From an uncultured Thermoleophilia bacterium (GTDB lineage Bacteria > Actinomycetota > Thermoleophilia > UBA2241): 64,000 nucleotides of DNA. The position numbers and the translations under genes are program-made. This document shows, piece by piece, positions 1-64,000 of the stretch. The first letter of the stretch is position 1. Each line of letters begins with the position of its first letter. The notes beneath the pieces were generated by a model that ran no database searches, had not been told where the DNA came from, and worked only from the letters and a program-made list of their open reading frames with translations. The stretch is taken from positions 276,158-340,157 of the forward strand of contig CAVPRQ010000009.1 in the NCBI GenBank assembly GCA_963707855.1, given 5' to 3'.

Positions 1-1086
1 GAAGAGCTGGCGCACGAGCTGGGCGTCGGCGATCTGGTAGACGACCTGGTCGGGCGTCGCCGGGTTGATCTCGAAGGCGTGCCCGAGGCCCATCTGCCAC
101 TTCTCGAGATTGGCGCGCTCGGCGAAGGTCTCGTTGATGAAGTCGGAGGCGATGACGGTGTAGCCCTTCTCGAAGGCGTCGGCCGTCGTCAGGTAGTTGT
201 CCTCGCCGGTGTTGATGATGATGCCGGCGCGGGCGTTGAGCAGGCGGGCGAGGTACTGGTCGACGAAGGTGCGCCGCATGTTGATGTTGCGGAAGATGAT
301 GCCGTAGAGCGAGTCGTTCAGCATCATGTCGAGGCGCTCGATCGAGCCCATGTAAGCGATCTCGGGCATGCACAGGCCGCTGGCGTAGTTGCAGAGCCGG
401 ATGTAGCGGCCGAGCTCCGCGCCGACCTCGTCGAGGGCGGCGCGCATGAGGCGGAAGTTCTCCTGCGTCGCGTAGGTGCCGCCGAAGCCCTCGGTCGTGA
501 GGCCGTAAGGCACGTAGTCGAGCAGGCTCTGCGCCGTGGTGCGGATGACGGCGATCACGTCGGCGCCGGCGCGTGCCGCGGCCACGGCCTGGACGGCGTC
601 CTCGTTGATGTTGCCGGTGGCGACGATCACGTAGACGTAGGGGCGCAACGGCTCGCCGGTCTCGGCGACGAGCTCGTTGCGCCGCCGGCGCACGGCGTCG
701 ATGCGCGCGACGCCCTCGGCGGCGAGCTCAACGGCGCGCGCCTCGACGCCGGCGCGCCGCTCCGCCGGCACCTCCGCGAGCTCGAGCTCGCCGCGGGCGA
801 CGCCCTCGGCGACCTCCTGGGCGCTCCTGCCCGTCTGCATCATGAGGTCGACGAACGGCCGCATGATGCCGCCCGGCAGCAGCCCGCGGGCATGCTCGAC
901 GACGACGTTGACCAGCGGCACGTCGATCTCGTTGACGCCGGCGATGCCGAGCAGGCGCAGGGAGGCGCGCTCCGTCGAATCGGTCGTGTGGGCGTCGATG
1001 TGCTGCTGGATGTCGTCGGCGATCTCGCCGGCCGCAGCTCGGGCCCGGTCGACCAGGGACTGGTCGATGCTGATGGCGTCTGTCAC
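1..1086 (-). CDS. kamD: Lysine 5,6-aminomutase alpha subunit (KamD), N-terminal ~362 aa; C-terminus lies beyond the left window edge
   Basis: Runs off the window, so it is absent from the ORF track. Minus-strand translation from GTG (complement of 1084-1086, GAGGGTGG about 7 nt upstream) reads VTDAISIDQSLVDRARAAAGEIADD...RPYVYVIVATGNINEDAVQAVAAARAGADVIAVIRTTAQSLLDYVPYGLTTEGFGGTYATQENFRLMRAALDEVG...IIINTGEDNYLTTADAFEKGYTV...MGLGHAFEINP. These are the conserved blocks of lysine 5,6-aminomutase alpha. Plus-strand ORF 79..1236 is its antisense shadow. Confidence 0.85.
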   Translation of the reverse strand, partial: MTDAISIDQSLVDRARAAAGEIADDIQQHIDAHTTDSTERASLRLLGIAGVNEIDVPLVNVVVEHARGLLPGGIMRPFVDLMMQTGRSAQEVAEGVARGELELAEVPAERRAGVEARAVELAAEGVARIDAVRRRRNELVAETGEPLRPYVYVIVATGNINEDAVQAVAAARAGADVIAVIRTTAQSLLDYVPYGLTTEGFGGTYATQENFRLMRAALDEVGAELGRYIRLCNYASGLCMPEIAYMGSIERLDMMLNDSLYGIIFRNINMRRTFVDQYLARLLNARAGIIINTGEDNYLTTADAFEKGYTVIASDFINETFAERANLEKWQMGLGHAFEINPATPDQVVYQIADAQLVRQLF

Positions 1087-1103
1087 AGGACCACCCTCTT
1101 TCG

Positions 1104-2240
1104 TCAGGCGGGATCGGAGCCGTCGCACGCGTCATGCCCTTCCGGCAGGGACGCGAGACCGTTCACGACGTCGAACAGTGGGACGTGCGGGCCGACGGCG
1201 TCGACGAGCGCGTTGAAGAAGACTCTGGGTTGGTAGGGCTGCGGCACGCGAAATGGATTGGCCGTGAGGGCAAGCACCCGCAACGGGCGCAGCACCTCGA
1301 GGGCGATGCCGCGCCGCGCGAACAGTCCCACGGTCGCCGGCGGCAGGACGAGCACGGTCGCATCACGCACCACGACGCGCGGCGTGCGGCGCGGCGGCAG
1401 GACGCGGGTGAAGTCCTCGACGAACTCCCGCGTCAAGGCGCCGCCGATGAACAGCGTGCGCGCGTCCGAGGCGCTCCACCTCGCGGGCGACGGTCACCCC
1501 CTCGCCGATCACCGTGTCCAGCTCCAGTGGGGCTGCGCGCCCGTTGTCGTCGACGACCACGGCGCGCGCGGAGCACGAGAAGCTCAGGAGCTACCAGAGC
1601 CCTGGTCTCGGCGGAGACCTCCGGGAGAGTCAGCATGTCGAGGGTGGCGACGGTGGTCTCGACGACTTCGTCGAGGGTGTCGCCGACCATGCCGCCGGTC
1701 GCCACGACGACGCCGTCGGACACCCGCGGCGAGGCGCTCCCGAGGCGGTTGATGGCGCCGTCGACGAGGACCAGCTCGGCGCCGTGCGCCTGCAGGCGCT
1801 CGACCGTGACACGCAGCTCGGCGAGCGTCGTCGGGCCGCTGACCTCGACCTGTCCGTCGTCGCCGGCGCGCCCGATGAGGACGCGTCCGAGCGGCGTATG
1901 GAAGGGCAGCTCCTCGAGCACTCTCCATAGCGTAGCGCGACCTCTCGAGGGAGCCGCGAGTCGTCGCCACGAGCGTGCCCGCCGGGGGCGCGATGCGCGG
2001 CTTGGCGAGGCCCGTCAGGTGATCGACCTTCTCGCCATCGAGGCCGAGAGAGGTGAGGCCGAAGCGGTGGCCGCAGTGCGCCATGAGCGCGTTGACCACC
2101 GTCGTCTTGCCGGCGTTCTTGACCAGCCCGATCACGGCAAGAGAACGCACGCCTGAACGGGTGATGAGCTCGTAGAGGGCATCGACGGTGGCGACGTGCG
2201 CAGTACGCTCGCCCGTGGTCGTGCCGTGACCGCAGGTCAC
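1104..2240 (-). CDS. P-loop NTPase upstream of kamD (possible aminomutase reactivase, KamC-like); frame broken about 3 times as assembled
   Basis: Fragments chain into one ~378-aa protein. The 1584..2240 frame gives MTCGHG...LAVIGLVKNAGKTTVVNALMAH...GLTSLGLDGEKVDHL (Walker A). The 1433..1921 frame gives VLEELPFHTPLGRVLIGRAGDDGQVEVSGP...VVVATGGMVGDTLDEVV. The 1363..1560 frame gives VVVDDNGRAAPLELDTVIGEGVTVAREVE. The 1104..1436 frame gives TREFVEDFTRVLPP.... Shifts lie near 1922, 1565 and 1465. GTGA overlap with the upstream stop at 2237-2240. Function is inferred only from the P-loop and the position next to kamD. Confidence 0.5.
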
Positions 2241-2917
2241 CGCGCCCCTCCGTCGGAGGCTGGCGCCGCGCCGCCACCGTTCGCGGCGCCGGGGCGGCGG
2301 ATCTCCTTGAGGTAGCTGAAGATCGTGTAGCGCGAGAGGTCGAGCGCGTCCGCGACCTGCTCGGCGGACCGCTTGACAAGGAAGGCGCCGCGCTCCTCGA
2401 GCCGTTTGACGACCTCCATCTTCTCGTCGCGCGACATGGCGGCGGGCGTCTTGCCCATCTCGCCAAGGATCTTCGCGATCATCCCCGCGACGACGTCGCG
2501 GATGTCGTCGGCGAAGATCTCCTCCGCCTCGGGCAGCGCCTCGCCGCCCAGGCGACCGACGGCGGCCAGGTTGGCGAGCGTGCGCTGGGTCTGGACGAGA
2601 CCCGAGACGTCGAAGTTCAGACCAAGGATCCCGAAGACGTCGCCCTGAGCGTCGCGCAGCGTGACGGCAAGCGACTTGAGGACCTTGCCGTCGCTCGACG
2701 TGACGTACAGGCGCACGTCGGGCCCGCCTTCGGTGGCCCGCCGCAGCGAACGCAGCATGAGGTCGGTCGGGACGTCGCCGACGCTGCGGCCGGTCACGTG
2801 GCCGTTCTCGATCGCGACGATGGAACGGGGAAGCTGGCCCACGTCGTGAAGGACGACCTCACAGTCGGGGCCGAACATCTCGGCCAGTCCCTGCACGAGG
2901 GGCAGCAGTGGGCGCAT
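2237..2917 (-). CDS. YheO-like PAS domain plus HTH transcriptional regulator
   Basis: ORF 2237..2983. Likely start is ATG at 2917 (MRPLLPLVQGLAEMFGPDCEVVLHDV...), because the listed start is TTG. The C-terminus RDEKMEVVKRLEERGAFLVKRSAEQVADALDLSRYTIFSYLKEIR is a typical YheO/DauR-type HTH. Confidence 0.8.
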   Translation of the reverse strand: MRPLLPLVQGLAEMFGPDCEVVLHDVGQLPRSIVAIENGHVTGRSVGDVPTDLMLRSLRRATEGGPDVRLYVTSSDGKVLKSLAVTLRDAQGDVFGILGLNFDVSGLVQTQRTLANLAAVGRLGGEALPEAEEIFADDIRDVVAGMIAKILGEMGKTPAAMSRDEKMEVVKRLEERGAFLVKRSAEQVADALDLSRYTIFSYLKEIRRPGAANGGGAAPASDGGAR

Positions 2918-3009
2918 GCGCGGATCGAGCGTTCCGCTTGACCACACCCGGCCTCCGAGTGACGAGAGAACGAGGACTCCCAAGGCGCAGACGCAGCCTG
3001 GGACGTCAG

Positions 3010-3038
3010 TTGTATCGCATGCTCGCGCCGCTTGTCAA
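3010..3038 (-). promoter_or_regulatory. Putative sigma-70-type promoter for the regulator/kam operon
   Basis: Minus-strand reading is TTGACA (3038-3033), a 17-nt spacer, then ATACAA (3015-3010), in an unusually AT-rich patch upstream of 2917/2983. Confidence 0.35.
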
Positions 3039-3096
3039 AAAGAGTGGCGGTTGTACCCGGTTTAGTGGGGCCGGTGTCCGCCCTGCCGAGGACGTC

Positions 3097-4288
3097 CTAC
3101 ATGCTCTTGGGTCGTTCACCCAGAGTGACCTCGAACGACTTGCGCTTGCCGTCGCGCACGACCTCGACCGTCACCTCGTCACCCGGTGTCTTGTCGGCCA
3201 GAAAGGCGATGAGGTCGTCGAAGCTCTCGATCGGGGTGTCGTCGATCTTGACGATGACGTCGCCGCCGACTACCCACTGTTGTCCCTGGACGGTGACGCT
3301 CTCGTCGCCGCCGCGGATGCCGGCCTTCTCGGCCGGACCGCCGGCGGCGACGGTCTCGACGAGCACGCCTCGCTCGACGCCGACGTCGAACGTCTTGGCC
3401 ACGTCGGGCGTCAGCGACTTGCCGCCGATGCCCAGCCACGCGTACGCGACCTTGCCGTTCTCCTTGAGCTGTTCCATGACGCGGACGGCGGTGTTGATGG
3501 GCACGGCGAAGCCGAGTCCCTCGTTGCCCCCGCTCCGCGAGGCGATCTGCTCGTTGATGCCGATGACCTCGCCGCTCGCGTTGATGAGCGGGCCGCCGGA
3601 GTTCCCCGGATTGATCGCGGCGTCGGTCTGAATGGCGTTCGGGATGACGGCCCCGGTGGGGGCCTCGATGCTGCGCTCCACCGCGGACACGATGCCGGAC
3701 GTGATCGAGAAGTCGTAGCCCAAGGGGTTGCCGATGGCGACCACGGGCTCGCCGACGATGACTTTGTCCGAGTCTCCGAGTCTGAGCGGGAGGACGGGCG
3801 CTTTGTCGGGGTCGACGCGCAGCACCGCGACGTCGCTGTCGCCATCGACGCCCACCAGTCTCGGCGGCGAACTCGTCGCCCTCACCGCCGGGCGCGTTGA
3901 ACACGACGGTGACGTCGCTCGCCGTCTGTCCCTGGCCGTCAAGGACGACATGGGCGTTCGTGAGGATGTCGCCGTCCTCCGACACGACGAATCCCGTGCC
4001 GAGCGACTGCGCGTTCGGCGCCGCGCCGCCCCAGGGGCTCCAGCCGTCCTGCGCCTCGAACGTGGCGCGTACCATGACGACGCCACCGGACATACGGCTG
4101 TACAACTGAGACGGGGAGAGGCCGGGGCCTTGGGCGACGGGCACGTCGGCCGGCTGCGTGGCCGGCTGAAGGAGGGTGGTCTGCGCGCCCTCGCCGAAGT
4201 CGAAGGCGACGACCAGCACGAGCAGCACGAACGCGGCGCCCACGGCGCCGCCGGCCATGCCGAGCAGGAAGCCTCTCATTCTGTGCAT
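3097..4288 (-). CDS. htrA: HtrA/DegP-family serine protease with PDZ domain (PepD-like); one frame break near 3857
   Basis: The N-terminal part lies in the 3179..4288 frame (MHRMRGFLLGMAGGAVGAAFVLLVLVV TM helix, then GTGFVVSEDGDILTNAHVV with the catalytic His). The rest lies in the 3097..4086 frame (DVAVLRVD..., GNPLGYDFSITSGIVSA, TDAAINPGNSGGPLIN catalytic Ser, PDZ LGIGGKSLTPDVAK...GDVIVKIDD). Confidence 0.85.
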
Positions 4289-4446
4289 CGCCGTCGTCCT
4301 CCGTCATCAGGTCGCTTGATGATGCTGCGGCTCGACCCATGTCGCCGCGGGCGATGGTCGAGCGCAGTCGCCGTCTCGTATTAACTGGACCCGGCCCCGG
4401 GAATGCAAACGGAGCTGCACAGAACGGGTCCGTCCGCGGCGCGTCG

Positions 4447-6273
4447 TCATTGGCCTGGCGCGGGAAGCGTCGCGTCCGCCGCCGCCTTTCGGGGGTGGCG
4501 GGGGCGACGCGGCAGCCTGACCGTGAACGTGGCGCCCTCGCCCGGTGCTGACGCCGCGGTCAGCACGCCGCCCATCAGCTCGGTGAGCTCGCCCGCGATG
4601 GAGAGGCCCAGGCCCGCCCCGGAGGTCGAGGCGCGCTCGCGGCGGCCGCGGTGGAAGCGCTCGAAGAGCCGGGGAAGGTCCTCGTCCGCGATCCCCGGAC
4701 CCGTGTCGCTGACGACCAGGGCGGCGGTGGCCTCGTCGTCGTCATCGACGGCGACGCTGACCGCGCCGCCCGGCGGCGACAACTTGACGGCGTTGTCGAC
4801 GAGGGCGCGCAGCACCTGTGCGAGGCGCTCCTCGTCGCACCACGCCGTCACCCCCTCGCCGTCGCGACGTACGCTCAGCGCGAGTTCCTTCGCCTGTGCC
4901 AGGGTGTGGAACTCGTCGAGGACCGAACGCGCCACGGTCGCGAGCTCTACATCGGCCGGGACGAGCTCGATCGACCCCGCTTCGACGCGCGACAGGTCCA
5001 GCATGCTCACGGCCAGGTTGCGCAGGCGGTCGACCTGCTGCCGCATGAGCTGCAGGAACTCGTGCTGTTCGTCAGAGGAGAGGCTGCCTTCGTCGAGCAG
5101 CTCGAGAAAGCCGGCGAGCGAGAAGAGCGGCGTCTTGAACTCATGCGAGGCGTTGGCGATGAAGTCGCGTCGAGCGCGCTCGAGCTTGGCCTGGGCGGTA
5201 ACGTCGCGCAGGACGATGATCGAGGTGAAATCGGCCTCGCCGCCGACTGGATAGGTGAGAGCCTCGAGCGTGCGCTCGCCGTGGACGAAGACGACGTCCT
5301 GGACATCGCCGCCGTGGCGGGACTCGTACCAGATGTTGGCGACGTCGTAGGGGAAGGCGCGGCCGAGCTCAGCGCCCACCGGCAGGTCGCGGCCGAGGAG
5401 GACGGCCGCAGCGGGGTTGGTGATCGTCACGCGGCCGTCGGCCGAGATGCCGATCACGCCCTCGCTCAGGTCGTTGAGGAGGATCTCGATGCGGTTCTTC
5501 TCGAGCTCGACTTGAGAGAAGGCGTCGCGCAGGCGCTCGGCCATCGAGTTGAAGGACCGCGCCAGCTGACCGATCTCGTCCTCGAGGCCGACGGGCACGG
5601 TCACCGAAAGGTCGCCGCCCGCCATCGTCTCGGCGCTGGCCTCGATCCGCTTCAGGCGCGCGGCGATGAGGGTCGACACGAGAAGGCTCGCCACGAAGCT
5701 CACGAGCAGCGCCAGCGCGGCGGCCAGCAGCAGCTGGCTCTTGACGCTGGCGACGGCCCGGTCGACGTCGTCGAGCGGCGCGAGAAGAAGGGCGACGCCG
5801 CCGACCGGCCGCGCCGCCTGCTCGACGACGAGGGGCACGGCCGTCGCCGCGAACCGTCCGTAGCCCGTCGTCACGACGCCCTGCTCGACGACGCCACGGT
5901 CGATCGCGGTCTCGAGCATGGGGAAGTCCGCGGCGGCGAAGGGGTCGTCACCGCCGGAGTCGGCGAGCGCGTTCTCTGCGCGCGTGAGCACGACCACCCG
6001 CGAGTTCAGGCGCATGGCGATGCGGCCGATCACCTGGTCGAGCGCGGGAGCGTCCGCGACCTGAAGCTCGCCGCTGTGGCTGTCGTAGCGCATGAACTCG
6101 CCGACGGTGCTTCCCGTGAGGTCGGCGTTGCCGTACATGTCGGCGAGCTTCTGACGCTCGAGGCGCGTGCCGAGCGGCGGTACGACGTAGAGCCACGCGA
6201 CGAGCATGGAGAGCGCCACAAGGCCGACGACGAGCAGGGTCAGCCAGTTCTTGACCGATCGCAGCAGGACCAT
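4447..6273 (-). CDS. Sensor histidine kinase (TM-HAMP-PAS-HisKA-HATPase_c)
   Basis: Intact 608-aa ORF with two TM helices. HAMP is LKRIEASAETMAGGDLSVTVPVGLEDEIGQLARSFNSMAERL, the H-box is FIANASHEFKTPLFSLAGFLELL, and the G-boxes are DTGPGIADEDLPRLFERFHRG and GAGLGLSIA. Confidence 0.9.
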   Translation of the reverse strand: MVLLRSVKNWLTLLVVGLVALSMLVAWLYVVPPLGTRLERQKLADMYGNADLTGSTVGEFMRYDSHSGELQVADAPALDQVIGRIAMRLNSRVVVLTRAENALADSGGDDPFAAADFPMLETAIDRGVVEQGVVTTGYGRFAATAVPLVVEQAARPVGGVALLLAPLDDVDRAVASVKSQLLLAAALALLVSFVASLLVSTLIAARLKRIEASAETMAGGDLSVTVPVGLEDEIGQLARSFNSMAERLRDAFSQVELEKNRIEILLNDLSEGVIGISADGRVTITNPAAAVLLGRDLPVGAELGRAFPYDVANIWYESRHGGDVQDVVFVHGERTLEALTYPVGGEADFTSIIVLRDVTAQAKLERARRDFIANASHEFKTPLFSLAGFLELLDEGSLSSDEQHEFLQLMRQQVDRLRNLAVSMLDLSRVEAGSIELVPADVELATVARSVLDEFHTLAQAKELALSVRRDGEGVTAWCDEERLAQVLRALVDNAVKLSPPGGAVSVAVDDDDEATAALVVSDTGPGIADEDLPRLFERFHRGRRERASTSGAGLGLSIAGELTELMGGVLTAASAPGEGATFTVRLPRRPRHPRKAAADATLPAPGQ

Positions 6274-6302
6274 CGGGCTCGGGCTGACTGGCCCCGTCCC
6301 CC

Positions 6303-7010
6303 TCAGAGCTCGCGGAACTTGTAGCCGATGTTGCGGACCGTGAAGATGTACTCCGGGTCCTTGGCGTTGCTCTCCATCTTCTCGCGGAGATGGCGGATGT
6401 GGACGTCGACGGTGCGTGCGTCGCGGTAGTCGGAGTCGCCCCAGACGAGCTGCAGGAGCAGCGGCCGGCTGTACACGCGGCCGGGGTGCGAGACGAGGGT
6501 CCTGAGGATCTCGAACTCGATGTACGTGAGGTCGACGCGGCTTCCGCGAACGGTCACGTTGCGCTTGAGAAGGTCGACCTCGAGCTCGTCGACCTTGATC
6601 ACGTCGCGGCGCGCCGCCTCGGCGCTGCGCGCCATCTCGGCGCGCCGCAGCTGGGCGCGCACGCGGCTGCGGAACTCGCGCAGGCTGAAACGGTCCTTGG
6701 TGATGTAGTCGTCGGCGCCGATCTCGAGCCCGAGGACCTTGTCGATCTCCTCCGACTTCGCCGTGAGCATGATGATCGGCACGATACTCTGGGCGCGGAG
6801 GCGGCGGCAGACCTCGAGGCCGTCCACTCGCGGCATCATGATGTCGAGGATCACGAGGTCGAAGCGCTCGCCGGAGAAGGTCTCGAGCGCCTCCTCTCCG
6901 TCGCGCGCGGTGACGACCTGGTAGCCCTCCTTCTCGAGAGGGAAGCGCAGCAGCTTGAGGATCGCCTCCTCGTCGTCGACGAGCAGGATGCGCGCTCCGG
7001 TCTCGTTCAT
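6303..7010 (-). CDS. OmpR/PhoB-family response regulator
   Basis: Within ORF 6303..7625 the real start is ATG at 7010. MNETGARILLVDDEEAILKLLRFPLEKEGYQVVTARDGEEALE...DLVILDIMMPRVDG is the receiver domain, and the C-terminal winged helix is LTYIEFEILRTLVSHPGRVYSR...TVDVHIRHLREKME...IFTVRNIGYKF. A 4-nt overlap joins it to the upstream gene. Confidence 0.9.
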   Translation of the reverse strand: MNETGARILLVDDEEAILKLLRFPLEKEGYQVVTARDGEEALETFSGERFDLVILDIMMPRVDGLEVCRRLRAQSIVPIIMLTAKSEEIDKVLGLEIGADDYITKDRFSLREFRSRVRAQLRRAEMARSAEAARRDVIKVDELEVDLLKRNVTVRGSRVDLTYIEFEILRTLVSHPGRVYSRPLLLQLVWGDSDYRDARTVDVHIRHLREKMESNAKDPEYIFTVRNIGYKFREL

Positions 7011-7690
7011 CGGGGTCCTCCTCCGGCCTCCGTCGCGCCGGTGGCCGCCTCGTCGCGGCCGGCGTCTTCGGACGGCGCCGGGGGCGGGACGAGAGCGCGG
7101 GTCCGGAAGCGGGCGCCGATCTTCGTCGCGATGGCCGCGCAGCCCTCGAGGTCGGCGCCCGGGTAGTCGACCGCGGTCACCGTGGTGTCGATGCCGTGTC
7201 CGACACATTGTTCGGCGAAGCGGACGACGGCCCTGTGGGCCTTGCTGAAGGTCGGGCGACAGATGAGGTCGTAGCTCTCGGGGTCGGCGGCGTTGAGGCT
7301 CACGGTCGCGGCATCGAGACCGGCGGCGGCCAGGGCGGGGACCACTTCGACGGCCGGGTTGAGAAGCTGGCCGTGGCCGTTCGTGTCGAGGCGCGAGTGC
7401 AGGCGGCGCAGGGCGAGCCACTCGGTGACGGCGAGGACGACGTCGAGCCGCATGGTGGGCTCGCCGAAGCCGCAGAACACGACCTCGTCGGCGGGCCCGT
7501 CGAGGAACTCGAGCTCGATGGCCCGCGTCACCTCGTCGGCCTCGGGCTCGGCCTCGAGGACGAGCGGCTCGCCATACACGTCGTCGGAGAACTCGCGGAG
7601 GCAGAACACGCAGCCGCAGGAGCACCGGTTCGTGATGTTCAGATAGACGTTGCCCTTGCCGCGATATGCGATTTTTCCCTGCTCAGTCAC
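7007..7690 (-). CDS. Small radical SAM protein of the TatD-associated type
   Basis: In ORF 7007..7810 the likely start is GTG at 7690 (VTEQGKIAYRGKGNVYLNITNRCSCGCVFCLREF, a CxxxCxxC cluster). It continues VVFCGFGEPTMRLD, RLDTNGHG and SLNAADPESYDLICRPTF. No TatD gene is in the window. Confidence 0.75.
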   Translation of the reverse strand: MTEQGKIAYRGKGNVYLNITNRCSCGCVFCLREFSDDVYGEPLVLEAEPEADEVTRAIELEFLDGPADEVVFCGFGEPTMRLDVVLAVTEWLALRRLHSRLDTNGHGQLLNPAVEVVPALAAAGLDAATVSLNAADPESYDLICRPTFSKAHRAVVRFAEQCVGHGIDTTVTAVDYPGADLEGCAAIATKIGARFRTRALVPPPAPSEDAGRDEAATGATEAGGGPR

Positions 7691-7784
7691 GTCTCGAGTA
7701 TAGCAGGGTACAATGAGGACCCCGGTCGTCGGCCGGGTCGCGACGCGACGAGGCCCCCGTCGGCGCGACGACCAAGGACATCGC

Positions 7785-8732
7785 GTGGACGACACCATCG
7801 AACGCCTCATCGAGCTGTGCGACGGCCTGCGCCGCGTGGTGCTCCCCTCGCTCGGCTCGCACGCGGCGCGCGATCACGCGGGGGTCGCGGTCGGGGGCGA
7901 CGTGACGTTCGGCATCGACGAGGAGGCCGAACGCTACCTCGTCGCCCACATGCGGGACCGCCTTCCCGGCTGGGCCTTCTACTCCGAAGACGGGGGCTTG
8001 CAGGGCGCCGACGACCCGGAGGTCGTGCTCGTCGTGGACCCGATCGACGGCACCCGGCCGGCGGCCGCCGGGTTCGAGATGGCGTGCGTCAGCGTCGCCG
8101 CCGTTCCCGGCGGTGACGCGCCGACGATGGGCGACGTGGTAGCCGCCGCCGTACAGGAGATCAAGTCCGGCGACCTGTTCGTCGCCGAGAAGGGCGCCGG
8201 TTTCTCTATGCGGCGGGCCGATGGCGGCGAGCTGCCGTTCAGACCGACGACCAGGGTCGACCTCGAGAGCCTCTTCTGGACCCTGGGTTTTCGCGGCCGC
8301 CCCGCCGTGGTGCTGGCCGGCGTCCTCGCGGAGCTCATCGACACCTCGTCCGTGGGGGGCTCGGTGTTCGACATCGGCTCCGCCACCTACTCCGTCACGC
8401 GCATCCTCACCGGGCAGCTCGACGCCTACGTCGACATCGGCCCGGCGATCATCGAGGCACACCCCGCGCTGGAGGCGGAGTTCCGGCGCGTCGGGCGCGG
8501 CCACGTCCTCTGCAACTCCCCCTACGACCTCGCCGCCGTGCACCTGCTCTGCCGTGAGGCCGGCGTCCCGATCGGCGACGCCGACGGCGAGCCGCTCGAC
8601 GGCCGGCCCGTCCTGGGTTCCGACGCGAGCTACCAGATGGCCTGCATCGCCTCGGGCAACGACGAGCTCCAGGGCCGTCTGGTCGAGGTCGTGCAACGCG
8701 GCATCCGCGACTACGTGCCGGCGGCGTCATGA
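7785..8732 (+). CDS. Inositol monophosphatase / FBPase-family protein
   Basis: The ORF begins at 7713, but the Arg-rich first 24 aa look non-coding. GTG at 7785 has AAGGA 7 nt upstream. Motifs: FGIDEEAERYL, SEDGG, VLVVDPIDGTRP, and CNSPYDLAAVHLLCREAG. Confidence 0.8.
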   Translation: MDDTIERLIELCDGLRRVVLPSLGSHAARDHAGVAVGGDVTFGIDEEAERYLVAHMRDRLPGWAFYSEDGGLQGADDPEVVLVVDPIDGTRPAAAGFEMACVSVAAVPGGDAPTMGDVVAAAVQEIKSGDLFVAEKGAGFSMRRADGGELPFRPTTRVDLESLFWTLGFRGRPAVVLAGVLAELIDTSSVGGSVFDIGSATYSVTRILTGQLDAYVDIGPAIIEAHPALEAEFRRVGRGHVLCNSPYDLAAVHLLCREAGVPIGDADGEPLDGRPVLGSDASYQMACIASGNDELQGRLVEVVQRGIRDYVPAAS

Positions 8733-9769
8733 GCACGTCCGAGCTGCACGAAGCGATGCTCTACGAGCGTCGCGAGGACGGCGCGGTCCATTGCCGCGTC
8801 TGCCCTCGGCTCTGCGTGATCGCCGAGGGGAAGAGCGGCGCCTGCCGCGCCCGGCAGAATCGCCAGGGCACCTTGTACGCCGTCACCTACGGGCGCGTCT
8901 GCAGCGTCGCCGCCGACCCCATCGAGAAGAAGCCGCTGTACCACTTCTTCCCTGGCTCCACGGTGCTGTCCCTTGGCAGTGTCGGCTGCAACTTCACCTG
9001 CCGCCACTGCCAGAACTGGCAGATCGCCCACGCCGACGCGACGGCGATCGCCCGCGACTTGCGTGCGCTGCCGGTCCGCAACCTCCCTGTCCTCGCCGAC
9101 CACAACGGGTGCCGCGGCGTGGCCTGGACCTACAACGAACCGACGATCTGGCTCGAGTACATCCTCGACGGCGCCCAGGTCGCCCACGAGCACGGGCTGT
9201 ACACGGTCATGGTCACCAACGGCTACATCACCGACGAGGCCCTCGATGTGCTCGGGCCGCACATCGACGCCTACCGCGTGGACGTCAAGGGGTTCAGCCC
9301 CGAGACGTACTACGAGCTTTGCCGCATCAAGGACTTCGCGCCGGTGCTGCGCGCTGCCGTTCGGGCGAAGCACGAGTTCGGCTGCCACGTCGAGGTCGTC
9401 ACCAACGTGATCCCGACCCTCAACGACGACGAGGCCGTGCTCGGCGAGCTCGCCGCCTGGATCCGCGACGATCTCGGACCGGAGACGCCGTGGCACGTGA
9501 CCCGGTTCATGCCTTTTCTCGAGCTCGCGCACCTGCCGGCGACACCGATACGCACACTGGAGCGCGCCGTCGAGGTCGGGACCAAGGCCGGCTTGCGCTT
9601 CGTGTACGTCGGTAACGTGCCCGGCCACGCAGGGGAGAACACGGTCTGTCCGAACTGTAAACGGTTGCTCGTTCGCCGCACGGGTTACGAGATTGAGGAC
9701 ATCGCGCTGCGGGGAACACTCTGTGCGATGTGTGGAACGAACGTGAACGTGCGCACGGAGCTGACGTGA
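8729..9769 (+). CDS. AmmeMemoRadiSam-system-type radical SAM enzyme (AmrS-like)
   Basis: Intact 346-aa ORF with an ATGA overlap to the upstream gene. Motifs: CRVCPRLCVIAEGKSGACRARQN, DPIEKKPLYHFFPGS, GSVGCNFTCRHCQNWQI radical SAM cluster, WTYNEPTIWLEY, and a C-terminal CPNCKRLLVRR...CAMCG. Confidence 0.8.
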   Translation: MSTSELHEAMLYERREDGAVHCRVCPRLCVIAEGKSGACRARQNRQGTLYAVTYGRVCSVAADPIEKKPLYHFFPGSTVLSLGSVGCNFTCRHCQNWQIAHADATAIARDLRALPVRNLPVLADHNGCRGVAWTYNEPTIWLEYILDGAQVAHEHGLYTVMVTNGYITDEALDVLGPHIDAYRVDVKGFSPETYYELCRIKDFAPVLRAAVRAKHEFGCHVEVVTNVIPTLNDDEAVLGELAAWIRDDLGPETPWHVTRFMPFLELAHLPATPIRTLERAVEVGTKAGLRFVYVGNVPGHAGENTVCPNCKRLLVRRTGYEIEDIALRGTLCAMCGTNVNVRTELT

Positions 9770-9815
9770 CGCACGGGTGGTTCGGCGGGCGGCAGGACCG
9801 GTAGGATTCCCAGCG

Positions 9816-10238
9816 GTGGAAGAACTCGTCAAGCTCGATATCCCGGCGCGTCCCGAGTACGTGGTGCTCGGTCGGCTTGCCCTGTCCGGTCTGCTCCGCA
9901 GCCGCGGCTTCTCCGACGACGCAGTCGCCGACCTCAAACTCGCGCTCACCGAGGCGTGCTCCAACTCCGTCCGCCACGCCTACGACCACGACGACGGCCA
10001 GGTACACATCGCCTTCACCCTTCACGACGACCGCGTGATCATCCAGATCCGCGACGAGGGCGCGGGTTTCCATGAGGACGACGCCGATTGCCCCGACTGC
10101 CACGCCGTGCCCGAGATCACGCTCGGCGAGGGCGGCATGGGCATCTCGATCATCCGTGCGGTGGTGGACGAGTTCAGCCTCGAGTGGCCCCCCGAGGGCG
10201 GCACCATGCTCGTCCTCACCAAACGCCGCGATATCTGA
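9816..10238 (+). CDS. Anti-sigma regulatory factor (RsbW/SpoIIAB-like Ser kinase, HATPase_c_2)
   Basis: In ORF 9777..10238 the likely start is GTG at 9816 (VEELVKLDIPARPEYVVLGRLALSGLL). Motifs: LKLALTEACSNSVRHAY and IRDEGAGF...GGMGISII. Confidence 0.7.
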   Translation: MEELVKLDIPARPEYVVLGRLALSGLLRSRGFSDDAVADLKLALTEACSNSVRHAYDHDDGQVHIAFTLHDDRVIIQIRDEGAGFHEDDADCPDCHAVPEITLGEGGMGISIIRAVVDEFSLEWPPEGGTMLVLTKRRDI

Positions 10239-10287
10239 GCCGTCGCGCGCGTTCGAGCGCGCCGCGCCCCCTGCTAGACTCGCTTCC

Positions 10288-11001
10288 GTGAAGACGCTCG
10301 ACGACCTCGCGGCGGAGTTCGGCCTCGATCAGACCCAGGCAGCCGCACTCTCGCGCTACCTCGACCTGTTGCTGGGATGGCGCCGCGGCAACATCACCGC
10401 CGTGCGCACGCGCGCGGAGGCGGTCGAGCGCCTGCTGGCCGACTCGCTCGCCCTGCTGGGCGTGCCGGCGCTCGAGGAGGCTGGACCTCGCTGGCTCGAT
10501 CTCGGGTCCGGCGCGGGGATCCCCGGCATCCCTCTGGCTGTCGGGCGGCCGTGTGTCCATGTCACGCTGCTCGAGTCGGTGGCGAAGAAGTGCGCCTTCC
10601 TCGAGGCGGCGGTGATCGCCACTGGGCTCGTGCAGAGGACGCGCGTCGTGCACGCGCGCAGCGAGGGGTTCGCGGCCCCGGCCGGCGAAGGCCGCGAGGC
10701 GTTCGACCTCGTGGTCGTGCGCGCGGTCGCCGGGCTCGCGAGCGTCGTCGAGCTGGCGGCGCCGCTGCTCGCTCTCGGCGGCGTGCTGCTGGCGGTGAAG
10801 AGCGTGGAGGGCGAGGCGCGGGAGAGCGGCGCGGCTCAGGCGGCGGCGGGACGCTGCGGCCTCGCCGCCGCTGGGACGACGCCGCTGTCGCGCTCGCCCC
10901 TGCGGGACTCGGTCTGCGCGGTGTTCGTCAAGACCGGGCCCACGCCCGATTGGCTGCCGAGGCGCGCCGGGCTCGCGACGCGGAAGCCGCTCGCGCGCTG
11001 A
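10288..11001 (+). CDS. rsmG: 16S rRNA (guanine527-N7)-methyltransferase RsmG (GidB)
   Basis: In the frame of ORF 10072..11001 the start is GTG at 10288 (VKTLDDLAAEFGLDQTQAAALSRYLDLLLGWRRGNITAV...). The SAM motif is WLDLGSGAGIPGIPLAV, and the gene sits immediately upstream of parA-parB. Confidence 0.85.
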   Translation: MKTLDDLAAEFGLDQTQAAALSRYLDLLLGWRRGNITAVRTRAEAVERLLADSLALLGVPALEEAGPRWLDLGSGAGIPGIPLAVGRPCVHVTLLESVAKKCAFLEAAVIATGLVQRTRVVHARSEGFAAPAGEGREAFDLVVVRAVAGLASVVELAAPLLALGGVLLAVKSVEGEARESGAAQAAAGRCGLAAAGTTPLSRSPLRDSVCAVFVKTGPTPDWLPRRAGLATRKPLAR

Positions 11002-11040
11002 CCGGCGCGCCAGTATCATCGCCGCCATGGGAGCCCGCTC

Positions 11041-11802
11041 ATGACGCGCGTCATCGCCGTCACCAACCAGAAGGGTGGCGTTGGCAAGACGACGACGGCG
11101 ATCAACCTGGCCGCGTGCCTGGCCGAGGCCGGCCTGCCGGTGTTGATCGTGGACCTCGACCCGCAGGCGAACGCGTCCGCGGGCCTCGGGGTCCGCGGAC
11201 GCGAACCCGGCCTCACGACGTACGGTGTGTTGGCCGGCGATGCCACCCTCCGCGAGGCGGTGGTGCCGACCGCCGTGGAGGGGCTGGACCTGCTGCCGGC
11301 CTGCGCCGACCTGGCCGGCGCGGTCGCCGAGCTGGTCGGCTTGGACGGCGGCGACTTCGTCCTCGCGGGAGCGCTCGACGGGCAGCTCGGCAGCTACCGG
11401 TTCGTCTTCATCGACTGCCCACCGTCGCTCGGCATCCTCACCGTCAACGCCCTCACTGCGGCGCGCGAGGTGCTTATTCCTGTGCAGGCCGAGTATTACG
11501 CGCTCGAGGGGCTCGCCCAGCTCCTCGACACCGTCAGCCTGGTGCGTGAGCGCCTGAACCCTGACCTCCAGGTGCTCGGCGTGCTCGTGACGATGCTCGA
11601 CGCCCGCACGCGTATCGCTCGTGAGGTCGCGGCCGAGGTGCGCGAACACCTGCCCACACACGTCTTCGACGTCGCCGTCCCCCGCAACGTGCGCCTCGCG
11701 GAGGCGCCCAGCCACGGGCTGCCGATCTCGCGCTATGATGCCCGCTGCGCCGGCAGCGACGCCTACTTCGACCTTGCCAAGGAGGTCGTGTCCCGTGGAT
11801 GA
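11041..11802 (+). CDS. parA: Chromosome partitioning ATPase ParA/Soj
   Basis: Intact 253-aa ORF. MTRVIAVTNQKGGVGKTTTAINLAACLAEAG is the deviant Walker A. Also VLIVDLDPQANAS and FIDCPPSLGILTVNAL. Confidence 0.92.
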   Translation: MTRVIAVTNQKGGVGKTTTAINLAACLAEAGLPVLIVDLDPQANASAGLGVRGREPGLTTYGVLAGDATLREAVVPTAVEGLDLLPACADLAGAVAELVGLDGGDFVLAGALDGQLGSYRFVFIDCPPSLGILTVNALTAAREVLIPVQAEYYALEGLAQLLDTVSLVRERLNPDLQVLGVLVTMLDARTRIAREVAAEVREHLPTHVFDVAVPRNVRLAEAPSHGLPISRYDARCAGSDAYFDLAKEVVSRG

Positions 11803-12733
11803 GGGTCCGTCTCAGGGAGCGAAGAAGCGGGCCCTCGGCAGAGGGCTCGGCGCTCTCATCGGCGAGGGCTCGGCGGCCCTCGCCCGGGCCGGGACGGCCC
11901 CCGGTGAGGGCCGCCTCCGCGACCTCTCGCTGGACGCGATCGCCGTCAGCCGGCGACAGCCGCGGCGCGCTTTCGATCCCGACGAGCTCGCCGAGCTCGC
12001 CGCCTCCATCAGGGCCCTTGGCGTGGTGCAGCCGGTGGTCGTGCGGCCGCTCAGCGACGCCGGCGGGGCGGACGCGCCCACGCCGCCCGGCAGCGCTCGC
12101 TACGAGCTCATCGCCGGCGAGCGCCGCCTGCGGGCCGCGCGGCTCGCAGGCCTCGAGACCGTGCCGGCCCTCGTGCGTCCGGCCGACGAGGCTGCGGCCC
12201 TCGAGATAGCCCTCGCCGAGAACGTCGCCCGCGAGGACCTCAACGCGATCGAAGAGGCCCAGGCCTACGCGTCCCTCGTCGATGAGTTCGGGCTCACGCA
12301 CGAGCGCGTCGGCGAGCTCGTCGGACGCAGCCGTGTGGCGGTGACGAACACGCTGCGTCTGCTCGAGCTTCCTGACGAGGTGCAACGGATGCTCGAGTCC
12401 GGCACCTTGAGCGAGGGACACGGCCGCGCGCTTCTGGGGCTCGCCGACCACGGCCGACGCCGCGGCGTCGCCAAGCTCGTCAGCGAGCGCGGCCTGAGCG
12501 TGCGCGAGACGGAAGCGCTGGTGCGCAAGCTGGGCGCGCCGGAGAAGGCGACAGCCGTGCCGCCGCCTGCTGTCGGCGCCGACCTCGCCGGGCTCATCGA
12601 CGAGCTCTACGGTGTCTTCGAGGCTCCCGTGGCGATCCGCAGCGGCAAACGTGGCGGCAGGATCCAGATCTCGTTCCGCGACCAGGCCGAGCTCGAACGC
12701 CTGGTCGCGTTGCTCCGCACGCTCGCGCGCTGA
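11795..12733 (+). CDS. parB: Chromosome partitioning protein ParB/Spo0J
   Basis: In the frame of ORF 11621..12733 the start is GTG at 11795, overlapping the parA stop. Motifs: KRALGRGLGALI, SRRQPRRAFDPDELAELAASIRALGVVQPVVVRP, YELIAGERRLRAARLAG, and HTH QEEVGELVGRSRVAVTNTLRLLEL-like. Confidence 0.9.
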   Translation: MDEGPSQGAKKRALGRGLGALIGEGSAALARAGTAPGEGRLRDLSLDAIAVSRRQPRRAFDPDELAELAASIRALGVVQPVVVRPLSDAGGADAPTPPGSARYELIAGERRLRAARLAGLETVPALVRPADEAAALEIALAENVAREDLNAIEEAQAYASLVDEFGLTHERVGELVGRSRVAVTNTLRLLELPDEVQRMLESGTLSEGHGRALLGLADHGRRRGVAKLVSERGLSVRETEALVRKLGAPEKATAVPPPAVGADLAGLIDELYGVFEAPVAIRSGKRGGRIQISFRDQAELERLVALLRTLAR

Positions 12734-12774
12734 GACCGGCGCGAGCGGAGAGCTCAGACCCCGCGACCGCCCTT

Positions 12775-13386
12775 CTAGCCCGGCGCGCCGGTCGGCGCCG
12801 AGGTCGGTTCGCCGGTGCCGATCCCGGTGGTGTCGCCGGTCGATCCGGTGGGCGGTCCCGTCGCGCCCGGAGAGGGCATCGGCGGGGCCGAGGGCGTCGG
12901 CGTCACGCCGGGAGCGGTCGTGGCCGACGGCGCGGGGGTCGTCCCGGGCAGCGGCGTGGAGCCGGGCGGCGCCTCCCCGGACGACGGCACGTACACCGTG
13001 GTCCCATCGGCGAGGCGGTAGAAGGAACCGATCAGGGTGCCGACGCCGGTCGCCTGTTCACCCGCTTCGAGATCGAGCCGTTCGATCGTGTCGCCGGACT
13101 TGACGATGACCTGCATCTGGTCGGTGCCGGGGTTCGTCACGACGGTCATGTCTTTGCCGGTCAGGACATCGGTCATGCCCAGGCCGGTGAGGGCGGCCAG
13201 CAGGAAGCCGACGGCCAGCACGATGGCCACGTCGAAGAGGTTGATGACGCCGTCGAGGGGGTCGCCGTTGCGGTCGTGGCGGTCGACCCGGCGCCGCTTC
13301 ATGTAGCGCAGGCCCATGCCCTCGCCGGGCTCGTCCAGGACCGTCGGGAGGAAGCGGATGTCGCTGTCTTCGACCTCGTACGTCAT
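12775..13386 (-). CDS. DUF2149 family protein with a long Pro/Thr/Gly-rich C-terminal tail
   Basis: Intact 203-aa ORF. RNGDPLDGVINLFDVAIVLAVGFLLAAL is the DUF2149 hallmark plus a TM helix. A small globular part follows, then about 70 aa of PGSTPLPGTTPAPSATTAPGVTPTPSAPPMPSPGATGPPTGSTGDTTGIGTGEPTSAPTGAPG. Confidence 0.75.
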   Translation of the reverse strand: MTYEVEDSDIRFLPTVLDEPGEGMGLRYMKRRRVDRHDRNGDPLDGVINLFDVAIVLAVGFLLAALTGLGMTDVLTGKDMTVVTNPGTDQMQVIVKSGDTIERLDLEAGEQATGVGTLIGSFYRLADGTTVYVPSSGEAPPGSTPLPGTTPAPSATTAPGVTPTPSAPPMPSPGATGPPTGSTGDTTGIGTGEPTSAPTGAPG

Positions 13387-13585
13387 GGCGTCGTCCCCGT
13401 CAGCCGGTCGCGGCCTCAGCCGCGGCTCTCGGCGCCTTCGGCGGGGCCGAGCGAGGCGAACGGGTCCTCGTCGGCGTTCCAGCTCATCGTGTCGTCCTCG
13501 AACGAGGCGCGAGCCCCGCTGGCCGGCGAGGCTTCGAGACTCACCGGCAGGTCGACCGCCGCGGGGGCCGGCGCCGGGCCGTCCG

Positions 13586-14389
13586 TCACCGTCGCCGGCA
13601 CCTCAGCCGCGGCCGGCGGCGCGGCCTCGGCAGACGACGGCCGTCGGTAGAGGCCGCACCGTCGTCCGCCTCGTCGCCCGCGACGGGCGCCAGCTCGTCG
13701 ACCCAGCGGCCCTCTGCGTCTTTGCGGCGGCCAGCCCGCAGTCGCTTGGGGCCACCCTCGAGCAGCTCCAGCAGGTACTCGAGGTCGGAGATGTCCTGCG
13801 AGTAGATGCGGTCGCGGACGATGCTGACGACGAAGGCGAGGCCGCCGATGAGCAGGCCGATGACCGTCACCGAGAAGGCGATGCGCAGGTTGTCCGCCAG
13901 CTCGGTCGTGTCGCCTTCCGACAGGGCGACGAGCGCCGGCGACAGCGGGATGAGCGTGCCCATGAGGCCCAGCATCGGGCCGATGCGCACGAGGACCCGC
14001 GTCCGCTCCAGTCGCTTGACCGTGTAGAACTCGTACTCCTGGAGGAGCTTCAGCGGCTTCACCGCGAGGCGCTGCGTCTGGTAGTTCCGGATCAGGTCGA
14101 AGAGGAAGCGCGCGACGACCAGGGAGTAGTTGTTCTCCTGGAGGTAGCGGTAGGCGCGTCGCGGCTTGCCGTCGGCGAAGGCCTGGCGGGCGCGCAGGGT
14201 ACGGATCTCGAGCGCCTCGAGGTCGCGGTAGCGGAACCGCAGGTACAGCTCGTAGAACAGCCAGCCGAGCTCGATGAGCACCCAGATCAGGCAGACGACC
14301 GACGCGATCAGCACCGGGTAGAAGAGGAGTTCGGCGGCGTCGAAGATCGCCTGCTGGAGGTCCTGACCGAAGTCGGCGAAGATCAGCAT
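13586..14389 (-). CDS. MotA/TolQ/ExbB proton-channel family protein
   Basis: 267-aa ORF with three TM helices and the family core VLVRIGPMLGLMGTLIPLSPALVAL...LRIAFSVTVIGLLIGGLAFVVS. The Arg-rich last ~25 aa look out of frame. A shift near 13640 into the 13416..13601 frame (PATVTDGPAPAPAAVDLPV...DEDPFASLGPAEG) would extend the protein to 13416. Confidence 0.8.
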   Translation of the reverse strand: MLIFADFGQDLQQAIFDAAELLFYPVLIASVVCLIWVLIELGWLFYELYLRFRYRDLEALEIRTLRARQAFADGKPRRAYRYLQENNYSLVVARFLFDLIRNYQTQRLAVKPLKLLQEYEFYTVKRLERTRVLVRIGPMLGLMGTLIPLSPALVALSEGDTTELADNLRIAFSVTVIGLLIGGLAFVVSIVRDRIYSQDISDLEYLLELLEGGPKRLRAGRRKDAEGRWVDELAPVAGDEADDGAASTDGRRLPRPRRRPRLRCRRR

Positions 14390-14399
14390 GAGCCCGCGC

Positions 14400-16229
14400 T
14401 CACTCCTTCCGTGCGCCCGTCACGACGTGCCGGGCAGGTGGCCCTTGAGGCGCTGCCACGGCGTGCCGCCACCGGTCAGGAGCTTGCCCCGTCCGGCGCT
14501 CGACAACGCGGTCGCCTGACGGCGGTGCAGCCAGTACGAGAGACCCGCCCCATCGGCAACATACGCGAGCAACATACCACCGAGCGCGGCGCCGGAACCA
14601 CCCTCGCCGTCGGTCGCCGCCGCGGCTGAGGCGCTCGGCGACGGCAGCGGGCTGCCGCTCGGTCCGGGCGTCAGCGGCGTGCCCGAGACCGTTCCGTCGG
14701 TGGACGGCGTCGTCGTGGGGACGGCGTCGCGCCGGCGTGGGGTACAGCGTGGTCGTCGGCGTGGGCGGGCGACCGCTGCCGGGGGTGCTCGGCGGGTAGT
14801 AGATGCCGCCCGATCCACCGGACGAGCCGCCGCCCGACGAGCCGCCGCCCGGGGTGTAGCTCACGGTGATCGTGTGCGTCTGCGTCCGCTGGTTCCCGGC
14901 CTTGTCCGCGACGCGTATCTCGATGGTGTGCTGTCCGTAGCTGAGGTCGACGAGCACGAGCGAGAGCCCGGACGCCGTCACTTTGGCCTTGCTCGTCTTG
15001 TTGGTACCGTCGACCGTGACGCGCACGGCGACCTTGTCGATCCCCGTGCCGGTCTCGTTGTCCTTGTACTCGGCGATCACGCTGACGTCGTTGGTCGACG
15101 CGAACACCGCCCCGTTTCCGGGCTTGAACGAGGTGATGCTCGGAAGGTAGCCCGAGGTGAGGGTCCGGTCTGCCGGGGACAAGGGAAAGGGGGCGCCGGA
15201 GAGCGCGAGCACGCATTGGGTCGTCGTCATCATGGTGCTGCGCCCGGTGCTGCCCTTGGCGTGCGCGAAGGAGCCATCCGGCTTCCTGAGGCTGCGCAGG
15301 TACTCCAGCGGGTCGTGCCCATTCCTGACCCACCCATCGCCGGTCGGCTCCTGACGAACGGCCTCGATCGCCTGTACGGTCCACGCGGTGGACTCGGCGT
15401 TCGACTTCGTGCTGGCGAGGTACTCGCCGAACCCGCCGTCGGCGCGCTGTGCGGCACGCAGGAAGCCTATGCCTTGCTGGACGGTGGAGTTCGAGGCGCC
15501 AAGGCCGCCGGCGACGAGCGCCTGCACGGCGGCGGCGGTCTGGTCGACCGAGCTGCCGGCGCCGTTCTGGATGCCCCAGCCGCCGTCCGCGTTCTGGGCA
15601 GCCGCCAGCCATCGGCGCGTCTCCGTCACGACGTCGCCATCGAGGGACTGGCGGGCGGCGACGAGGGCGAGCAGGGCCCACGTGGTGGTGCTCACGTCGT
15701 AGAGGTCCCGGTCGCCGGAGGTGGCAGGCGAGAAGTGACCGTCGATGTCCTCGTCGGCGGGCGTCGCCGGATTGTCCTCGACGTCGTAGCGGTAGCTCAG
15801 CAGCTTGGCGAGCAGGTCGATCCGTGGCGTGCCGGCAGAGAAGACCATGCTGATCTTGCCCGCGGCCATCACCGCCATGATGGTCTTCGCGTAGTAGGAC
15901 GGCGGATTCATGCTCGCCTTCGCCACCTGCTCGAGGTTCAGCGACTGGAGGTAGTCGATGGGGTCCTTGCCGGCCTTGTTCCACGCCAGGGGGTCCTCGC
16001 GCGCCGCGACGATGGCCAGGATCGCCCACGGCGTGGTGTTGGGACTGTCGGACTGCCCGGCGTCGACGAAACCGCCGGTGCTCCGCTGCTGGGCGTGCAT
16101 GAAGTCGAGCGCCTTCAGGACCGCGCTGTCGCGCGCTCCGAAGGCCGACGCCGGCGCGATGGCGCCGACCAGCAGAAGGGCCGAGAGAACGAAGGCCAGC
16201 AGCGCAGCCGGCCTGGATGTGTTCGTCAT
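14400..16229 (-). CDS. Secreted alpha-toroid (prenyltransferase/squalene-cyclase-repeat-like) surface protein with Ig-like domain and C-terminal anchor; frame break near 14745
   Basis: Start is ATG at 16229 (MTNTSRPAALLAFVLSALLLVGAIAPASAFG signal peptide). Repeated QxxxGGF/W motifs: AQQRSTGGFVD, AAQNADGGWG, AAQRADGGFGE, LRKPDGSFAH. An Ig-like segment and a GGGSSGGGSSGGSGG linker follow. The true C-terminus continues in the 14420..14818 frame (PT-rich, then AALGGMLLAYVADGAGLSYWLHRRQ TM anchor), ending at 14420. Confidence 0.75.
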   Translation of the reverse strand: MTNTSRPAALLAFVLSALLLVGAIAPASAFGARDSAVLKALDFMHAQQRSTGGFVDAGQSDSPNTTPWAILAIVAAREDPLAWNKAGKDPIDYLQSLNLEQVAKASMNPPSYYAKTIMAVMAAGKISMVFSAGTPRIDLLAKLLSYRYDVEDNPATPADEDIDGHFSPATSGDRDLYDVSTTTWALLALVAARQSLDGDVVTETRRWLAAAQNADGGWGIQNGAGSSVDQTAAAVQALVAGGLGASNSTVQQGIGFLRAAQRADGGFGEYLASTKSNAESTAWTVQAIEAVRQEPTGDGWVRNGHDPLEYLRSLRKPDGSFAHAKGSTGRSTMMTTTQCVLALSGAPFPLSPADRTLTSGYLPSITSFKPGNGAVFASTNDVSVIAEYKDNETGTGIDKVAVRVTVDGTNKTSKAKVTASGLSLVLVDLSYGQHTIEIRVADKAGNQRTQTHTITVSYTPGGGSSGGGSSGGSGGIYYPPSTPGSGRPPTPTTTLYPTPARRRPHDDAVHRRNGLGHAADARTERQPAAVAERLSRGGDRRRGWFRRRARWYVARVCCRWGGSLVLAAPPSGDRVVERRTGQAPDRWRHAVAAPQGPPARHVVTGARKE

Positions 16230-16963
16230 GGTGCGTCCTCCAGTCCCACGAAGGTGACGCGGGTCCGGACACGGAACCGAGCCACAATGGTAACAGCCTG
16301 CACGCCGAACAGACCAGCGAACAGGCAGGTCGCGGCGACGTGCGCGACATCGAACGGCAGGCCCTGCGCGTAGAGCGCGACGAGCGCCGGCAGGGTCCGG
16401 GGCGTGTACGCAAGGAACATCCAGAGGGTCACGAACCAGTCGAAGGCCAGGGCGAGCACGCCGCCGGCAGCGACGAGCTCCCAGCGGCGCGGCAGGCGGC
16501 CGCCGCGGCCGAGCAGGCCGCCGGCGGCCCCGACCGCGCCCCAGGCGAGCATCTGCCACGGCGTCCACGGACCTTGGCCGAAGAACAGGTTCGAGACCAG
16601 GGCGGACGTGGCCCCGACCATGAATCCGGGGCCGGGGCCCAGCGCGACGCCCGAGACCAGGACGACGAAGGTCACCGGTTTGACGTTGGGCAGCGACGCG
16701 AACAGCACGCGGCTGGCCGTGGCCAGGGCGGCCAGGGCGGCGACCAGCGACAGTTCGTGCGCCGCCGTCGCGCGCCGCCCGTAGGCGGCGACGCCGACGG
16801 CGACGAGGGCGAGTACCGCGGTGAAGCTGACGGTGCCCCAGTCGACGGCACCCGGGTCGGCCACCGCCCAGAGGGCGAGCAGGCCCGCGAGGGCGACGAG
16901 CCCTACGAGAACCACGCGGCTCAGGTCGAAGCGCAGGGCGCTCACTGCGGCGAGTCCTCCCAT
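16226..16963 (-). CDS. ECF transporter substrate-specific (S) component
   Basis: This is the C-terminal 245 aa of ORF 16226..17803, starting at ATG 16963 (or GTG 16945, which forms a GTGA overlap with the ATPase stop at 16942). It has 5-6 TM helices: LFASLPNVKPVTFVVLVSGVALGPGPGFMVGATSALVSNLFFGQGPWTPWQMLAWG. Confidence 0.75.
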   Translation of the reverse strand: MGGLAAVSALRFDLSRVVLVGLVALAGLLALWAVADPGAVDWGTVSFTAVLALVAVGVAAYGRRATAAHELSLVAALAALATASRVLFASLPNVKPVTFVVLVSGVALGPGPGFMVGATSALVSNLFFGQGPWTPWQMLAWGAVGAAGGLLGRGGRLPRRWELVAAGGVLALAFDWFVTLWMFLAYTPRTLPALVALYAQGLPFDVAHVAATCLFAGLFGVQAVTIVARFRVRTRVTFVGLEDAP

Positions 16964-18627
16964 TCGACCTCGTCCTCGTTCAGGACGCCGGGGAGCGCGT
17001 GCCGGAGCAGCCGGTTCACCTGGGTCGAGAAGAAGAGCGCGGCCGTTCAGCACGTCGTCGGCCGGCCCGTCGGCGAGGATGCCGCCGTCGCCCAGCACGA
17101 GCACGCGTGTCGCACAGCGCGCGGCGAACTCGACGTCGTGTGTGACGACGAGGACGCAGCGTCCGTCCGCGACCCAGCGGCGCAGGGTACGTGCGAGCTC
17201 GCCCTTGTGCGTCGGGTCCATGCCCCGGGTCGGCTCGTCGAGGACGACGAGCGCAGGATCGCCGCAGGCCACGGCGGCCAGCGCGACCCGCGTGCGCTCT
17301 CCTCCGGAAAGGTCGCGCGGGTCGCGCTGGAGCAGCCCGGCGAGGTCGAGCTCGGCGACGATCCTCGCCGCGAGCTCGTTGCGCCGGGCGCCGTCCAGCT
17401 GCGAGGTTCTCAAGCGTGAGGTCGATCTCGGCGGCGACAGTGTCGCGGACGAAGTAGTCGTTCGGGTTCTGGCCGAGCAGGGCGCAGGAGCGCGCGGCCT
17501 CGGCGACCGACAGCGTGGACACATCCTTGCCGAGCAGCCGGACGGAGCCGCGGAAGGGCTTGCAGCAGGCCGTTGAAGTGCCTGACGAGCGTGGACTTGC
17601 CGGCGCCGTTCTCGCCCATGAGAGCGACGAGCTCGCCGCGGCGCAGCTCGAGCGACACGCCCTCGAGGAGGGGCGCGTCGCGCTCGTAGCCCACGGCGAG
17701 CTTCTCCGCCCTGAGCACGACGTCGCCGGGGAGCGCTCCAGGCTCGGCCTCCCGGCGCCGCGGCATCTGACTCCCTCGACCACGTCGAGCATGTGGCGCG
17801 CATCCTTCACCGTCATGGGCAGGTGGCCGTCCGCGGCGGATGCGGCGGCCTGCCCGTTGAGCCGTCGGGCGAAGAGACGCGCGACGGGGGGGAGGAGTTC
17901 GCGGCGCGTCGACACGGCCCAGCCGGCGAACTCCTGTGGGGCGGCGTCCACCAGTACGGCACCATCCTCCATGTAGATCACGCGCGTCGCCAGGTGAAGG
18001 CAGCGTTCGACCCTGTGCTCGGCGAGGACGATCGTCGCTCCGGTGTCCTCGGAGAGCCGGCGGATGGCGGACAACAGCTCCTCGGAGCTCACGGGGTCGA
18101 GCTGCGACGTCGGCTCGTCGAGCAGGAGGAGATGGGGCTGGGTGGCGATGACGGCGGCGAGCGCCACCTTCTGGAGCTCGCCGCCCGAGAGCTCGGCGAG
18201 AGGCGCATGGCGCAGGTGCGAGAGGCCGAGGGAGATGAGGGCCTCCTCGACGAGGCGCGTGATGGCCGAGCTCGTCGACACCGAGGTTCTCGAGCCCGAA
18301 GGCGATCTCGCGCTCGACCGTCGTCATGACGGCCTGGTTCTCGGGGTCCTGGAAGACCAGGCCGACGCGATGGGCGAGGTCGTGCGGCCGGGCGGTGCGG
18401 GTGTCGAACTCATCGACCGTCACGCGACCCGCGAAGGTCCCGCCGTGGAAGTGCGGGACGAGACCGTTCAGGGCGCGCAAGCAGGGTCGACTTGCCGCTG
18501 CCCGAGCCGCCGAGCAGCAGGATGACCTCGGCGGGCCTGATCGACAGCGTCACGTCGCGCAACGCGGGCGCGCGTCGCGCCCGGGTAGGTGTAGGTGACG
18601 CCCGTCGAATTGCGCGATGGCGGTCAC
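16942..18627 (-). CDS. Fused tandem ECF/ABC ATPase (EcfA-EcfA'-like); about 8 frame breaks as assembled
   Basis: Two ABC domains can be pieced together from three frames. Domain 1: GGSGSGKSTLLRALNGLVPHF, VGLVFQDPENQ, LSGGELQKVALAAVIATQPHLLLLDEPTSQLD, TIVLAEH. Domain 2: LMGENGAGKSTLVRHFNGLLQ, LLGQNPNDYF, LSGGERTRVALAAVACGDPALVVLDEPTRGMD, VLVVTHD. Breaks lie near 18601, 18570, 18478, 18275, 17775, 17565, 17405 and 17035. The GTG start at 18627 overlaps the EcfT stop. Confidence 0.85.
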
Positions 18628-19550
18628 GGGCGTCCTCTCGTCAGCACGACGACGCCGGGGACGACGAGCGCGACGACGGTGACGACCCACCAGGGGTCGG
18701 TGAGCTGAGCCCAGGGGTCGTCGAGCAGAGGGAAGAAGCCGTATGCCCACGGCGCCGCGCGAGGAGACCGGCGAGGAGGGCGACGGCGGCGAGCAGGGCG
18801 CCGCCGGCGAGGGCCACGTCGGCGGCCCGCCAGGGCCGCCGGTGCAACCATCGCGAGCGGCGTCCGCTGCCGTAGCCGCGCGCCTCCATGGCGGCGGCCA
18901 CGTCGACGGCGCGCTCCAGGCTGCGCGTAAGAAGCGCGCCGAGCAGGGGCAGGCGCGCCGCGGCGCGCGTCCTGCGCGTCCCGCCGGTCGAGCTCCATGC
19001 CCCGCGCCCTCTGGGCGTCGGCGATGTGAGAGCCGTCGCGGGAGAGCACAGGCAGGAGCCGAGTGGCGAGGGAGAGCACGAGGCCGGAGCGGAAGGAGAA
19101 GCGGCTCATGAGCCCGAGCTGGTCGTCAGGCTCCAAGGCGACGTTGAAGAGCGCGAAGGCGAGCACGACCGCCGTCAAGCGCAGAGCGGTGGTGACGCCG
19201 TAGACCAGGCCCTGCAGGGTGAGCGTGATCTCGAAGACCCAGAGATCGGCCTGCCAGATGACGTCGAGCCCTCCGCGACTGAAGAACGGGTTGAGGATGG
19301 CGAGGAAGAGGCCGACGGCGAGGGCGACGCGGACGTACGGCAAGCTGGCGCGAAGCCGACCCGCTGCGGCGAGCAGGGCGACGATCACGCCGAGCAGGAT
19401 CGCCACCTGGATGGGGTTCACGACCACCAGCGCGGCGAAGGCGACGGCGGCGACGTAGGCGGCGCTCGCCGCTGGCTGACGTCGCGCGAGGGCGCACGCC
19501 GCCGTCGCACGCGGCCGCCGCCGGCCCGCCGCTGCGGCGTGCGCGCTCAT
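18624..19550 (-). CDS. ECF transporter transmembrane (T) component, EcfT/CbiQ family; about 2 frame breaks
   Basis: Start is ATG at 19550 (ATGA overlap with the upstream stop). AAVAFAALVVVNPIQVAILLGVIVALL...LRLTAVVLAFALF...SFRSGLVLSLATRLLPVLSRDGSHIADAQRARGMEL continues after a shift near 18965 (RLPLLGALLTRSLERAVDVAAAMEARGYG) and another near 18750. Confidence 0.8.
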   Translation of the reverse strand: MSAHAAAAGRRRPRATAACALARRQPAASAAYVAAVAFAALVVVNPIQVAILLGVIVALLAAAGRLRASLPYVRVALAVGLFLAILNPFFSRGGLDVIWQADLWVFEITLTLQGLVYGVTTALRLTAVVLAFALFNVALEPDDQLGLMSRFSFRSGLVLSLATRLLPVLSRDGSHIADAQRARGMELDRRDAQDARRGAPAPARRASYAQPGARRRRGRRHGGARLRQRTPLAMVAPAALAGRRRGPRRRRPARRRRPPRRSPRAAPWAYGFFPLLDDPWAQLTDPWWVVTVVALVVPGVVVLTRGRP

Positions 19551-20486
19551 CCCTTCGTCCACGGCAATGCGACCAGCCGGTCGTCGACGAGCGCGACGCC
19601 GACCCTGGCGTTGAGCGCGTCCGCGGAGAGGCGCGAGAGCAGGTCTTCAAGGTCTGCGCCGGACGCGCCCAGCAGGATCAGGAAGGGGCGCGACGGGTCG
19701 TCCTGGTTGGGCGCCGGCAGGGCGGCGGCCGCCGCCCGCGGCCCCGCGGACCCGTCAGGCGCCAGCAGGGTGAGGTGCCGTCGTCGACGCGCGCCATCTC
19801 GAGTCCGCTGCGTTCGGGCCCGAGCAGCTCGACGAGCCACGGCGTCGCGGCCGCCTCGCCGGCGGTCGCGACCACGATGCCGCCGCGAGGCCGCTCGCCG
19901 GCGAGCTCCCGGCGCGCGTCCAGTTCGATGCCGGATGCCTTGGCCCAGTCGACAAGCCCGGTGACTTCGGCGTCGGCGGTCAACGCCTGCGGGCGCGCCT
20001 GCGTACGGCCGCGGGAAGGCGTGCAGGGCCTGGGGCACGTACATCGCGTCCGCCCAAGGGTGGTAGTCCCACCACACGGTCTCTCCGCCCTTGAGCTTCC
20101 GCTCGTCGGCGCCGACGTCGGCCATCTCACCGTCGACCCAGTAGAACCAGTCGGCGGCATCGTCGGAGCCGGCGGCGCCGAAGGTGGACGCGAGCCCGTC
20201 GATGCCATTCACGAACCGACCGCCGTAGCCGGCCTCGACGTCCGCGTGCTCGGCGAGCAGGCGCAGGACGTCGAGGCCCTCATCGGCGGGGGCGAGCACG
20301 TCTCGCATGATCTGGCTTCCGAAGCCGCGAGACACGACGAGGCGCACTTCATCAGCGGCCGGCGGCTGTCCTGCGGCCGACCCCTTGCCCACGTCGTCGC
20401 GTACCCCCGCGCACCCAGCGAAGACGAGGGCGGCGAAGGTGAGGCCCGGCGAGGACCGGCGTCAGGATCGTGCGCCTTGCGCTCAT
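19547..20486 (-). CDS. DUF4430 (transcobalamin C-terminal-like) lipoprotein; about 3 frame breaks
   Basis: Start is ATG at 20486. After repairing a CCC run at 20445-20447 the N-terminus reads MSARRTILTPVLAGLTFAALVFAGCAG, which is a lipobox. The DUF4430 core is GGRFVNGIDGLAS...DWFYWVDGEMADVGADERKLKGGETVWWDY. The middle part lies in the 19678..20208 frame, and the C-terminus returns to the 19547 frame. Confidence 0.75.
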
Positions 20487-20517
20487 GCGTGTGTCTCGCG
20501 ACGGATCGGCGGCCGGC

Positions 20518-21610
20518 CTAACGGGCGACCGCCGTCGTGCTCAGCGGTGTCGCCGTGCGACCCCAGGTGTCGACCGCCGTCACGCGGATCGTGTACGTTC
20601 CGGGGCGCACGGCGCGGCCGGCGGCCGTGCGTCCGTCCCAGAGCATGGTCACGGTACCGCCGCCGACGCGCCGCGACAGCGCCGCGCATCAGGCTGCCCG
20701 GCTCTCGAGCGCACGGTGTACTTCACGGTGGCGCTGCGCGAGAGACGTGAAGCCGATGCGGACGGTCTGCCCGGGCGCGAAGCGCTGTGGCGCGACGGTG
20801 AGAGCGCTGAGGGTGAGCGGGTCGGCGACGTTCACGAGACTCTGCGTCGAGCGGACGTAGGCGAACGTCGCGTCCATGTCGCGTTCGGCCCAGACCCTAG
20901 ACGTCCCGGATCGGCGGCGACGCGACGGTCACGACGCCGCTCGGCGTCGCTGACGTAGGTCGCCGTCCCCACGTGAACGACGGCGCCGGCGACGGGGGCG
21001 AACTGCGCGGAGGTCTCGACGGCGTCCGCGCCGACGCCGAAGCGCGTGGCGTCCTCGAGGGTGTTCGCCTTGGCGAGATCGTCGCCGACGACGGTCACGA
21101 CGAGCGGCTGGCCGGTGGCCAGCGCCTTCTTCGAGACACGCACCTGCAGCTGCCTTGGTGCCGTGCGCGAACGCCCGTCAGGGTACTGCGTGAAGAGGAC
21201 GCCGGTCGCCCTTCTGGAGCCTGAAGCTGTAGGCGCCGACGTCCACCACCGGGTAGCCGGCGCCGTTGACGGCGTAGATCCAGCCCTGCGAGTAGTCGGG
21301 AAGGGCGCCGAAGCCGGCGATGATGGTGATGAAGTCGCCGCCGTAGGCGGCCTCGAACGAGAAACCCCTCGCGTCGCCCGCGGCGGCGAGCGCAGCCGAG
21401 CGCGGAGGCGTAGCCGGGTCGGTAGGGATCGCCAAGGTCGTCGAAGAAGCGCGCGGTGGCTGACACGTCGACCCTGGTCGGCGGCGCGACCTCGAAGGGG
21501 GCGGCCTCGACGCGCACCGTCGCCGACACGGCGAGCGCAGAGGGTACGGCGACGAGCCCGATCAGCAGGGCGAAGGTCGCGGCCAGCAGGACACGAGCAC
21601 GAGCTCCCAT
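20518..21610 (-). CDS. Secreted DUF4430 protein with C-terminal FlgD-Ig-like domain; at least 5 frame breaks
   Basis: ATG at 21610 is preceded by AGGAG. The signal peptide is MGARARVLLAATFALLIGLVAVPSALA. The DUF4430 core lies in the 21178..21435 frame (GGDFITIIAGFGALPDYSQGWIYAVNGAGYPVVDVGAYSFRLQKGD). The C-terminus GGGTVTMLWDGRTAAGRAVRPGTYTIRVTAVDTWGRTATP is a FlgD-Ig-type motif and ends at TAG 20518. Confidence 0.7.
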
Positions 21611-21661
21611 GGGAACTCCTTTCCGGCGCCGGGCGATCGCCCATCCGTGCGAAGCTGGCTT

Positions 21662-21693
21662 AACGAACAAACCCCGCTGCTCTCACAACGGGG
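21662..21693 (-). terminator. Intrinsic terminator forming the riboswitch expression platform
   Basis: Minus-strand reading is CCCCGTTG-TGAGAG-CAGCGGGG (8-bp stem including one G-U pair), followed by TTTGTTCGTT. It lies between the aptamer and the first gene of the operon. Confidence 0.6.
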
Positions 21694-21714
21694 TGGTCGA
21701 CCACTCTCGCGAGC

Positions 21715-21910
21715 ACCCATCCACGTGGGAAGCAGCTTCGCAGGCGGCTCAGCAGGTTTTCTGGCTCCCGGTCGTACTGCACACGCCTCCGCTGCCTTCC
21801 CGGACCCTCAGGTCCAGTGACTCTCCTACAGGAGAACGCGAGAGGCGGCGACCGGTCACAGCGGCGGGACCGCGCCGGATTCACACCGGCTTCCCTCGAG
21901 GGCACTAGCC
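21715..21910 (-). promoter_or_regulatory. Cobalamin (adenosylcobalamin) riboswitch
   Basis: Minus-strand reading is GTGCCCTCGAGGGAAGCCGGTGTGAATCCGGCGCGGTCCCGCCGCTGTGACCGG ... GAGAGTCACTGGACCTGAGGGTCCGGGAAGGCAGCGG ... GGGAGCCAGAAAACCTGCTGAGCC. This matches the conserved core (AGGGAA, GGTG..AA.CC, GC.G.CCCGC.GCTGT, CACTGG...GGGAAGG) and the B12 box (AGCCAG.A.ACCTGC). Confidence 0.9.
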
Positions 21911-21938
21911 GCGCGCCATCGATTGATTGGCACAGGGC

Positions 21939-21967
21939 ATGCTACAGCAGGTCTCAGGGCCGGGCAA
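21939..21967 (-). promoter_or_regulatory. Putative promoter of the riboswitch-controlled operon
   Basis: Minus-strand reading is TTGCCC (21967-21962), a 17-nt spacer, then TAGCAT (21944-21939), about 30 nt upstream of the aptamer. Confidence 0.4.
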
Positions 21968-22040
21968 ACGTTCACAGACGGTCGGGGGGCGCGAGGGCGG
22001 GCGCCGGTCGCCGCGCGGAGACAGCTCTGCGAAGCTAAGG

Positions 22041-22060
22041 TATCGGCCGAACGGCCGATA
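22041..22060 (+). repeat. Perfect 8-4-8 inverted repeat (hairpin or protein-binding palindrome)
   Basis: TATCGGCC-GAAC-GGCCGATA ends 6 nt before ATG 22067. Confidence 0.8.
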
Positions 22061-22066
22061 CGGGCG

Positions 22067-22336
22067 ATGGTGACTACCTTGATCGACCGAGCCGATGACA
22101 TCGCCGAGCCTGACGTCGAGTTCTTCGGCGTCAAGCTCAAGGTGAAGAACGCCCGTCTCGCGACGCTCCTCAACAGCAGCGTCAACGAGAACGTGGTCGT
22201 CATCGGCCGCCGCACCGTCGACCTGCTGGCGCGGGCCGACGAGGACGAGGCTCTCGAGGGCGTTCGACGCGTTGCCGGCCGAACCGGACTGACAGGTCGC
22301 CCCGAGGACGGGGAGCGACGGGGCCGGCGGGCGTGA
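22067..22336 (+). CDS. Small hypothetical protein (89 aa)
   Basis: This is the inner ATG of ORF 21923..22336. MVTTLIDRADDIAEPDVEFFGVKLKVKNARLATLLNSSVNENVVVIGRRTVDLLARADEDEALEG has protein-like composition. I recognise no family. Confidence 0.5.
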   Translation: MVTTLIDRADDIAEPDVEFFGVKLKVKNARLATLLNSSVNENVVVIGRRTVDLLARADEDEALEGVRRVAGRTGLTGRPEDGERRGRRA

Positions 22337-22384
22337 AGCCCGCCGGCCCCGTCGCTCCGTGAGGATGTATCCTTTGGAGCCGAC

Positions 22385-23447
22385 ATGGACGGCCTGCTCT
22401 CGCTCGTCATCCCGGTGTACAACGAGGTCGCCAGTCTCGACCCGCTCCTCGGCGAGCTCGACGCCGCGGTCGCCGAGCTGGGCGTCCCCGCGGAGGTCGT
22501 CTTCGTCGACGACGGCTCCACCGACGGCTCGTTCGCCGAGATGGAGCGCCTTGCGGCCGACCGGGACGACGTACGCATCGTCAAGCTGCGGCGCAACTTC
22601 GGCAAGTCGGCGGCGCTCGCCTACGGCTTCGCCGCCGTCCGCGGCGACGTGATCGTGACCCTCGACGGTGACCGCCAGGATGACCCGCGCGAGATCGGCA
22701 AGCTCGTCGCCGCTCTCGACGAGGGGTACGACCTGGTCTCGGGCTGGAAGCAGGGCCGCCAGGACCCGGCGAGCAAGACGCTGCCCTCGCGCTTCTTCAA
22801 CTGGACGGTCCGGCGGACCACGGGGATCCAGCTGCACGACTTCAACTGCGGCTTCAAGGCGTACCGCCGGGAGGCCGTCGACGCGGTCGTCGTCTACGGC
22901 GAGCTGCACCGCTACATCCCGGTCGTCGCCGCGCAGCAGGGCTTTCGCGTCGGCGAGGTCAGGGTCGCCCACCGCCGGCGGACCGCCGGACAGTCCAAGT
23001 TCGGCTGGCAGCGCTTCGCCCGCGGCTATCTCGATCTGCTCACCGTCCTCTTTCTCGGCCGGTACCACAGCCGCCCGCAGCATCTCTTCGGCGGGCTCGG
23101 GTCGCTCCTCTTCCTCGCCGGGTTCCTGATCGCCGGCTACCTCACCGTCGACAAGCTCGCCTTCGGCCATGCCCTCAGCGACCGCCCGCTGCTGCTTCTC
23201 GCGGTGCTGTTCATGATCGTCGGCGTGCAGCTCGTGTCCCTGGGCCTGCTCAGCGAGCTGATCGTCAACTCGCGGGCGCGGAGCGGGCCAGACCCGGCGT
23301 GGATCGCGCGCGTCGTCGAGCCGGGCGAGGCCCGCGCCGATGTCGCGGCGCGCGGTCGAGGACGCGGACGGCGAGCGCCGAAGCGGAGCGGGCCGCCGTC
23401 GCACCGCCGGATCGCGCGCCCGCGTGACGCCCGGCCGGGAGCCGTGA
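22385..23447 (+). CDS. GT2 polyprenyl-phosphate glycosyltransferase (GtrB/Ppm1/ArnC-like) with two C-terminal TM helices
   Basis: Motifs: LSLVIPVYNEVASLDPLL, VVFVDDGSTDGS, RNFGKSAALAYGFAAVRGDVIVTLDGDRQDDP, DFNCGFKAYRRE, then TM helices LFGGLGSLLFLAGFLIAGYL and LLLLAVLFMIVGVQLVSLGLLSELIV. As assembled it reads through into the next gene (750-aa ORF). The GTGA at 23444-23447 suggests the true stop after a tail frameshift. Confidence 0.85.
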
Positions 23448-24566
23448 TCCGGGCCGTCGCCTACGTCGGGACCTACGAACCCGACTACGCCCGCAACGCC
23501 GTGCTCATGGCCGGACTGCGGGAGCGCGGAGTCGTCGTCCACGAGATCCACGCCCCGCTGCCGGCGCTCGACGCCGCCGGCATGGCGACGCCGGCCGGGG
23601 CGACGCGCGTCGCGGCGGGGCTCGTCGAGGCGCATGCGCGGCTCGCCCTGCGGCACCGGCGCGAACTCGCCGTCGATGCCGTGATCGTCGCCTACCCCGG
23701 GCACTTCGTCGTCCCGTTCGGCCGAGCCCTCGCCACGGTCCGGCGGGCCCGGCTCGTGTTCGACCCGCTGGTCTCGCTCGCCGACACGTTCAGCGGCGAT
23801 CGCGGGCTCGTCGGCGAGCACTCCGCTGCTAGGGCGCGCGGTGGACGCGGTCGACCGCGTCGCGTTCGCGCTGCCCGACCTCGTGCTCGCCGACACGTGG
23901 GAGCACGCCGCGTTCTACGGCGAGCGTTTCGGGCTGCCGCGCGAACGTCTCGCGGTCGTGCCGGTCGGAGCGGCGCCGGAACCGAAGGCCACCGGCGCCG
24001 CGCGGTCACTCATGGCGGACGAGCGCCTGGTCGTCTTCCAGTACGGCAAGTGGAGCCCGCTGCACGGCGCCGAGACGGTGCTGGCGGCGGCGGAGCTGCT
24101 GCGCGATCGTCCCGTGCGCTTCGTCCTCGCCGGCGAGGGCCAGCTCTCGGCGGCGTTGCGCGCCGAGATCGACCGGCGCCGCCTGGACGAGGTCGAGTGG
24201 CTCGGCATGCTGGCGCCCGAGGAGCTCCGCGCGAGGACGCTGGCCGCCGACGTCTGTCTCGGCGTCTTCGGCACGTCCGCCAAGGCGCGCCGGGTCGTGC
24301 CGACGAAGGTCCACGAGGCGCTTGCCTGCGGCCGGCCGGTCGTGACGGCCGACACGGCGGCGGCGCGCGAGCTCCTCCAGGACGGGGTCGACGCGGCGTT
24401 GGTGCCGCCCGGCGACGCGGACGCGCTCGCCGGCGCCCTCGCGCGCCTGCAGGACGAAGGGCTCCGGGCCTCGCTCGGCGCGGCGGCCCTCGCGACCTAC
24501 CGGCGGGCGCTCACGCCCGCGGCGGTCGCCGGCCGTCTGCTCCAGGCTCTCGGCGAGGGCGCGTGA
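23444..24566 (+). CDS. GT4/GT1-family glycosyltransferase; frame break near 23835
   Basis: The N-terminus VIRAVAYVGTYEPDYARNAVLMAGLRERGVVVHEI lies in the 22385 frame. The C-terminal part lies in the 23841..24566 frame: VFQYGKWSPLHGAETVLAAAELLRDRPVRFVLAGEGQ...PTKVHEALACGRPVVTADTAAARELL. Confidence 0.75.
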
Positions 24567-25555
24567 ACGCGCCCGCGCGGGGACCGCGGCGGCGGGCGCC
24601 GCCACCGCGTCCTGCGTCGTCGTCCAGGCGGTCCTGACCGTCGCGGCGCTCGTGTTCGTCGCGCTCGCCCTGGCCAGCTCGTGGGACGAGGTGCAGGCGT
24701 ACGAGTGGTCCTTTCACCCGGCCTGGCTCGCCGTCTCGGGGCTCGTGATCCTCGCGTTCTACGTCCTGCAGGCCGCCGGGTGGTGGATGCTCCTGCGCTC
24801 CCTCGCGCTGCACGTGCCGGTGCGTTGGGCGGCGGCTTCGTGGGGTCGGTCGATCGTCGCCCGCTACATCCCGGGCAACGTCTTCATGGTGCTCGGGCGC
24901 GCCCTGTCGAGCCAGCGTCGAGGGCTTGAGCTGCGTCGCGTCAGCGCGGCGATGGTGTACGAGCAGGCGCTCGCCTTCTGCGCGGCACTCGTGACCCTTG
25001 GGCTGCTGTTTCCCTTCTGGGAGTATCGCCCCGGGCTGACGGCCCTGAGCCTGCTCGGCATCCCGGTGCTGCTCGCGCTCCTGCATCCGCGCGTGTTCGT
25101 CCCGCTCGCCGACCGTCTGCTGCGCCTGGCCGGTCGCGAGCGCCTCGGCGTCGAGCTGCGCTTCGGCCGGGTCGTCGCGCTGCTCTGCTACTATGTCGCC
25201 GCTTGGTTCGTCGCGGGCGTCGCGTGCTGGTCGCTGGCGCGAGCCGTCACCGATGTCGGCGTCGACGCACTGCCCGCCGTGACCGCCGCCTTCGCGTTCG
25301 CGTTCGTCGTCAGCATGGCGGCGTTCGTCTTTCCCGGCGGGCTGGGCATCCGTGAGGTCGTCCTCGCCGGCGCGCTCGCGGGCCCCTTGGGCTCCGGCGT
25401 CGCGCTCGCGTGGGCCGTGCTCCTGCGCCTGTGGCAGATCGCTCGTGGAGCTGGGCTTCGTCGGCCTGGTCACGCTCGTCGAGCGCGTGGCGGGCGACCG
25501 ACGGACGACGAGGGCCGCGAGGCGCGACGGCGTCGCGCGACGGAAGGGGAACTGA
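24563..25555 (+). CDS. Flippase-like / lysylphosphatidylglycerol-synthase TM-region family membrane protein (UPF0104); breaks near 24590 and 25440
   Basis: The main ORF 24652..25581 has 7-8 TM helices and the family motif AAFVFPGGLGIREVVLAGAL. The probable start is GTG at 24563 (GTGA overlap with the GT4 stop), followed by a shift in the GGCGGCGGG run. The C-terminus is better in the 25352..25555 frame (LVELGFVGLVTLV). Confidence 0.7.
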
Positions 25556-25559
25556 GCCG

Positions 25560-27172
25560 ATGGGCAGGAAGAGCCGGATGAAGAAGGAGGCGGCCGCGGG
25601 CGGCGGGCCCGCCCCCCGCGGCCGCCTCCTGCCCGTCGCCGAGCTCGGCGCCGACGACTACGCGCGCCTCTTCCGGCGCTGCGCCTGGTACGTCCTCGCC
25701 GGCGCCGTCGCCTTCGCCGTCGTCTTCGCCCTCCTCGCCTGGCTCCGCTACCGCGCCTACTACGGCGGCCGCTTCGACCTCGGCAACATGGTGCAGGCGG
25801 TCTACAACACCGCGCACGGCCGGTTCCTCGAGATCACGACCGCCGGCCCGCAGCCCCGCCAGATGTCGCGCCTCGGCGCGCATGTCGACCCGATCCTCGC
25901 CGCCTTCGCCCTGCCGTGGCTGGTGTGGCCGAGCCCCGTGATGCTGCTCACCCTGCAGTCGGCGATCGTCGCGACCTCGGCTTGGCCCGCCTATCGGCTC
26001 GGTGCCCGCGTCACCCGCGACCCGCGCGCCGGCGCTCTGCTCGCCGGCGCGCTGCTCCTCTATCCCGCGCTCGGCTACGGCGTCCTCAACGAGTTCCACC
26101 CCGTCACGCTGGCTACGCCGTTCCTGCTCTTCGCCTTCCTGTACATCGAGGAGGACCGCTGGCTGCCCGCGGTGCCCTTCCTCGTACTCGGCGGCGCTCT
26201 GCAAGGAGGAGGTCCCGCTCGTCCTCGCCGTCATGGGGGCCTATTTCGCCCTGCGCAAGCGCTCGTGGCGGCCGCTCGTCCTGACGGCGCTCGCGATGGC
26301 GTACTTCGTGTTCGCGATCTGGGTCGTGATCCCGCACTTCAACGAAGGGCCGAGTCCCTTCGTCGACCGGTACTCGGCCTACGGGGAGGGCGCCGCCGAA
26401 GTGGTCGGCAACGTCGTGACCAGCCCCGGTCAGGTCGCCGGCGACCTGCTCGCGCCCACGAACCTCGAGTACTGGGCCGAGCTGCTCTGGCCCTTCGGCT
26501 TCGTCCCGATGCTGAGCCCGCTGACGCTTCTCATCGCCGCGCCGGAGTACCTGCTGAACGGCCTGTCGACGCAGATCTGGCAGCGCAGCATCCAGTTCCA
26601 CTACACGGCGGCCGAGATCCCCTTCATCTTCGCCGCCCTCGTCCTCGGCCTGATGCGTCTCTGGCGCTGGCTGAGCGGCGGCTTTCGCCGGCCCGAGGCC
26701 GAGATGCGCGGCGAGCGGCTGCAGCGCCGCGACCTCGCCCTGCTCGTCTTCCTCGTCGCGCTCGCCGGCAACTACGTCCTTGGTCCCCTCCCCTTCTCCC
26801 TGCCCGGGGCCCACTACTCCGGCAAGAGCTACGCGCGATCGGGACACGCGAAGGTGCTCGACGAGGCCGTGGCGACGATCCCCGACGGCGCTGTGGTGTC
26901 GGTGAACAACAACGTCGGCTCGCACCTGTCGGCGCGACGCGTCGTCTTCGTCTTTCCTGAGTACGAGGGCGCCGAGTACGTGATCGTCGACGAGAGCCGG
27001 CCGGGGTTCTACGATCGCGTCAACGTCGCGATGCACCAGGCGGTGCTCGGCAAGATCGTGCTCGATCCGCGCTACCAGTCCGTCTACGCGCGCGACAACG
27101 TCTACGTATTCAAGCTGGTGACCCCGTCGGACACCCCGGCGTCAGATCTCCGCCGCGCCGGACACTCCCTAG
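25560..27172 (+). CDS. DUF2079 family polytopic membrane protein (putative GT-C-type glycosyltransferase); break near 26195, 3' end uncertain
   Basis: Start is ATG at 25560 with GAAGGGGA upstream. YYGGRFDLGNMVQAVYNTAHGRFLE...SRLGAHVDPILAAFALPW lies in the 25410 frame. It continues in the 26002..27450 frame (CKEEVPLVLAVMGAYFAL...YLLNGLSTQIWQRSIQFHYTAAEIPFIF...AEYVIVDES). No in-frame stop occurs before the convergent gene. A TAG at 27170-27172 lies in another frame. Confidence 0.7.
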
Positions 27173-28405
27173 GCTACCCACTCGAACAGCGCGAACCGTA
27201 CCGTCAGCGCCGCGAGGGCGACGATCATGGCGACGACGATCGCCGCGTGTGCCCGGGGGCGCTCGCGCGTGAACAGGGCGAGGGCGACGAACACCGGAAA
27301 CGCCGTGAGGGCGAAGCGCGGGAACGAGAGCAGGGGCACGTACTCTCGCCGGGAAGAGCACCGGGTACGCCACGGCGGCGACGCCGTACAGCGAGTAGGC
27401 CGGGGGCAGGCGGCGCAGCCCGAAGGCGAGACACAGGGCGACGACGATGAGGAACCCGAGGGCGATCAGGTTGGCCGCCGCGACGGTGTAGGCGTCCCCG
27501 GGCTTCGAGACGGGCCAGTAGAGGTCGAGGTACTGGCCCGAAAGGAGCTGGCGCGCCCCCTGCGCCGCCGCCTCGATCGCCCGGCCGACGGAGAAGTTCG
27601 GCAGCGTCAGGGTCCGCCGCCAACGGTCCTGGGCCTCGGCGAACAGGAGCGGCTTGCCGAAGCTCAGGCTGAGATACGCCATCCAGATCATCAGGCCCTC
27701 GACGACCATCAGCAGATTGGCGACATTGGCGTCGGAGCGCCGCAAGCGCCATCCGCGCCCCTGGAAGTAGTACACGGCCATCGGGATCACGAGCAGGACG
27801 CCGGTGCTGCGCGTCAGGGCGGCGAGGAGTCCGGCCAGGCCGGAGAGCCTCCAGCGTCCCTCCCTCGCCCAGAAGAAGCAGGCCAGGGACAGGAGGAGGA
27901 AGAGCGCCTCGGTGTACACGGCCTGCAGGAAGAAGGAGGTGGGGAACAGGCTGAGGTAGACGACCGCGCGCGCTGCGACGCGATCGTCGAAGTCGCGTGC
28001 CACGAGCTTGAACAGGAGCCAGGCGCTGCCGGCGAAGCAGAGCAGCGACACGACGATCCCCGTGACTAGCAGGTTGCCGTCGAAGAGCACGCCCAGATAG
28101 CGCAAGAGCAGGGGCAGAAGCGGGAAGAACGCCGTGCTCCCGTCGGCGTCGGCGTAGCCGGCGCGGGCGATCTTGATGTACCAGACCCCGTCCCAGTGCG
28201 CCCAGGGGTTCAGCAGCGAACCGAGGAAGCCGTGGAAGGTCTCTGCTCCGGCCGGGAAGCGCCAGGCCCAGTCAGGCTCGTGGATGCCGATCAGCGCCGC
28301 CGCGGCGAGCCCCACGAGGAGGACGAAGACCCGGCTGGCGGCGGCGACCGCCAGGGCCCGCAGCAGCGGGCCGCGGCGGTCGCCCTGTCCCGCCGCCGCG
28401 GTCAC
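27169..28405 (-). CDS. Mannosyltransferase family protein (PIG-V / GT-C-like); break near 27345
   Basis: The GTG start at 28405 overlaps the upstream stop. Motifs: NPWAHWDGVWYIKIARAGYADADGSTAFFPLLPLLLRYL and many TM helices. The C-terminus after the shift reads YVPLLSFPRFALTAFPVFVALALF...RFALFEWVA and ends at TAG 27169. Confidence 0.7.
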
Positions 28406-28953
28406 TGGGTCGGCGAGGGCGAGGCGGGCGTCGAGGAGGGCGCCGGCTGCGTCTCGAGCCAGTCGGCCGGGAGGTCCTCGCGCACGTCGTAGAGCAGGCG
28501 ACCCGTCTCGTAGTCGAGGAGCGCGACGACCGCATCCTCGCGCGCCGCGCCGGCCCCCGGTCCCGTCGGCACCGTGCCGCGGACCTCCCAGATGAAACGG
28601 TACTTCGGCGTGACCTCGGCTCCGGCCCGGATGCCGGCGACCTCCTGTGTGAAGGCGTAGGGATCTCCGGCGACGACGAAGAGGAGCTGAACCTCTTGCG
28701 GATCGATCGCAGTCCGCCCGAACAGCCGCTCCGACTTGCGCAACGCGTCTCCGGAGGTCTTGAGCTCCGAATCGCCGGGAACGCGCAAGGCGGCGGCGAT
28801 GAAGGACCAGCCGCGCCAGGGATGAGAGACGAAGTCGCCGCGCTGGTCGGGTGACGTGTAGCGGTACGCGACCAGCGCCGGCAGCAAGGCGACGACGAGG
28901 ACCACCACTACCGCGGCGATCACCCAGAGCCGTGTGTTCCGCTTTCCCTGCAC
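28402..28953 (-). CDS. Membrane-anchored hypothetical protein
   Basis: Intact 183-aa ORF with an N-terminal TM helix (RLWVIAAVVVVLVVALLPALVAY) and a soluble domain of normal composition. It is translationally coupled to the mannosyltransferase. Confidence 0.6.
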   Translation of the reverse strand: MQGKRNTRLWVIAAVVVVLVVALLPALVAYRYTSPDQRGDFVSHPWRGWSFIAAALRVPGDSELKTSGDALRKSERLFGRTAIDPQEVQLLFVVAGDPYAFTQEVAGIRAGAEVTPKYRFIWEVRGTVPTGPGAGAAREDAVVALLDYETGRLLYDVREDLPADWLETQPAPSSTPASPSPTQ

Positions 28954-28995
28954 GTGCCAGCCTCGTCCGAGTATTCGCGCTCGCGGCGCGGACTG

Positions 28996-29805
28996 TCAAT
29001 CGTTGGCGCCGCCGCCAAGCTCGAGCACCGTGCCATCGGGGTACACCGCGGTCGCCGCGAACACCTCGCGCGCGGCGGCGGCCAAGGCCGCGTAGGCGGC
29101 CTCGTCCAGCAGCGGGTTCAAATGGACGAGGCCGAGGCGACGCACCCCGGCCGCCGCCGCCAACCGGGCGACGGCCAGCGCCTCGCTGTGAGCGGCGAAG
29201 CCGGCACGCAGCGGCGCCGGGACGTCGTCTCCGGAGAGCCCGCCGAGGTACCAAGCCTCGTGCAGGAGGACATCGGCACCGGCGGCGAAGTCGGCCGTGG
29301 CCGAGTCCGCCGTCTTGTCGGTGGCCACGACGAGGGCGTCGTCGAGACGATAGGCGACGCTGACGTCGGAGTGGGCTTGGGCGCGGACGGCGATCCGATG
29401 ACCGGCGACCCTCGAGACCCCCTCGCGGAGCGCCCGTACCTCGACGCCCGGCAGCTCGCGCCAGGGTCGCGGGTTGTACGGGGGGCGGATGAGGCCGCCG
29501 AGGGCGTCGTGCGGATCCACGCCGGTCACCGACTCATGCGGGGCGTAGACGGTGACGCGTCGCTCGGGGAACACCGCCGGGAGGTAGGCGAGTCCGCAGA
29601 CGTGGTCGAGGTGGTAGTGCGTGAGGAAGAGGTGGACCTCCTCGCAGCGCTCCACGAGCGAGAGCCACGGCGGTGCGACGAGACGACCCAGGCCGGTGCC
29701 GGCGTCGAACACGAGCAGTCGATGGTCGTCCTCGACGGCGAAGCAAGTCGTCTCGCGGCCCTCCGTGGGGATCCACCCCTGGGTGCCGAGCAACGTGACA
29801 CGCAT
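28996..29805 (-). CDS. MBL-fold metallo-hydrolase (RNase Z / beta-lactamase-like)
   Basis: Intact 269-aa ORF. MRVTLLGTQGWIPTEGRETTCFAV...LVFDAGTG...LFLTHYHLDHVCGL carries the HxHxDH motif. Confidence 0.85.
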   Translation of the reverse strand: MRVTLLGTQGWIPTEGRETTCFAVEDDHRLLVFDAGTGLGRLVAPPWLSLVERCEEVHLFLTHYHLDHVCGLAYLPAVFPERRVTVYAPHESVTGVDPHDALGGLIRPPYNPRPWRELPGVEVRALREGVSRVAGHRIAVRAQAHSDVSVAYRLDDALVVATDKTADSATADFAAGADVLLHEAWYLGGLSGDDVPAPLRAGFAAHSEALAVARLAAAAGVRRLGLVHLNPLLDEAAYAALAAAAREVFAATAVYPDGTVLELGGGAND

Positions 29806-29909
29806 GTGAGACCCCTCCCCCGGCCGCGTGTGACTTGTCGGCCGCCACGGTACAACAACGGTAAGTCACTTGTCTCGTCGCGACGCGCACGTGAAAGGCT
29901 CGTGGTCTC

Positions 29910-30747
29910 GTGGACGATCCAGTCATCTCCGCGCTCGAGCAGCCTCTCGGCGGTCCGGCCGTCCGGGACGTGTGGGACGTGTGCGCGCCGCGGCTCGCGC
30001 TTGCTCTCGAGGACGGCGATCGGGAGCCCCTGTTCCAGTCCCTCGAGGAGGTGGCGCGCAGCGCGGCGCTCACCGGCGCGCGCGGCGTCGGTGACCTTCT
30101 GGAGGGGTTCGCGGAGGGCTGCCTCGCCGTCCGCCGGGCGCTCGCCGCGCGCTCCGGGGCGCGCGGCGCGAGAGCGCCTCGCGCGGCTCACCGTCGTCGA
30201 GCGTGACGGGGCGTCACGCCTCGCGGCCGGCTACGCCGCCGGGCTTGAAGAGACCATCGGCCGGCTGCGCAGCCAGACAGAGGAGCGTTCTCCCTGGGAT
30301 CCCGCGTCGGGAGCCGTACGGGCCGCCGAGACCCTGGAAGCGCTCTCCGTGGAGGTGGACAGGTGCCGGCGAACGGCGCTCTCGCTCGGCGTCCTCGGGC
30401 TGGCGCTTGCCGACGAGCCCGGGGCCATGGCCTGCGTTCGCACCGAGGGCACCGAGGTCCTTCACGCGGTGAATCGGGCGCTGCGCGGCCACCTGCGCCG
30501 CTACGACGGCGTCGGGCGGACGGCGGACGGCGACTTCCTCGTGGTGCTTCCCGACGTTGGCAGGCGTTCCCTGGATGCGATCGCCGAACGTCTGCGGCGC
30601 GAAGTCGTCGTCGAGCTCGGCCGGGACAGGGGCTGCATCGTCGCCGCGGCGCACTACGACTACGTCGACGTGAGCGCTGTCGAGGTGATGGCGGCGATCG
30701 AACGGCGCGTCGCGACCGCGCGCGCCGAGAGCGAGCCGGCGGCCTGA
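29910..30747 (+). CDS. GGDEF-like domain protein with degenerate active site; break near 30170
   Basis: The N-terminal part is ORF 29910..30206. The C-terminal part lies in the frame ending at 30747: DPASGAVRAAETLEALSVEVDRCRR...LGVLGLALAD...VLHAVNRALRGHLRRYDGVGRTADGDFLVVLP. ADGDF replaces GGDEF. Confidence 0.5.
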
Positions 30748-30778
30748 GCCTGATCTCGCGCTCGCATCGGCGCGGGCG

Positions 30779-31240
30779 TCAGCCGGCGCCGGGAGCCGTT
30801 CGCACCCCGTCGAGCGACACGCCCAGCGCCGCCGCCGCCTTGCGGACCATCTCGCGCTCGTTGGGGTAGGTCATCAGACCCAGCGCCTCGCTCACTTCGA
30901 CCCAGCGCGCCTCGCGGACCTCGTGGTCGTGACCGTCGGTCGTGCCTTCCGTGGCGCGGACGAGGAAGTAGTGCACCGTCTTATGGATGCGGCCGCCACG
31001 GTCGCGGGCGTAGAACCAGTAGTCGATCGACCCGAGCTCGCCTTCGACCACGCCGGACATCCCGGTCTCCTCGGCGATCTCGCGCAGCGCGGCCCGGACG
31101 GGGGTCTCCCCTGGCTCGACGCCGCCTTTGGGCAGGCCCCAGACGCGGCGTCCGACGGGGTTGATGAGGCAGACCTCGAGGCTGTCGCCCTGACGCACGA
31201 CCACGCCCCCCGCGGATGTCGCTTCACGTTCCTCGGTCAC
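30779..31240 (-). CDS. NUDIX hydrolase
   Basis: Intact 153-aa ORF with the Nudix box GLPKGGVEPGETPVRAALREIAEETG. Confidence 0.85.
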   Translation of the reverse strand: MTEEREATSAGGVVVRQGDSLEVCLINPVGRRVWGLPKGGVEPGETPVRAALREIAEETGMSGVVEGELGSIDYWFYARDRGGRIHKTVHYFLVRATEGTTDGHDHEVREARWVEVSEALGLMTYPNEREMVRKAAAALGVSLDGVRTAPGAG

Positions 31241-31355
31241 GAAGGAGATGTCCCATCGATCCGGAGTCCGCCTCCTGCCTAGTATATCGTTCTCGCGAGC
31301 GCCGCCCGCCGACGGATCGTCGTCCGGGGTGGCGCCGACTGGGAGGTGAGACCCG

Positions 31356-33633
31356 GTGTTCGCGGCCCTTGGCCGCTTCGCCTACAGGCGCAGAAGGGTC
31401 GTGCTGGCGGCTTGGGTGGCGGCGTTCGTCGCCGGGCTGGCCGCCAGCATCAGCCTGCCCGGCGTCCTCAAGGGCGGCGGCTTCACGCGTGGGACCTCCC
31501 CGTCGCAGCAGGCGCAACGCGTCATGCAGGAGCGGCTCGACGTTGGCCCCACACACCTGACCGTCGTGTTCACCAGCGACGAGCTCGACGCCCGTGGCCG
31601 CGAGTTCCGCGCGGCGCAGGACCGGGCCCTCGCGCGGCTCACGCCGCGCGCCCTTCCCGGTCTCACCGAGATCGAGACCGCGGCCTCGAGCGGCAGCAGC
31701 GCACTCATCTCCAAGGACGGGCGCTCGTCGCTGGCCGTCCTCTCGTTCAACGCCAAGCTCGAGCCGGTGCAGGACCAGATCCCCCGCATTCGTGAGCTGG
31801 TCCGTTCTTCGGTCCTGCGGACCTACGTGAGCGGCGAGCCGGCGGTGTTCCGCGACATCGAGGAGGTCTCGGCCAGCGACCTGCGGACCGCCGAGAGCTA
31901 CACCGTGCCCATCGCCATCCTCGTCCTTCTGCTGATCTTCGGTACCCTGGTCGCCGCCGCTCTGCCCGTGATCGGCGGCGGCGCCGCGGTCACGGTCACG
32001 CTCGGGTCCTTCTGGGTGCTCGCGCACTTCTGGGATCTCTCGATCTTCGCCATGAACGCGGCGACGCTCCTCGGCCTGGCGGTCGGGATCGACTACTCGC
32101 TCTTCATGGTCGGGAGGTTCCGCGAGGAGCTTGCCGCCGGCCGGCCGGTCGCCGACGCCGTCGAGGAGACCGTCCGCCACGCCGGGCGGTCGATCTTCTT
32201 CTCGGGCCTCGCCGTTCTCGTCGGCCTGCTCGGCCTCATCGTCATCCCGTACATGTCGATGCGCTCGATCGGCCTCGGCGGGTCGCTCGTCGTGTTCTTC
32301 TCCGTGCTCTCTGCCCTGACGCTGCTGCCGGCCCTGCTCGGCGTGCTGGGGCCGCGCGTCAACGCGCTGCGCATCTTCTGGCGCCCCGACCGCGAAGGGC
32401 GCTTCTGGCGCCGCTGGTCGACTTCGGTCATGCGGCGCCCGTGGCCTGTCCTCATCGGCACGATCGCCCTCGTTCTTCTGCTGGCTTGGCCGATGCTGCG
32501 CCTCTCCGTCGAGATCCCGGGGGCGACGACGCTGCCCACGTCGACGGAGTCCCGGCAGGGGTACGACATCCTCGCCCGCGAGTTCGACCCCAGCACGCTG
32601 TCGCCGATCGAGGTCGTCCTCACCTGGGAGGGCGATCCCGACCCGCTCTCGCCGGCGAACCTGGCCCGCCTGACGCGACTTCGGGCGTGAGCTGGCGGCT
32701 CGGGACGGCGTCGCCGGCGTGACGAGCGTCGTCAATCTGCCCGGCCTGGAGACGGCCGAGCAGCTCGGCGCGTATTGGGACGCCGTGCGCGCCGGGCCGT
32801 CGACGGACGATGCCGCCGGGGGCGTCTCCCTGTGGCAAGGGATGCTGGGCGCGCAGCAGCGCAAGGCGGCGCAGCGCCTGCTCGAGCGGACGACCGCCGA
32901 CGGCGTCGCCCTCTTCCGCGTGGCGCCGGAGGCGTCGCCGACGTCGGAGGAGGCGCGCGCCCTCAGCGCCGGCATCCGCGATATGCAGCCGCCGGAGGGC
33001 GCGCGCATCTGGGTCGCCGGCGTGCCCGCCGGCACGCAGGACTACATCGCCACCCTCTACTCGTACTTCCCGTGGATCGTGCTGTTCGTCATCGTGGTCA
33101 CCGCGGCGGTCCTCCTCCTCCTGCTGCGGAGCGTCCTCCTCCCGGTGAAAGCCGTGATCGTCAACACCCTCTCGATCGCGGCCGCCTTCGGCGTCCTGGT
33201 CTGGGTCTTCCAGGACGGCAATCTCGAAGGGCTGCTGCGCTTCGACAGCAGCGGCGCGATCGAGGCCGACCTGCCGATCCTTCTCTTCTGCTCGGTCTTC
33301 GGCATCTCCATGGACTACGAGGTCTTCCTGCTGAGCCGCATGCGCGAGGCTTGGCTCGAGACGGGGGACAACCAGGCCAGCGTCGCCTTCGGGCTCGAGA
33401 AGACCGGGCGCATCGTCACCAGCGCCGCCCTGATCATCGTGGTCGTGGCGGCGTCGTTCGCCTTCACGTCCATCGTCATCACGAAGGCGCTCGGCGTCGG
33501 GCTCGCCGTCGCCGTCGCGCTCGACGCCACGGTGATCCGCATCCTCATGGTGCCGGCGGCCATGCGCCTGCTCGGGAGCTGGAACTGGTGGATACCGGCG
33601 TGGCTCGAGCGCCGGCTGCCGCACGTCGAGTGA
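31356..33633 (+). CDS. MMPL-family (RND superfamily) membrane transporter; break near 32685
   Basis: ORFs 31356..32690 and 32719..33633 join into one protein. Motifs: MFAALGRFAYRRRRVVLAAWVAAFV, AVGIDYSLFMVGRFREEL, and in the second half ISMDYEVFLLSRMREAW and LLGSWNWWIPAWLERRLP. Confidence 0.85.
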
Positions 33634-33682
33634 GCCGACGGCGTGGGGCCGCCGGTCCTCCGCCATGCCGCGTCGATAGGAT

Positions 33683-34955
33683 GTGCCGGTGAGCTCCTTC
33701 GGCGACAACTTCGCCGCGCTTCGCGAACCCGAGTTCCGCAAGCTCTTCGTCGGCCAGGCCGTCTCCATCGCCGGGACGATGCTGACCATGGTCGCCCTGC
33801 CCTTCGCGGTGCTGGAGATCGGCGGTTCGGCCACCGACATCGGCATCGTGGAGGCGGCGTACATCCTGCCCATGGCGCTGACGATCACCGTCGGCGGCGT
33901 GTGGGCCGACCGTCTCGAGCGCCGCAAGGTCATGCTGTCCGCCGACCTCGTGCGCATGACGCTGACGTTCACGATGGCCGGGCTTCTCCTCAGCGATGTC
34001 GCGACGGTGCCCATACTGCTCGTCCTGCAGGTCGGCATGGGCATGTGCGACGCGTTCTTCCGCCCCGCCTACACCGGCCTCGTCCCCCAAGTCGTCAGCA
34101 CCGGTCGATTGCAGCAGGCGAATGCGCTCCAGGGGCTCGTGCAGAGCGGGTCGATCACGCTCGGTGCGGCCACCGGCGGGCTGCTCGTGGCCGCCCTGGG
34201 TGCGGGCTGGGCGATCGGCATCGACGGCCTCACCTTCCTCGTGAGCGCCTGGTTCCTGTGGCGGCTGCGTCCGGCGCCGACGGGGGCGGGTAGCGCCGAG
34301 GAGGCAGGGACGGACGCCGCGGGTGGCTTTCTCGCCGACCTCCGTCTTGGCTGGCGGGAGTTCACGAGCCACACGTGGCTCTGGGTGATGGTCGCCGGCG
34401 CCTCGGTCTTTCTGTTCGACCGTCGAGGCGCCGATGACCGTGCTCGGGCCCATCGTCGCGCGCGACTTCTACGACGGCGCCCGGACCTGGGGGTTCCTCG
34501 CCGCCGCGCTGGGCGTAGGCCAGATCGCCGGCGGGGTGATCGCCCTGCGCTGGCGGCCGCGGCGGCCGTTCCTCGTCCTCTCGTGTGGGATGAGCCTGAC
34601 GGCGCTGCCGATGGCGATGCTGGCGACGACGGCGCCGCTCTGGGCGCTCCTCGGGGCCGGGGCGGTGCTGGGCGTCGTCTGGGGGATGTTCGACCCGTTC
34701 TGGCTCACGGCGATGCAGCGCGAGGTGCCGCCGGACATGATCTCGCGAGTCTCGTCGTACGACTACCTTGGCTCGCTGGCCTTCTTCCCGGCGGGGCTGG
34801 CGCTCGTCGGGCCGGTGGCGGACCTCATCGGCGTCTCGGCGACGCTTGTGGGTCGCCGCCGGCGCGGCTGTGGCCGTCAGCCTTTCTGGCTGTCGTGGCG
34901 CGATGTGCGGGCAGTGCACGAACTCGGACCGCGCGCGTCCGACGCCGAAGGGTGA
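33683..34955 (+). CDS. MFS transporter (MFS_3/EntS-like); about 3 frame breaks
   Basis: The 33683 frame gives FAALREPEFRKLFVGQAVSIAGTMLTMVALPFAVL...GGVWADRLERRKVML. A shift near 34420 leads into 34434..34955 (VLGPIVARDFYDGARTWGFLAAALGVGQIAGG...). Further shifts lie near 34850. Confidence 0.8.
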
Positions 34956-35019
34956 CGCCGCCGCTTGAAGGGCGTCCTCGGCGCGTACGCGGGTTCGTCG
35001 CGCTCGCGCCGCTCGGCGG

Positions 35020-36847
35020 TCACAGCGCCCGCCCGGTCGCCTCCCACTCCCGGTAGAGCTCGGCGTATCGGCCGCCCGTCGCGAGCAGCTCGTCGTGCGT
35101 GCCGCGTTCGACGATGCGTCCGTCGTCGACGACGAGGATCTCATCGGCGTATCGCACCGTGCTCAGACGGTGGGCGACGATCACCGAGGTGCGGCCGCTG
35201 AAGAGCACGTCCATGGCGCGCTCGATGCGGCGCTCGCTCTCGGCGTCGACGCTCGATGTGGCCTCGTCGAGGATCAGCACCCTGGGGTCGGCGAGCAGGG
35301 CGCGCGCGAACGAGATGAGCTGGCGCTGCCCGGTCGAAAGACCGCCGCCGCCCTCCTGGACCTCGGTCTCGTAGCCGTCGGGCAGCGCCGTCACGAAGTC
35401 GTGCGCGCCGACGATGCGCGCCACGCGCTTGACGTCCTCGGCATCGGCGGACGGACGGGCGAAGCGGATGTTGTCGAGCACCGACCCCGAGAAGAGGAAG
35501 GCCTCCTGCGGCACGACGGCGAGCTGCTCGCGCAGCGAGCGCGCCGTCACGTCGCGCAGGTCGTGACCGTCGATCAGCACGGCGCCCTGCTGCGGGTCGT
35601 AGAAGCGCGCCAGGAGCTTGACGAGGGTCGACTTGCCGGCCCCGGTGGCGCCCACGAGCGCCACGGTCCGGCCGGCCGGCACCGTGAAGCTCACGTCGTG
35701 CAGGACGGGCGTGGTCGCCTCGTACCCGAAGGTGACGTCACGCAGCTCGAGCTCGCCGGCGACATCGGGCAGCGGCACGGCGCCGGGGGCGTCGAGCATG
35801 TCCGGCTCGGTGTCGAGGACGGCGAAGATCTTCTGCACCGCCGCCATGGAGGCCTGGAAGGTGTTGTAGAGCTGCGAGAGCTGCTGCAGCGGGTCGAAGA
35901 AGCTCGCGAGGTAGCCGATGAAGGCGACCAGCACGCCGATCTCGAGCGCCTGGTCGCTGACGAGCGAACCGCCGTACCAGAGGACGATGACGACGCCCGC
36001 GGCGCTCATGAGCTCGACGAACGGGAAGTACAGGCCGCTCTGCACCACGGTGCGCATGTTCACGTCGCGGTAGGCGGCGTTGGCGCGGTCGAGGGCGGCG
36101 CGGTCGGCGTCCTCGCGGCGAAAGGCCTTGAGCACGCGGACCCCCGAGATGGACTCCTGCAGGTGCGCGCTCACGTTGGCGATGCGCTCGCGCACGAGGG
36201 CGTAGGCGCGGGCTGAACGGGTGCGGAAGACGAGCGTGGCGCCGATCACCAGCGGCATGATGCTCAGGGTCGCGAGGGCGAGGCGCCAGTCGAGGATGAA
36301 GAGGAAGACGACGGCGCCGATGAAGGTGAGGCTGTTGGTGACGAGCGAGGTCACGCCCTCGGTCACGAGCTGGCTGAGGGAGTCGATGTCGTTGGTGAGG
36401 CGCGAGACGATCCAGCCGGTCTTCTGGCGGCTGAAGAAGTCCATGGAGAGCTTCTGGATGTGGGCGAAGAGGGACCGGCGCAGGTCGAGGATCAGGTGTT
36501 CGCCGACCCAGCTCGTGAGGTAGGTCTGGACGTAGCTCGCGGCGAGGTTGACGGCTGGACACGACGACGAACGCGGCGATCACGAGGTCGAGCACCCGCA
36601 AGTCGCCGGCGTCGATGCCGCGGTCGATCCCGACCTTCACGAGGTACGGGACGGCGAGGCTCGAAAGCACGACGAGGATCATCGCGACGACGCTGAGCAG
36701 CGCGCGCCGGCGATAGGGATACGCGTAGCGCGCGAGCCGGGCGAGCCGGAGCTCGCGCGCCAGGTGCAGGAAGGCGCGCCAGCCGCGCAGTTCCTCGACG
36801 GTAGCGCCGCTGCCGTGCGGGCCGGTGTGCCGGGAGGCGGTGGCCAT
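35020..36847 (-). CDS. ABC exporter, fused permease-ATPase (MdlB/MsbA-like); one break near 36553
   Basis: The N-terminus lies in the 35738..36847 frame (ARYAYPYRRRALLSVVAMILVVLSSLAVPYLVKVGID). The rest lies in the 35020..36444 frame, with Walker A GATGAGKSTLVKLL, signature LSTGQRQLISFARALL, and Walker B ILILDEATSSVD. Confidence 0.85.
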
Positions 36848-38622
36848 CAGGCCGCCCCGCCTGAGGCCGCCGGCTCGTCGACCGGCACGGCGTCGAGGTC
36901 ACAGTGCTGCGCCTCGGCGTCGCCGAACATCTGCGCGTAGGTGCCGCCAGCGGCCATGAGCTCGTCGTGCGCGCCGCGCTCGACGATCCGTCCGTGGTCG
37001 AGGACCACGACCTCTTCGGCGAGCGAGATCGTCGAGGGCCGGTGCGCGATGATGAAGGTCGTCCGGCCCTTCATCACCTCGACGAGCGCCTCGCGGATCC
37101 TGAACTCGGTCTCGACGTCGACGCTCGAGGTCGCGTCGTCGAGGATCAGGATGCGCGGGTCCATGACGAGCGCCCGCGCGATGGCGAGGCGCTGGCGCTG
37201 GCCGCCCGAGAGCGTGAACCCGCGCTCGCCGACGACGGTCTCGTAGCCCTCCGGCAGCGCGGTGACGAACTCGTCGGCCTGCGCCGCCGCGGCGGCCGCC
37301 CGCACCTCCTCGTCGCTCGCCTCCGGACGTCCGGCGCGGATGTTCTCGGCGATCGAGGCCGAGAACAGGAAGGGGTCCTGCGTGACGACGCCGATGTGGC
37401 GGCGCAGATCGTCGAGCTTGAGGTCGCGCACGTCGTGACCGTCGACGAGGACGCGGCCGCCGCTGACGTCGTAGAAACGCGGCACGAGGTTGGCGAGCGT
37501 GGTCTTGCCGCATCCCGTGTGTCCGACGAGCGCGACGGTGCGACCGGCGGGGACCTCGAGGTCCACGTCGTCGAGGACGGGCCGGTCGACGTACGAGAAG
37601 CTCACGCCTTCGAAGGCGACGGCGCCGTCCGCCTGCGGCAGCGGCGCCGCGTCCGGCCGCTCCTCCATCTCGAGCGGTGCGTCGAGCAACTCGTAGATGC
37701 GGTCGCCGCTGGCGATCGCGCGCTGGGCGAGCCCGGTGAGCCACCCGATGACCTGGGCCGGGAAGACGAGCATCATCAGGTAGGTGTAGAAGGCGACGAG
37801 CTCGCCCAGGGTGATGTCGCCCTGAATGACCTGCCGTCCGCCGTACCAGAGCAGGAGAGCGATCGCCAGGTTGGGGACGAAGGCGATGAGCGGGATGTAC
37901 AAGGCCCGGGTCCGCGCCGCCGCGACGCTCGCCTCGAAGACTCGCGTGCTGCGTTCGCTGAACTTGGCGAGCTCGTCGTCCTCGCGGGCGAAGATGCGCA
38001 CGATGCGCGTGCCGACGATGTTCTCCTCGGCCGCCGCCGTGACGTCGGCGATGCGCTGCTGCACGTCCTTGAGGATCGGCTGGAGGCGGCGGCTGAACCG
38101 CCAGGTGACCACCAGCAACGCGGGCAGAAAGGCGAGCGACACGAGGGCGAGCCGCCAGTCAGTCGCCAGCAGGATCACGGCGACGGCGACCATCATGACG
38201 ATGTTCACGGCGAAGAACACGATGCCGTAGCCGAGGAACATGCGCACGTTCGAGATGTCGCTCATGGCGCGCGACATCAGCTGGCCGGTCGGCCAGTGGT
38301 CGAAGAAGGCGAACGGCTGACGGAGGAGACGGGCCCAGAGGCGGTTGCGCAGGTCGTACTCGATGCCGAGGCTGGCCTTGCCGGTCGTGAGGCGTCGCGC
38401 CACGGCGATGCCGAAGCGGGCGACGCCCACGCCGACCAGGGCCAGCCCATACCAGCGGAGCAGGCCTGACTCCCCGCCGATCAGGGCGCGGTCGATGGTC
38501 AGCTGGATGATGCGCGGCACGACGAGGCTCAGCCCCATCTGGGCGAAGGCCAGGACGAACCCCGCGACGGTGAGCCACTTGTAGTCGCCGAGCAGCTTGG
38601 TGATGCGCCAGATGGTCCTCAT
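36847..38622 (-). CDS. ABC exporter, fused permease-ATPase (MdlA/MsbA-like)
   Basis: Intact 591-aa ORF with six TM helices, GHTGCGKTTLANLV, LSGGQRQRLAIARAL, and ILILDDATSSVD. It overlaps the downstream partner by one base, which suggests a heterodimer. Confidence 0.9.
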   Translation of the reverse strand: MRTIWRITKLLGDYKWLTVAGFVLAFAQMGLSLVVPRIIQLTIDRALIGGESGLLRWYGLALVGVGVARFGIAVARRLTTGKASLGIEYDLRNRLWARLLRQPFAFFDHWPTGQLMSRAMSDISNVRMFLGYGIVFFAVNIVMMVAVAVILLATDWRLALVSLAFLPALLVVTWRFSRRLQPILKDVQQRIADVTAAAEENIVGTRIVRIFAREDDELAKFSERSTRVFEASVAAARTRALYIPLIAFVPNLAIALLLWYGGRQVIQGDITLGELVAFYTYLMMLVFPAQVIGWLTGLAQRAIASGDRIYELLDAPLEMEERPDAAPLPQADGAVAFEGVSFSYVDRPVLDDVDLEVPAGRTVALVGHTGCGKTTLANLVPRFYDVSGGRVLVDGHDVRDLKLDDLRRHIGVVTQDPFLFSASIAENIRAGRPEASDEEVRAAAAAAQADEFVTALPEGYETVVGERGFTLSGGQRQRLAIARALVMDPRILILDDATSSVDVETEFRIREALVEVMKGRTTFIIAHRPSTISLAEEVVVLDHGRIVERGAHDELMAAGGTYAQMFGDAEAQHCDLDAVPVDEPAASGGAA

Positions 38623-38740
38623 CTGTGGGCAAGCTTACCCGGGGACAAACCGGGCGGCCGGGCAGGCGGCGGGTCCCCGGATGTGCGCGTCGCGCGGTCA
38701 TCGGCGCACGGCCGACGAGGGCGTTGTAACCTTTCTCGCC

Positions 38741-39307
38741 GTGACGTCGTCTAACGGACAAGACTGGCGGCTGCCCGCCGACCCGTCGCCGGCGGAGCTG
38801 GCGAGGGCCGCGGCGGGTGACCGCGACGCTTTCGGACTCATCGTGGAGCGCTACGAGACGCTGGTGTACTCAGTCGCCTACAACGTGCTCGGCAATCGCC
38901 TCGACGCGGAGGACGCGGCGCAGGACGCCTTCCTGCGCTGCTACCGCTCGCTGCCGCAATACCGCAGCGAGGCGTCGTTCTCGACCTGGCTCTTTCGCCT
39001 CGCCCTGACGACGGCGATCGACAGCCGGCGCCGCGAGCGGCGCCGTCCCGAGCCCGCCGAGATGCCCGACGTCGCCGACGAGAGGTCGACCGGCCCCGGC
39101 ATGGGCGTCGACGCAGCGACGATCATGCGCGCCCTCGGCGATCTGCCCGAGGACTACCGGACGCCGACCGTGCTGCGCGACCTCTACGGCCTGCCGTACC
39201 AGGAGATCGCCGAGCTCACCGGTCGTCCGCTCGGCACGGTCAAGGTCATGGTCCATCGCGGTCGCGCCTCGCTGCGTCTGCGGCTCAGGGCGGCGGGGGA
39301 GGCCTGA
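38741..39307 (+). CDS. ECF-type RNA polymerase sigma-70 factor
   Basis: In the frame of ORF 38597..39307 the start is GTG at 38741. Region 2 is [42 protein letters not shown]...[15 protein letters not shown]. Region 4 is [41 protein letters not shown]. Confidence 0.85.
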
Positions 39308-39739
39308 ATGGACTGCGGCGGCGTGCGCGCCCTCATCAACCGCTACATCGACGGCGAGCTCGGCTACGTCGAGATCGCCGAGTTCCAGCAGCACCTCGAC
39401 TTCTGCCCCGACTGCGCGCTCGAGCTTCGCGAGCTGGGCGACCTGCGCGGCGTCCTGGCCGCGTGGGGCGGGATCCGGCTGGCGCCGCCGATGGGCTTCG
39501 CCGACAGGGTCATGGCCGCGGTCGAACGCGAGCCCCTGCCCGGGCTCGCCGCGGCCGCTCGCCGAAGTCGTCGACGAGGCGCTCGAGCGCCTCGACCGCG
39601 CCCTCGGCAGGATGCCGCTCCCGGGCGGCCGCACGATCCCCGTCAAGAACGTGATCGGCTGGGGGCTGGCGTGGCCGCCGTCGTCATCGGCCTCGAGCGT
39701 CGCCACGGCCGTGAGGAGTCCGAGGTGCGGGTGCCGTGA
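39308..39739 (+). CDS. Anti-sigma factor (zf-HC2 type), single-pass membrane; about 2 frame breaks
   Basis: The ATG directly abuts the sigma stop. [46 protein letters not shown] carries the HxxxCxxC motif. Shifts near 39550 and 39668 restore a TM helix ([16 protein letters not shown]). The stop overlaps the fabZ start (GTGA). Confidence 0.65.
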
Positions 39740-40196
39740 AGCTCGACCGTTCCCAGATCGAAGCGCTGCTGCCGCACCGCCCGCCCTTCCTGCTCCTCGA
39801 CGAGGTCGACGAGCTCGAGCCGGGCGTGCGCTGCGTCGCCCGGCGCACGCTGCGCGACGAGGACTTCTGGTTCGCCGGGCACTTCCCGGGCAACCCGGTC
39901 ATGCCCGGCGTCCTCATCGTCGAGGCGCTCGCCCAGGCGGCGACCGTGGCCGCGGCAGCGGGGACGAGGCGCGGGGCAAGATCGGTCTCTTCGCCGGCAT
40001 CGACAAGGTGCGCTTCAAGCGCGTCGTGAAGCCGGGCGACACGATGGTGCTCGAGGCGACGATCACCGCCGTGCACGGCCCGGTGGGCCGCGCCGCGGTG
40101 AAGGCGACGGTCGATGGCCAGCTCGCGTGCCGCGGCGAGCTGATGTTCGCGGTCGTCGACGCGGCGGCGATCGCCGAAGGCGAGGCGAAGCTGTGA
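39736..40196 (+). CDS. fabZ: 3-hydroxyacyl-ACP dehydratase FabZ; one break at the G-run 39960-39963
   Basis: [20 protein letters not shown]...[24 protein letters not shown] lies in the 39736 frame. [30 protein letters not shown] lies in the frame ending at 40196. Adding one G to GGGG restores a single frame. Confidence 0.85.
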
Positions 40197-40235
40197 GGCG
40201 GCGCGACGTCAGAAGCGCCGCGGCGGGGCGAGCCG

Positions 40236-41243
40236 ATGATCGGCCTGCGCCGCGGCCTCGTGCGCGGGGCGCGTATCTCGGCGCTCGGCGTGCACGTGCC
40301 CGAGCGCGTGCTCACGAACGACGAGATCTCGCAGTTCCTCGACACGTCCGACGAGTGGATCACCACGCGCACCGGTATCCGTGAGCGCCGCATCGCGCGC
40401 GTCGACGAGGCGACCTCCGACCTCGCCGAGGTGGCCGCGCGCCGCTGTCTCGAGTCGGTCGGCGTCGACCCCGCGGCGCTGGACCTCGTGATCGTCACGA
40501 CGATCTCGCCCGACCACATGATGCCGGCGACGGCGTCGATCGTGTGCGACCGCATCGGCGCCGTCCGCGCCGGCGCCTTCGACATCCAGGCCGGCTGCAC
40601 CGGCTTCGTCTACGGTCTCGCCACGGCGACCGCGTTCGTTTCGGCGAACATCTACGAGAACGTCCTTGTGCTCGGCGCCGAGGTCCTCTCGAAGCTCCTC
40701 GACTGGGAGGACCGCGGCACCTGCGTCCTCTTCGGCGACGGCGCCGGCGCCGTGCTCGTGCAGCCGACCGACAACGGCAGCATCTTCTCCTTCGACCTTG
40801 GCAACGACGGCAGCGGCGCGTCCTCGCTCAACATCCCGGCCGGCGGCACCCGCGAGCCGGCTACCTTCGAGAGCGTCCGCGACCATCGCCACACCATGCA
40901 CATGACGGGCAGCGAGGTCTTCAAGTTCGCCACCCGCACCGTGGTCGAGTCGTGCGAGAAGGTGCTGGGCGACGCGGGGATCGGCGTCGAGGACGTCGAT
41001 CTGTTCGTGCCGCACCAGGCCAACCTCCGTATCATCGAGTCGGCCGCCCGGCGTCTCGGCTTCAGCGAGGGCCAGGTGTTCGCCAACCTCGACCGGTACG
41101 GCAACACCTCGTGCGCGTCGATCCCGATCTGCCTCCACGAGGCCAGCGAGTCTGGCCGGCTCAAGAAGGGCGACACGCTGCTCATGGCGGGCTTCGGCGC
41201 CGGACTCACGTGGGGCTCGTGCCTCACGAAGTGGGAGCTGTAG
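40236..41243 (+). CDS. fabH: 3-oxoacyl-ACP synthase III
   Basis: Intact 335-aa ORF. Motifs: TSDEWITTRTGIRERR, AFDIQAGCTGFVYGL (active-site Cys), VPHQANLRII, and GNTSCASIP. Confidence 0.9.
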   Translation: MIGLRRGLVRGARISALGVHVPERVLTNDEISQFLDTSDEWITTRTGIRERRIARVDEATSDLAEVAARRCLESVGVDPAALDLVIVTTISPDHMMPATASIVCDRIGAVRAGAFDIQAGCTGFVYGLATATAFVSANIYENVLVLGAEVLSKLLDWEDRGTCVLFGDGAGAVLVQPTDNGSIFSFDLGNDGSGASSLNIPAGGTREPATFESVRDHRHTMHMTGSEVFKFATRTVVESCEKVLGDAGIGVEDVDLFVPHQANLRIIESAARRLGFSEGQVFANLDRYGNTSCASIPICLHEASESGRLKKGDTLLMAGFGAGLTWGSCLTKWEL

Positions 41244-41261
41244 GAGGCTCTGGCAGCTTCC

Positions 41262-42194
41262 GTGAGCAGGCTCGTCCTCATGTTCCCCGGCCAGGGGTCG
41301 CAGGCCGTCGGTATGGGCTGCGACCTCGCCGCCGCGGACCCGCTCATGCGGAGGACCTTCACCGAGGCTTCCGGCGTCCTCGGCTACGATCTCGAGCAGC
41401 TCTGCGCTGAGGGTCCGGCCGAGCTCCTCGGACGGACCGACCGCACGCAGCCGGCCCTGCTCACCGTCTCCGTCGGCATCTTCCGCCTTCTGCAGCGCGA
41501 CGGGCTGCGCTTCGACGCCGCCCTCGGCCACAGCGTCGGCGACTACTCGGCTCTGGTGGCCACGGGGGCGATCGAGTTCGCAGCCGCCGTGCGCCTCGTG
41601 CGGCGGCGCGGTGAGGAGATGCTCGCCGCCGCCGAACGGACCCCCGGCGGAATGGCCGCCGTGCTCGGCCTCTCCGACGAGGCCGTCGAGGAGTTGTGCG
41701 CCGGCGTCGACGGTGCCTGGCCGGCGAACTTCAACTCGCCCGGCCAGGTCGTCGTGAGCGGCACCTCGGCCGGGCTCGAGGCGTTCGCCGGCCTGGCGGC
41801 CGCGGCCGGCGCCAAGCGGGTCGTCCCGCTGGCCGTCAGCGGCGCCTTCCACTCGCCCCTCGTCGCGTCGGCGGCGGGCCCGCTGCGGGCCGAGCTTGAC
41901 GCGGTCGCGTGGCGACCGCCGGACCCGCCGTTCTTCTCGGCCACAAGCCTGCGCTTCGAGCGCGACGGTCTGCCCGAGCTGCTGCAGCGGCAGCTGGTGT
42001 CGCCGGTGCGCTTCTTCCCCGCCGTGAACGCCCTGCAGGCGGCGGGGTATGATGCGTTCCTTGAGGTAGGGTCGGGGAGCGTGCTCAGCGGCCTCGTGAA
42101 GCGCATCGCCCCCGAGGCGGCGGTCGCCCGAGCCGCCGACGTCGAGACGCTCACGACCCTGCGCGAAGCGGGCACGTATCTGGAGGCGAAGTGA
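41262..42194 (+). CDS. fabD: Malonyl-CoA:ACP transacylase
   Basis: Intact 310-aa ORF. Motifs: LMFPGQGSQAVGMG, ALGHSVGDYSALV (GHSxG), and VSGAFHSPL. Confidence 0.9.
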   Translation: MSRLVLMFPGQGSQAVGMGCDLAAADPLMRRTFTEASGVLGYDLEQLCAEGPAELLGRTDRTQPALLTVSVGIFRLLQRDGLRFDAALGHSVGDYSALVATGAIEFAAAVRLVRRRGEEMLAAAERTPGGMAAVLGLSDEAVEELCAGVDGAWPANFNSPGQVVVSGTSAGLEAFAGLAAAAGAKRVVPLAVSGAFHSPLVASAAGPLRAELDAVAWRPPDPPFFSATSLRFERDGLPELLQRQLVSPVRFFPAVNALQAAGYDAFLEVGSGSVLSGLVKRIAPEAAVARAADVETLTTLREAGTYLEAK

Positions 42195-42946
42195 CGGTGG
42201 AGCTGGATCTGACCGGAGCGGTCGCCCTCGTGACGGGCGCGGGCCGCGGCATCGGCCGTGACATCGCGCTGGCTCTGGCCGCGGCCGGCGCCGACGTCGC
42301 CGTCAACGACTTCGCCGGAGAGGACGCCTGCGCGGCCGTCGTCGCCGAGATCGAGGCGCTCGGACGCAAGGGCCTCGTCGTCATGGCCGACGTCGGCGAC
42401 GAGGGACAGGTCAACGCCATGGTCGAGCGCGTCGAGGGCGAGCTCGGACCGGTGAGCGTCGTCGTCAATAACGCAGGCATCACACGCGACAACGTCGTGA
42501 TGATGATGGACGCGGCGGACTTCGACGCCGTCATCAACACCCATCTGCGCGGGACGTTCCTCGTCTCGAAGGCGGCGGCGCGGCGCATGTTCCGCCGCCG
42601 CGCCGGCTGTATCATCAACCTGTCGAGCGTGGTCGGGCGGCGCGGCAACGCCGGTCAGGCGAACTACGCCGCCGCCAAGGCGGGCATCATCGGCCTGACG
42701 AAGTCGCTCGCCAAGGAGCTCGGCGGGCGGGGCGTGCGCGTCAACGCGATCGCGCCCGGGTACATCGACACGCCGATGACACAGGCCTTGCCGGAAGACA
42801 CGCGCAAGCTGATCGTCGACAACACGCCGCTGCGCTCTATCGGCGCGACGGCGGACGTGGCGAACGCGGTCGTCTTCCTGGCCTCACCGAGGGCGCGCTT
42901 CATCACCGGCGTGACGCTCCCGGTCGACGGCGGCTTGGGCATCTGA
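42191..42946 (+). CDS. fabG: 3-oxoacyl-ACP reductase
   Basis: Intact 251-aa ORF. Motifs: ALVTGAGRGIGRDIA, NNAGITRD, and NYAAAKAGIIGLTKSLAKEL (YxxxK). It overlaps fabD by 4 nt. Confidence 0.9.
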   Translation: MTVELDLTGAVALVTGAGRGIGRDIALALAAAGADVAVNDFAGEDACAAVVAEIEALGRKGLVVMADVGDEGQVNAMVERVEGELGPVSVVVNNAGITRDNVVMMMDAADFDAVINTHLRGTFLVSKAAARRMFRRRAGCIINLSSVVGRRGNAGQANYAAAKAGIIGLTKSLAKELGGRGVRVNAIAPGYIDTPMTQALPEDTRKLIVDNTPLRSIGATADVANAVVFLASPRARFITGVTLPVDGGLGI

Positions 42947-43004
42947 GGGCGGCGATGGGAGCGACGGGCGTGACGAGGATGACGGCGCGACGAGGACACG
43001 AAGA

Positions 43005-44261
43005 ATGAGCGGCGGCACCCAGCCGGCGCGCCGTGTCGTCGTGACCGGCATGGGCGTCGTCTCGCCTCTGGGCTGCGACGTCGACCAGTTCTGGCGGCGG
43101 CTCGTCGCCGGCGAGTCGGGCGTGGGCGAGATCACGCGCTTCGACCACAGCGACCACCGCGTCCACATCGCCGCCGAGGTCCAGGGCTTCGACCCCGAGG
43201 ACTACGTGGACAAGCGCACCGTCCGTCGCCTCGACCTGTTCAGCCGCTACGCCGTGGGCGCCGCCGCGCTGGCCCGCGACGACGCCGGGATCGATCCGCG
43301 GGCCGAAGCCGAGCGCACCGGCGCCGTGATCGGCAGCGGCGTCGGCGGCCTGCAGACACTCCATGTGGAGATCGAGAAGCTGCTGAACCAGGGCCCCGAG
43401 CGGACGAACCCTCTCCTCATCCCCATGATGATCCCGAACATGGGCGCGGCCCAGGTGTCGCTCGAGCTTGGCACGAAGGGGCCGCTGAGCTCGACCTGTA
43501 CGGCCTGCGCCGCGGGCTCGGACGCGATCGCCAGCGCCTTCCACGTCATCCGCCGCGGCGACGCCGAGGTCATGTTCGCCGGAGGAAGCGAGGCGCCGAT
43601 CAGCGCGATCGGCGTGGCCGGCTTCGCCGCCGCGCGTTCGCTGTCGCGGCGCAACGACGACCCGACGGCCGCCTCGCGGCCGTTCGACGCCGGCCGTGAC
43701 GGCTTCGTCATCGGCGAGGGCGCCGGGTGCCTCGTGCTCGAGGACCTCGAGCACGCGCTCCGGCGCGACGCGCACATCCACGCCGAGCTGGCCGGCGTCG
43801 GCCTCAGCTCGGACTCGTTCCATATGACCGCACCCGACGAGACCGGCGAGTCGCAGGCGCGGGCGATGAAGGCGGCGATGGACCTCGCGGGGCTCGCCCC
43901 TTCCGACATCGCCTACATCAACGCCCACGGCACCGCGACGCTGGCCGGCGACATCGCCGAGACGAAGGCCATCAAGGTCGCGCTCGGCGAGCACGCCGCC
44001 AACGTCGCCGTCTCGTCCAACAAGTCGATGATCGGGCACTGCCTCGGCGCCTCCGGCGCCATCGAGGCGGTGGCGACCGTCCTCACGATCGTCAACAGCC
44101 TGGTGCCGCCGACCATCAACCTCACCGATCCCGACCCCGAGTGCGACCTCGACTTCGTCCCGCTCGAGTCGCGTTTCGTCAGGGTCGACGCGGCCGCTTC
44201 GAACAGTTTCGGCTTCGGCGGCCACAACGTCACCCTGGTCTTCCGCCGGTTCGACGGCTGA
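43005..44261 (+). CDS. fabF: 3-oxoacyl-ACP synthase II
   Basis: Intact 418-aa ORF. Motifs: RRVVVTGMGVVSPLG, STCTACAAGSDAI (active-site Cys), YINAHGTATLAGD, and NSFGFGGHN. Confidence 0.9.
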   Translation: MSGGTQPARRVVVTGMGVVSPLGCDVDQFWRRLVAGESGVGEITRFDHSDHRVHIAAEVQGFDPEDYVDKRTVRRLDLFSRYAVGAAALARDDAGIDPRAEAERTGAVIGSGVGGLQTLHVEIEKLLNQGPERTNPLLIPMMIPNMGAAQVSLELGTKGPLSSTCTACAAGSDAIASAFHVIRRGDAEVMFAGGSEAPISAIGVAGFAAARSLSRRNDDPTAASRPFDAGRDGFVIGEGAGCLVLEDLEHALRRDAHIHAELAGVGLSSDSFHMTAPDETGESQARAMKAAMDLAGLAPSDIAYINAHGTATLAGDIAETKAIKVALGEHAANVAVSSNKSMIGHCLGASGAIEAVATVLTIVNSLVPPTINLTDPDPECDLDFVPLESRFVRVDAAASNSFGFGGHNVTLVFRRFDG

Positions 44262-44282
44262 CGCCGTCCCGCCGGCCCCGTC

Positions 44283-45284
44283 ATGAACGTCACCGTCGAG
44301 ATCGAGCGCAGGGACTCCCGGCCCGCCAAGCCGGAGTGGATCTGCCCGTCGTGCAAGGACGGCGCCAGGCTCGCCGATGTCCGCGGCAGCCTGTTCGTGT
44401 GCCCGTACTGCGGATTCCACGCGCGGGTGACGGCGAACGAGCGCATCCGCCAGCTCGCCGACCCCGAGAGCTTCCACGAGCTCTGGGTGACCGTCCGCAC
44501 GCTCGACCCCCTGACCTTCACGGATATCGAGGCCTACCCTGACCGGGTCCGCGAGGCGCAGGCCAAGACCGGTCTCACCGAGGCGATCATCACGGGCACG
44601 GCGACGATCGACGGCAGCGACTGCGTCCTCGCCGTGATGGACTTCGGCTTCCTCGGCGGCAGCATGGGCAGCGTCGTGGGCGAGAAGCTGTGGCGCAGCG
44701 CTGAGCTCGCCGCCGAGCAGGGCCTGCCCCTGGTCGCCGTGTGCAGCTCGGGCGGGGCGCGCATGCAGGAAGGCATCCTCTCGCTCATGCAGATGGCCAA
44801 GACGAGCTGCGCCGTCGACGTCATCAACGAATCCGGGACGCCGTTCGTGGCGATCCTCGTGGACCCGTGTACGGGCGGCGTCGTCGCGAGCTTCGCGACC
44901 CTCGCCGACATCTGCATCGCGGAGCCGGGCGCGCTGCTCTCGTTCTCGGGCCCGCGCGTGATCGCCGAGACGACGCGCGAGCCGCTGCCGAAGGGCTTCG
45001 GCAGCGCCGAGCGCAACCTCGAGCTTGGCCATCTCGACGCGGTCGTCCCGCGCAAGGACCTGAAGGCGAAGGTGGGCAACTACCTGCGGCTGCTGGGAGG
45101 GGGTGACACCCCTGAACGACGAGAAGCACGACGAGCGCGAGGCAGAGGCAAGGGAAGGCTGGCTCAGGCAACGGCTAGCGGAGCTCGGACGCTTGCCTCT
45201 CTTGCCCGGCGTCCATTTGTCGGAGGAGATGGACAGGCTGCAGGGCCGGATGAAGAGGCTCCAGCACGAGAGACGCCGGCGTGA
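44283..45284 (+). CDS. accD: Acetyl-CoA carboxylase carboxyltransferase beta subunit; tail probably out of frame (true stop likely TGA 45104-45106)
   Basis: The zinc ribbon is [10 protein letters not shown]...[10 protein letters not shown]. Also [31 protein letters not shown]. The last ~60 aa overlap accA in another frame and look non-coding. One extra G in the GGGGG run at 45099-45103 would end the protein at ...LRLLGGG with GTGA coupling to accA. Confidence 0.85.
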
Positions 45285-46122
45285 CGCCTGGCTCACTGTC
45301 GAGATCGCTCGCCACAAGGAACGCCCGCGCACGCGGGACTACATCGCCCATCTGATCGAGGGCTTCGAAGAGCTCAAGGGCGACCGGCTGCGCGCCGACG
45401 ACCCGGCGATCGTCGGCGGGCTCGGCTGGCTCGGCGGTCGCGCCGTGATGGTGGTCGGCCACCAGAAGGGTCGCACCCTGGACGAGCAGACGGTCCACAA
45501 CTTCGGCATGGCCCGCCCCGAGGGGTACCGCAAGGCGCAGCGCCTCTTCTCGCTCGCCGAGCGCCACCACCTGCCGGTGCTGACCTTCGTCGACACGCCC
45601 GGCGCGTACCCCGGGGTGGCGGCCGAGGAGGGAGGCCAGGCGCGCGCCATCGCCGAGACCATGCTCAAGATGGCGCGCCTGACGGTCCCCGTCGTGGCGA
45701 CGGTGATCGGCGAGGGCGGCTCGGGAGGCGCCCTCGCCCTGGCCGTCGCCGACCGCGTCCTCATGCAGGAGAACGCGACCTACTCCGTGATCTCACCCGA
45801 GGGCTGCGCGGCGATCCTCTGGCGCGACGCGGCGTTCGCGCCGCAGGCGGCCGAGGCGCTCCGCCCGACCGCTTCGCAACTCCACGAGCTGGGCGTCATC
45901 GAGAAGGTGGTCGAGGAGCCGCGCGGCGGCGCCCATCACCATCCCGAGGTGGCGGCGGCCAAGGTCGGCGAGGCGATCCGCGCCGCGCTGGCCGAGCTGG
46001 ACCAGATCGCGCCCGACGTCCGCCGCGCCCAGCGCCGCGAACGGTTCCGCAAGCTCGGCGTGTGGACCGAGCCGGACGCCGGCGGCACCGTGCTCTCGGC
46101 GATCCCCGACCTGCGGCCCTGA
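45103..46122 (+). CDS. accA: Acetyl-CoA carboxylase carboxyltransferase alpha subunit
   Basis: Intact 339-aa ORF. Motifs: [54 protein letters not shown], and [23 protein letters not shown]. Confidence 0.9.
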
Positions 46123-46140
46123 GCCGCCTCGGACGGCGGC
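46123..46140. terminator. Short GC hairpin between convergent accA and the oxidoreductase gene
   Basis: GCCGCC-TCGGAC-GGCGGC lies directly after the accA stop. The T-tract that follows is weak. Confidence 0.3.
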
Positions 46141-46157
46141 CTTCTGCGCTCGCCCGC

Positions 46158-47407
46158 TCAGCCGGCGAAGCGGCTGAGGCTGTAGGGCTCGAGGGGGACC
46201 GCGGGCGTCTCGCCCGTCACGACGTCGGCGATGACCTCCCCGGTCATCGGCGCGCAGAGGATCCCGTTGGGGCAGAAGCCGCAGGCGGTGACGACGTTCG
46301 TGTGCTCGTCGAGGCGGCCGAGCACGGGAAGCAGGTCCTCGGTGAAGCCCATCACGCCGCCCCACCAGCGGATGACGGCGACGTCGGCGAGCGAGGGGTG
46401 CACGCGCGCCGCCATGTCGAGCACGATGCGCTGGACGTCGAGCGTCGTCGCGGCGCCGACGCTTTCGAGCAGGAAGTCGCCGTGGTGATCCTGCGGCCTG
46501 GCGCCTCCGATGGTGAGACCCCGTGCCGGGTCTGGCGCCAGTAGATGTACGGGCTCACGCCGTAGAGGCAGGCGACCTCCATGAGCGGCGGCAGCGGCTC
46601 GGTGACGAAGATCTGGCCGCGCTGGGGCCGGACGGGAACGTCGAGCCCCAGCGGGGCCAGGAACGGCCGCGTCCACGGCTCGAGGGCGACGACGAGCTGC
46701 TCGCAGCGCACGTCGCCCTCGGGCGTGCGCACGCCGACGACCTGGCCCGGCGGGCGCGGCGTCGCAGCCGGCGGTGCGCGCGCCGGTGACGCCGGGGTAG
46801 CGCCGCGGCTCTGCCGCGGCGAGCCCGCCCGGCGTCTCGACGAGCAGCGCCGTCGCCGGCGTGTTCTGGCGCACGCGCCCCCCGTGGCGCGCGGCGCCGA
46901 GCGCCAGGGCGTAGCAGAGGAGCAGCGGGTTGACCTGGCCGTCCATGGGGCGAAGCCAGCCGCCGAGCGTGTTCTCGGGGAAGAGGCGCGAGAGGGCGAG
47001 CGTCTCGTCGCGGTCCAGCCAGCGGACGTCGTAGCCCTGCTCGAGGTGGCCGCGGAACTCGGCGTCGATCTCGTCCTTGTCGGCGTCGCCCTCGAGGACG
47101 ATCTGCAAGGTCCCGGCGCGCAGGTACTCGATGTCGACGCCGGAGGTGTCGAGCAGCTCCTCGGCGAGGACTGGCCACAGCTCCGCGGAGCGGTAGTAGT
47201 AGTCGACAAGAGGAGAGGCCGGGTCGACGGCCGTGTCGAGCAGGCCGCCGTTGCGGCCGCTCGCACCCTGGCCGATGTCCCCGGCCTCGAGCAGCAGGAC
47301 GTCGACGCCGCGCTTGGCGAGCTGGTAGGCGATCGACGAGCCGCTCGCCCCGCCGCCGAGCACGACGACGTCACAGGCCGGGGGCAGCGGGGCGGAGAGG
47401 TCGCTCA
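46158..47407 (-). CDS. FAD-dependent oxidoreductase (DAO family: glycine/sarcosine/D-amino-acid oxidase-like); at least 2 frame breaks
   Basis: Start is ATG at 47407. MSDLSAPLPPACDVVVLGGGASGSSIAYQLAKRGVDVLLLEAGDIGQGASGRNGG is the FAD fold. The middle part lies in the 46352..47374 frame (VGVRTPEGDVRCEQLVVALEPWTRPFLAPLGLDVPVRPQRGQIF). The C-terminus returns to the first frame. Breaks lie near 46780 and 46530. Confidence 0.8.
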
Positions 47408-47523
47408 TGGCGGGGATGATATCAGCCGGTGCCGGGACGGCTGCGTCCTCCGGCCCTGACGGCCGGCGCGAGACTCCACCGCCTCGATTCGCCGCCGCCC
47501 GCGGTGGCATACCATTGCGGCCG

Positions 47524-48456
47524 ATGGAAGAGACTCTTGCACCGAGCGACACCGTCATCGAGGTCCGGGACCTGCGCAAGGTCTACGGTCACCACGTCGT
47601 GGCGGTCGACGGCATCTCGTTCGACGTGCGAAGGGGCGAGATCTTCGGCCTGCTCGGGTCGAACGGCGCCGGCAAGACGACGACGGTCGAGTGCGTGCAG
47701 GGGCTGCGGACGCCGACGTCGGGCACTGTGCGCGTGCTCGGCCAGGACCCCCGGTACCACCTGGGGAGCCTGCGCGGCCGAATCGGCTGCCAGCTGCAGG
47801 AGTCCCGTCTCCCCGACCACATCAAGGTGTGGGAGGCGCTCGACCTGTTCGCCGACCTCACGCCGGGGGCGGGGGACTGGCGCGTGCTGCTGGAGCAGTG
47901 GGGGCTCGCGGAGAAACGGGACTCGTCCTTCGTGAGCCTGTCCGGGGGCCAGCGCCAGCGTCTGTTCATCGCGCTGGCCCTGGTGAGCGACCCCGAGGTC
48001 GTCTTTGTCGATGAGATGACGACCGGCCTGGACCCGGCTGCCCGCCGCGTGGCCTGGGACCTCATCGAACGCATCCGCGACCGCGGCGCGACCGTCGTCC
48101 TCGTGACGCACTTCATGGACGAGGCGGAGCGGCTCTGCGACCGCGTCGCCGTGGTGGACAAGGGGAAGATCATCGCGCTCGACACGCCGCGCGGCCTCGT
48201 CGTGCGCTACGACCCGCTCGAGCAGGTGGTCTTCACCTGCGAGGAGTGTGCCCTCGACTGGCTCGAGCGGGTCCCCGGCGCGCGCAGCGTCACGCGCCGG
48301 GGACCACGCGTCGTGGTCGAGGGCACCGGCCCCCTGCTCGCGCACGTCGCGGCCGCTCTGGTCGAGCGGGGCTACGCCCCTGACGACCTCCGCGTCATTG
48401 AGCCCTCGCTCGAAGATGTCTTCCTCAAGCTGACCGGCCACTTCGTGGAGGACTGA
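47524..48456 (+). CDS. ABC transporter ATP-binding protein (ABC-2/DrrA-like)
   Basis: This is the inner ATG at 47524 of ORF 47407..48456. Motifs: MEETLAPSDTVIEVRDLRKVYG, GLLGSNGAGKTTT, LSGGQRQRLFIALAL, and VFVDEMTTGLD. Confidence 0.9.
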   Translation: MEETLAPSDTVIEVRDLRKVYGHHVVAVDGISFDVRRGEIFGLLGSNGAGKTTTVECVQGLRTPTSGTVRVLGQDPRYHLGSLRGRIGCQLQESRLPDHIKVWEALDLFADLTPGAGDWRVLLEQWGLAEKRDSSFVSLSGGQRQRLFIALALVSDPEVVFVDEMTTGLDPAARRVAWDLIERIRDRGATVVLVTHFMDEAERLCDRVAVVDKGKIIALDTPRGLVVRYDPLEQVVFTCEECALDWLERVPGARSVTRRGPRVVVEGTGPLLAHVAAALVERGYAPDDLRVIEPSLEDVFLKLTGHFVED

Positions 48457-48459
48457 CCG

Positions 48460-49209
48460 GTGGGTGCGCTCCTCAAGCTGACTTGGATCGAGCTCAAGCT
48501 CTTCCTGCGTGAGCCGACGACCATCGTCTTCACCTTCGCCTTCCCTGTCGTGCTGCTCTTCGTGCTGGCCGAGATCTTCGGCTCGCAGCCCGAGAAGACG
48601 GCGGAGCGTGTCTTCGGCGGGTGGGGTGCGATGAACTACTACGTCCCAGCCTACTTCGGCGTCGTGGCGATGTCGGTCGGCCTCATCATGCTGCCGACCC
48701 GGCTGACCGCGTACCGAACTGGCGGCGTGCTGCGACGCTTCCGTGCCTCACTCGTGCCGATCTGGGCGGTGCTGGGCTCGCAGGTGCTCGCGGCGCTCGT
48801 GCTCGGAGGGGTCGGCGCCCTGCTCGTCTGGGTCGTGGCCGACTTCGCCTACGAGGTGCGAGTGCCGGTCTCGGCGGGGCAGGTGGTGCTCGGCTTCGTT
48901 CTTGCCTCGTTCGCGTTCGCCGCGATCGGCGCCCTGCTCGGCGCGGTGCTGCCTTCGACGCGCGCCGCCCAGGGCGCGGGCCTGATGCTCTTCTTCGTGA
49001 TGCTCTTTCTCTCAGGGGCCGGACCGCCGACCGAGGTGATGAGCGACCGCATGCGGCGCATCGGCGACTTCTTGCCGCTGACGTATGCGATCGACGTCAT
49101 GCAGCACGGCTGGAACGGCGCCGGCTGGGATGTCGAGGGGTTCATCGTGCTCGCCGCGATCACCGTCGTGGCCGGCTGGGCGGCTTTGCGCGTGTACCGC
49201 TGGGGCTGA
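48460..49209 (+). CDS. ABC-2 type transporter permease
   Basis: Intact 249-aa ORF with six TM helices, directly downstream of the ATPase. Confidence 0.85.
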   Translation: MGALLKLTWIELKLFLREPTTIVFTFAFPVVLLFVLAEIFGSQPEKTAERVFGGWGAMNYYVPAYFGVVAMSVGLIMLPTRLTAYRTGGVLRRFRASLVPIWAVLGSQVLAALVLGGVGALLVWVVADFAYEVRVPVSAGQVVLGFVLASFAFAAIGALLGAVLPSTRAAQGAGLMLFFVMLFLSGAGPPTEVMSDRMRRIGDFLPLTYAIDVMQHGWNGAGWDVEGFIVLAAITVVAGWAALRVYRWG

Positions 49210-49246
49210 TCGCGATCCGGCGCGCCGCGCGAGGCGCACGCGCCGC

Positions 49247-49879
49247 TCAGAACTGCGCGAACACCGCGTCGACGCGGCTGCGCACGATGCGCTGCAGCTT
49301 GTTCAGCCCCGCCTCGCCGTAGAGCCACACCTGGCCGACCGGGTCGGGGGCCGCGAGGGCGCTGCCGCCCTCGACGGCGTAGACGGCGACGGGCAGCGCC
49401 ACGGCGGCCGGCATCGCCGGGTCGATCTGGAACGCCTTGGCGGCGGCGGCGGGCACCCCGACGATCAGGAGAGTGTAGTCGGCGGGGAGGCGCGCGCTGA
49501 TGCTCGCGCCGTCGATCTCGGCGAACACCTCGAGGTCGTTCTGCTCGAGCAGCTCCTTGAGGCGCGCCACGGCTGCGCGCGGGGTGAGCGACGACGTCGC
49601 CGCGCTGCGGTAGCGGCCTGAGGCGACGTGATCGGGCGCGTCCTCGGGCGCCGGGAAGGTGGCGCGCAGGTACTCGATGATCTCGTCGGAGCCTGCGACG
49701 ACGTGGTCGCCGTCCTCCAGCACCGGCACCGCCGCGTGATCGGTGAGGGCGATGAGCTCGGCGCGCTCTTCGCGACGGGCCGGGACGTTGACGGTCGTGT
49801 AGCTGAGGCCGAGCTCGGTCATGACCTGGCGCACGTGGTGGCAGAAGGGGCACCACTCGACTTGATGAAGGGTCAGCAC
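49247..49879 (-). CDS. Glutaredoxin/GST-N-like domain fused to a DUF302 domain
   Basis: Intact 210-aa ORF. The N-terminus is LTLHQVEWCPFCHHVRQVMTELGLSY...VPVLEDG (CPFC redox motif). The C-terminus is EIDGASISARLPADYTLLIVGVPAAAAKAFQIDPAMPAAVALPVAVYA (DUF302-like). Confidence 0.7.
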   Translation of the reverse strand: MLTLHQVEWCPFCHHVRQVMTELGLSYTTVNVPARREERAELIALTDHAAVPVLEDGDHVVAGSDEIIEYLRATFPAPEDAPDHVASGRYRSAATSSLTPRAAVARLKELLEQNDLEVFAEIDGASISARLPADYTLLIVGVPAAAAKAFQIDPAMPAAVALPVAVYAVEGGSALAAPDPVGQVWLYGEAGLNKLQRIVRSRVDAVFAQF

Positions 49880-50150
49880 TGGACGACCTCCGGCGTCGTG
49901 TTGCGCGCCTCATCGGCGCGGGCCGAGTGTCGCATCGCGGGCCGCGGCGGGCAAGCGGCGCGGAATGCCGCCGAACGAGAGTGCTGTCGAGGCCGAGGAC
50001 TGGCGGCTGATCGCCTCCGACGACGTCACCGCGGCATGATCTCCAGGCGAGGCCCCGCGGCCTTCATCGAGGCCAGGTCGGTCGATCCGGTCTTCGTCAC
50101 CGGCGTCTGCCTCTTCATGGTGGCCGACGGCGCCGAGCCTGAAACTCGCC

Positions 50151-50175
50151 GCGCCTCGAAGCGCCTCGAAGCGCC
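50151..50175 (+). repeat. Perfect tandem repeat, 10 bp x 2.5
   Basis: GCGCCTCGAA GCGCCTCGAA GCGCC lies inside the 334-bp gene-free interval 49880-50213. Confidence 0.85.
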
Positions 50176-50213
50176 GATGTCTGCGGTCCGCGGCGCGGTG
50201 GTACAAGGTCGTC

Positions 50214-50825
50214 ATGTCCACCTACGTCGCATTGCTGAGAGCCGTCAACGTCGGCGGCCACGCGCCGCTTGCCATGGCGGAGCTGCGCCGAAGCCTCGTG
50301 GGTCTGGGCCTGCGCGACGTGCGGACCTACCTGCAGAGCGGCAACGTCGTGTTCGACGCCGATGACGCGCCGCCGCCAGATGTCGCCGCCGCGATCGAGG
50401 TCCGCATTGAACGCGACTTCGGACCGCGCGTCGGCGTGCGCGTGCTGCGCGCCGCGGAGATGACCCGGATCGTCGCGGCGAACCCGTTCGCCGCCGAGCC
50501 CGGCGTCGACGAGAAGGCGCTGCACACGACCTTCGTGATCTCGGCGGCCTCGGAGGGCGACTTCGGGCCGGCGTCCGAGGAGGCCTTCGCCGCCGTCTAC
50601 CAGGCGGGCTTCGAGAAGCTCGGGCTGCCCGCCGCCGAGGGCGAGCGGGCGGCGTTCGTCGGAACGCCGGTCCTCGCCACTCCCGTCGTCTACCTGCACC
50701 TGCCGCACGGCTACGGTCGCACGAAGCTGAACAACGCCTACTTCGAGCGCGCCCTCGGCGCCGCCGCCACGACGCGGAACTGGCGGACGGTCCGGACGCT
50801 GGCCGATCTCGCGGCCGGTCAGTGA
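50214..50825 (+). CDS. DUF1697 family protein
   Basis: Intact 203-aa ORF. The typical N-terminus is MSTYVALLRAVNVGGHAPLAMAELRRSLVGLGLRDVRTYLQSGNVVF. Confidence 0.8.
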   Translation: MSTYVALLRAVNVGGHAPLAMAELRRSLVGLGLRDVRTYLQSGNVVFDADDAPPPDVAAAIEVRIERDFGPRVGVRVLRAAEMTRIVAANPFAAEPGVDEKALHTTFVISAASEGDFGPASEEAFAAVYQAGFEKLGLPAAEGERAAFVGTPVLATPVVYLHLPHGYGRTKLNNAYFERALGAAATTRNWRTVRTLADLAAGQ

Positions 50826-51196
50826 CGGAGGCTGTTGTAGACGTAGCCGCCCACGAACGAGCCCCACAGGGTCACGAGCAGCCAGAACGAGCTGTCTCCC
50901 TCGTTGCCCTCGGTGGCGAACTGCAGCGCCCAGTAGACCTGCACGGCGACGGCCATGACCACGAACGAGAAGCGCGACGCGTTGCCTACGAGGAAGGTCT
51001 GGCGTTCGTCCTGGGCCTCGTCGATCCTGCGGCCGCGCCACGCCATCCACGCGGACGCGATGCCGCTCACGACGAGCAGCACGACGGCGCCGCCGAGCAG
51101 CCGCGAGGCGTACTCGCCGTCGGAGAACAGGCCGACGGCGAGGTACGGCAGCGCCAGCACGGCGGCGATGAGCATGGTTGTACGAGCGGTGCGCAT
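50819..51196 (-). CDS. Small integral membrane protein partnered with the XRE regulator
   Basis: This is the inner ATG at 51196 of ORF 50819..51331. MRTARTTMLIAAVLALPYLAVGLF... has four predicted TM helices. Its start lies 1 nt after the regulator stop. Confidence 0.6.
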   Translation of the reverse strand: MRTARTTMLIAAVLALPYLAVGLFSDGEYASRLLGGAVVLLVVSGIASAWMAWRGRRIDEAQDERQTFLVGNASRFSFVVMAVAVQVYWALQFATEGNEGDSSFWLLVTLWGSFVGGYVYNSLRH

Positions 51197-51197
51197 G

Positions 51198-51410
51198 TCA
51201 GTCTCCCTCCTCGAACATGAACAGGTCCTCGATGCGGACCCCGAGCGCTCGCGAGAGTCGCCACGCGAGTTCCAGCGATGGGTTGTAGCGGCCGGTCTCG
51301 ATGGAGATGATCGTCTGCCGGCTGACCGCAACGCGGCGGGCCAGGTCCTCCTGGCGCATGCCCGCCGCCGTCCTCAGCTCCTTGACTCTGTTGTCCACGG
51401 CGCCTCCCAT
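51198..51410 (-). CDS. XRE-family HTH transcriptional regulator (short, YozG-like)
   Basis: This is the inner ATG at 51410 of ORF 51198..51536. The sequence is [64 protein letters not shown]. Confidence 0.85.
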
Positions 51411-51472
51411 GTAAAGCGTGCTTGACACGATGATAGGACGCTTACGGAAGCATGTCAAGTGACCTTTACATG
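51408..51472 (-). promoter_or_regulatory. Promoter plus long inverted repeat (probable autoregulatory operator) of the XRE operon
   Basis: The arms are CATGTAAAGCGTGCTTGACA (51408-51427) and TGTCAAGTGACCTTTACATG (51453-51472), with 15 of 20 positions complementary. The minus strand reads TTGACA (51458-51453), a 17-nt spacer, then TATCAT (51435-51430). Confidence 0.5.
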
Positions 51473-51613
51473 GGAAGAGGGAATGCGCACCGCGCGAACG
51501 AACCGCGGGCGCAAACCGAGGGCCGCGCGGGTACACACGACCTACATCGACCGTTCGAGGACGGCTGTGCCGAGCGCAGGCCGGGCCTCTCTCATCTCAG
51601 AGGAGACATCGCG

Positions 51614-52045
51614 ATGCGATTAATGATCCTGGTGAAGTCAGATGAACGGACCGAGGCGGGCGACCTCGGTGAAGAGCGCGACTACGTCGAGATGAACAAG
51701 TTCAACGAGGAGCTGGTGAAGGCCGGCGTGATGCTCGCCGGAGAGGGGCTCCACCCGAGCTCGAAGGGCGTGCGCGTCCGGTTCGAGGGCGAGAAGCGGA
51801 CCGTGACCGACGGGCCGTTCGCCGGCGAGCCTACAGATCTCGTCGCCGGCTTCTGGTTGTGGCGGGTCGGTTCGTTACAGGAGGCGATCGACTGGCTCAA
51901 GCGCGCTCCCTTCGACGGCGGTGCTGAAGTCGAGATCCGTCAGGTGATGGAGACCGAGGACTTCGGAGACGCGCTCACTCCCGAACTGCGCGAGCAGGAA
52001 GAGCGCCTGCGCGCGCAGGGCGACGAGCTCAGGAAGACATCGTAG
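51614..52045 (+). CDS. YCII-related (DGPF) domain protein
   Basis: This is the inner ATG at 51614 of ORF 51452..52045, with AGGAGA upstream. The sequence is MRLMILVKSDERTEAG...FNEELVKAGVMLAGEGLHPSSKGVRVRF...TVTDGPFAGEPTDLVAGFWLW. Confidence 0.8.
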   Translation: MRLMILVKSDERTEAGDLGEERDYVEMNKFNEELVKAGVMLAGEGLHPSSKGVRVRFEGEKRTVTDGPFAGEPTDLVAGFWLWRVGSLQEAIDWLKRAPFDGGAEVEIRQVMETEDFGDALTPELREQEERLRAQGDELRKTS

Positions 52046-52065
52046 CCGCAGGTCTCGTCGCCGCT

Positions 52066-52102
52066 GTCCGGCCGCTCGTCGCTAGCGGACGAGCGGCCGG
52101 AC
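52066..52102. terminator. Bidirectional terminator hairpin (15-bp perfect stem)
   Basis: GTCCGGCCGCTCGTC-GCTAGCG-GACGAGCGGCCGGAC lies between the convergent YCII and GyrI-like genes. The 3' arm overlaps the last codons of the minus-strand gene. Confidence 0.65.
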
Positions 52103-52546
52103 AAGCTCCGTGCTCCAGGTGGCCGGGTCGGGGCCGGACTCGGGGCCGGTGACGTAGCACTCCCAGAGATCGTCGGCGGGTGTGAGGCCCTCGGCGTCGA
52201 TCCAGGCCATGAGCTCGCCCCAGCCGTCACCGAGTCCCTCGTAGCCGCCGTGATAGACCGTGCGGGCCACCGTCGTGGCCGGCAGCTCGCCCGGCTCGAC
52301 TCGGCCGGCGCCGGAGATCGGCGTCGCGACGGGCACGCCGATCTCGAAGTCGAAGATCTCGGGGTCCATCCGCAGGTGGTGCGAGAACCACGGTCCGGTG
52401 AGGGCGACGCCCTGGGCGGCGACAGCGGCCATCAGCTCGGCGTGACCCGGGCCCATGACAGCCTGAATCTCGGCGCGCGGGATGGTGAATCTGATCACCG
52501 CGGTGTGCCGCGCGGTGCTCTGTGTGACCTGTGGTGTGTCGATCAT
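52082..52546 (-). CDS. GyrI-like small-molecule-binding domain protein
   Basis: This is the inner ATG at 52546 (AAGGAG 8 nt upstream) of ORF 52082..52585. The sequence is MIDTPQVTQSTARHTAVIRFTIPRAEIQAVMGPGHAELMAAVAAQGV...GPWFSHH...YHGGYEGLGDGWGELMAWI. Confidence 0.8.
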   Translation of the reverse strand: MIDTPQVTQSTARHTAVIRFTIPRAEIQAVMGPGHAELMAAVAAQGVALTGPWFSHHLRMDPEIFDFEIGVPVATPISGAGRVEPGELPATTVARTVYHGGYEGLGDGWGELMAWIDAEGLTPADDLWECYVTGPESGPDPATWSTELVRPLVR

Positions 52547-52689
52547 TGGATTCTCCTTGAAGACAACCGGAATAGTTCCGCACAACGACCGCGACTACTC
52601 CACCAGATTCGACCCAGAGGGATCCTCGAAGGTCTGAGCGGGCCGCGATTTGGGAATCGCATGAGGGCAACGAGGCAAAGGAGACGACA

Positions 52690-53091
52690 ATGGACAACAC
52701 CATCGTTTGGGCCGACATCCCGGTCACCGACCTTGACCGTGCGATGAAGTTCTACGGCGCCGTCCTTCAGACGAAGTTCGCGCCGGCCGAGGGCATGGAT
52801 GGGATAGCGCTCGAGGTCCCGCCCGAGGACTTCGACCCCTCGAGCATGAAGCCCCCGTTCCCGGTCGCCTTCGACCTGGCGGTCGTGAAAGACCGCAAGC
52901 CCAGCGCCGACGGCTGCACCATCTACCTGAACAGCCACGGAGATCCCGAGGGGATGCTCCAGCGCGCCGCCGACGCGGGCGGCAAGATCCTGATGCCGGT
53001 CACCGACATGGGCGAGATGGTCGGCAGTCTCGGCTTCTTCATGGATTCAGAGGGCAATCGCATAGGCGTCCACAAGCCGCCGCGGATGTAG
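52690..53091 (+). CDS. VOC (glyoxalase/bleomycin resistance) family protein
   Basis: Intact 133-aa ORF. The sequence is IVWADIPVTDLDRAMKFYGAVL...GFFMDSEGNRIGVH. Confidence 0.8.
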   Translation: MDNTIVWADIPVTDLDRAMKFYGAVLQTKFAPAEGMDGIALEVPPEDFDPSSMKPPFPVAFDLAVVKDRKPSADGCTIYLNSHGDPEGMLQRAADAGGKILMPVTDMGEMVGSLGFFMDSEGNRIGVHKPPRM

Positions 53092-53123
53092 TCTGACCGG
53101 TCCGACGAACGGGAGTACCGAGG

Positions 53124-53162
53124 GGCGGGGCGTGCATGGCACGCCCCGCCATGCTCTCTTCT
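53124..53162 (+). terminator. Rho-independent terminator (12-bp perfect GC stem)
   Basis: GGCGGGGCGTGC-ATG-GCACGCCCCGCC is followed by ATGCTCTCTTCT, 30 nt after the VOC stop. Confidence 0.75.
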
Positions 53163-53260
53163 ACGCCCTCTCGGAGTAGGCGGCAGGGTGCCGACCTGAG
53201 GGGAAGTCAGTGGCCGGGTTGTTCCCCCCCTCGCTCGCTGATGCGTAGAATGCAGGCGTC

Positions 53261-53789
53261 ATGGATGCCCTGCGCGATCGAGCCCCGGCCGTTCCCACGA
53301 GCGTCTGCGTGGGGGTCCTTGCCACGCTGACCATGGACGTCGCGTTCGTCGCCGCGAGCCGGCTCGGCGGCGCCGGCTTCACTTCAGACCAGAGTCGGGC
53401 CTGAGCTGGTGGGCCGCTGGGCGGTCGGCCTCGCACGCGGGCAGCTGAGGCACGCCGACATCGAGTCGGAGGAGCCTGTTCGTGGCGAGGTGGCCGTGGG
53501 GCTCGCGGTCCACTACTTTACGGGGGTCGCGCTGACGCAGGCCTACTACTGGATGCTGCCTCGCCGCAGCCGGAGCTCAGGCGGTGTGGCCGCGGCGTCG
53601 GCGTACGGTGCCGCCACGGCTCTGTTGCCGCTGGTCGTCATGTACCCGTCGTGGGGCATCGGCTTGTTCGGTCTGCGCAGCGGCGAGGCTGCGCGGCTGG
53701 CGCGGATCATGCTGTTCGGCCACACCGTCTTCGGCGCCGGCATCGGGCTGTGGACGGCGCTGCTGCGCGAGCGTTCAGCGCCGTCCTGA
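53261..53789 (+). CDS. DUF2938 family membrane protein; break near 53395
   Basis: From ATG 53261 the N-terminus is MDALRDRAPAVPTSVCVGVLATLTMDVAFVAASRLGG. After a shift it continues as ORF 53409..53789 (GRWAVGLARGQLRHADIE...GLAVHYFTGVALTQAYY...FGHTVFGAGIGLW). TAGAAT at 53246-53251 lies 9 nt upstream of the ATG, so the transcript may be leaderless. Confidence 0.6.
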
Positions 53790-53819
53790 CGCGTCGCCCC
53801 GCACCGCCCGACCGCGCCT

Positions 53820-54299
53820 TCACCACACGAACGGCACGAAGCTGGCCCGCACGCTGCTCTTGTACTCCTCGTACTCCGGGTGCTTCTCGACGAGCCAGGC
53901 CTCCTCGCGTCGCCGCTTGGCGTCGAGGAACACGCCCGCGATCGCCCAGGGCACCAGCGCCAGCGGCGACGAGACCAGCGACCACGCGAGCGCCATCAGG
54001 AGGACTCCGCCGTAGATGGGGTGACGGACGAGCCCGTACACGCCGCCTCGCTTGATGCCGCCGTGCTCGACCGGCTTGGGGAAGGGCGTGAGCTGCCGCC
54101 CGAGGCCGGCGGCCCCGCCGAGGAAGAGATACAGGCCGGCCAGGGCGAGAAGGCCCGCCGCGACGGCCAGCCAGGTGCGCACGCTCGACGGCCACGCCGG
54201 CCCCACGAGGCCCGCCGCGACGATCACGGCGAGCAGGACGATCTGGAGGGCGACCCACCCTTCACCGCGGCGACCGAGCTGGGGCAGACTGCGCGCCAT
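53820..54299 (-). CDS. Isoprenylcysteine carboxyl methyltransferase (ICMT/PEMT) family membrane protein
   Basis: This is the inner ATG at 54299 of ORF 53820..54554. The sequence is GGIKRGGVYGLVRHPIYGGVLLMALAWSLV...FLDAKRRREEAWLVEKHPEYEEY. Confidence 0.8.
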   Translation of the reverse strand: MARSLPQLGRRGEGWVALQIVLLAVIVAAGLVGPAWPSSVRTWLAVAAGLLALAGLYLFLGGAAGLGRQLTPFPKPVEHGGIKRGGVYGLVRHPIYGGVLLMALAWSLVSSPLALVPWAIAGVFLDAKRRREEAWLVEKHPEYEEYKSSVRASFVPFVW

Positions 54300-54658
54300 C
54301 ACACTCCCCTTGCGTCGGCTGTGTGCGTGTCTTCGCCATTGTGGCGCTCCCCGTGGCGGAACGCAGCATCCGCGAGGATCGCGAGACCGACGAACACGGC
54401 GAGCGACGACCACACGAACGCGTCGCTCGCCCACCCCTGGGTATCGGCCAGCAGCGTCACCCCGACGGCCATGCAGACGACGCCGCCCAGCGTCATGCGC
54501 CGCGCGGTCGCCATCTCGGCCAGCGGCCAGGCGATGACCACGAGGGGCCACCACTGACCGATCGTCAGGCTCGAGTCGACGACCGCCGCAGCGTCCAGGA
54601 TCCCACAGACGCCGACCGCCAGCAGGGCGGCGGCGATCACAAGGCTGCTCGGCTTCAT
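54299..54658 (-). CDS. Small integral membrane protein (hypothetical)
   Basis: Intact 119-aa ORF with 3-4 TM helices (MKPSSLVIAAALLAVGVCGILDAAAVV...), located between arsR and the ICMT-like gene. Its stop overlaps the next start (TGATG). Confidence 0.55.
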   Translation of the reverse strand: MKPSSLVIAAALLAVGVCGILDAAAVVDSSLTIGQWWPLVVIAWPLAEMATARRMTLGGVVCMAVGVTLLADTQGWASDAFVWSSLAVFVGLAILADAAFRHGERHNGEDTHTADARGV

Positions 54659-54722
54659 TCTGATTCTCCCTTCGAGACTTCGATGACTATCGAACTACAT
54701 AGCGAAAAAAAGGGGGCAGGTC

Positions 54723-55025
54723 TCAGCTCGCGGCACCAGCTCCCTTCGCGAACCGCTCGAGCTCGCGGAGGACCTCGGGATCGACCCAGCAGTAGAGGCG
54801 CTGTCCGCGCTTCTCGCAGGTGATGAGTCCCGAGTTCCTGAGCTCCTTCACGTGATGCGACACGGTCGACAGCGACAGGTGAAAACGCTCGGCGATCTGG
54901 GAGAGGCTGTCGCTCGCCTCCTCCTCCGAACAGCCGTCCGGGTTCCCGCAGTCGCGCACCAGCTCGAAGATGGCGAAGCGCGTGGGATCGCCCAGGGCCT
55001 TGAAGATCTTGGAAAGGTCTTGCAC
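54723..55025 (-). CDS. ArsR/SmtB-family metalloregulator
   Basis: Intact 100-aa ORF. The sequence is FKALGDPTRFAIFELVRDCG...SLSQIAERFHLSLSTVSHHVKELRNSGLITCEKRGQ. Confidence 0.9.
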   Translation of the reverse strand: MQDLSKIFKALGDPTRFAIFELVRDCGNPDGCSEEEASDSLSQIAERFHLSLSTVSHHVKELRNSGLITCEKRGQRLYCWVDPEVLRELERFAKGAGAAS

Positions 55026-55052
55026 TCGTCGGCTCCCCTTTCTGGGCCGTCA

Positions 55053-55129
55053 GATACTTTGATGGTCGTCGAAGTATCGAAGTATAACGACAGACGCCAA
55101 GATGTCAACACCGCGGGGTGTCAACACCG
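55053..55129 (-). promoter_or_regulatory. arsR promoter with nested repeats (candidate operators)
   Basis: The minus strand reads TTGACA (55108-55103), a 16-nt spacer, then TATACT (55086-55081). GAAGTAT is repeated in tandem at 55071-55086, with an inverted copy GATACTT at 55053-55059. An 11-bp direct repeat TGTCAACACCG sits at 55103-55113 and 55119-55129. Confidence 0.55.
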
Positions 55130-55186
55130 AAGGGGAAGCGGTGCGGAGACGCCGGCGTCAGCCCGCCGGCGCCGACGCGCGCCGGT

Positions 55187-55770
55187 TCAGAGGCGCCGGC
55201 GCGCCAGCGGGAAGAACCGCACGCTCAGTCCCGTGGCGGTCTTCTCGACCATGGCCACCGTGGGCCCGTCGTCCTCTTCCTCAGGAGAGCTGGCCGTGCC
55301 GGGGCTGAGGTGCAGCACGCCATCGATCCAGGTCGCCGACGGGACGTGCTCGTGGCCCCAGACGACGAGGTCGAAGTCGGCGAGGGAGTGCTTGCCGCGC
55401 ACGATGCGCTTGAGCAGCCGCTTGGGCTTGTGGCCCACGAGGAAGCGCACGCCGTCGACCTCGCCCTTGACCTCGCGCGGCAGGTCGCCTATGACCTTTG
55501 GGTCGTCGAGGTTACCCGCCACCGCGGTGACGGGAGCGACCGCCTCGAGCGCGCGCAGGATCGCGGGGTCCATGACGTCGCCGGCGTGGATGATGTGGGT
55601 CACGCCGGCGAACAGCTCGAGCACGTGGGGGTCGAGATAGCCGTGCGTGTCTGAGAGCACGCCGATGCGGGCGGGCTGAGCGGGCTCGCCGGCGCATCCG
55701 GCTTCGTCGGCTTCACTGGCTGAGCCTGTCGAGCGGGTGCGCGCTTCTTCGGCGCGGACTTCTTCACCAT
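55187..55770 (-). CDS. YfcE/MJ0936-family metallophosphoesterase; break near 55690
   Basis: Start is ATG at 55770 (MVKKSAPKKRAPARQAQPVKPTKPD, basic N-terminus, in the 55600..55809 frame). The core lies in the 55187 frame: IGVLSDTHGYLDPHVLELFAGVTHIIHAGDV...VAGNLDD...VVWGHEH. Confidence 0.75.
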
Positions 55771-56020
55771 GACCGATCCTCCGCCGTCGCTGGGACGCAC
55801 ATCGTACACCCGTGGAGTCGGCGGGCGGCGCTCGCGCGGGCGGGGTGTTGCCCAAGCTGGCGACGCGCGGCGGCGGCTTGGGCGAGACGCTGCTCGCGGT
55901 GTAAGAGAGTCCGCGGCCGCACTCCGGCGTCCGGCAACGGGAGGAGAGGGAGCGCGTTCTGAGCTCTCGGGGTACCTCTGTGCTTGAGGAGCCAGCGAAT
56001 GTCGCTCTCAGGAGGCTGGC

Positions 56021-56419
56021 ATGACCGAGAAGAAGACCCACATCACCGAGGTGCGGACGGTGGCCGTCCCGGTGACAGACCAGGACCGGGCGCTCGAGTT
56101 CTACGTCGGCGCGCTCGGCTTCGAGAAGCGCATGGACGCGACCTTCGGCGGCGGCCGGCGGTGGATCGAGGTGGCCCCTTCGGGCTCGTCCACGACCATC
56201 GCGCTCGCCCCGTTGGGCCCGGGCGCCACGGCCGGCGTTGACACCGGCATCCGCCTGGTGACGAGCGACGCCGAGGCCGACCACGCGGACCTGCTTGCCC
56301 GCGGCGTCGACACCGACCCGAAGGTGCTGCACTTCGAAGGCGCGCCGCCGATGTTCTCGCTGCGCGACCCGGACGGGAACGTGCTCTTCGTCGTCGAGAT
56401 CGTGGAGCAGGCCGGCTAG
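56021..56419 (+). CDS. VOC (glyoxalase) family protein
   Basis: Intact 132-aa ORF. The sequence is VRTVAVPVTDQDRALEFYVGALGFEKRMD...FSLRDPDGNVLFVVE. Confidence 0.8.
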   Translation: MTEKKTHITEVRTVAVPVTDQDRALEFYVGALGFEKRMDATFGGGRRWIEVAPSGSSTTIALAPLGPGATAGVDTGIRLVTSDAEADHADLLARGVDTDPKVLHFEGAPPMFSLRDPDGNVLFVVEIVEQAG

Positions 56420-56420
56420 C

Positions 56421-56843
56421 TCACACCTGTCCTTCGGCCTGGCGCCAGACCTCGAGACGCAGGCCCGGAACACGTTCGAACTCACGGACGTTCGCGGTGA
56501 CCATCGTGAGTCCGTGGGCTACGCAGGTCGCGGCGAGCCAGAGGTCGTGCGGGCCGATCATCGTTCCCGCCTGGCGCAGCTCCGCCCAGATCTGTGCATG
56601 CGCTCTTGCACAGGCGAGGTCGACGGGAAAGAGCGCGAAGCGCTCGAGAATGCCCTCGACGAACGCCGAGCGCTTCGCCCGCACGTCCGGCCGGGTCGCG
56701 CGATGCACACCGTGAAGCAGCTCGCTGGCGGTGATGACGGAGACGAAGGCCTCCTCGTCTTCATGACGGGCCACATGCGGCTCGAGCGCGAGCCTACCGC
56801 GCTCGGCTTCGACAAGGATGCTCGCGTCGATCAGGACTGCCAC
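56421..56843 (-). CDS. vapC: PIN-domain toxin VapC
   Basis: Intact 140-aa ORF. The sequence is MAVLIDASILVEAERG...VITASELLHG...GPHDLWLAATCVAHGLTMVTANVREF. It overlaps the antitoxin gene by 13 nt. Confidence 0.9.
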   Translation of the reverse strand: MAVLIDASILVEAERGRLALEPHVARHEDEEAFVSVITASELLHGVHRATRPDVRAKRSAFVEGILERFALFPVDLACARAHAQIWAELRQAGTMIGPHDLWLAATCVAHGLTMVTANVREFERVPGLRLEVWRQAEGQV

Positions 56844-57106
56844 GCGTCACGCACCTCGGCGCCGGCGAGCTCGGCTTGCGCCGCCCGCAGGTCTTCGGCG
56901 AAGTCCTCCGTCTCGGCTGGGGACAGACGCGGCAAGGAGGCGAGCAGAGCGGGCAGTTCCGAGAGGCGCGCACCCGCCGGCAGAGGGCGGAGCTCGGCGA
57001 GCGGTCTGTTCCCGCGCACCAGCGTGAAGGACTCGTGGCGGTAGGCGACGCGGTTGATGTAGTCGGCGAAGTTGCGGGCGACCTGGGTGACGGTGACCTC
57101 AGGCAT
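56831..57106 (-). CDS. Type II antitoxin (Phd/YefM-like) paired with VapC
   Basis: Intact 91-aa ORF. The sequence is MPEVTVTQVARNFADYINRVAYRHESFTLVRGNRPLAELRP. Confidence 0.85.
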   Translation of the reverse strand: MPEVTVTQVARNFADYINRVAYRHESFTLVRGNRPLAELRPLPAGARLSELPALLASLPRLSPAETEDFAEDLRAAQAELAGAEVRDAWQS

Positions 57107-57131
57107 ACGGCATCTCCTCAGACGGGAATAC

Positions 57132-57167
57132 GATAATCAGATTACATGATTATCAGCCTATTGTCAC
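57132..57167 (-). promoter_or_regulatory. Toxin-antitoxin promoter with palindromic operator
   Basis: The inverted repeat is GATAATCA-N7-TGATTATC (57132-57154), in the most AT-rich patch of the window. The minus strand reads GTGACA (57167-57162), a 17-nt spacer, then TAATCT (57144-57139). Confidence 0.5.
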
Positions 57168-57294
57168 GGTGCGCTGAGATCCACCAGATGCCTACGGCTC
57201 TCTGCGACCCAAACGGATCCAGTGTGCGCCGCGTCCGGAGAGGGGGCAATACTCGTCGGGTGGACGTTCGGCGGCCGCTCCGTCGCCGGCACCG

Positions 57295-57722
57295 CTACCG
57301 ATCGAGCTTCTCGATCCTCGCCTGGTGCCGCCCTCCGTCGAACGGCGTGGACAGCCACACGTCGACGATCGCCAGCGCTTCCTGCTCCGACAGGAGGCGC
57401 TGGCCGAGCGAGAGCATGTTGGCGTCGTTGTGGGCGCGGGCGAGCCTGGCCGACTCCTCGTTCCAGGCCACGGCGCAGCGCACGCCGCGCACGCGGTTCG
57501 CCGCCATGGCTTCGCCGTTGCCGGAACCGCCGAACACGATGCCTCGCTCGCACTCCCCGCGCGCCACCGAGAGCGCCGCAGGACGCACGAAGTCGGGGTA
57601 GTCGACAGGCTCCTCGGAGCTGGTCCCGAAGTCGACGACGTCGTGACCCACTCACGCAGATGGTCCGCCACGGCCGACTTGTAGCGAAAGCCGGCGTGGT
57701 CCGATGCAAGGGCGATCCGCAT
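57295..57722 (-). CDS. rpiB: Ribose-5-phosphate isomerase B; one break at the C-run 57647-57649
   Basis: MRIALASDHAGFRYKSAVADHLREW lies in the 57192..57725 frame. GHDVVDFGTSSEEPVDYPDF...GIVFGGSGNGEAMAANRVRGVRCA... is ORF 57295..57651. One extra G (TGGG to TGGGG on the coding strand) restores the frame. Confidence 0.85.
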
Positions 57723-57834
57723 CACGTCACTCCGGGTGCGTTCAACGGTAGGTGCATGACCTGCGCGTGCTGCGGTCTGAGCCTACGACCGCAGTGCTTT
57801 GGCGCGCCAGGTCGATGCACTTGTTAGCCAACAG

Positions 57835-58188
57835 TCACTCTTCGAGGCAACGACGACGTCTCGACAGAAGCGCCACTGTGAGCCCGAAGGTGGCAAGACC
57901 AGCGGTGATGAGCACTAGTGTGACGGAGGTAGTGGCCAGCTCGGCGAGCGACTTCCGCACAGCAGTGAGCCCCTCACTGTGGACCGTGCCGTCCGGACCC
58001 ATGCCGTCCCGGAAGCCGATGGCCCAGCTGAGGTTCCAGGTCGCGAGGAACGCGGCGGCGGCAAGGCAGACCGCTGCCCTGATCCGCAGAGGCAGCCATG
58101 CGCCACGGACCCAGTAGGCAACGAGAGCGCCGACAGCCAGGGCGGCGAGGACCGCGCCGTAGTTCAGAGCCTCTGCAAGGACGTCCAC
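57835..58188 (-). CDS. Hypothetical integral membrane protein
   Basis: Intact 117-aa ORF (GTG start) with 3-4 hydrophobic helices (GAVLAALAVGALVAYW, AAVCLAAAAFLATW, TTSVTLVLITAGLATFGLTVALL). It is visibly less GC-rich than its surroundings. Confidence 0.5.
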   Translation of the reverse strand: MDVLAEALNYGAVLAALAVGALVAYWVRGAWLPLRIRAAVCLAAAAFLATWNLSWAIGFRDGMGPDGTVHSEGLTAVRKSLAELATTSVTLVLITAGLATFGLTVALLSRRRRCLEE

Positions 58189-58217
58189 CGTCTCGCCACC
58201 TGATTGGCTAACAACGA

Positions 58218-58312
58218 TTCTGCAGACTGCGTAACACTCGCTCGAGTGTACTGCCGTCTGCGTAAGACGTCACGGTTCAGGCTCGGGAGTGGTGTTCTGC
58301 AGTCTGCGTACG
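58218..58312. promoter_or_regulatory. Three copies of a GCAG-W-CTGC palindrome (candidate TetR operators)
   Basis: TTCTGCAGACTGCGTA starts at 58218 and TTCTGCAGTCTGCGTA starts at 58295. These are identical apart from the central base. A degenerate copy, CTGCCGTCTGCGTA, starts at 58251. All lie in the 215-bp divergent intergenic region upstream of tetR. Confidence 0.5.
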
Positions 58313-58403
58313 ACGCCGCCGTCTCGCGACCGTCGGCTGCAACGCCAGGCGGGAACAAAGACTTGACAGTTCAGTGACCACTAACTTATGGTACACAGCA
58401 GTC

Positions 58404-59015
58404 ATGAGCACGAAGTCGACAATCAGACTGACCAAGGATGAGCGCCGGCGCGAGATCGTCGAAGCGGCGACGCGTGAGTTCGCCGTCGGCGGACTCCACG
58501 GCACGCCGGTCGAGGCGATCGCCAGGCAGGTCGGCGTCTCGCAGCCCTACCTGTTCCAGCTGTTCGGCACCAAGAAGGAACTGTTCATCGCCGCCGTGCG
58601 GCGGGCGTTCGAGCGCACTGTGGCGACGTTCCGGACGGCGGCGGCCGAGGCGGGCGAAGACGCCGGCACCGAGGCCGTGCTCACGTCCATGGGCGTCGCG
58701 TACCACCGGCTGCTCGAGGACCGCAGCCTCCTGCTCATGCAGATGCAGGCGTACGCCTCGTGCGAGGACGCGGAGATCTGCGAGGCCGTGCGCGACGAGA
58801 TGCTGCGCCTGGTGAGCTTCGTGCAGTCCGCGTCCGGGGCGCCGGACGTGGCCGTGCGGGAGTGGCTCGCCTACGGCATGCTCATGAACGTCGTCGCGGC
58901 GATGGATCTCAACGACGTCGACGCCGACTGGGCGCGGATTATGTGCCCCGTCAGCCAGACGGACCTGGCGGCGCTGGCGGCGGACGCCGCCGGCAAGGAG
59001 GCGCGAACGAAGTAG
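58404..59015 (+). CDS. TetR/AcrR-family transcriptional regulator
   Basis: This is the inner ATG at 58404 of ORF 58374..59015. The sequence is RREIVEAATREFAVGGLHGTPVEAIARQVGVSQPYLFQLFGTKKELF. Confidence 0.9.
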   Translation: MSTKSTIRLTKDERRREIVEAATREFAVGGLHGTPVEAIARQVGVSQPYLFQLFGTKKELFIAAVRRAFERTVATFRTAAAEAGEDAGTEAVLTSMGVAYHRLLEDRSLLLMQMQAYASCEDAEICEAVRDEMLRLVSFVQSASGAPDVAVREWLAYGMLMNVVAAMDLNDVDADWARIMCPVSQTDLAALAADAAGKEARTK

Positions 59016-59019
59016 ACGC

Positions 59020-59060
59020 GGGCCGGGCGTTCGGCTCTTGGCCGGACCCGGCCCTTCTTT
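59020..59060 (+). terminator. Rho-independent terminator after tetR
   Basis: GGGCCGGG (59020-59027) pairs with CCCGGCCC (59047-59054) and is followed by TTCTTT. Confidence 0.6.
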
Positions 59061-59166
59061 CGGTCCATGGAACTAAGCGAGTACTAAGTCACTTGGGCAT
59101 ATTGGGAACGCAACGCAAGACGTCAGATCAGGACCGCAGTCCAGTCAAACAGAGCAACCGAGGGAG

Positions 59167-60608
59167 ATGAGCAGGATGAGTACTCGAGCAAGGACGATAT
59201 GGACGTTCGTCGTCACGAGCGTCGCGGTGTTCATGGTGTCGCTGGACAACCTTGTCGTGACTACCGCGCTGCCCGTGATCAAGCAGGACCTGGGCGCCTC
59301 GCTGCAGGGCCTCGAGTGGACCGTCAACGCCTACACCCTGACCTTCGCGGTGCTGCTGCTGACGGGCGCCGCACTGGGCGACCGCTTCGGGCGCAAGCGC
59401 ATGTTCGGCATCGGGCTGGCCGTGTTCACGCGGGGTCGGCGTTGGCGGCGCTGGCGCCGACCATCGGCACGCTCATCGCGCGCCCGCGCCCTCCAGGGAG
59501 TCGGCGGCGCCATCGTGACGCCACTGACGCTGACGATCCTGTCGGCCGCGGTGCCGCCGGCTCGCCGCGGCGCTCGCCCTCGGCATCTGGGGCGGCGTCG
59601 CCGGCCTCGCCGTCGCCATCGGTCCGGTCGTCGGCGGCGCCGTGGTCGAAGGCCTCTCCTGGCAGTGGATCTTCTGGCTCAACGTGCCCATCGGCATCGT
59701 GCTGCTGCCGCTCGCCTGGCTGCGGCTCGAGCGAGAGCAACGGGCCCGAACCGCTCGCTCGACCTGCCCGGGCTCGCCCTCGCGAGCGCCGGCCTGCTCG
59801 GCATCGTCTGGGGCCTCGTCCGCGGCAACGCGGACGGCTGGACGAGCCTCGGCGTCGCCGGCCCCATCGTCGCCGGCGTCGTGCCTGGTCGCGCTTCGTC
59901 CTCTGGGAGCGCCGCCCCGGGCGCCCATGCTGCCGATGCGCTTCTTCCGCAGCCGCGCCTTCTCGGCCGCCAACCTCACCTCGCTGCTGATGTCGCTTCG
60001 GCATGTTCGGCGCCATCTTCCTGCTCGCCCAGTTCTTCCAGGTCGTGCAGGGCTACTCTCCGCTCGAGGCGGCCTGCGGACGCTGCCCTGGACGGCGATG
60101 CCGATCCTGGTGGCGCCGATCGCCGGCGTACTCGCGACCGCATCGGCGGCCGACCGCTGATCGTCTCCGGCATGGCGCTGATGGCCGGCGGCATGGCGTG
60201 GATCGCCGCGATCGCGACGCCGACCGTGCCGTACGGCGACCTGGTGCCGGCGTTCGTCATGCCGGGATCGGCATGGCGCTGTTCTTCGCCCCCGTCGCCA
60301 ACGTCGTGCTCTCGGCGCGTCCGCGCAACGAGGAGGGCAAGGCCTCGGGCGTGAACAACACCATCCGCGAGGTCGGCGGCGTGTTCGGCGTGGCCGTGCT
60401 GGCCAGCGTGTTCGCGGCCGCCGGCAGCTACGTGAGCCCGCAGGCGTTCGTGGACGGCATGGTGCCGGCGATCTGGGTGGCCGCCGGCGCAGTCGGCGCG
60501 GCCACCATCGCCGCCGTCGCCATACCGCCGAAGCAGGACGTCGTCGAGTCGGTGTCTTACCTCGAGCGGCCCGACGACGAGCGCGCGGTCGCAGAGCCTG
60601 CTGCCTGA
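59167..60608 (+). CDS. MFS drug:H+ antiporter (DHA2/EmrB-QacA-like, 14-TM type); about 10 frame breaks as assembled
   Basis: The N-terminus is MSRMSTRARTIWTFVVTSVAVFMVSLDNLVVTTALPVIKQDLGASLQGLEWTVNAYTLTFAVLLLTGAALGDRFGRKR. Later family segments are scattered over all three frames: ALQGVGGAIVTPLTLTIL, GLSWQWIFWLNVPIG, LDLPGLALASAGLLGIVWG, PMLPMRFFRSRAFSAANL, FGAIFLLAQFFQVVQGYSPLEA, GVNNTIREVGGVFGVAVL. It ends at 60608. Confidence 0.8.
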
Positions 60609-60629
60609 CCGACGCCGGCAAGAAGCCGC

Positions 60630-60669
60630 GAGGGGCGGGGGAGCGACATGCGTCGCTCCCCCGCCCCTC
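60630..60669. terminator. Bidirectional terminator (18-bp perfect stem)
   Basis: GAGGGGCGGGGGAGCGAC-ATGC-GTCGCTCCCCCGCCCCTC lies between the convergent MFS gene and the 60687 gene. Confidence 0.8.
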
Positions 60670-60686
60670 CGAGATCGGTCTCCCTT

Positions 60687-61166
60687 CTACTTCCCTTCGC
60701 GTGCCCGCTGCAGCGCGGCGAGGTCGAACTTGGTCATCTTCAGGAACGCCTGGGTGACTCGGGCCATCGCCTCGGGGTCCTTTGCGTCCATCATCGCGCC
60801 CATGTTCGCGGGCACCACCTGCCACGAGAGGCCGTACTTGTCCTTGAGCCAGCCGCACTGGCCCTCTTCCCCGCCGTCGGCGGTGAGCTTCTCCCAGTAG
60901 TAGTCGATCTCGTCCTGCGTGTCGCAGTTGACCATGAACGAGATGGACTCGTTGAAGGTGAACACGGGCCCGGCGCTGATGGCCATGAACTCCTGTCCCA
61001 GGAGCTCGAAGCTCACGATGTCCACGCTGCCCGACGGGGTGTCGCTGATCGTCGTGACGTTGGTGATCCGCGAGTCCGCGAAGATCGACGTGTAGAACTC
61101 GGCCGCTTCCTTGGCTTCCTTGTCGTACCAGAGGTGCGGAACGATGGTCTGTCTGACCGTTGCCAT
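60687..61166 (-). CDS. VOC-superfamily protein of the PhnB / 3-demethylubiquinone-9 3-methyltransferase-domain type
   Basis: Intact 159-aa ORF. The sequence is IVPHLWYDKEAKEAAEFYTSIF...FELLGQEFMAISAGPVFTFNESISFMVNCDTQDEIDYYWEKL...CGWLKDKYGLSWQVVP. Confidence 0.75.
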   Translation of the reverse strand: MATVRQTIVPHLWYDKEAKEAAEFYTSIFADSRITNVTTISDTPSGSVDIVSFELLGQEFMAISAGPVFTFNESISFMVNCDTQDEIDYYWEKLTADGGEEGQCGWLKDKYGLSWQVVPANMGAMMDAKDPEAMARVTQAFLKMTKFDLAALQRAREGK

Positions 61167-61229
61167 GATGCCTCTCTCTTCGGTTTGGCCTGGTCACACC
61201 ATCCTTGTTCCCCGGGCGGCTCTCCTTCG

Positions 61230-61955
61230 TCACGCCAGGATGAGCTCCAGCCGGCGCTTTCGACGCTTCCAGTCCGGAACGAGCTCTTCGACCATCTTCC
61301 AGAACTCGCGTCCGTGGTTCGGATGCAGAAGGTGACAGAGTTCGTGCACGATGACGTAGTCGATGCACTCGACGGGCGCGCGTATCAGATCAAGCCGGAG
61401 CGACATGCTGCGTCTCGGGGACATGCTGCCCCACCGCGTGCGCATGCGCCTCACCCGAAGAGTGGGCGGCTGTCCGTCGGCGGACGGAAAGGCCGTCCAG
61501 CACGCCTCCAGCCGGTCGGCGAACTGCTCGCGCGCCTGACGCGCGTACCAGTCGTCCATCAGCTCTTTGACGTGCCCGGACGACGCATCGGCGCTCACCG
61601 CGACCCGAAACCGGCCGCGCGCGAGACGCACGTCTTCCACCTCGCGGTGCTCGATCGCAAGGCGGTGGCGTCGTCCGAGGTACAGGTGCGTCTCGCCTTC
61701 CACATACCGCGGTGGCGGGGCGCCCGGCTCGAGCCGGGCGACGGCTTGCTGCTTGCGCACGATCCAGTCGGCGTGACCGGCCACCCACGTCAGCACGTCG
61801 GCCTCTCGTGCCCTCCGCGACGCCCTGGCGACGACGCTGCCATCCCGCCGGACAGTCAACCCCAGGGTCCTGCGATTGGTCTTCACCAGGTCGAAGGAGA
61901 TGGTCTGCTCCCCGTGGCGGATGGAGCGGGTGACCGTCACGGCGGGGGTCCTCAT
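61230..61955 (-). CDS. YgjP-like (DUF45, M48-related) metal-dependent hydrolase
   Basis: This is the inner ATG at 61955 of ORF 61230..62273. The sequence is RRMRTRWGSMSPRRSMSLRLDLIRAPVECIDYVIVHELCHLLHPNHGREFW (HExxH). Confidence 0.8.
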   Translation of the reverse strand: MRTPAVTVTRSIRHGEQTISFDLVKTNRRTLGLTVRRDGSVVARASRRAREADVLTWVAGHADWIVRKQQAVARLEPGAPPPRYVEGETHLYLGRRHRLAIEHREVEDVRLARGRFRVAVSADASSGHVKELMDDWYARQAREQFADRLEACWTAFPSADGQPPTLRVRRMRTRWGSMSPRRSMSLRLDLIRAPVECIDYVIVHELCHLLHPNHGREFWKMVEELVPDWKRRKRRLELILA

Positions 61956-62030
61956 GCCCGCTATCCTACGTGCTCGCGAGCGGGCGATGGGTTCCCCCAA
62001 CGAGACAGCCGGCGGGAATCGGACTAGGGT

Positions 62031-62702
62031 GTGGCCGAATGGGCGGCCACGAACGTTAAGGGAGTCGAGGTGGAAGAGGGAGCCGGCAAGGGGAAGCGGG
62101 TCCTCGTCGTGTACGCGACGAAGTACGGCTCCACGGCCAAGGTGGCCGAGACCGTGGCCGAGGAGCTGCGTGCGGCCGGGTACGAAGCCGAGGCGCGCGC
62201 CGTGGGGGACGTCGCGTCGACGGCGGGCTACGACGCCGTCGTGGTCGGCGGCCCGATGATCTTCGGCTGGCACAAGGACGCCCTCAAGTACGTGAAGGCG
62301 CGGCGCGACGCGCTCGCCGACGTGCCAGTCGCGTACTTCATCACCGCCGCGTCACTGACCGAGGACGGCGCCGACTCGGTCGACGGCGTGCCGGTCTACA
62401 AGGACTCGTGGCTGGCGAAGAAGCCGGACGACCCCGCCAAGCTGAGCTACCGCCAGCGCTACGCCCTGCCGTCGCACTATCTTGGCGACGTGCTCAAGAA
62501 GACGGCGCCGGTGCGGCCCCGCCAGGCGGCGTTCTTCGCCGGCGCCCTCGACCTGACGAAGATGAGCATCTTCGCCAAGCTCTTCGTCATGCTCGTCATC
62601 GGCGCGTCGCCCGGGGACGGCCGCCACTGGGACGCGGTCCGCGAATGGGCCCGCGCGCTGCCGGCGGTCCTGTTCGACCAGGAAGGGCCGGCAGCGGCGT
62701 AG
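62031..62702 (+). CDS. Flavodoxin-domain protein (flavodoxin_5 / HemG-like)
   Basis: Intact 223-aa ORF. The sequence is KRVLVVYATKYGSTAKVAETVAEELRAAGYEAE...YDAVVVGGPMIFGWHKDALKYV. The exact start is uncertain. Confidence 0.7.
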   Translation: MAEWAATNVKGVEVEEGAGKGKRVLVVYATKYGSTAKVAETVAEELRAAGYEAEARAVGDVASTAGYDAVVVGGPMIFGWHKDALKYVKARRDALADVPVAYFITAASLTEDGADSVDGVPVYKDSWLAKKPDDPAKLSYRQRYALPSHYLGDVLKKTAPVRPRQAAFFAGALDLTKMSIFAKLFVMLVIGASPGDGRHWDAVREWARALPAVLFDQEGPAAA

Positions 62703-62819
62703 TGCGGCCTGGTTCGGGGACCGGGACACCTGGCGGTCCTCTGTCGTCCGCCGCTCCCGCCGGAGGCGGAATGCTGCCCTGGTCGGGTACAGTCACCTCG
62801 TCGACCGGGAGGACACATC

Positions 62820-64000
62820 GTGGATGAGCTGTTCAAGGACGCCGCGGACCGGGCCGTCTGCTACCTGCAGGGACTCTCTACGCGGCAGGTCGCGCCGGAC
62901 GAGAAGGCGCTGGCGGGGCTCGCCGAGTTCGACGAGCCGTTGCCTGAGGGGCCGGACGATCCGCGCCGCGTGCTTGAGCTGCTCGACAGGGTCGGCTCGC
63001 CGGCCACGATGGCGTCGGCCGGGCCGCGCTTCTTCGGCTTCGTCATCGGCGGCGCACATCCGGTGGCCGTGGCCGCCGACTGGTTGGCCACGGCCTGGGA
63101 CCAGAACGCCGGCTCGTCCGTCGCCTCACCGGTGACGGCGAGCTCGAACGCGTGACACAGCGCTGGCTCATCGAGTTGTTCGGGCTGCCCGACACTACGG
63201 CGGTCGGTTTCGTGACGGGCGCGACGATGGCCAACATGAGCGCGCTCGCGGCGGCGCGTCACGCGGTGCTCGAACGCGCCGGCTATGACGTGGACGAGCA
63301 GGGGCTGGCCGGTGCGCCCAAGCTCACCGTCGTCGTGGGCGACGAGGTGCACCCGTCGGTGGTCAAGGGCATCGGCCTGCTCGGCTTGGGGCGTCAGCGG
63401 GTCCGCCGTGTGCCGGTCGACGGCCAGGGGAGGATGCGGGCGGACGCACTGCCGCCGATCGACGGGCCGACGATCGTCTGCACGCAGGCGGGCAACGTCA
63501 ACACGGGCGCGTTCGACCCGATCGCCGACGTGGTCGAGTGGGCGCGCGAGGGCGGCGCCTGGGTGCACGTGGACGGGGCCGTCGGGTTGTGGGCTTGGGC
63601 GTCGCCGGCGTGCGCGCACCTCGTGCGCGGCCTCGCCGGCGCCGACTCGTGGGCCGCGGACGCCCACAAGTGGCTGAACGTCCCCTACGACAGCGGCCTC
63701 GCGTTCGTGCGCGACCCCGAGCCGCTGCGAGCGGCGATGGGCGTGACGGCCGCCTACCTGCCCAGAAGCATGATGCGAGAAGGCGAACACGCCAGAACTG
63801 TCGCGGCGGGCCCGCGTCGTCGCCGTCTGGGCCACGCTGCGGGCGCTCGGCCGTTCCGGCGTCGTCGACCTGGTCGAGCGCAACCGCCGTCACGCGGCGC
63901 GCTTTGCCGAGGGACTGCGCGCCGCCGGCCACGAGATCCTCAACGACGTGGTGCTCAATCAGGTGCTCGTCTCGTTCGGCGACGAGGCGACGACGCGGCG
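62820..64000 (+). CDS. PLP-dependent decarboxylase (group II, aspartate aminotransferase fold), partial at the right edge; at least 2 frame breaks
   Basis: The N-terminus is ORF 62820..63155 (GSPATMASAGPRFFGFVIGGAHPVAVAADWLATAWDQNAG). After a shift near 63130 it reads FVTGATMANMSALAAAR...VVVGDEVHPSVVKGIGLLGLG...TQAGNVNTGAFDPI...WVHVDGAVGLWA...ADSWAADAHKWLNVPYDSG, which includes the PLP lysine. Another shift lies near 63775, and the gene continues past 64000. Confidence 0.75.

Follow-up and report, generated by a model that had tools for sequence, protein, structure and literature searches.

A cobalamin-riboswitch operon that combines an ECF-CbrT-type importer with a membrane-anchored toroid protein and an ExbB-like/DUF2149 pair

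The pairing of a MotA/ExbB protein with DUF2149 is known as HmuU/HmuV of the Bacteroidota heme operon hmuYRSTUV (PMC10434189, PMC11681262), where any function of the pair is putative. For the Porphyromonas Hmu system, reviews consider that HmuT/U/V may take part in inner-membrane transport (PMC12094164). A figure legend already draws HmuU/HmuV as a gradient-using unit, and N- and C-terminal helices reportedly anchor HmuS (PMC12583661). B12 import by an ECF-type transporter is represented by the ECF-CbrT entry 6FNP (PMC5997447), and transcobalamins have DUF4430 as their C-terminal domain (PMC4350170). A sequence-only reading of the locus studied here had presented it as an undescribed system; that claim has to be withdrawn for the pair, which is that of HmuU/HmuV.

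The window, i.e., the whole 64-kb stretch of DNA that was analysed, comes from an uncultured Thermoleophilia (Actinomycetota) bacterium of the Gram-positive type and contains eight co-oriented minus-strand genes downstream of a cobalamin riboswitch. They encode two DUF4430 proteins, EcfT, a fused EcfA-A', an S component, a toroid protein, a MotA_ExbB protein, and DUF2149, in that order. Pfam or NCBIfam profiles matched all eight families, which the sequence-only reading had named. The 4-nt overlaps and roughly 30-nt gaps that it described are borne out by the stop and start positions: 31 nt between genes 1 and 2, a 4-nt overlap of the S and toroid genes (16226–16229), ~30 nt between the toroid stop (14420) and the MotA ATG (14389), and ~29 nt between the MotA and DUF2149 genes. 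A consensus scan of the toroid-MotA gap, where a separate promoter or terminator would have spoken against a common operon, found no consensus for either. Because of the S/toroid overlap and the ~30-nt gaps that contain no such consensus, the genes appear to form one transcription unit. No TonB-dependent receptor is present in the operon, as had been stated. We tentatively interpret the locus as a riboswitch-controlled B12 uptake operon composed of two evolutionarily separable modules, and we hold this interpretation, jointly with the mechanism described below, at slightly less than even confidence.

The first module comprises the riboswitch, two secreted DUF4430 proteins, EcfT, EcfA-A', and a CbrT-like S component. 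The aptamer matched the full-length RF00174 model on the minus strand at 21733–21924 (cmscan, 83.2 bits, E 5.5e-19; gathering score, 31.5 bits), close to the previously suggested 21715–21910. It is found at the operon head in seven of the eight full-length orthologous loci (L001, L087, L090, L102, L103, L104, and L146) and in the motor-less relative L163. Together with the CbrT-like S component, this conservation upholds the earlier view of a B12-regulated uptake operon. The expression platform (21661–21694, minus strand), located by consensus scan and sequence reading, consists of a 10-bp GC-rich hairpin and a T-rich tract. The terminator-like hairpin at 21694–21671, which had been placed at 21662–21693, is followed by TTTGTTCGTT and probably acts as an intrinsic terminator. 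On its 3' side are a ribosome binding site, GGAAAGGAG, and the gene 1 ATG at 21610. A gene for AdoCbl-dependent lysine 5,6-aminomutase, at positions 1–1131 of the window, was also counted toward the link with B12.

Gene 1 (20518–21610, minus strand; Pfam and tblastn) encodes a secreted DUF4430 protein with a signal peptide, MGARARVLLAATFALLIGLVAVPSALA, and a C-terminal FlgD_ig-like Ig domain. The DUF4430 match lies on the 21181–21435 piece. At least four frame repairs are needed in the window, where the 361-aa L001 orthologue is found by tblastn in frames -1/-2/-3/-2. Gene 2 (19559–20486, minus strand; ATG at 20486) is a frame-broken DUF4430 lipoprotein gene (Pfam, E 8e-13), and its orthologues in L001, L087, L088, and L090 have upstream lipoprotein signal peptides with an L-x-G-C lipobox. 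EcfT of the CbiQ family (18624–19562, minus strand; PF02361, E 9e-12; TIGR02454 on the L001 orthologue) is broken near 18966 and 18749. The fused EcfA-EcfA' ATPase (16942–18627, minus strand) is recognized by ABC_tran pieces that are spread over frames -2/-3/-1/-2 by ~8 indels. Its orthologues are single 558-aa proteins with two ABC_tran domains, and the L001 protein matched TIGR04520 (E 1e-104) and TIGR04521 (E 7e-102). The S component (16226–16963, minus strand; PF07155/DUF6580) has an intact frame and 87% identity to its L001 orthologue, whose sole solved relative is 6fnp_A (E 2.5e-16). The module is a probable dedicated ATP-driven cobalamin importer of the ECF-CbrT type with putative extracytoplasmic accessory binders.

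Only the S, DUF2149, ParA, and ParB frames are intact in the window. The eight families stand as named, but the other six operon genes are frame-broken, which the sequence-only reading merely hinted at by mentioning frame-repaired translations. These six genes carry ~20 window-specific indels of 1–2 nt over 8.6 kb. The density, with short-read relatives as the reference, is highest in 17.0–21.4 kb (~2 per kb, versus 0–1.1 per kb in the flanks). The number of frameshifts, their clustering, and their occurrence outside homopolymers could indicate a decaying pseudogene array in which nothing is functional. We consider this very unlikely, because there are no accompanying in-frame stops, the codon bias is kept (GC3 of 0.85–1.0 in every frame piece), and the proteins are 64–89% identical to intact orthologues. 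The indels are mostly non-homopolymer 1-nt insertions and are specific to the window in comparison with three short-read relatives; all short-read relatives are intact. Other parts of the window contain comparable clusters, as does the related long contig L001 in different positions. Long-read consensus errors typically show such a strong excess of 1-nt insertions. Since all eight genes are intact in the orthologous loci L001, L087, L088, and L090, the breaks are most likely long-read assembly errors and not gene decay.

The second module consists of the toroid, ExbB-like, and DUF2149 proteins and belongs to the HmuU/HmuV family of ExbB-like/DUF2149 pairs. The toroid protein (14420–16229, minus strand; frame break at 14697–14733) is composed of a signal peptide, an alpha/alpha toroid, an Ig-like domain, a Pro/Thr-rich linker, a Gly-rich segment, a TM helix, and a tail; Pfam matched Prenyltrans/SQHop_cyclase and Big_13. 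The AF2 model (pLDDT 88.5, pTM 0.84) resembles terpene-cyclase-like and prenyltransferase folds best by Foldseek, while intrinsic factor is ranked 26th (E 2.4e-5). Because those folds outrank intrinsic factor, the analogy with transcobalamin is limited to fold class and combinations of domains. Toroid homologues occur as fusions to ECF S components (P0303, P0330, P0331, P0342, P0345, P0346, and P0350), to DUF4430 (P0362, P0372, and P0388), or to a BtuF-like Peripla_BP_2 domain (P0328); the fused homologues of other lineages occur without any motor. Toroid homologues are also neighbours of Cob_adeno_trans and an RNR_Alpha/RNR-II_ins_dom ribonucleotide reductase; we read the latter as the B12-dependent class II enzyme. 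The C-terminus, a conserved TM helix with a ~35-aa cytoplasmic tail, contains the motifs TLLAMLPIGA..SY and GGG[ST][PA]W.R.K. The mean pairwise identities are 61% for the TM helix, 51% for the tail, and 47% for the globular domain.

The MotA_ExbB protein of the HmuU family (13416–14389, minus strand) matched PF01618 with 31.8 bits (cut-off, 22.9 bits); it has an acidic C-terminal extension of ~120 aa, and its frame is broken near 13641. The family profile matched ExbB (5sv0) at residues 13–188 (E 0.0027), and the invariant motif is GPxLGLMGTLIP...AF..TV.G. The proposed MotA/TolQ/ExbB channel can thus be specified as ExbB-type over its full length, including all three TM helices. Its gene lies directly upstream of the DUF2149 gene in at least 123 of 137 loci, and both proteins are among the best conserved of the operon (89% identity to L001 for MotA). 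DUF2149 of the HmuV family (12775–13386, minus strand; PF09919, E 4.8e-23) is a single-pass, N-in protein in an intact frame. The AF2 model predicts a basic cytoplasmic N-terminus, a TM helix with D52 (NLFDV), a five-stranded beta domain, and a Pro/Thr-rich tail. Alignments pair the TM Asp with ExbD D25 and TolR D23, and it occurs in 57 of 64 family representatives and in 140 of 160 locus ORFs.

The single TM helix, the near-invariant Asp, and the adjoining MotA-like gene agree with the suggestion that DUF2149 is an ExbD-like partner, but no homology to ExbD is detectable beyond the TM helix. None of the 64 family members matched the Pfam ExbD profile, and hhalign gave ExbD/TolR a probability of 14–19% over the TM helix only. 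A Foldseek search with the model gave no match at E ≤ 0.001 and no ExbD or TolR among the 50 best matches listed. These sequence and model comparisons do not support DUF2149 as a demonstrable ExbD homologue. The unlike outer domain, the transport role suggested for HmuT/U/V in Porphyromonas (PMC12094164), and the presence of DUF2162, a Pfam-annotated predicted transporter, beside the pair in CobN-type loci would suit a channel or transporter component for a small solute (a proton, metal ion, or ligand) in place of a force motor, as proposed for HmuTUV in heme or iron transport. This appears quite unlikely here, as the operon encodes a complete ECF importer of its own and no DUF2162, and a pair with three and one TM helices probably offers no obvious path for a 1.3-kDa corrinoid. 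Moreover, the match of the A subunit to ExbB spans all of its three TM helices and includes conserved TM2/TM3 motifs, and the B subunit keeps its single TM Asp. Such an Asp is typical of 5:2 motors.

The order toroid-MotA-DUF2149 never varies in ~30 loci of the clade, whether ECF genes are present or not; within the clade, the pair is conserved together with the toroid protein and not with the ECF transporter. Synteny of the pair with the ECF genes, assumed earlier, is kept in class A loci but is absent from ~12 related class B loci of a sister clade. Those loci contain the trio, and a search of ~10 kb found neither a riboswitch nor genes for ECF or DUF4430 proteins; therefore, the trio can do without an ECF module, and its ligand may be something other than B12. 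The trio could then be an independent envelope system for capture of another tetrapyrrole or nutrient, or for the cell wall, with an ECF-CbrT cassette that landed or was kept upstream and is co-transcribed without a shared mechanism. Alignments of class B loci with the window continue on either side of the absent cassette, the trio and parB-parA are convergent in every case regardless of the upstream genes, and the pair has widely differing partners from phylum to phylum. This explanation is nevertheless somewhat unlikely in view of the 4-nt S/toroid overlap common to the window, L001, and L087, the stability of the class A architecture over DUF2149 identities of 54–97%, and the fusions of toroid domains to ECF S, DUF4430, and BtuF-like domains in B12 contexts. 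The ECF/DUF4430/toroid systems of other lineages, which have no pair and no motor, were counted against the two-module interpretation.

Across phyla, archaea included, the partner is a large extracytoplasmic protein, and every partner class has a C-terminal membrane anchor. The classes are CobN-like HmuS (TM anchor in 60 of 62), the toroid protein, giant surface proteins with CARDB/propeller domains (anchored in archaea), and an NHL-repeat protein (anchored in L082). To our knowledge, archaea, which carry the pair module, have neither an outer membrane nor TonB-dependent receptors. Because the pair is always beside a membrane-anchored surface protein, it may power nutrient capture without an outer membrane.

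In the mechanism that belongs to the two-module interpretation, a proton-driven, TonB-independent unit would act on an anchored binder. The ExbB-like protein and DUF2149 would form a proton-conducting stator-type complex with the TM Asp of DUF2149 as the proton-binding residue. This complex would engage the toroid protein at its conserved C-terminal TM helix and its cytoplasmic tail and would couple the proton-motive force to a conformational change of this wall-spanning binder. The corrinoid, which the toroid and DUF4430 proteins would capture together and hold tightly in the manner of a split transcobalamin, could then be released to CbrT for ATP-driven import. Because the pair goes with the toroid protein and not with the ECF transporter, and ECF/DUF4430/toroid systems without the pair exist, we treat the hand-over to the S component as an inference. 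If the mechanism is correct, nutrient capture would be powered without an outer membrane by a little-studied proton-channel pair.

Compared with known systems, the S component of the window is homologous to CbrT of the ECF-CbrT B12 transporter. DUF2149 resembles ExbD and TolR in its Asp-bearing TM helix, whereas its outer domain is predicted to be a different small beta fold. The operon joins a conventional B12 importer powered by ATP to a proton-channel pair that has been little studied and is itself already known.

The cobalamin riboswitch model of Rfam (RF00174) matched the minus strand of the window over its full length at 21733-21924 (model positions 1-189, including the B12 box), with 83.2 bits against a gathering threshold of 31.5 (E 5.5e-19). 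It was the sole Rfam family over threshold within the 64-kb window, which has a G+C content of 70.8% and which, by the names on its close homologues, belongs to the Thermoleophilia, a class of Actinomycetota. The distance from the riboswitch to the ATG of gene 1 (21610) is 123 nt, and this interval holds a GC-rich, terminator-like hairpin of 10 bp with a T-rich tail (21694-21661, minus strand, hairpin to 21671; consensus scan), followed by a ribosome binding site. A predicted cobalamin riboswitch with a putative expression platform sits in the 5' leader of the B12 transport genes, and its position at the operon head is repeated in seven orthologous loci. The sequence-only reading had proposed such a riboswitch, named the families of the eight genes behind it and described 4-nt overlaps or gaps of roughly 30 nt between them. 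The significant minus-strand match agrees with the first point, and Pfam and NCBIfam searches recovered every family named: two DUF4430 proteins, CbiQ/EcfT, a double ABC ATPase, the S component, an alpha/alpha-toroid protein, MotA_ExbB and DUF2149. The spacing also corresponds, with a 4-nt overlap between the S component and toroid genes and gaps of about 30 nt preceding the MotA-like, DUF2149 and second DUF4430 genes. A consensus scan of the operon region, with non-consensus internal promoters beyond its reach, found no promoter-like site, and the scan for internal terminators gave just one chance-level hairpin, within the toroid coding sequence. A small open reading frame of about 63-76 residues (22067-22255, plus strand) diverges from the riboswitch leader and is kept in the related loci L001 and L090 with 60-65% identity.

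EcfT of the window matched PF02361. The window copies of EcfT and of the fused ATPase EcfA-A' are frame-broken; in the intact orthologous locus L001, the ATPase domains reached 349 bits for TIGR04520 (cut-off 315) and 340 bits for TIGR04521 (cut-off 330). The S component belongs to the PF07155/DUF6580 family in Pfam. Its L001 orthologue, 87% identical to that of the window, had a sole PDB match in a phmmer search, 6fnp_A (E 2.5e-16), a 182-aa chain that is CbrT judging from its length. The 6FNP structure is ECF-CbrT from Lactobacillus delbrueckii, an ATP-using importer of B12 and cobinamide (PMC5997447). By gene content, the ECF module of the operon is predicted to be of the ECF-CbrT type, and the riboswitch and ECF-CbrT portions are ordinary members of known families. 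The product of gene 1 has a signal peptide, a DUF4430 domain and an Ig domain. Gene 2 encodes a lipoprotein; four orthologues show a recognizable lipobox. Transcobalamin-family (TCN) proteins have DUF4430 as their C-terminal domain (PMC4350170). Single-sequence searches of the PDB gave no significant match for either DUF4430 protein. At the edge of the window (1-1131, minus strand), a gene that runs past the boundary specifies D-lysine 5,6-aminomutase, namely its TIM-barrel alpha subunit (PF09043, E 3e-165). This enzyme depends on adenosylcobalamin, which shows that B12 is used by the organism; its gene lies 12 kb from the uptake operon.

Just four genes of the operon region are intact in the window, those for the S component, DUF2149, ParA and ParB. 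The proteins of L001 align to the window DNA in alternating frames, and comparison with three short-read metagenomic relatives (L087, L088 and L090; L087 DNA is 86-94% identical to the window) located about 20 window-specific indels at reproducible positions. Most are single-base insertions clustered at 17040-21394, and deletions of the window lie near 13641, 14697-14733 and 19775. The approximate indel positions include 17040, 17403, 17560, 18274, 18479, 18604, 18966 and 20000. The indels fall largely outside homopolymers. GC3 is 0.85-1.0 in each frame piece and the codon bias is intact, all short-read relatives carry eight intact genes, and L001, a related long contig, has its own cluster of such differences at another place. 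Codon-position G+C also revealed stop-free switches of the coding frame at 1601-2277, 3859-4271, 8719-9646, 22381-27142, 33678-34420, 42945-45095 and 59205-60000, for example in a glycosyltransferase gene from 22385 and a radical-SAM gene near 9089-9718. The indel noise thus extends beyond the operon, as fits an error-prone long-read assembly. Broken genes in a single strain might also reflect real pseudogenisation of the operon. However, the non-homopolymer indels, the intact codon bias, the noise elsewhere in the window and in L001 and the intact relatives favor assembly error over decay. We read the breaks as patchy long-read consensus error, and consider pseudogenisation highly improbable.

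The toroid protein, a secreted surface protein with a C-terminal transmembrane (TM) anchor, matched Prenyltrans/SQHop_cyclase and the Ig-like Big_13 family in Pfam. Its AlphaFold model (pLDDT 88.5, pTM 0.84) places an alpha/alpha toroid at residues 35-343, with an Ig-like sandwich behind it. Foldseek ranked single-domain squalene-hopene-cyclase-like proteins at the top (E 1.5e-8), with prenyltransferase beta subunits and complement TED domains next and intrinsic factor (3kq4_A) at rank 26 (E 2.4e-5). Transcobalamin or intrinsic factor was rejected as the best structural match because the cyclase-like and prenyltransferase toroids score better; the modeled likeness is one of fold class only. 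No sequence similarity of the window proteins to transcobalamin or intrinsic factor was detectable. A role as a class II terpene cyclase was also rejected, since the motif reads SVDQ instead of DxDD and the protein is exported and anchored outside the cell. In place of the full cyclase motif, DxDD(T)A, the window clade has SSVDQTA, and the site varies among family members. Therefore, with its altered motif and its export, the toroid is treated here as a binder and not as a cyclase. At the motif position (alignment A5, window residues 226-232, SSVDQTA in the window clade), a relative from the sister clade reads PTAGATG, several others, some of them fused to S components, read SDVDDTA, and toroid-DUF4430 fusions read SDTNTTA. 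A Pro/Thr-rich linker of about 65 residues (14560-14760, minus strand) precedes the TM helix.

Many toroid homologues are fused to ECF S components. Three others (P0362, P0372 and P0388) are single-chain fusions of the toroid with DUF4430, an arrangement that reproduces the two-domain architecture of transcobalamin, and in one further homologue the fusion partner is a BtuF-type Peripla_BP_2 domain. One locus (L163) carries a cobalamin riboswitch, two genes without a Pfam match, DUF4430, EcfT, EcfA-A' and an S component-toroid fusion, and adjoins a cobalamin adenosyltransferase gene. Another (L164) contains FecCD, an ABC ATPase, a beta-propeller protein, DUF4430 and the fusion of the toroid with a BtuF-like protein. 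In a third (L165), a toroid-DUF4430 protein adjoins an adenosyltransferase and a ribonucleotide reductase, which we read as class II. The genomic contexts of the fused toroid relatives are B12-related. None of these three loci has MotA-like or DUF2149 genes.

The MotA-like protein of the window matched PF01618 with 31.8 bits (threshold 22.9). Its TM2 and TM3 motifs, GPxLGLMGTLIP and AF..TV.G, do not vary among 25 diverse members, and a profile of these members (A6) aligned with residues 16-199 of ExbB (5sv0), covering all three TM helices (E 0.0027). TolQ was the second match, and TolQ, PomA and MotA were all weaker than ExbB. The sequence profile clearly points to an ExbB-type A subunit. The single-sequence PDB search had given no significant match for either the MotA-like protein or DUF2149. 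The MotA-like proteins of the window clade have an acidic, low-complexity cytoplasmic extension of about 120 residues (13419-13502 in the window, minus strand), which ends in SFEDDTMxWxxDEDPFAxLGP and was seen in L001, L087, L090, L105, L127 and L158. It is absent from the archaeal, Bacteroidota and Planctomycetota members. A possible contact site for this extension is the toroid's cytoplasmic tail, which is basic.

The DUF2149 family is of modest size, comprising 427 representative clusters at E <= 0.001. Its consensus, DPLxGxxNLFDVAxVxAVAL, is followed by a domain of about 70 residues with GxGxxxGxAYRLxDGxxVYVP. The AF2 model has a TM helix at residues 45-68, which includes D52, and a small five-strand beta domain, and the segment before the helix is basic (RYMKRRRVDRHDR). 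DUF2149 is predicted to have a single N-terminal TM helix in the N-in orientation with a conserved acidic residue; the Asp is present in 57 of 64 family representatives and in 140 of 160 sequences. In hhalign it aligned with D25 of ExbD and D23 of TolR, at 14-19% probability and over the Asp-bearing helix only, with the E. coli sequences for comparison. Pfam ExbD (PF02472) matched none of 64 DUF2149 members at E <= 5. The DUF2149 profile had only non-significant TM-helix matches in the PDB, to TolR (E 0.67) and ExbD, and Foldseek with the DUF2149 model gave nothing at E <= 0.001 and no ExbD or TolR among the 50 best listed matches. We therefore gave up DUF2149 as a recognizable ExbD homologue, for which neither Pfam, the PDB profile nor Foldseek spoke, and retained only the analogy of the TM Asp. 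DUF2149 was first proposed as an ExbD-like partner; its single TM helix, N-in topology and Asp agree with a B subunit of this type, but no homologous ExbD/TolR periplasmic domain was found. A reading of the pair as a channel or transport component, favored by this divergent domain but opposed by the Asp-bearing helix beside an ExbB-type subunit, is very unlikely in our judgment. In the window clade, DUF2149 has an extra basic N-terminal segment and a Pro/Thr-rich C-terminal tail of about 70 residues (12775-12985, minus strand). The Pro/Thr-rich stretches of the toroid and DUF2149 (about 65-70 residues) would be long enough to span a Gram-positive wall.

The combination of genes had been put forward as undescribed. 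This does not apply to the pair itself, because MotA/TolQ/ExbB and DUF2149 are HmuU and HmuV of the hmuYRSTUV heme operon in Bacteroidota (PMC10434189, PMC11681262). It does apply to the link with ECF/B12 operons, on which no paper was found; the open-access literature searched also contained none on the pair in monoderm bacteria or archaea, or on a common C-terminal anchor of its partners. Reviews describe the function of HmuU/HmuV as unclear, with no experimental test (PMC12094164), and one figure legend shows them drawing on the membrane gradient jointly with HmuR, the receptor (PMC12583661). To place the pair, neighboring genes were classified with profiles from L001 and Porphyromonas gulae proteins. 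The pattern used for scanning the genome collection, NLFDVAMV (alignment A3), excludes the window clade (NLFDVAIV), and thus the scan sampled distant lineages only. One protein, P0135, was uninformative because its contig is too short. Bacteroidota loci have the order HmuY-HmuR-CobN(HmuS)-HmuT-MotA-DUF2149. Planctomycetota, Verrucomicrobiota and several methanogens (Methanococcoides, Methanoculleus and others) have HmuT-like-MotA-DUF2149-CobN-like modules without the receptor, as at L040 (8704-15097), L052 (8668-15200) and L029 (8410-14776) from methanogens and Planctomycetota; in archaea, the HmuT-like protein belongs to Pfam DUF2162. According to the HmuS paper (PMC12583661), no role is known for the HmuS/CobN homologues of archaea, and literature searches for DUF2162 and for CobN with MotA/TolQ/ExbB in archaea returned nothing.

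In loci of ANME-1, Methanobacteriota and Syntrophoarchaeum, the pair is preceded by a giant surface protein of 1776-2660 residues (L007, 2281-11354; L002, 2868-10308; L039, 1151-11820; L032, 1897-10360). These proteins contain CARDB repeats, with NosD-like beta-helix, toroid, PQQ-propeller or DUF3344 segments in varying combinations, and all end in a C-terminal TM anchor. Downstream of the pair, the ANME-1 locus L007 encodes a BtuF-like Peripla_BP_2 protein that carries PGF-CTERM; a similarly sized gene occupies this place in L002 and L039. At L082 (7664-10489), a 569-aa NHL-repeat protein, probably a beta-propeller, precedes MotA-DUF2149 and ends in a TM helix. This locus may be actinobacterial, given a PASTA-domain gene nearby, and lacks B12 genes, ECF genes and a riboswitch.

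Metagenome contigs yielded 80 loci of the window clade, with DUF2149 identities of 54-97%. Where enough sequence lies upstream, two architectures occur: the full eight-gene operon (class A, about 15 loci) and toroid-MotA-DUF2149 alone (class B, about 12 loci, in which the upstream sequence covers 4-10 kb). Rfam detected the cobalamin riboswitch in seven of eight class A loci, the leader of the eighth being cut by the contig end, and in none of eight class B loci; it is also absent from a ninth, L166. The class B locus L105 aligns to the window on either side of the missing cassette. In a neighbor-joining tree of the MotA-like proteins, classes A and B fall into separate clades apart from a single exception, class B being mostly in one of them. 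The expected synteny of the pair with ECF and DUF4430 genes therefore holds in the class A clade but not in its sister clade. The invariant neighbor of the pair in the window clade is the toroid protein. The toroid and the pair are convergent with parB-parA (window 11041-12733, plus strand) in essentially every clade locus (L083-L162 and L166), and in L166 gidB/rsmG lies just past parA. We read this conserved position as origin-proximal. A functional link to parAB was rejected because the genes are convergent, and only origin-proximal synteny was kept. The main rival explanation is that the toroid and the pair form an independent system with another ligand or task, which in class A is only co-transcribed with the ECF cassette. 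The class B loci, which have them without cassette or riboswitch, lean towards it, and the B12-related contexts of the fused toroid relatives lean away from it; on balance, we regard it as unlikely.

The partners of the pair share one structural feature. The toroid, archaeal giant, NHL-repeat and CobN-like proteins each have a single TM helix at the C-terminal end, which was found in 60 of 62 CobN-like and 44 of 44 toroid proteins. Except in the CobN-like proteins, this helix comes after a Gly-rich segment and is usually succeeded by basic residues. HmuS is reported to be anchored by N- and C-terminal helices and, unlike CobN and ChlH, to need no ATP (PMC12583661). In the window-clade toroids, mean pairwise identity is 61% in the TM helix and 51% in the cytoplasmic tail of about 35 residues, against 47% in the globular domain, and TLLAMLPIGA..SY and GGG[ST][PA]W.R.K are common motifs of the TM helix and tail. 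To judge from these sequences, conservation of the TM helix and tail is above what a passive anchor would need. The bond of the pair with a C-terminally anchored surface protein is strict in these genomes.

The operon comprises a transcription unit with predicted B12 regulation, a complete importer of the predicted ECF-CbrT type, three exported accessory proteins and a pair assigned by sequence to the HmuUV family. In the mechanism that we prefer, the ExbB-like subunit and DUF2149 would form a proton-driven, stator-like complex and engage the C-terminal anchor of the toroid. The toroid and DUF4430 proteins would bind corrinoids, and conformational work driven by the proton-motive force (PMF) would release the ligand to CbrT. 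We give the mechanism as a whole somewhat less than an even chance. A broader reading, possible but doubtful, is that HmuU/HmuV-type pairs are a distinct and widespread 5:2-type proton-motor branch, which needs neither TonB nor an outer membrane, grips a large extracytoplasmic partner by its C-terminal TM anchor and energizes this partner directly. In Bacteroidota, Planctomycetota and methanogens, the partners would be CobN-like dechelatases; ANME archaea would use giant surface proteins, and Thermoleophilia a toroid binder of transcobalamin-like type. If so, B12 capture would be a two-energy process, in which PMF strips the surface binder and ATP drives import through ECF-CbrT. To our knowledge, Ton and Tol have been described only for diderms. 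A conserved ExbB-like pair, with a C-terminally anchored surface protein as its constant partner, would be a testable candidate for the delivery of energy outside the cytoplasmic membrane of monoderms and archaea. In most depictions, HmuU and HmuV assist the receptor HmuR. Because the archaeal and Planctomycetota modules stand beside a CobN-like protein without a receptor, HmuS, and not HmuR, is indicated as the energized partner. This recasts the role of HmuU/V as a testable, TonB-independent hypothesis. The findings also suggest that uncultured Actinomycetota of soil and sediment invest in a surface capture apparatus of DUF4430 and toroid proteins ahead of ECF-CbrT.

The pair belongs to the HmuU/HmuV family, yet it lacks the other defining features of the Hmu and Ton/Tol systems. 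Compared with HmuU/HmuV of Porphyromonas, Prevotella and Bacteroides, it has the same Pfam families, order and adjacency, and both align coherently, with invariant GPxLGLMGTLIP, AF..TV.G and NLFDV. Both pairs lie beside a large extracytoplasmic, C-terminally anchored protein; that of Hmu handles a tetrapyrrole, and a corrinoid would be the ligand of the window toroid. The Hmu system is diderm and regulated by iron/heme, and combines the CobN-like partner HmuS with a DUF2162-type HmuT, the receptor HmuR and the hemophore HmuY. In contrast, the window operon has an alpha/alpha-toroid partner and a B12 riboswitch, is joined to an ECF importer, and is without DUF2162, CobN and receptor; profiles seeded with the P. 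gulae Hmu proteins found no HmuS, HmuT, HmuR or HmuY in the window-clade loci. The acidic tail of about 120 residues in the MotA-like protein and the basic N-terminus and Pro/Thr tail of DUF2149 are further additions relative to Hmu.

With ExbB-ExbD-TonB and TolQ-TolR-TolA, the operon shares a three-TM ExbB-type subunit and a single-pass, N-in partner with an essential-type TM Asp. The third parallel, between proteins that combine one TM helix with an outward-reaching Pro-rich spacer, is analogy only. Unlike in Ton and Tol, the outer domain of DUF2149 is predicted to be a small beta fold different from that of ExbD/TolR, and the presumed energized protein, which itself bears the ligand-binding domain, has its TM anchor at the C-terminus and not at the N-terminus. 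The operon had been thought to be free of TonB and of a TonB-dependent receptor, and indeed none of its eight genes encodes a TonB/TolA homologue or such a receptor; HmuR-seeded profiles matched no related clade locus. By its taxonomy, the host lineage would be monoderm, with no outer membrane.

Eukaryotic transcobalamin, intrinsic factor and haptocorrin follow the same logic of an alpha/alpha toroid with a DUF4430-type beta domain, but in the window the two predicted domains sit on separate proteins. BtuG and BtuH of Bacteroides are surface-exposed corrinoid binders of very high affinity that feed a membrane transporter; they have a beta-propeller and, in a diderm envelope, cooperate with the TonB-dependent receptor BtuB, with no dedicated motor genes known to take part. 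The functional idea of a surface corrinoid binder is alike, but the fold is unrelated to that of the window proteins. With ECF-CbrT (6FNP), the operon shares a homologous S component, EcfT and two ABC ATPase domains. It differs in being a dedicated module, with the S component co-encoded in group I style and A and A' fused in one chain, and in adding three extracytoplasmic proteins and the ExbB-like/DUF2149 pair, under predicted riboswitch control.
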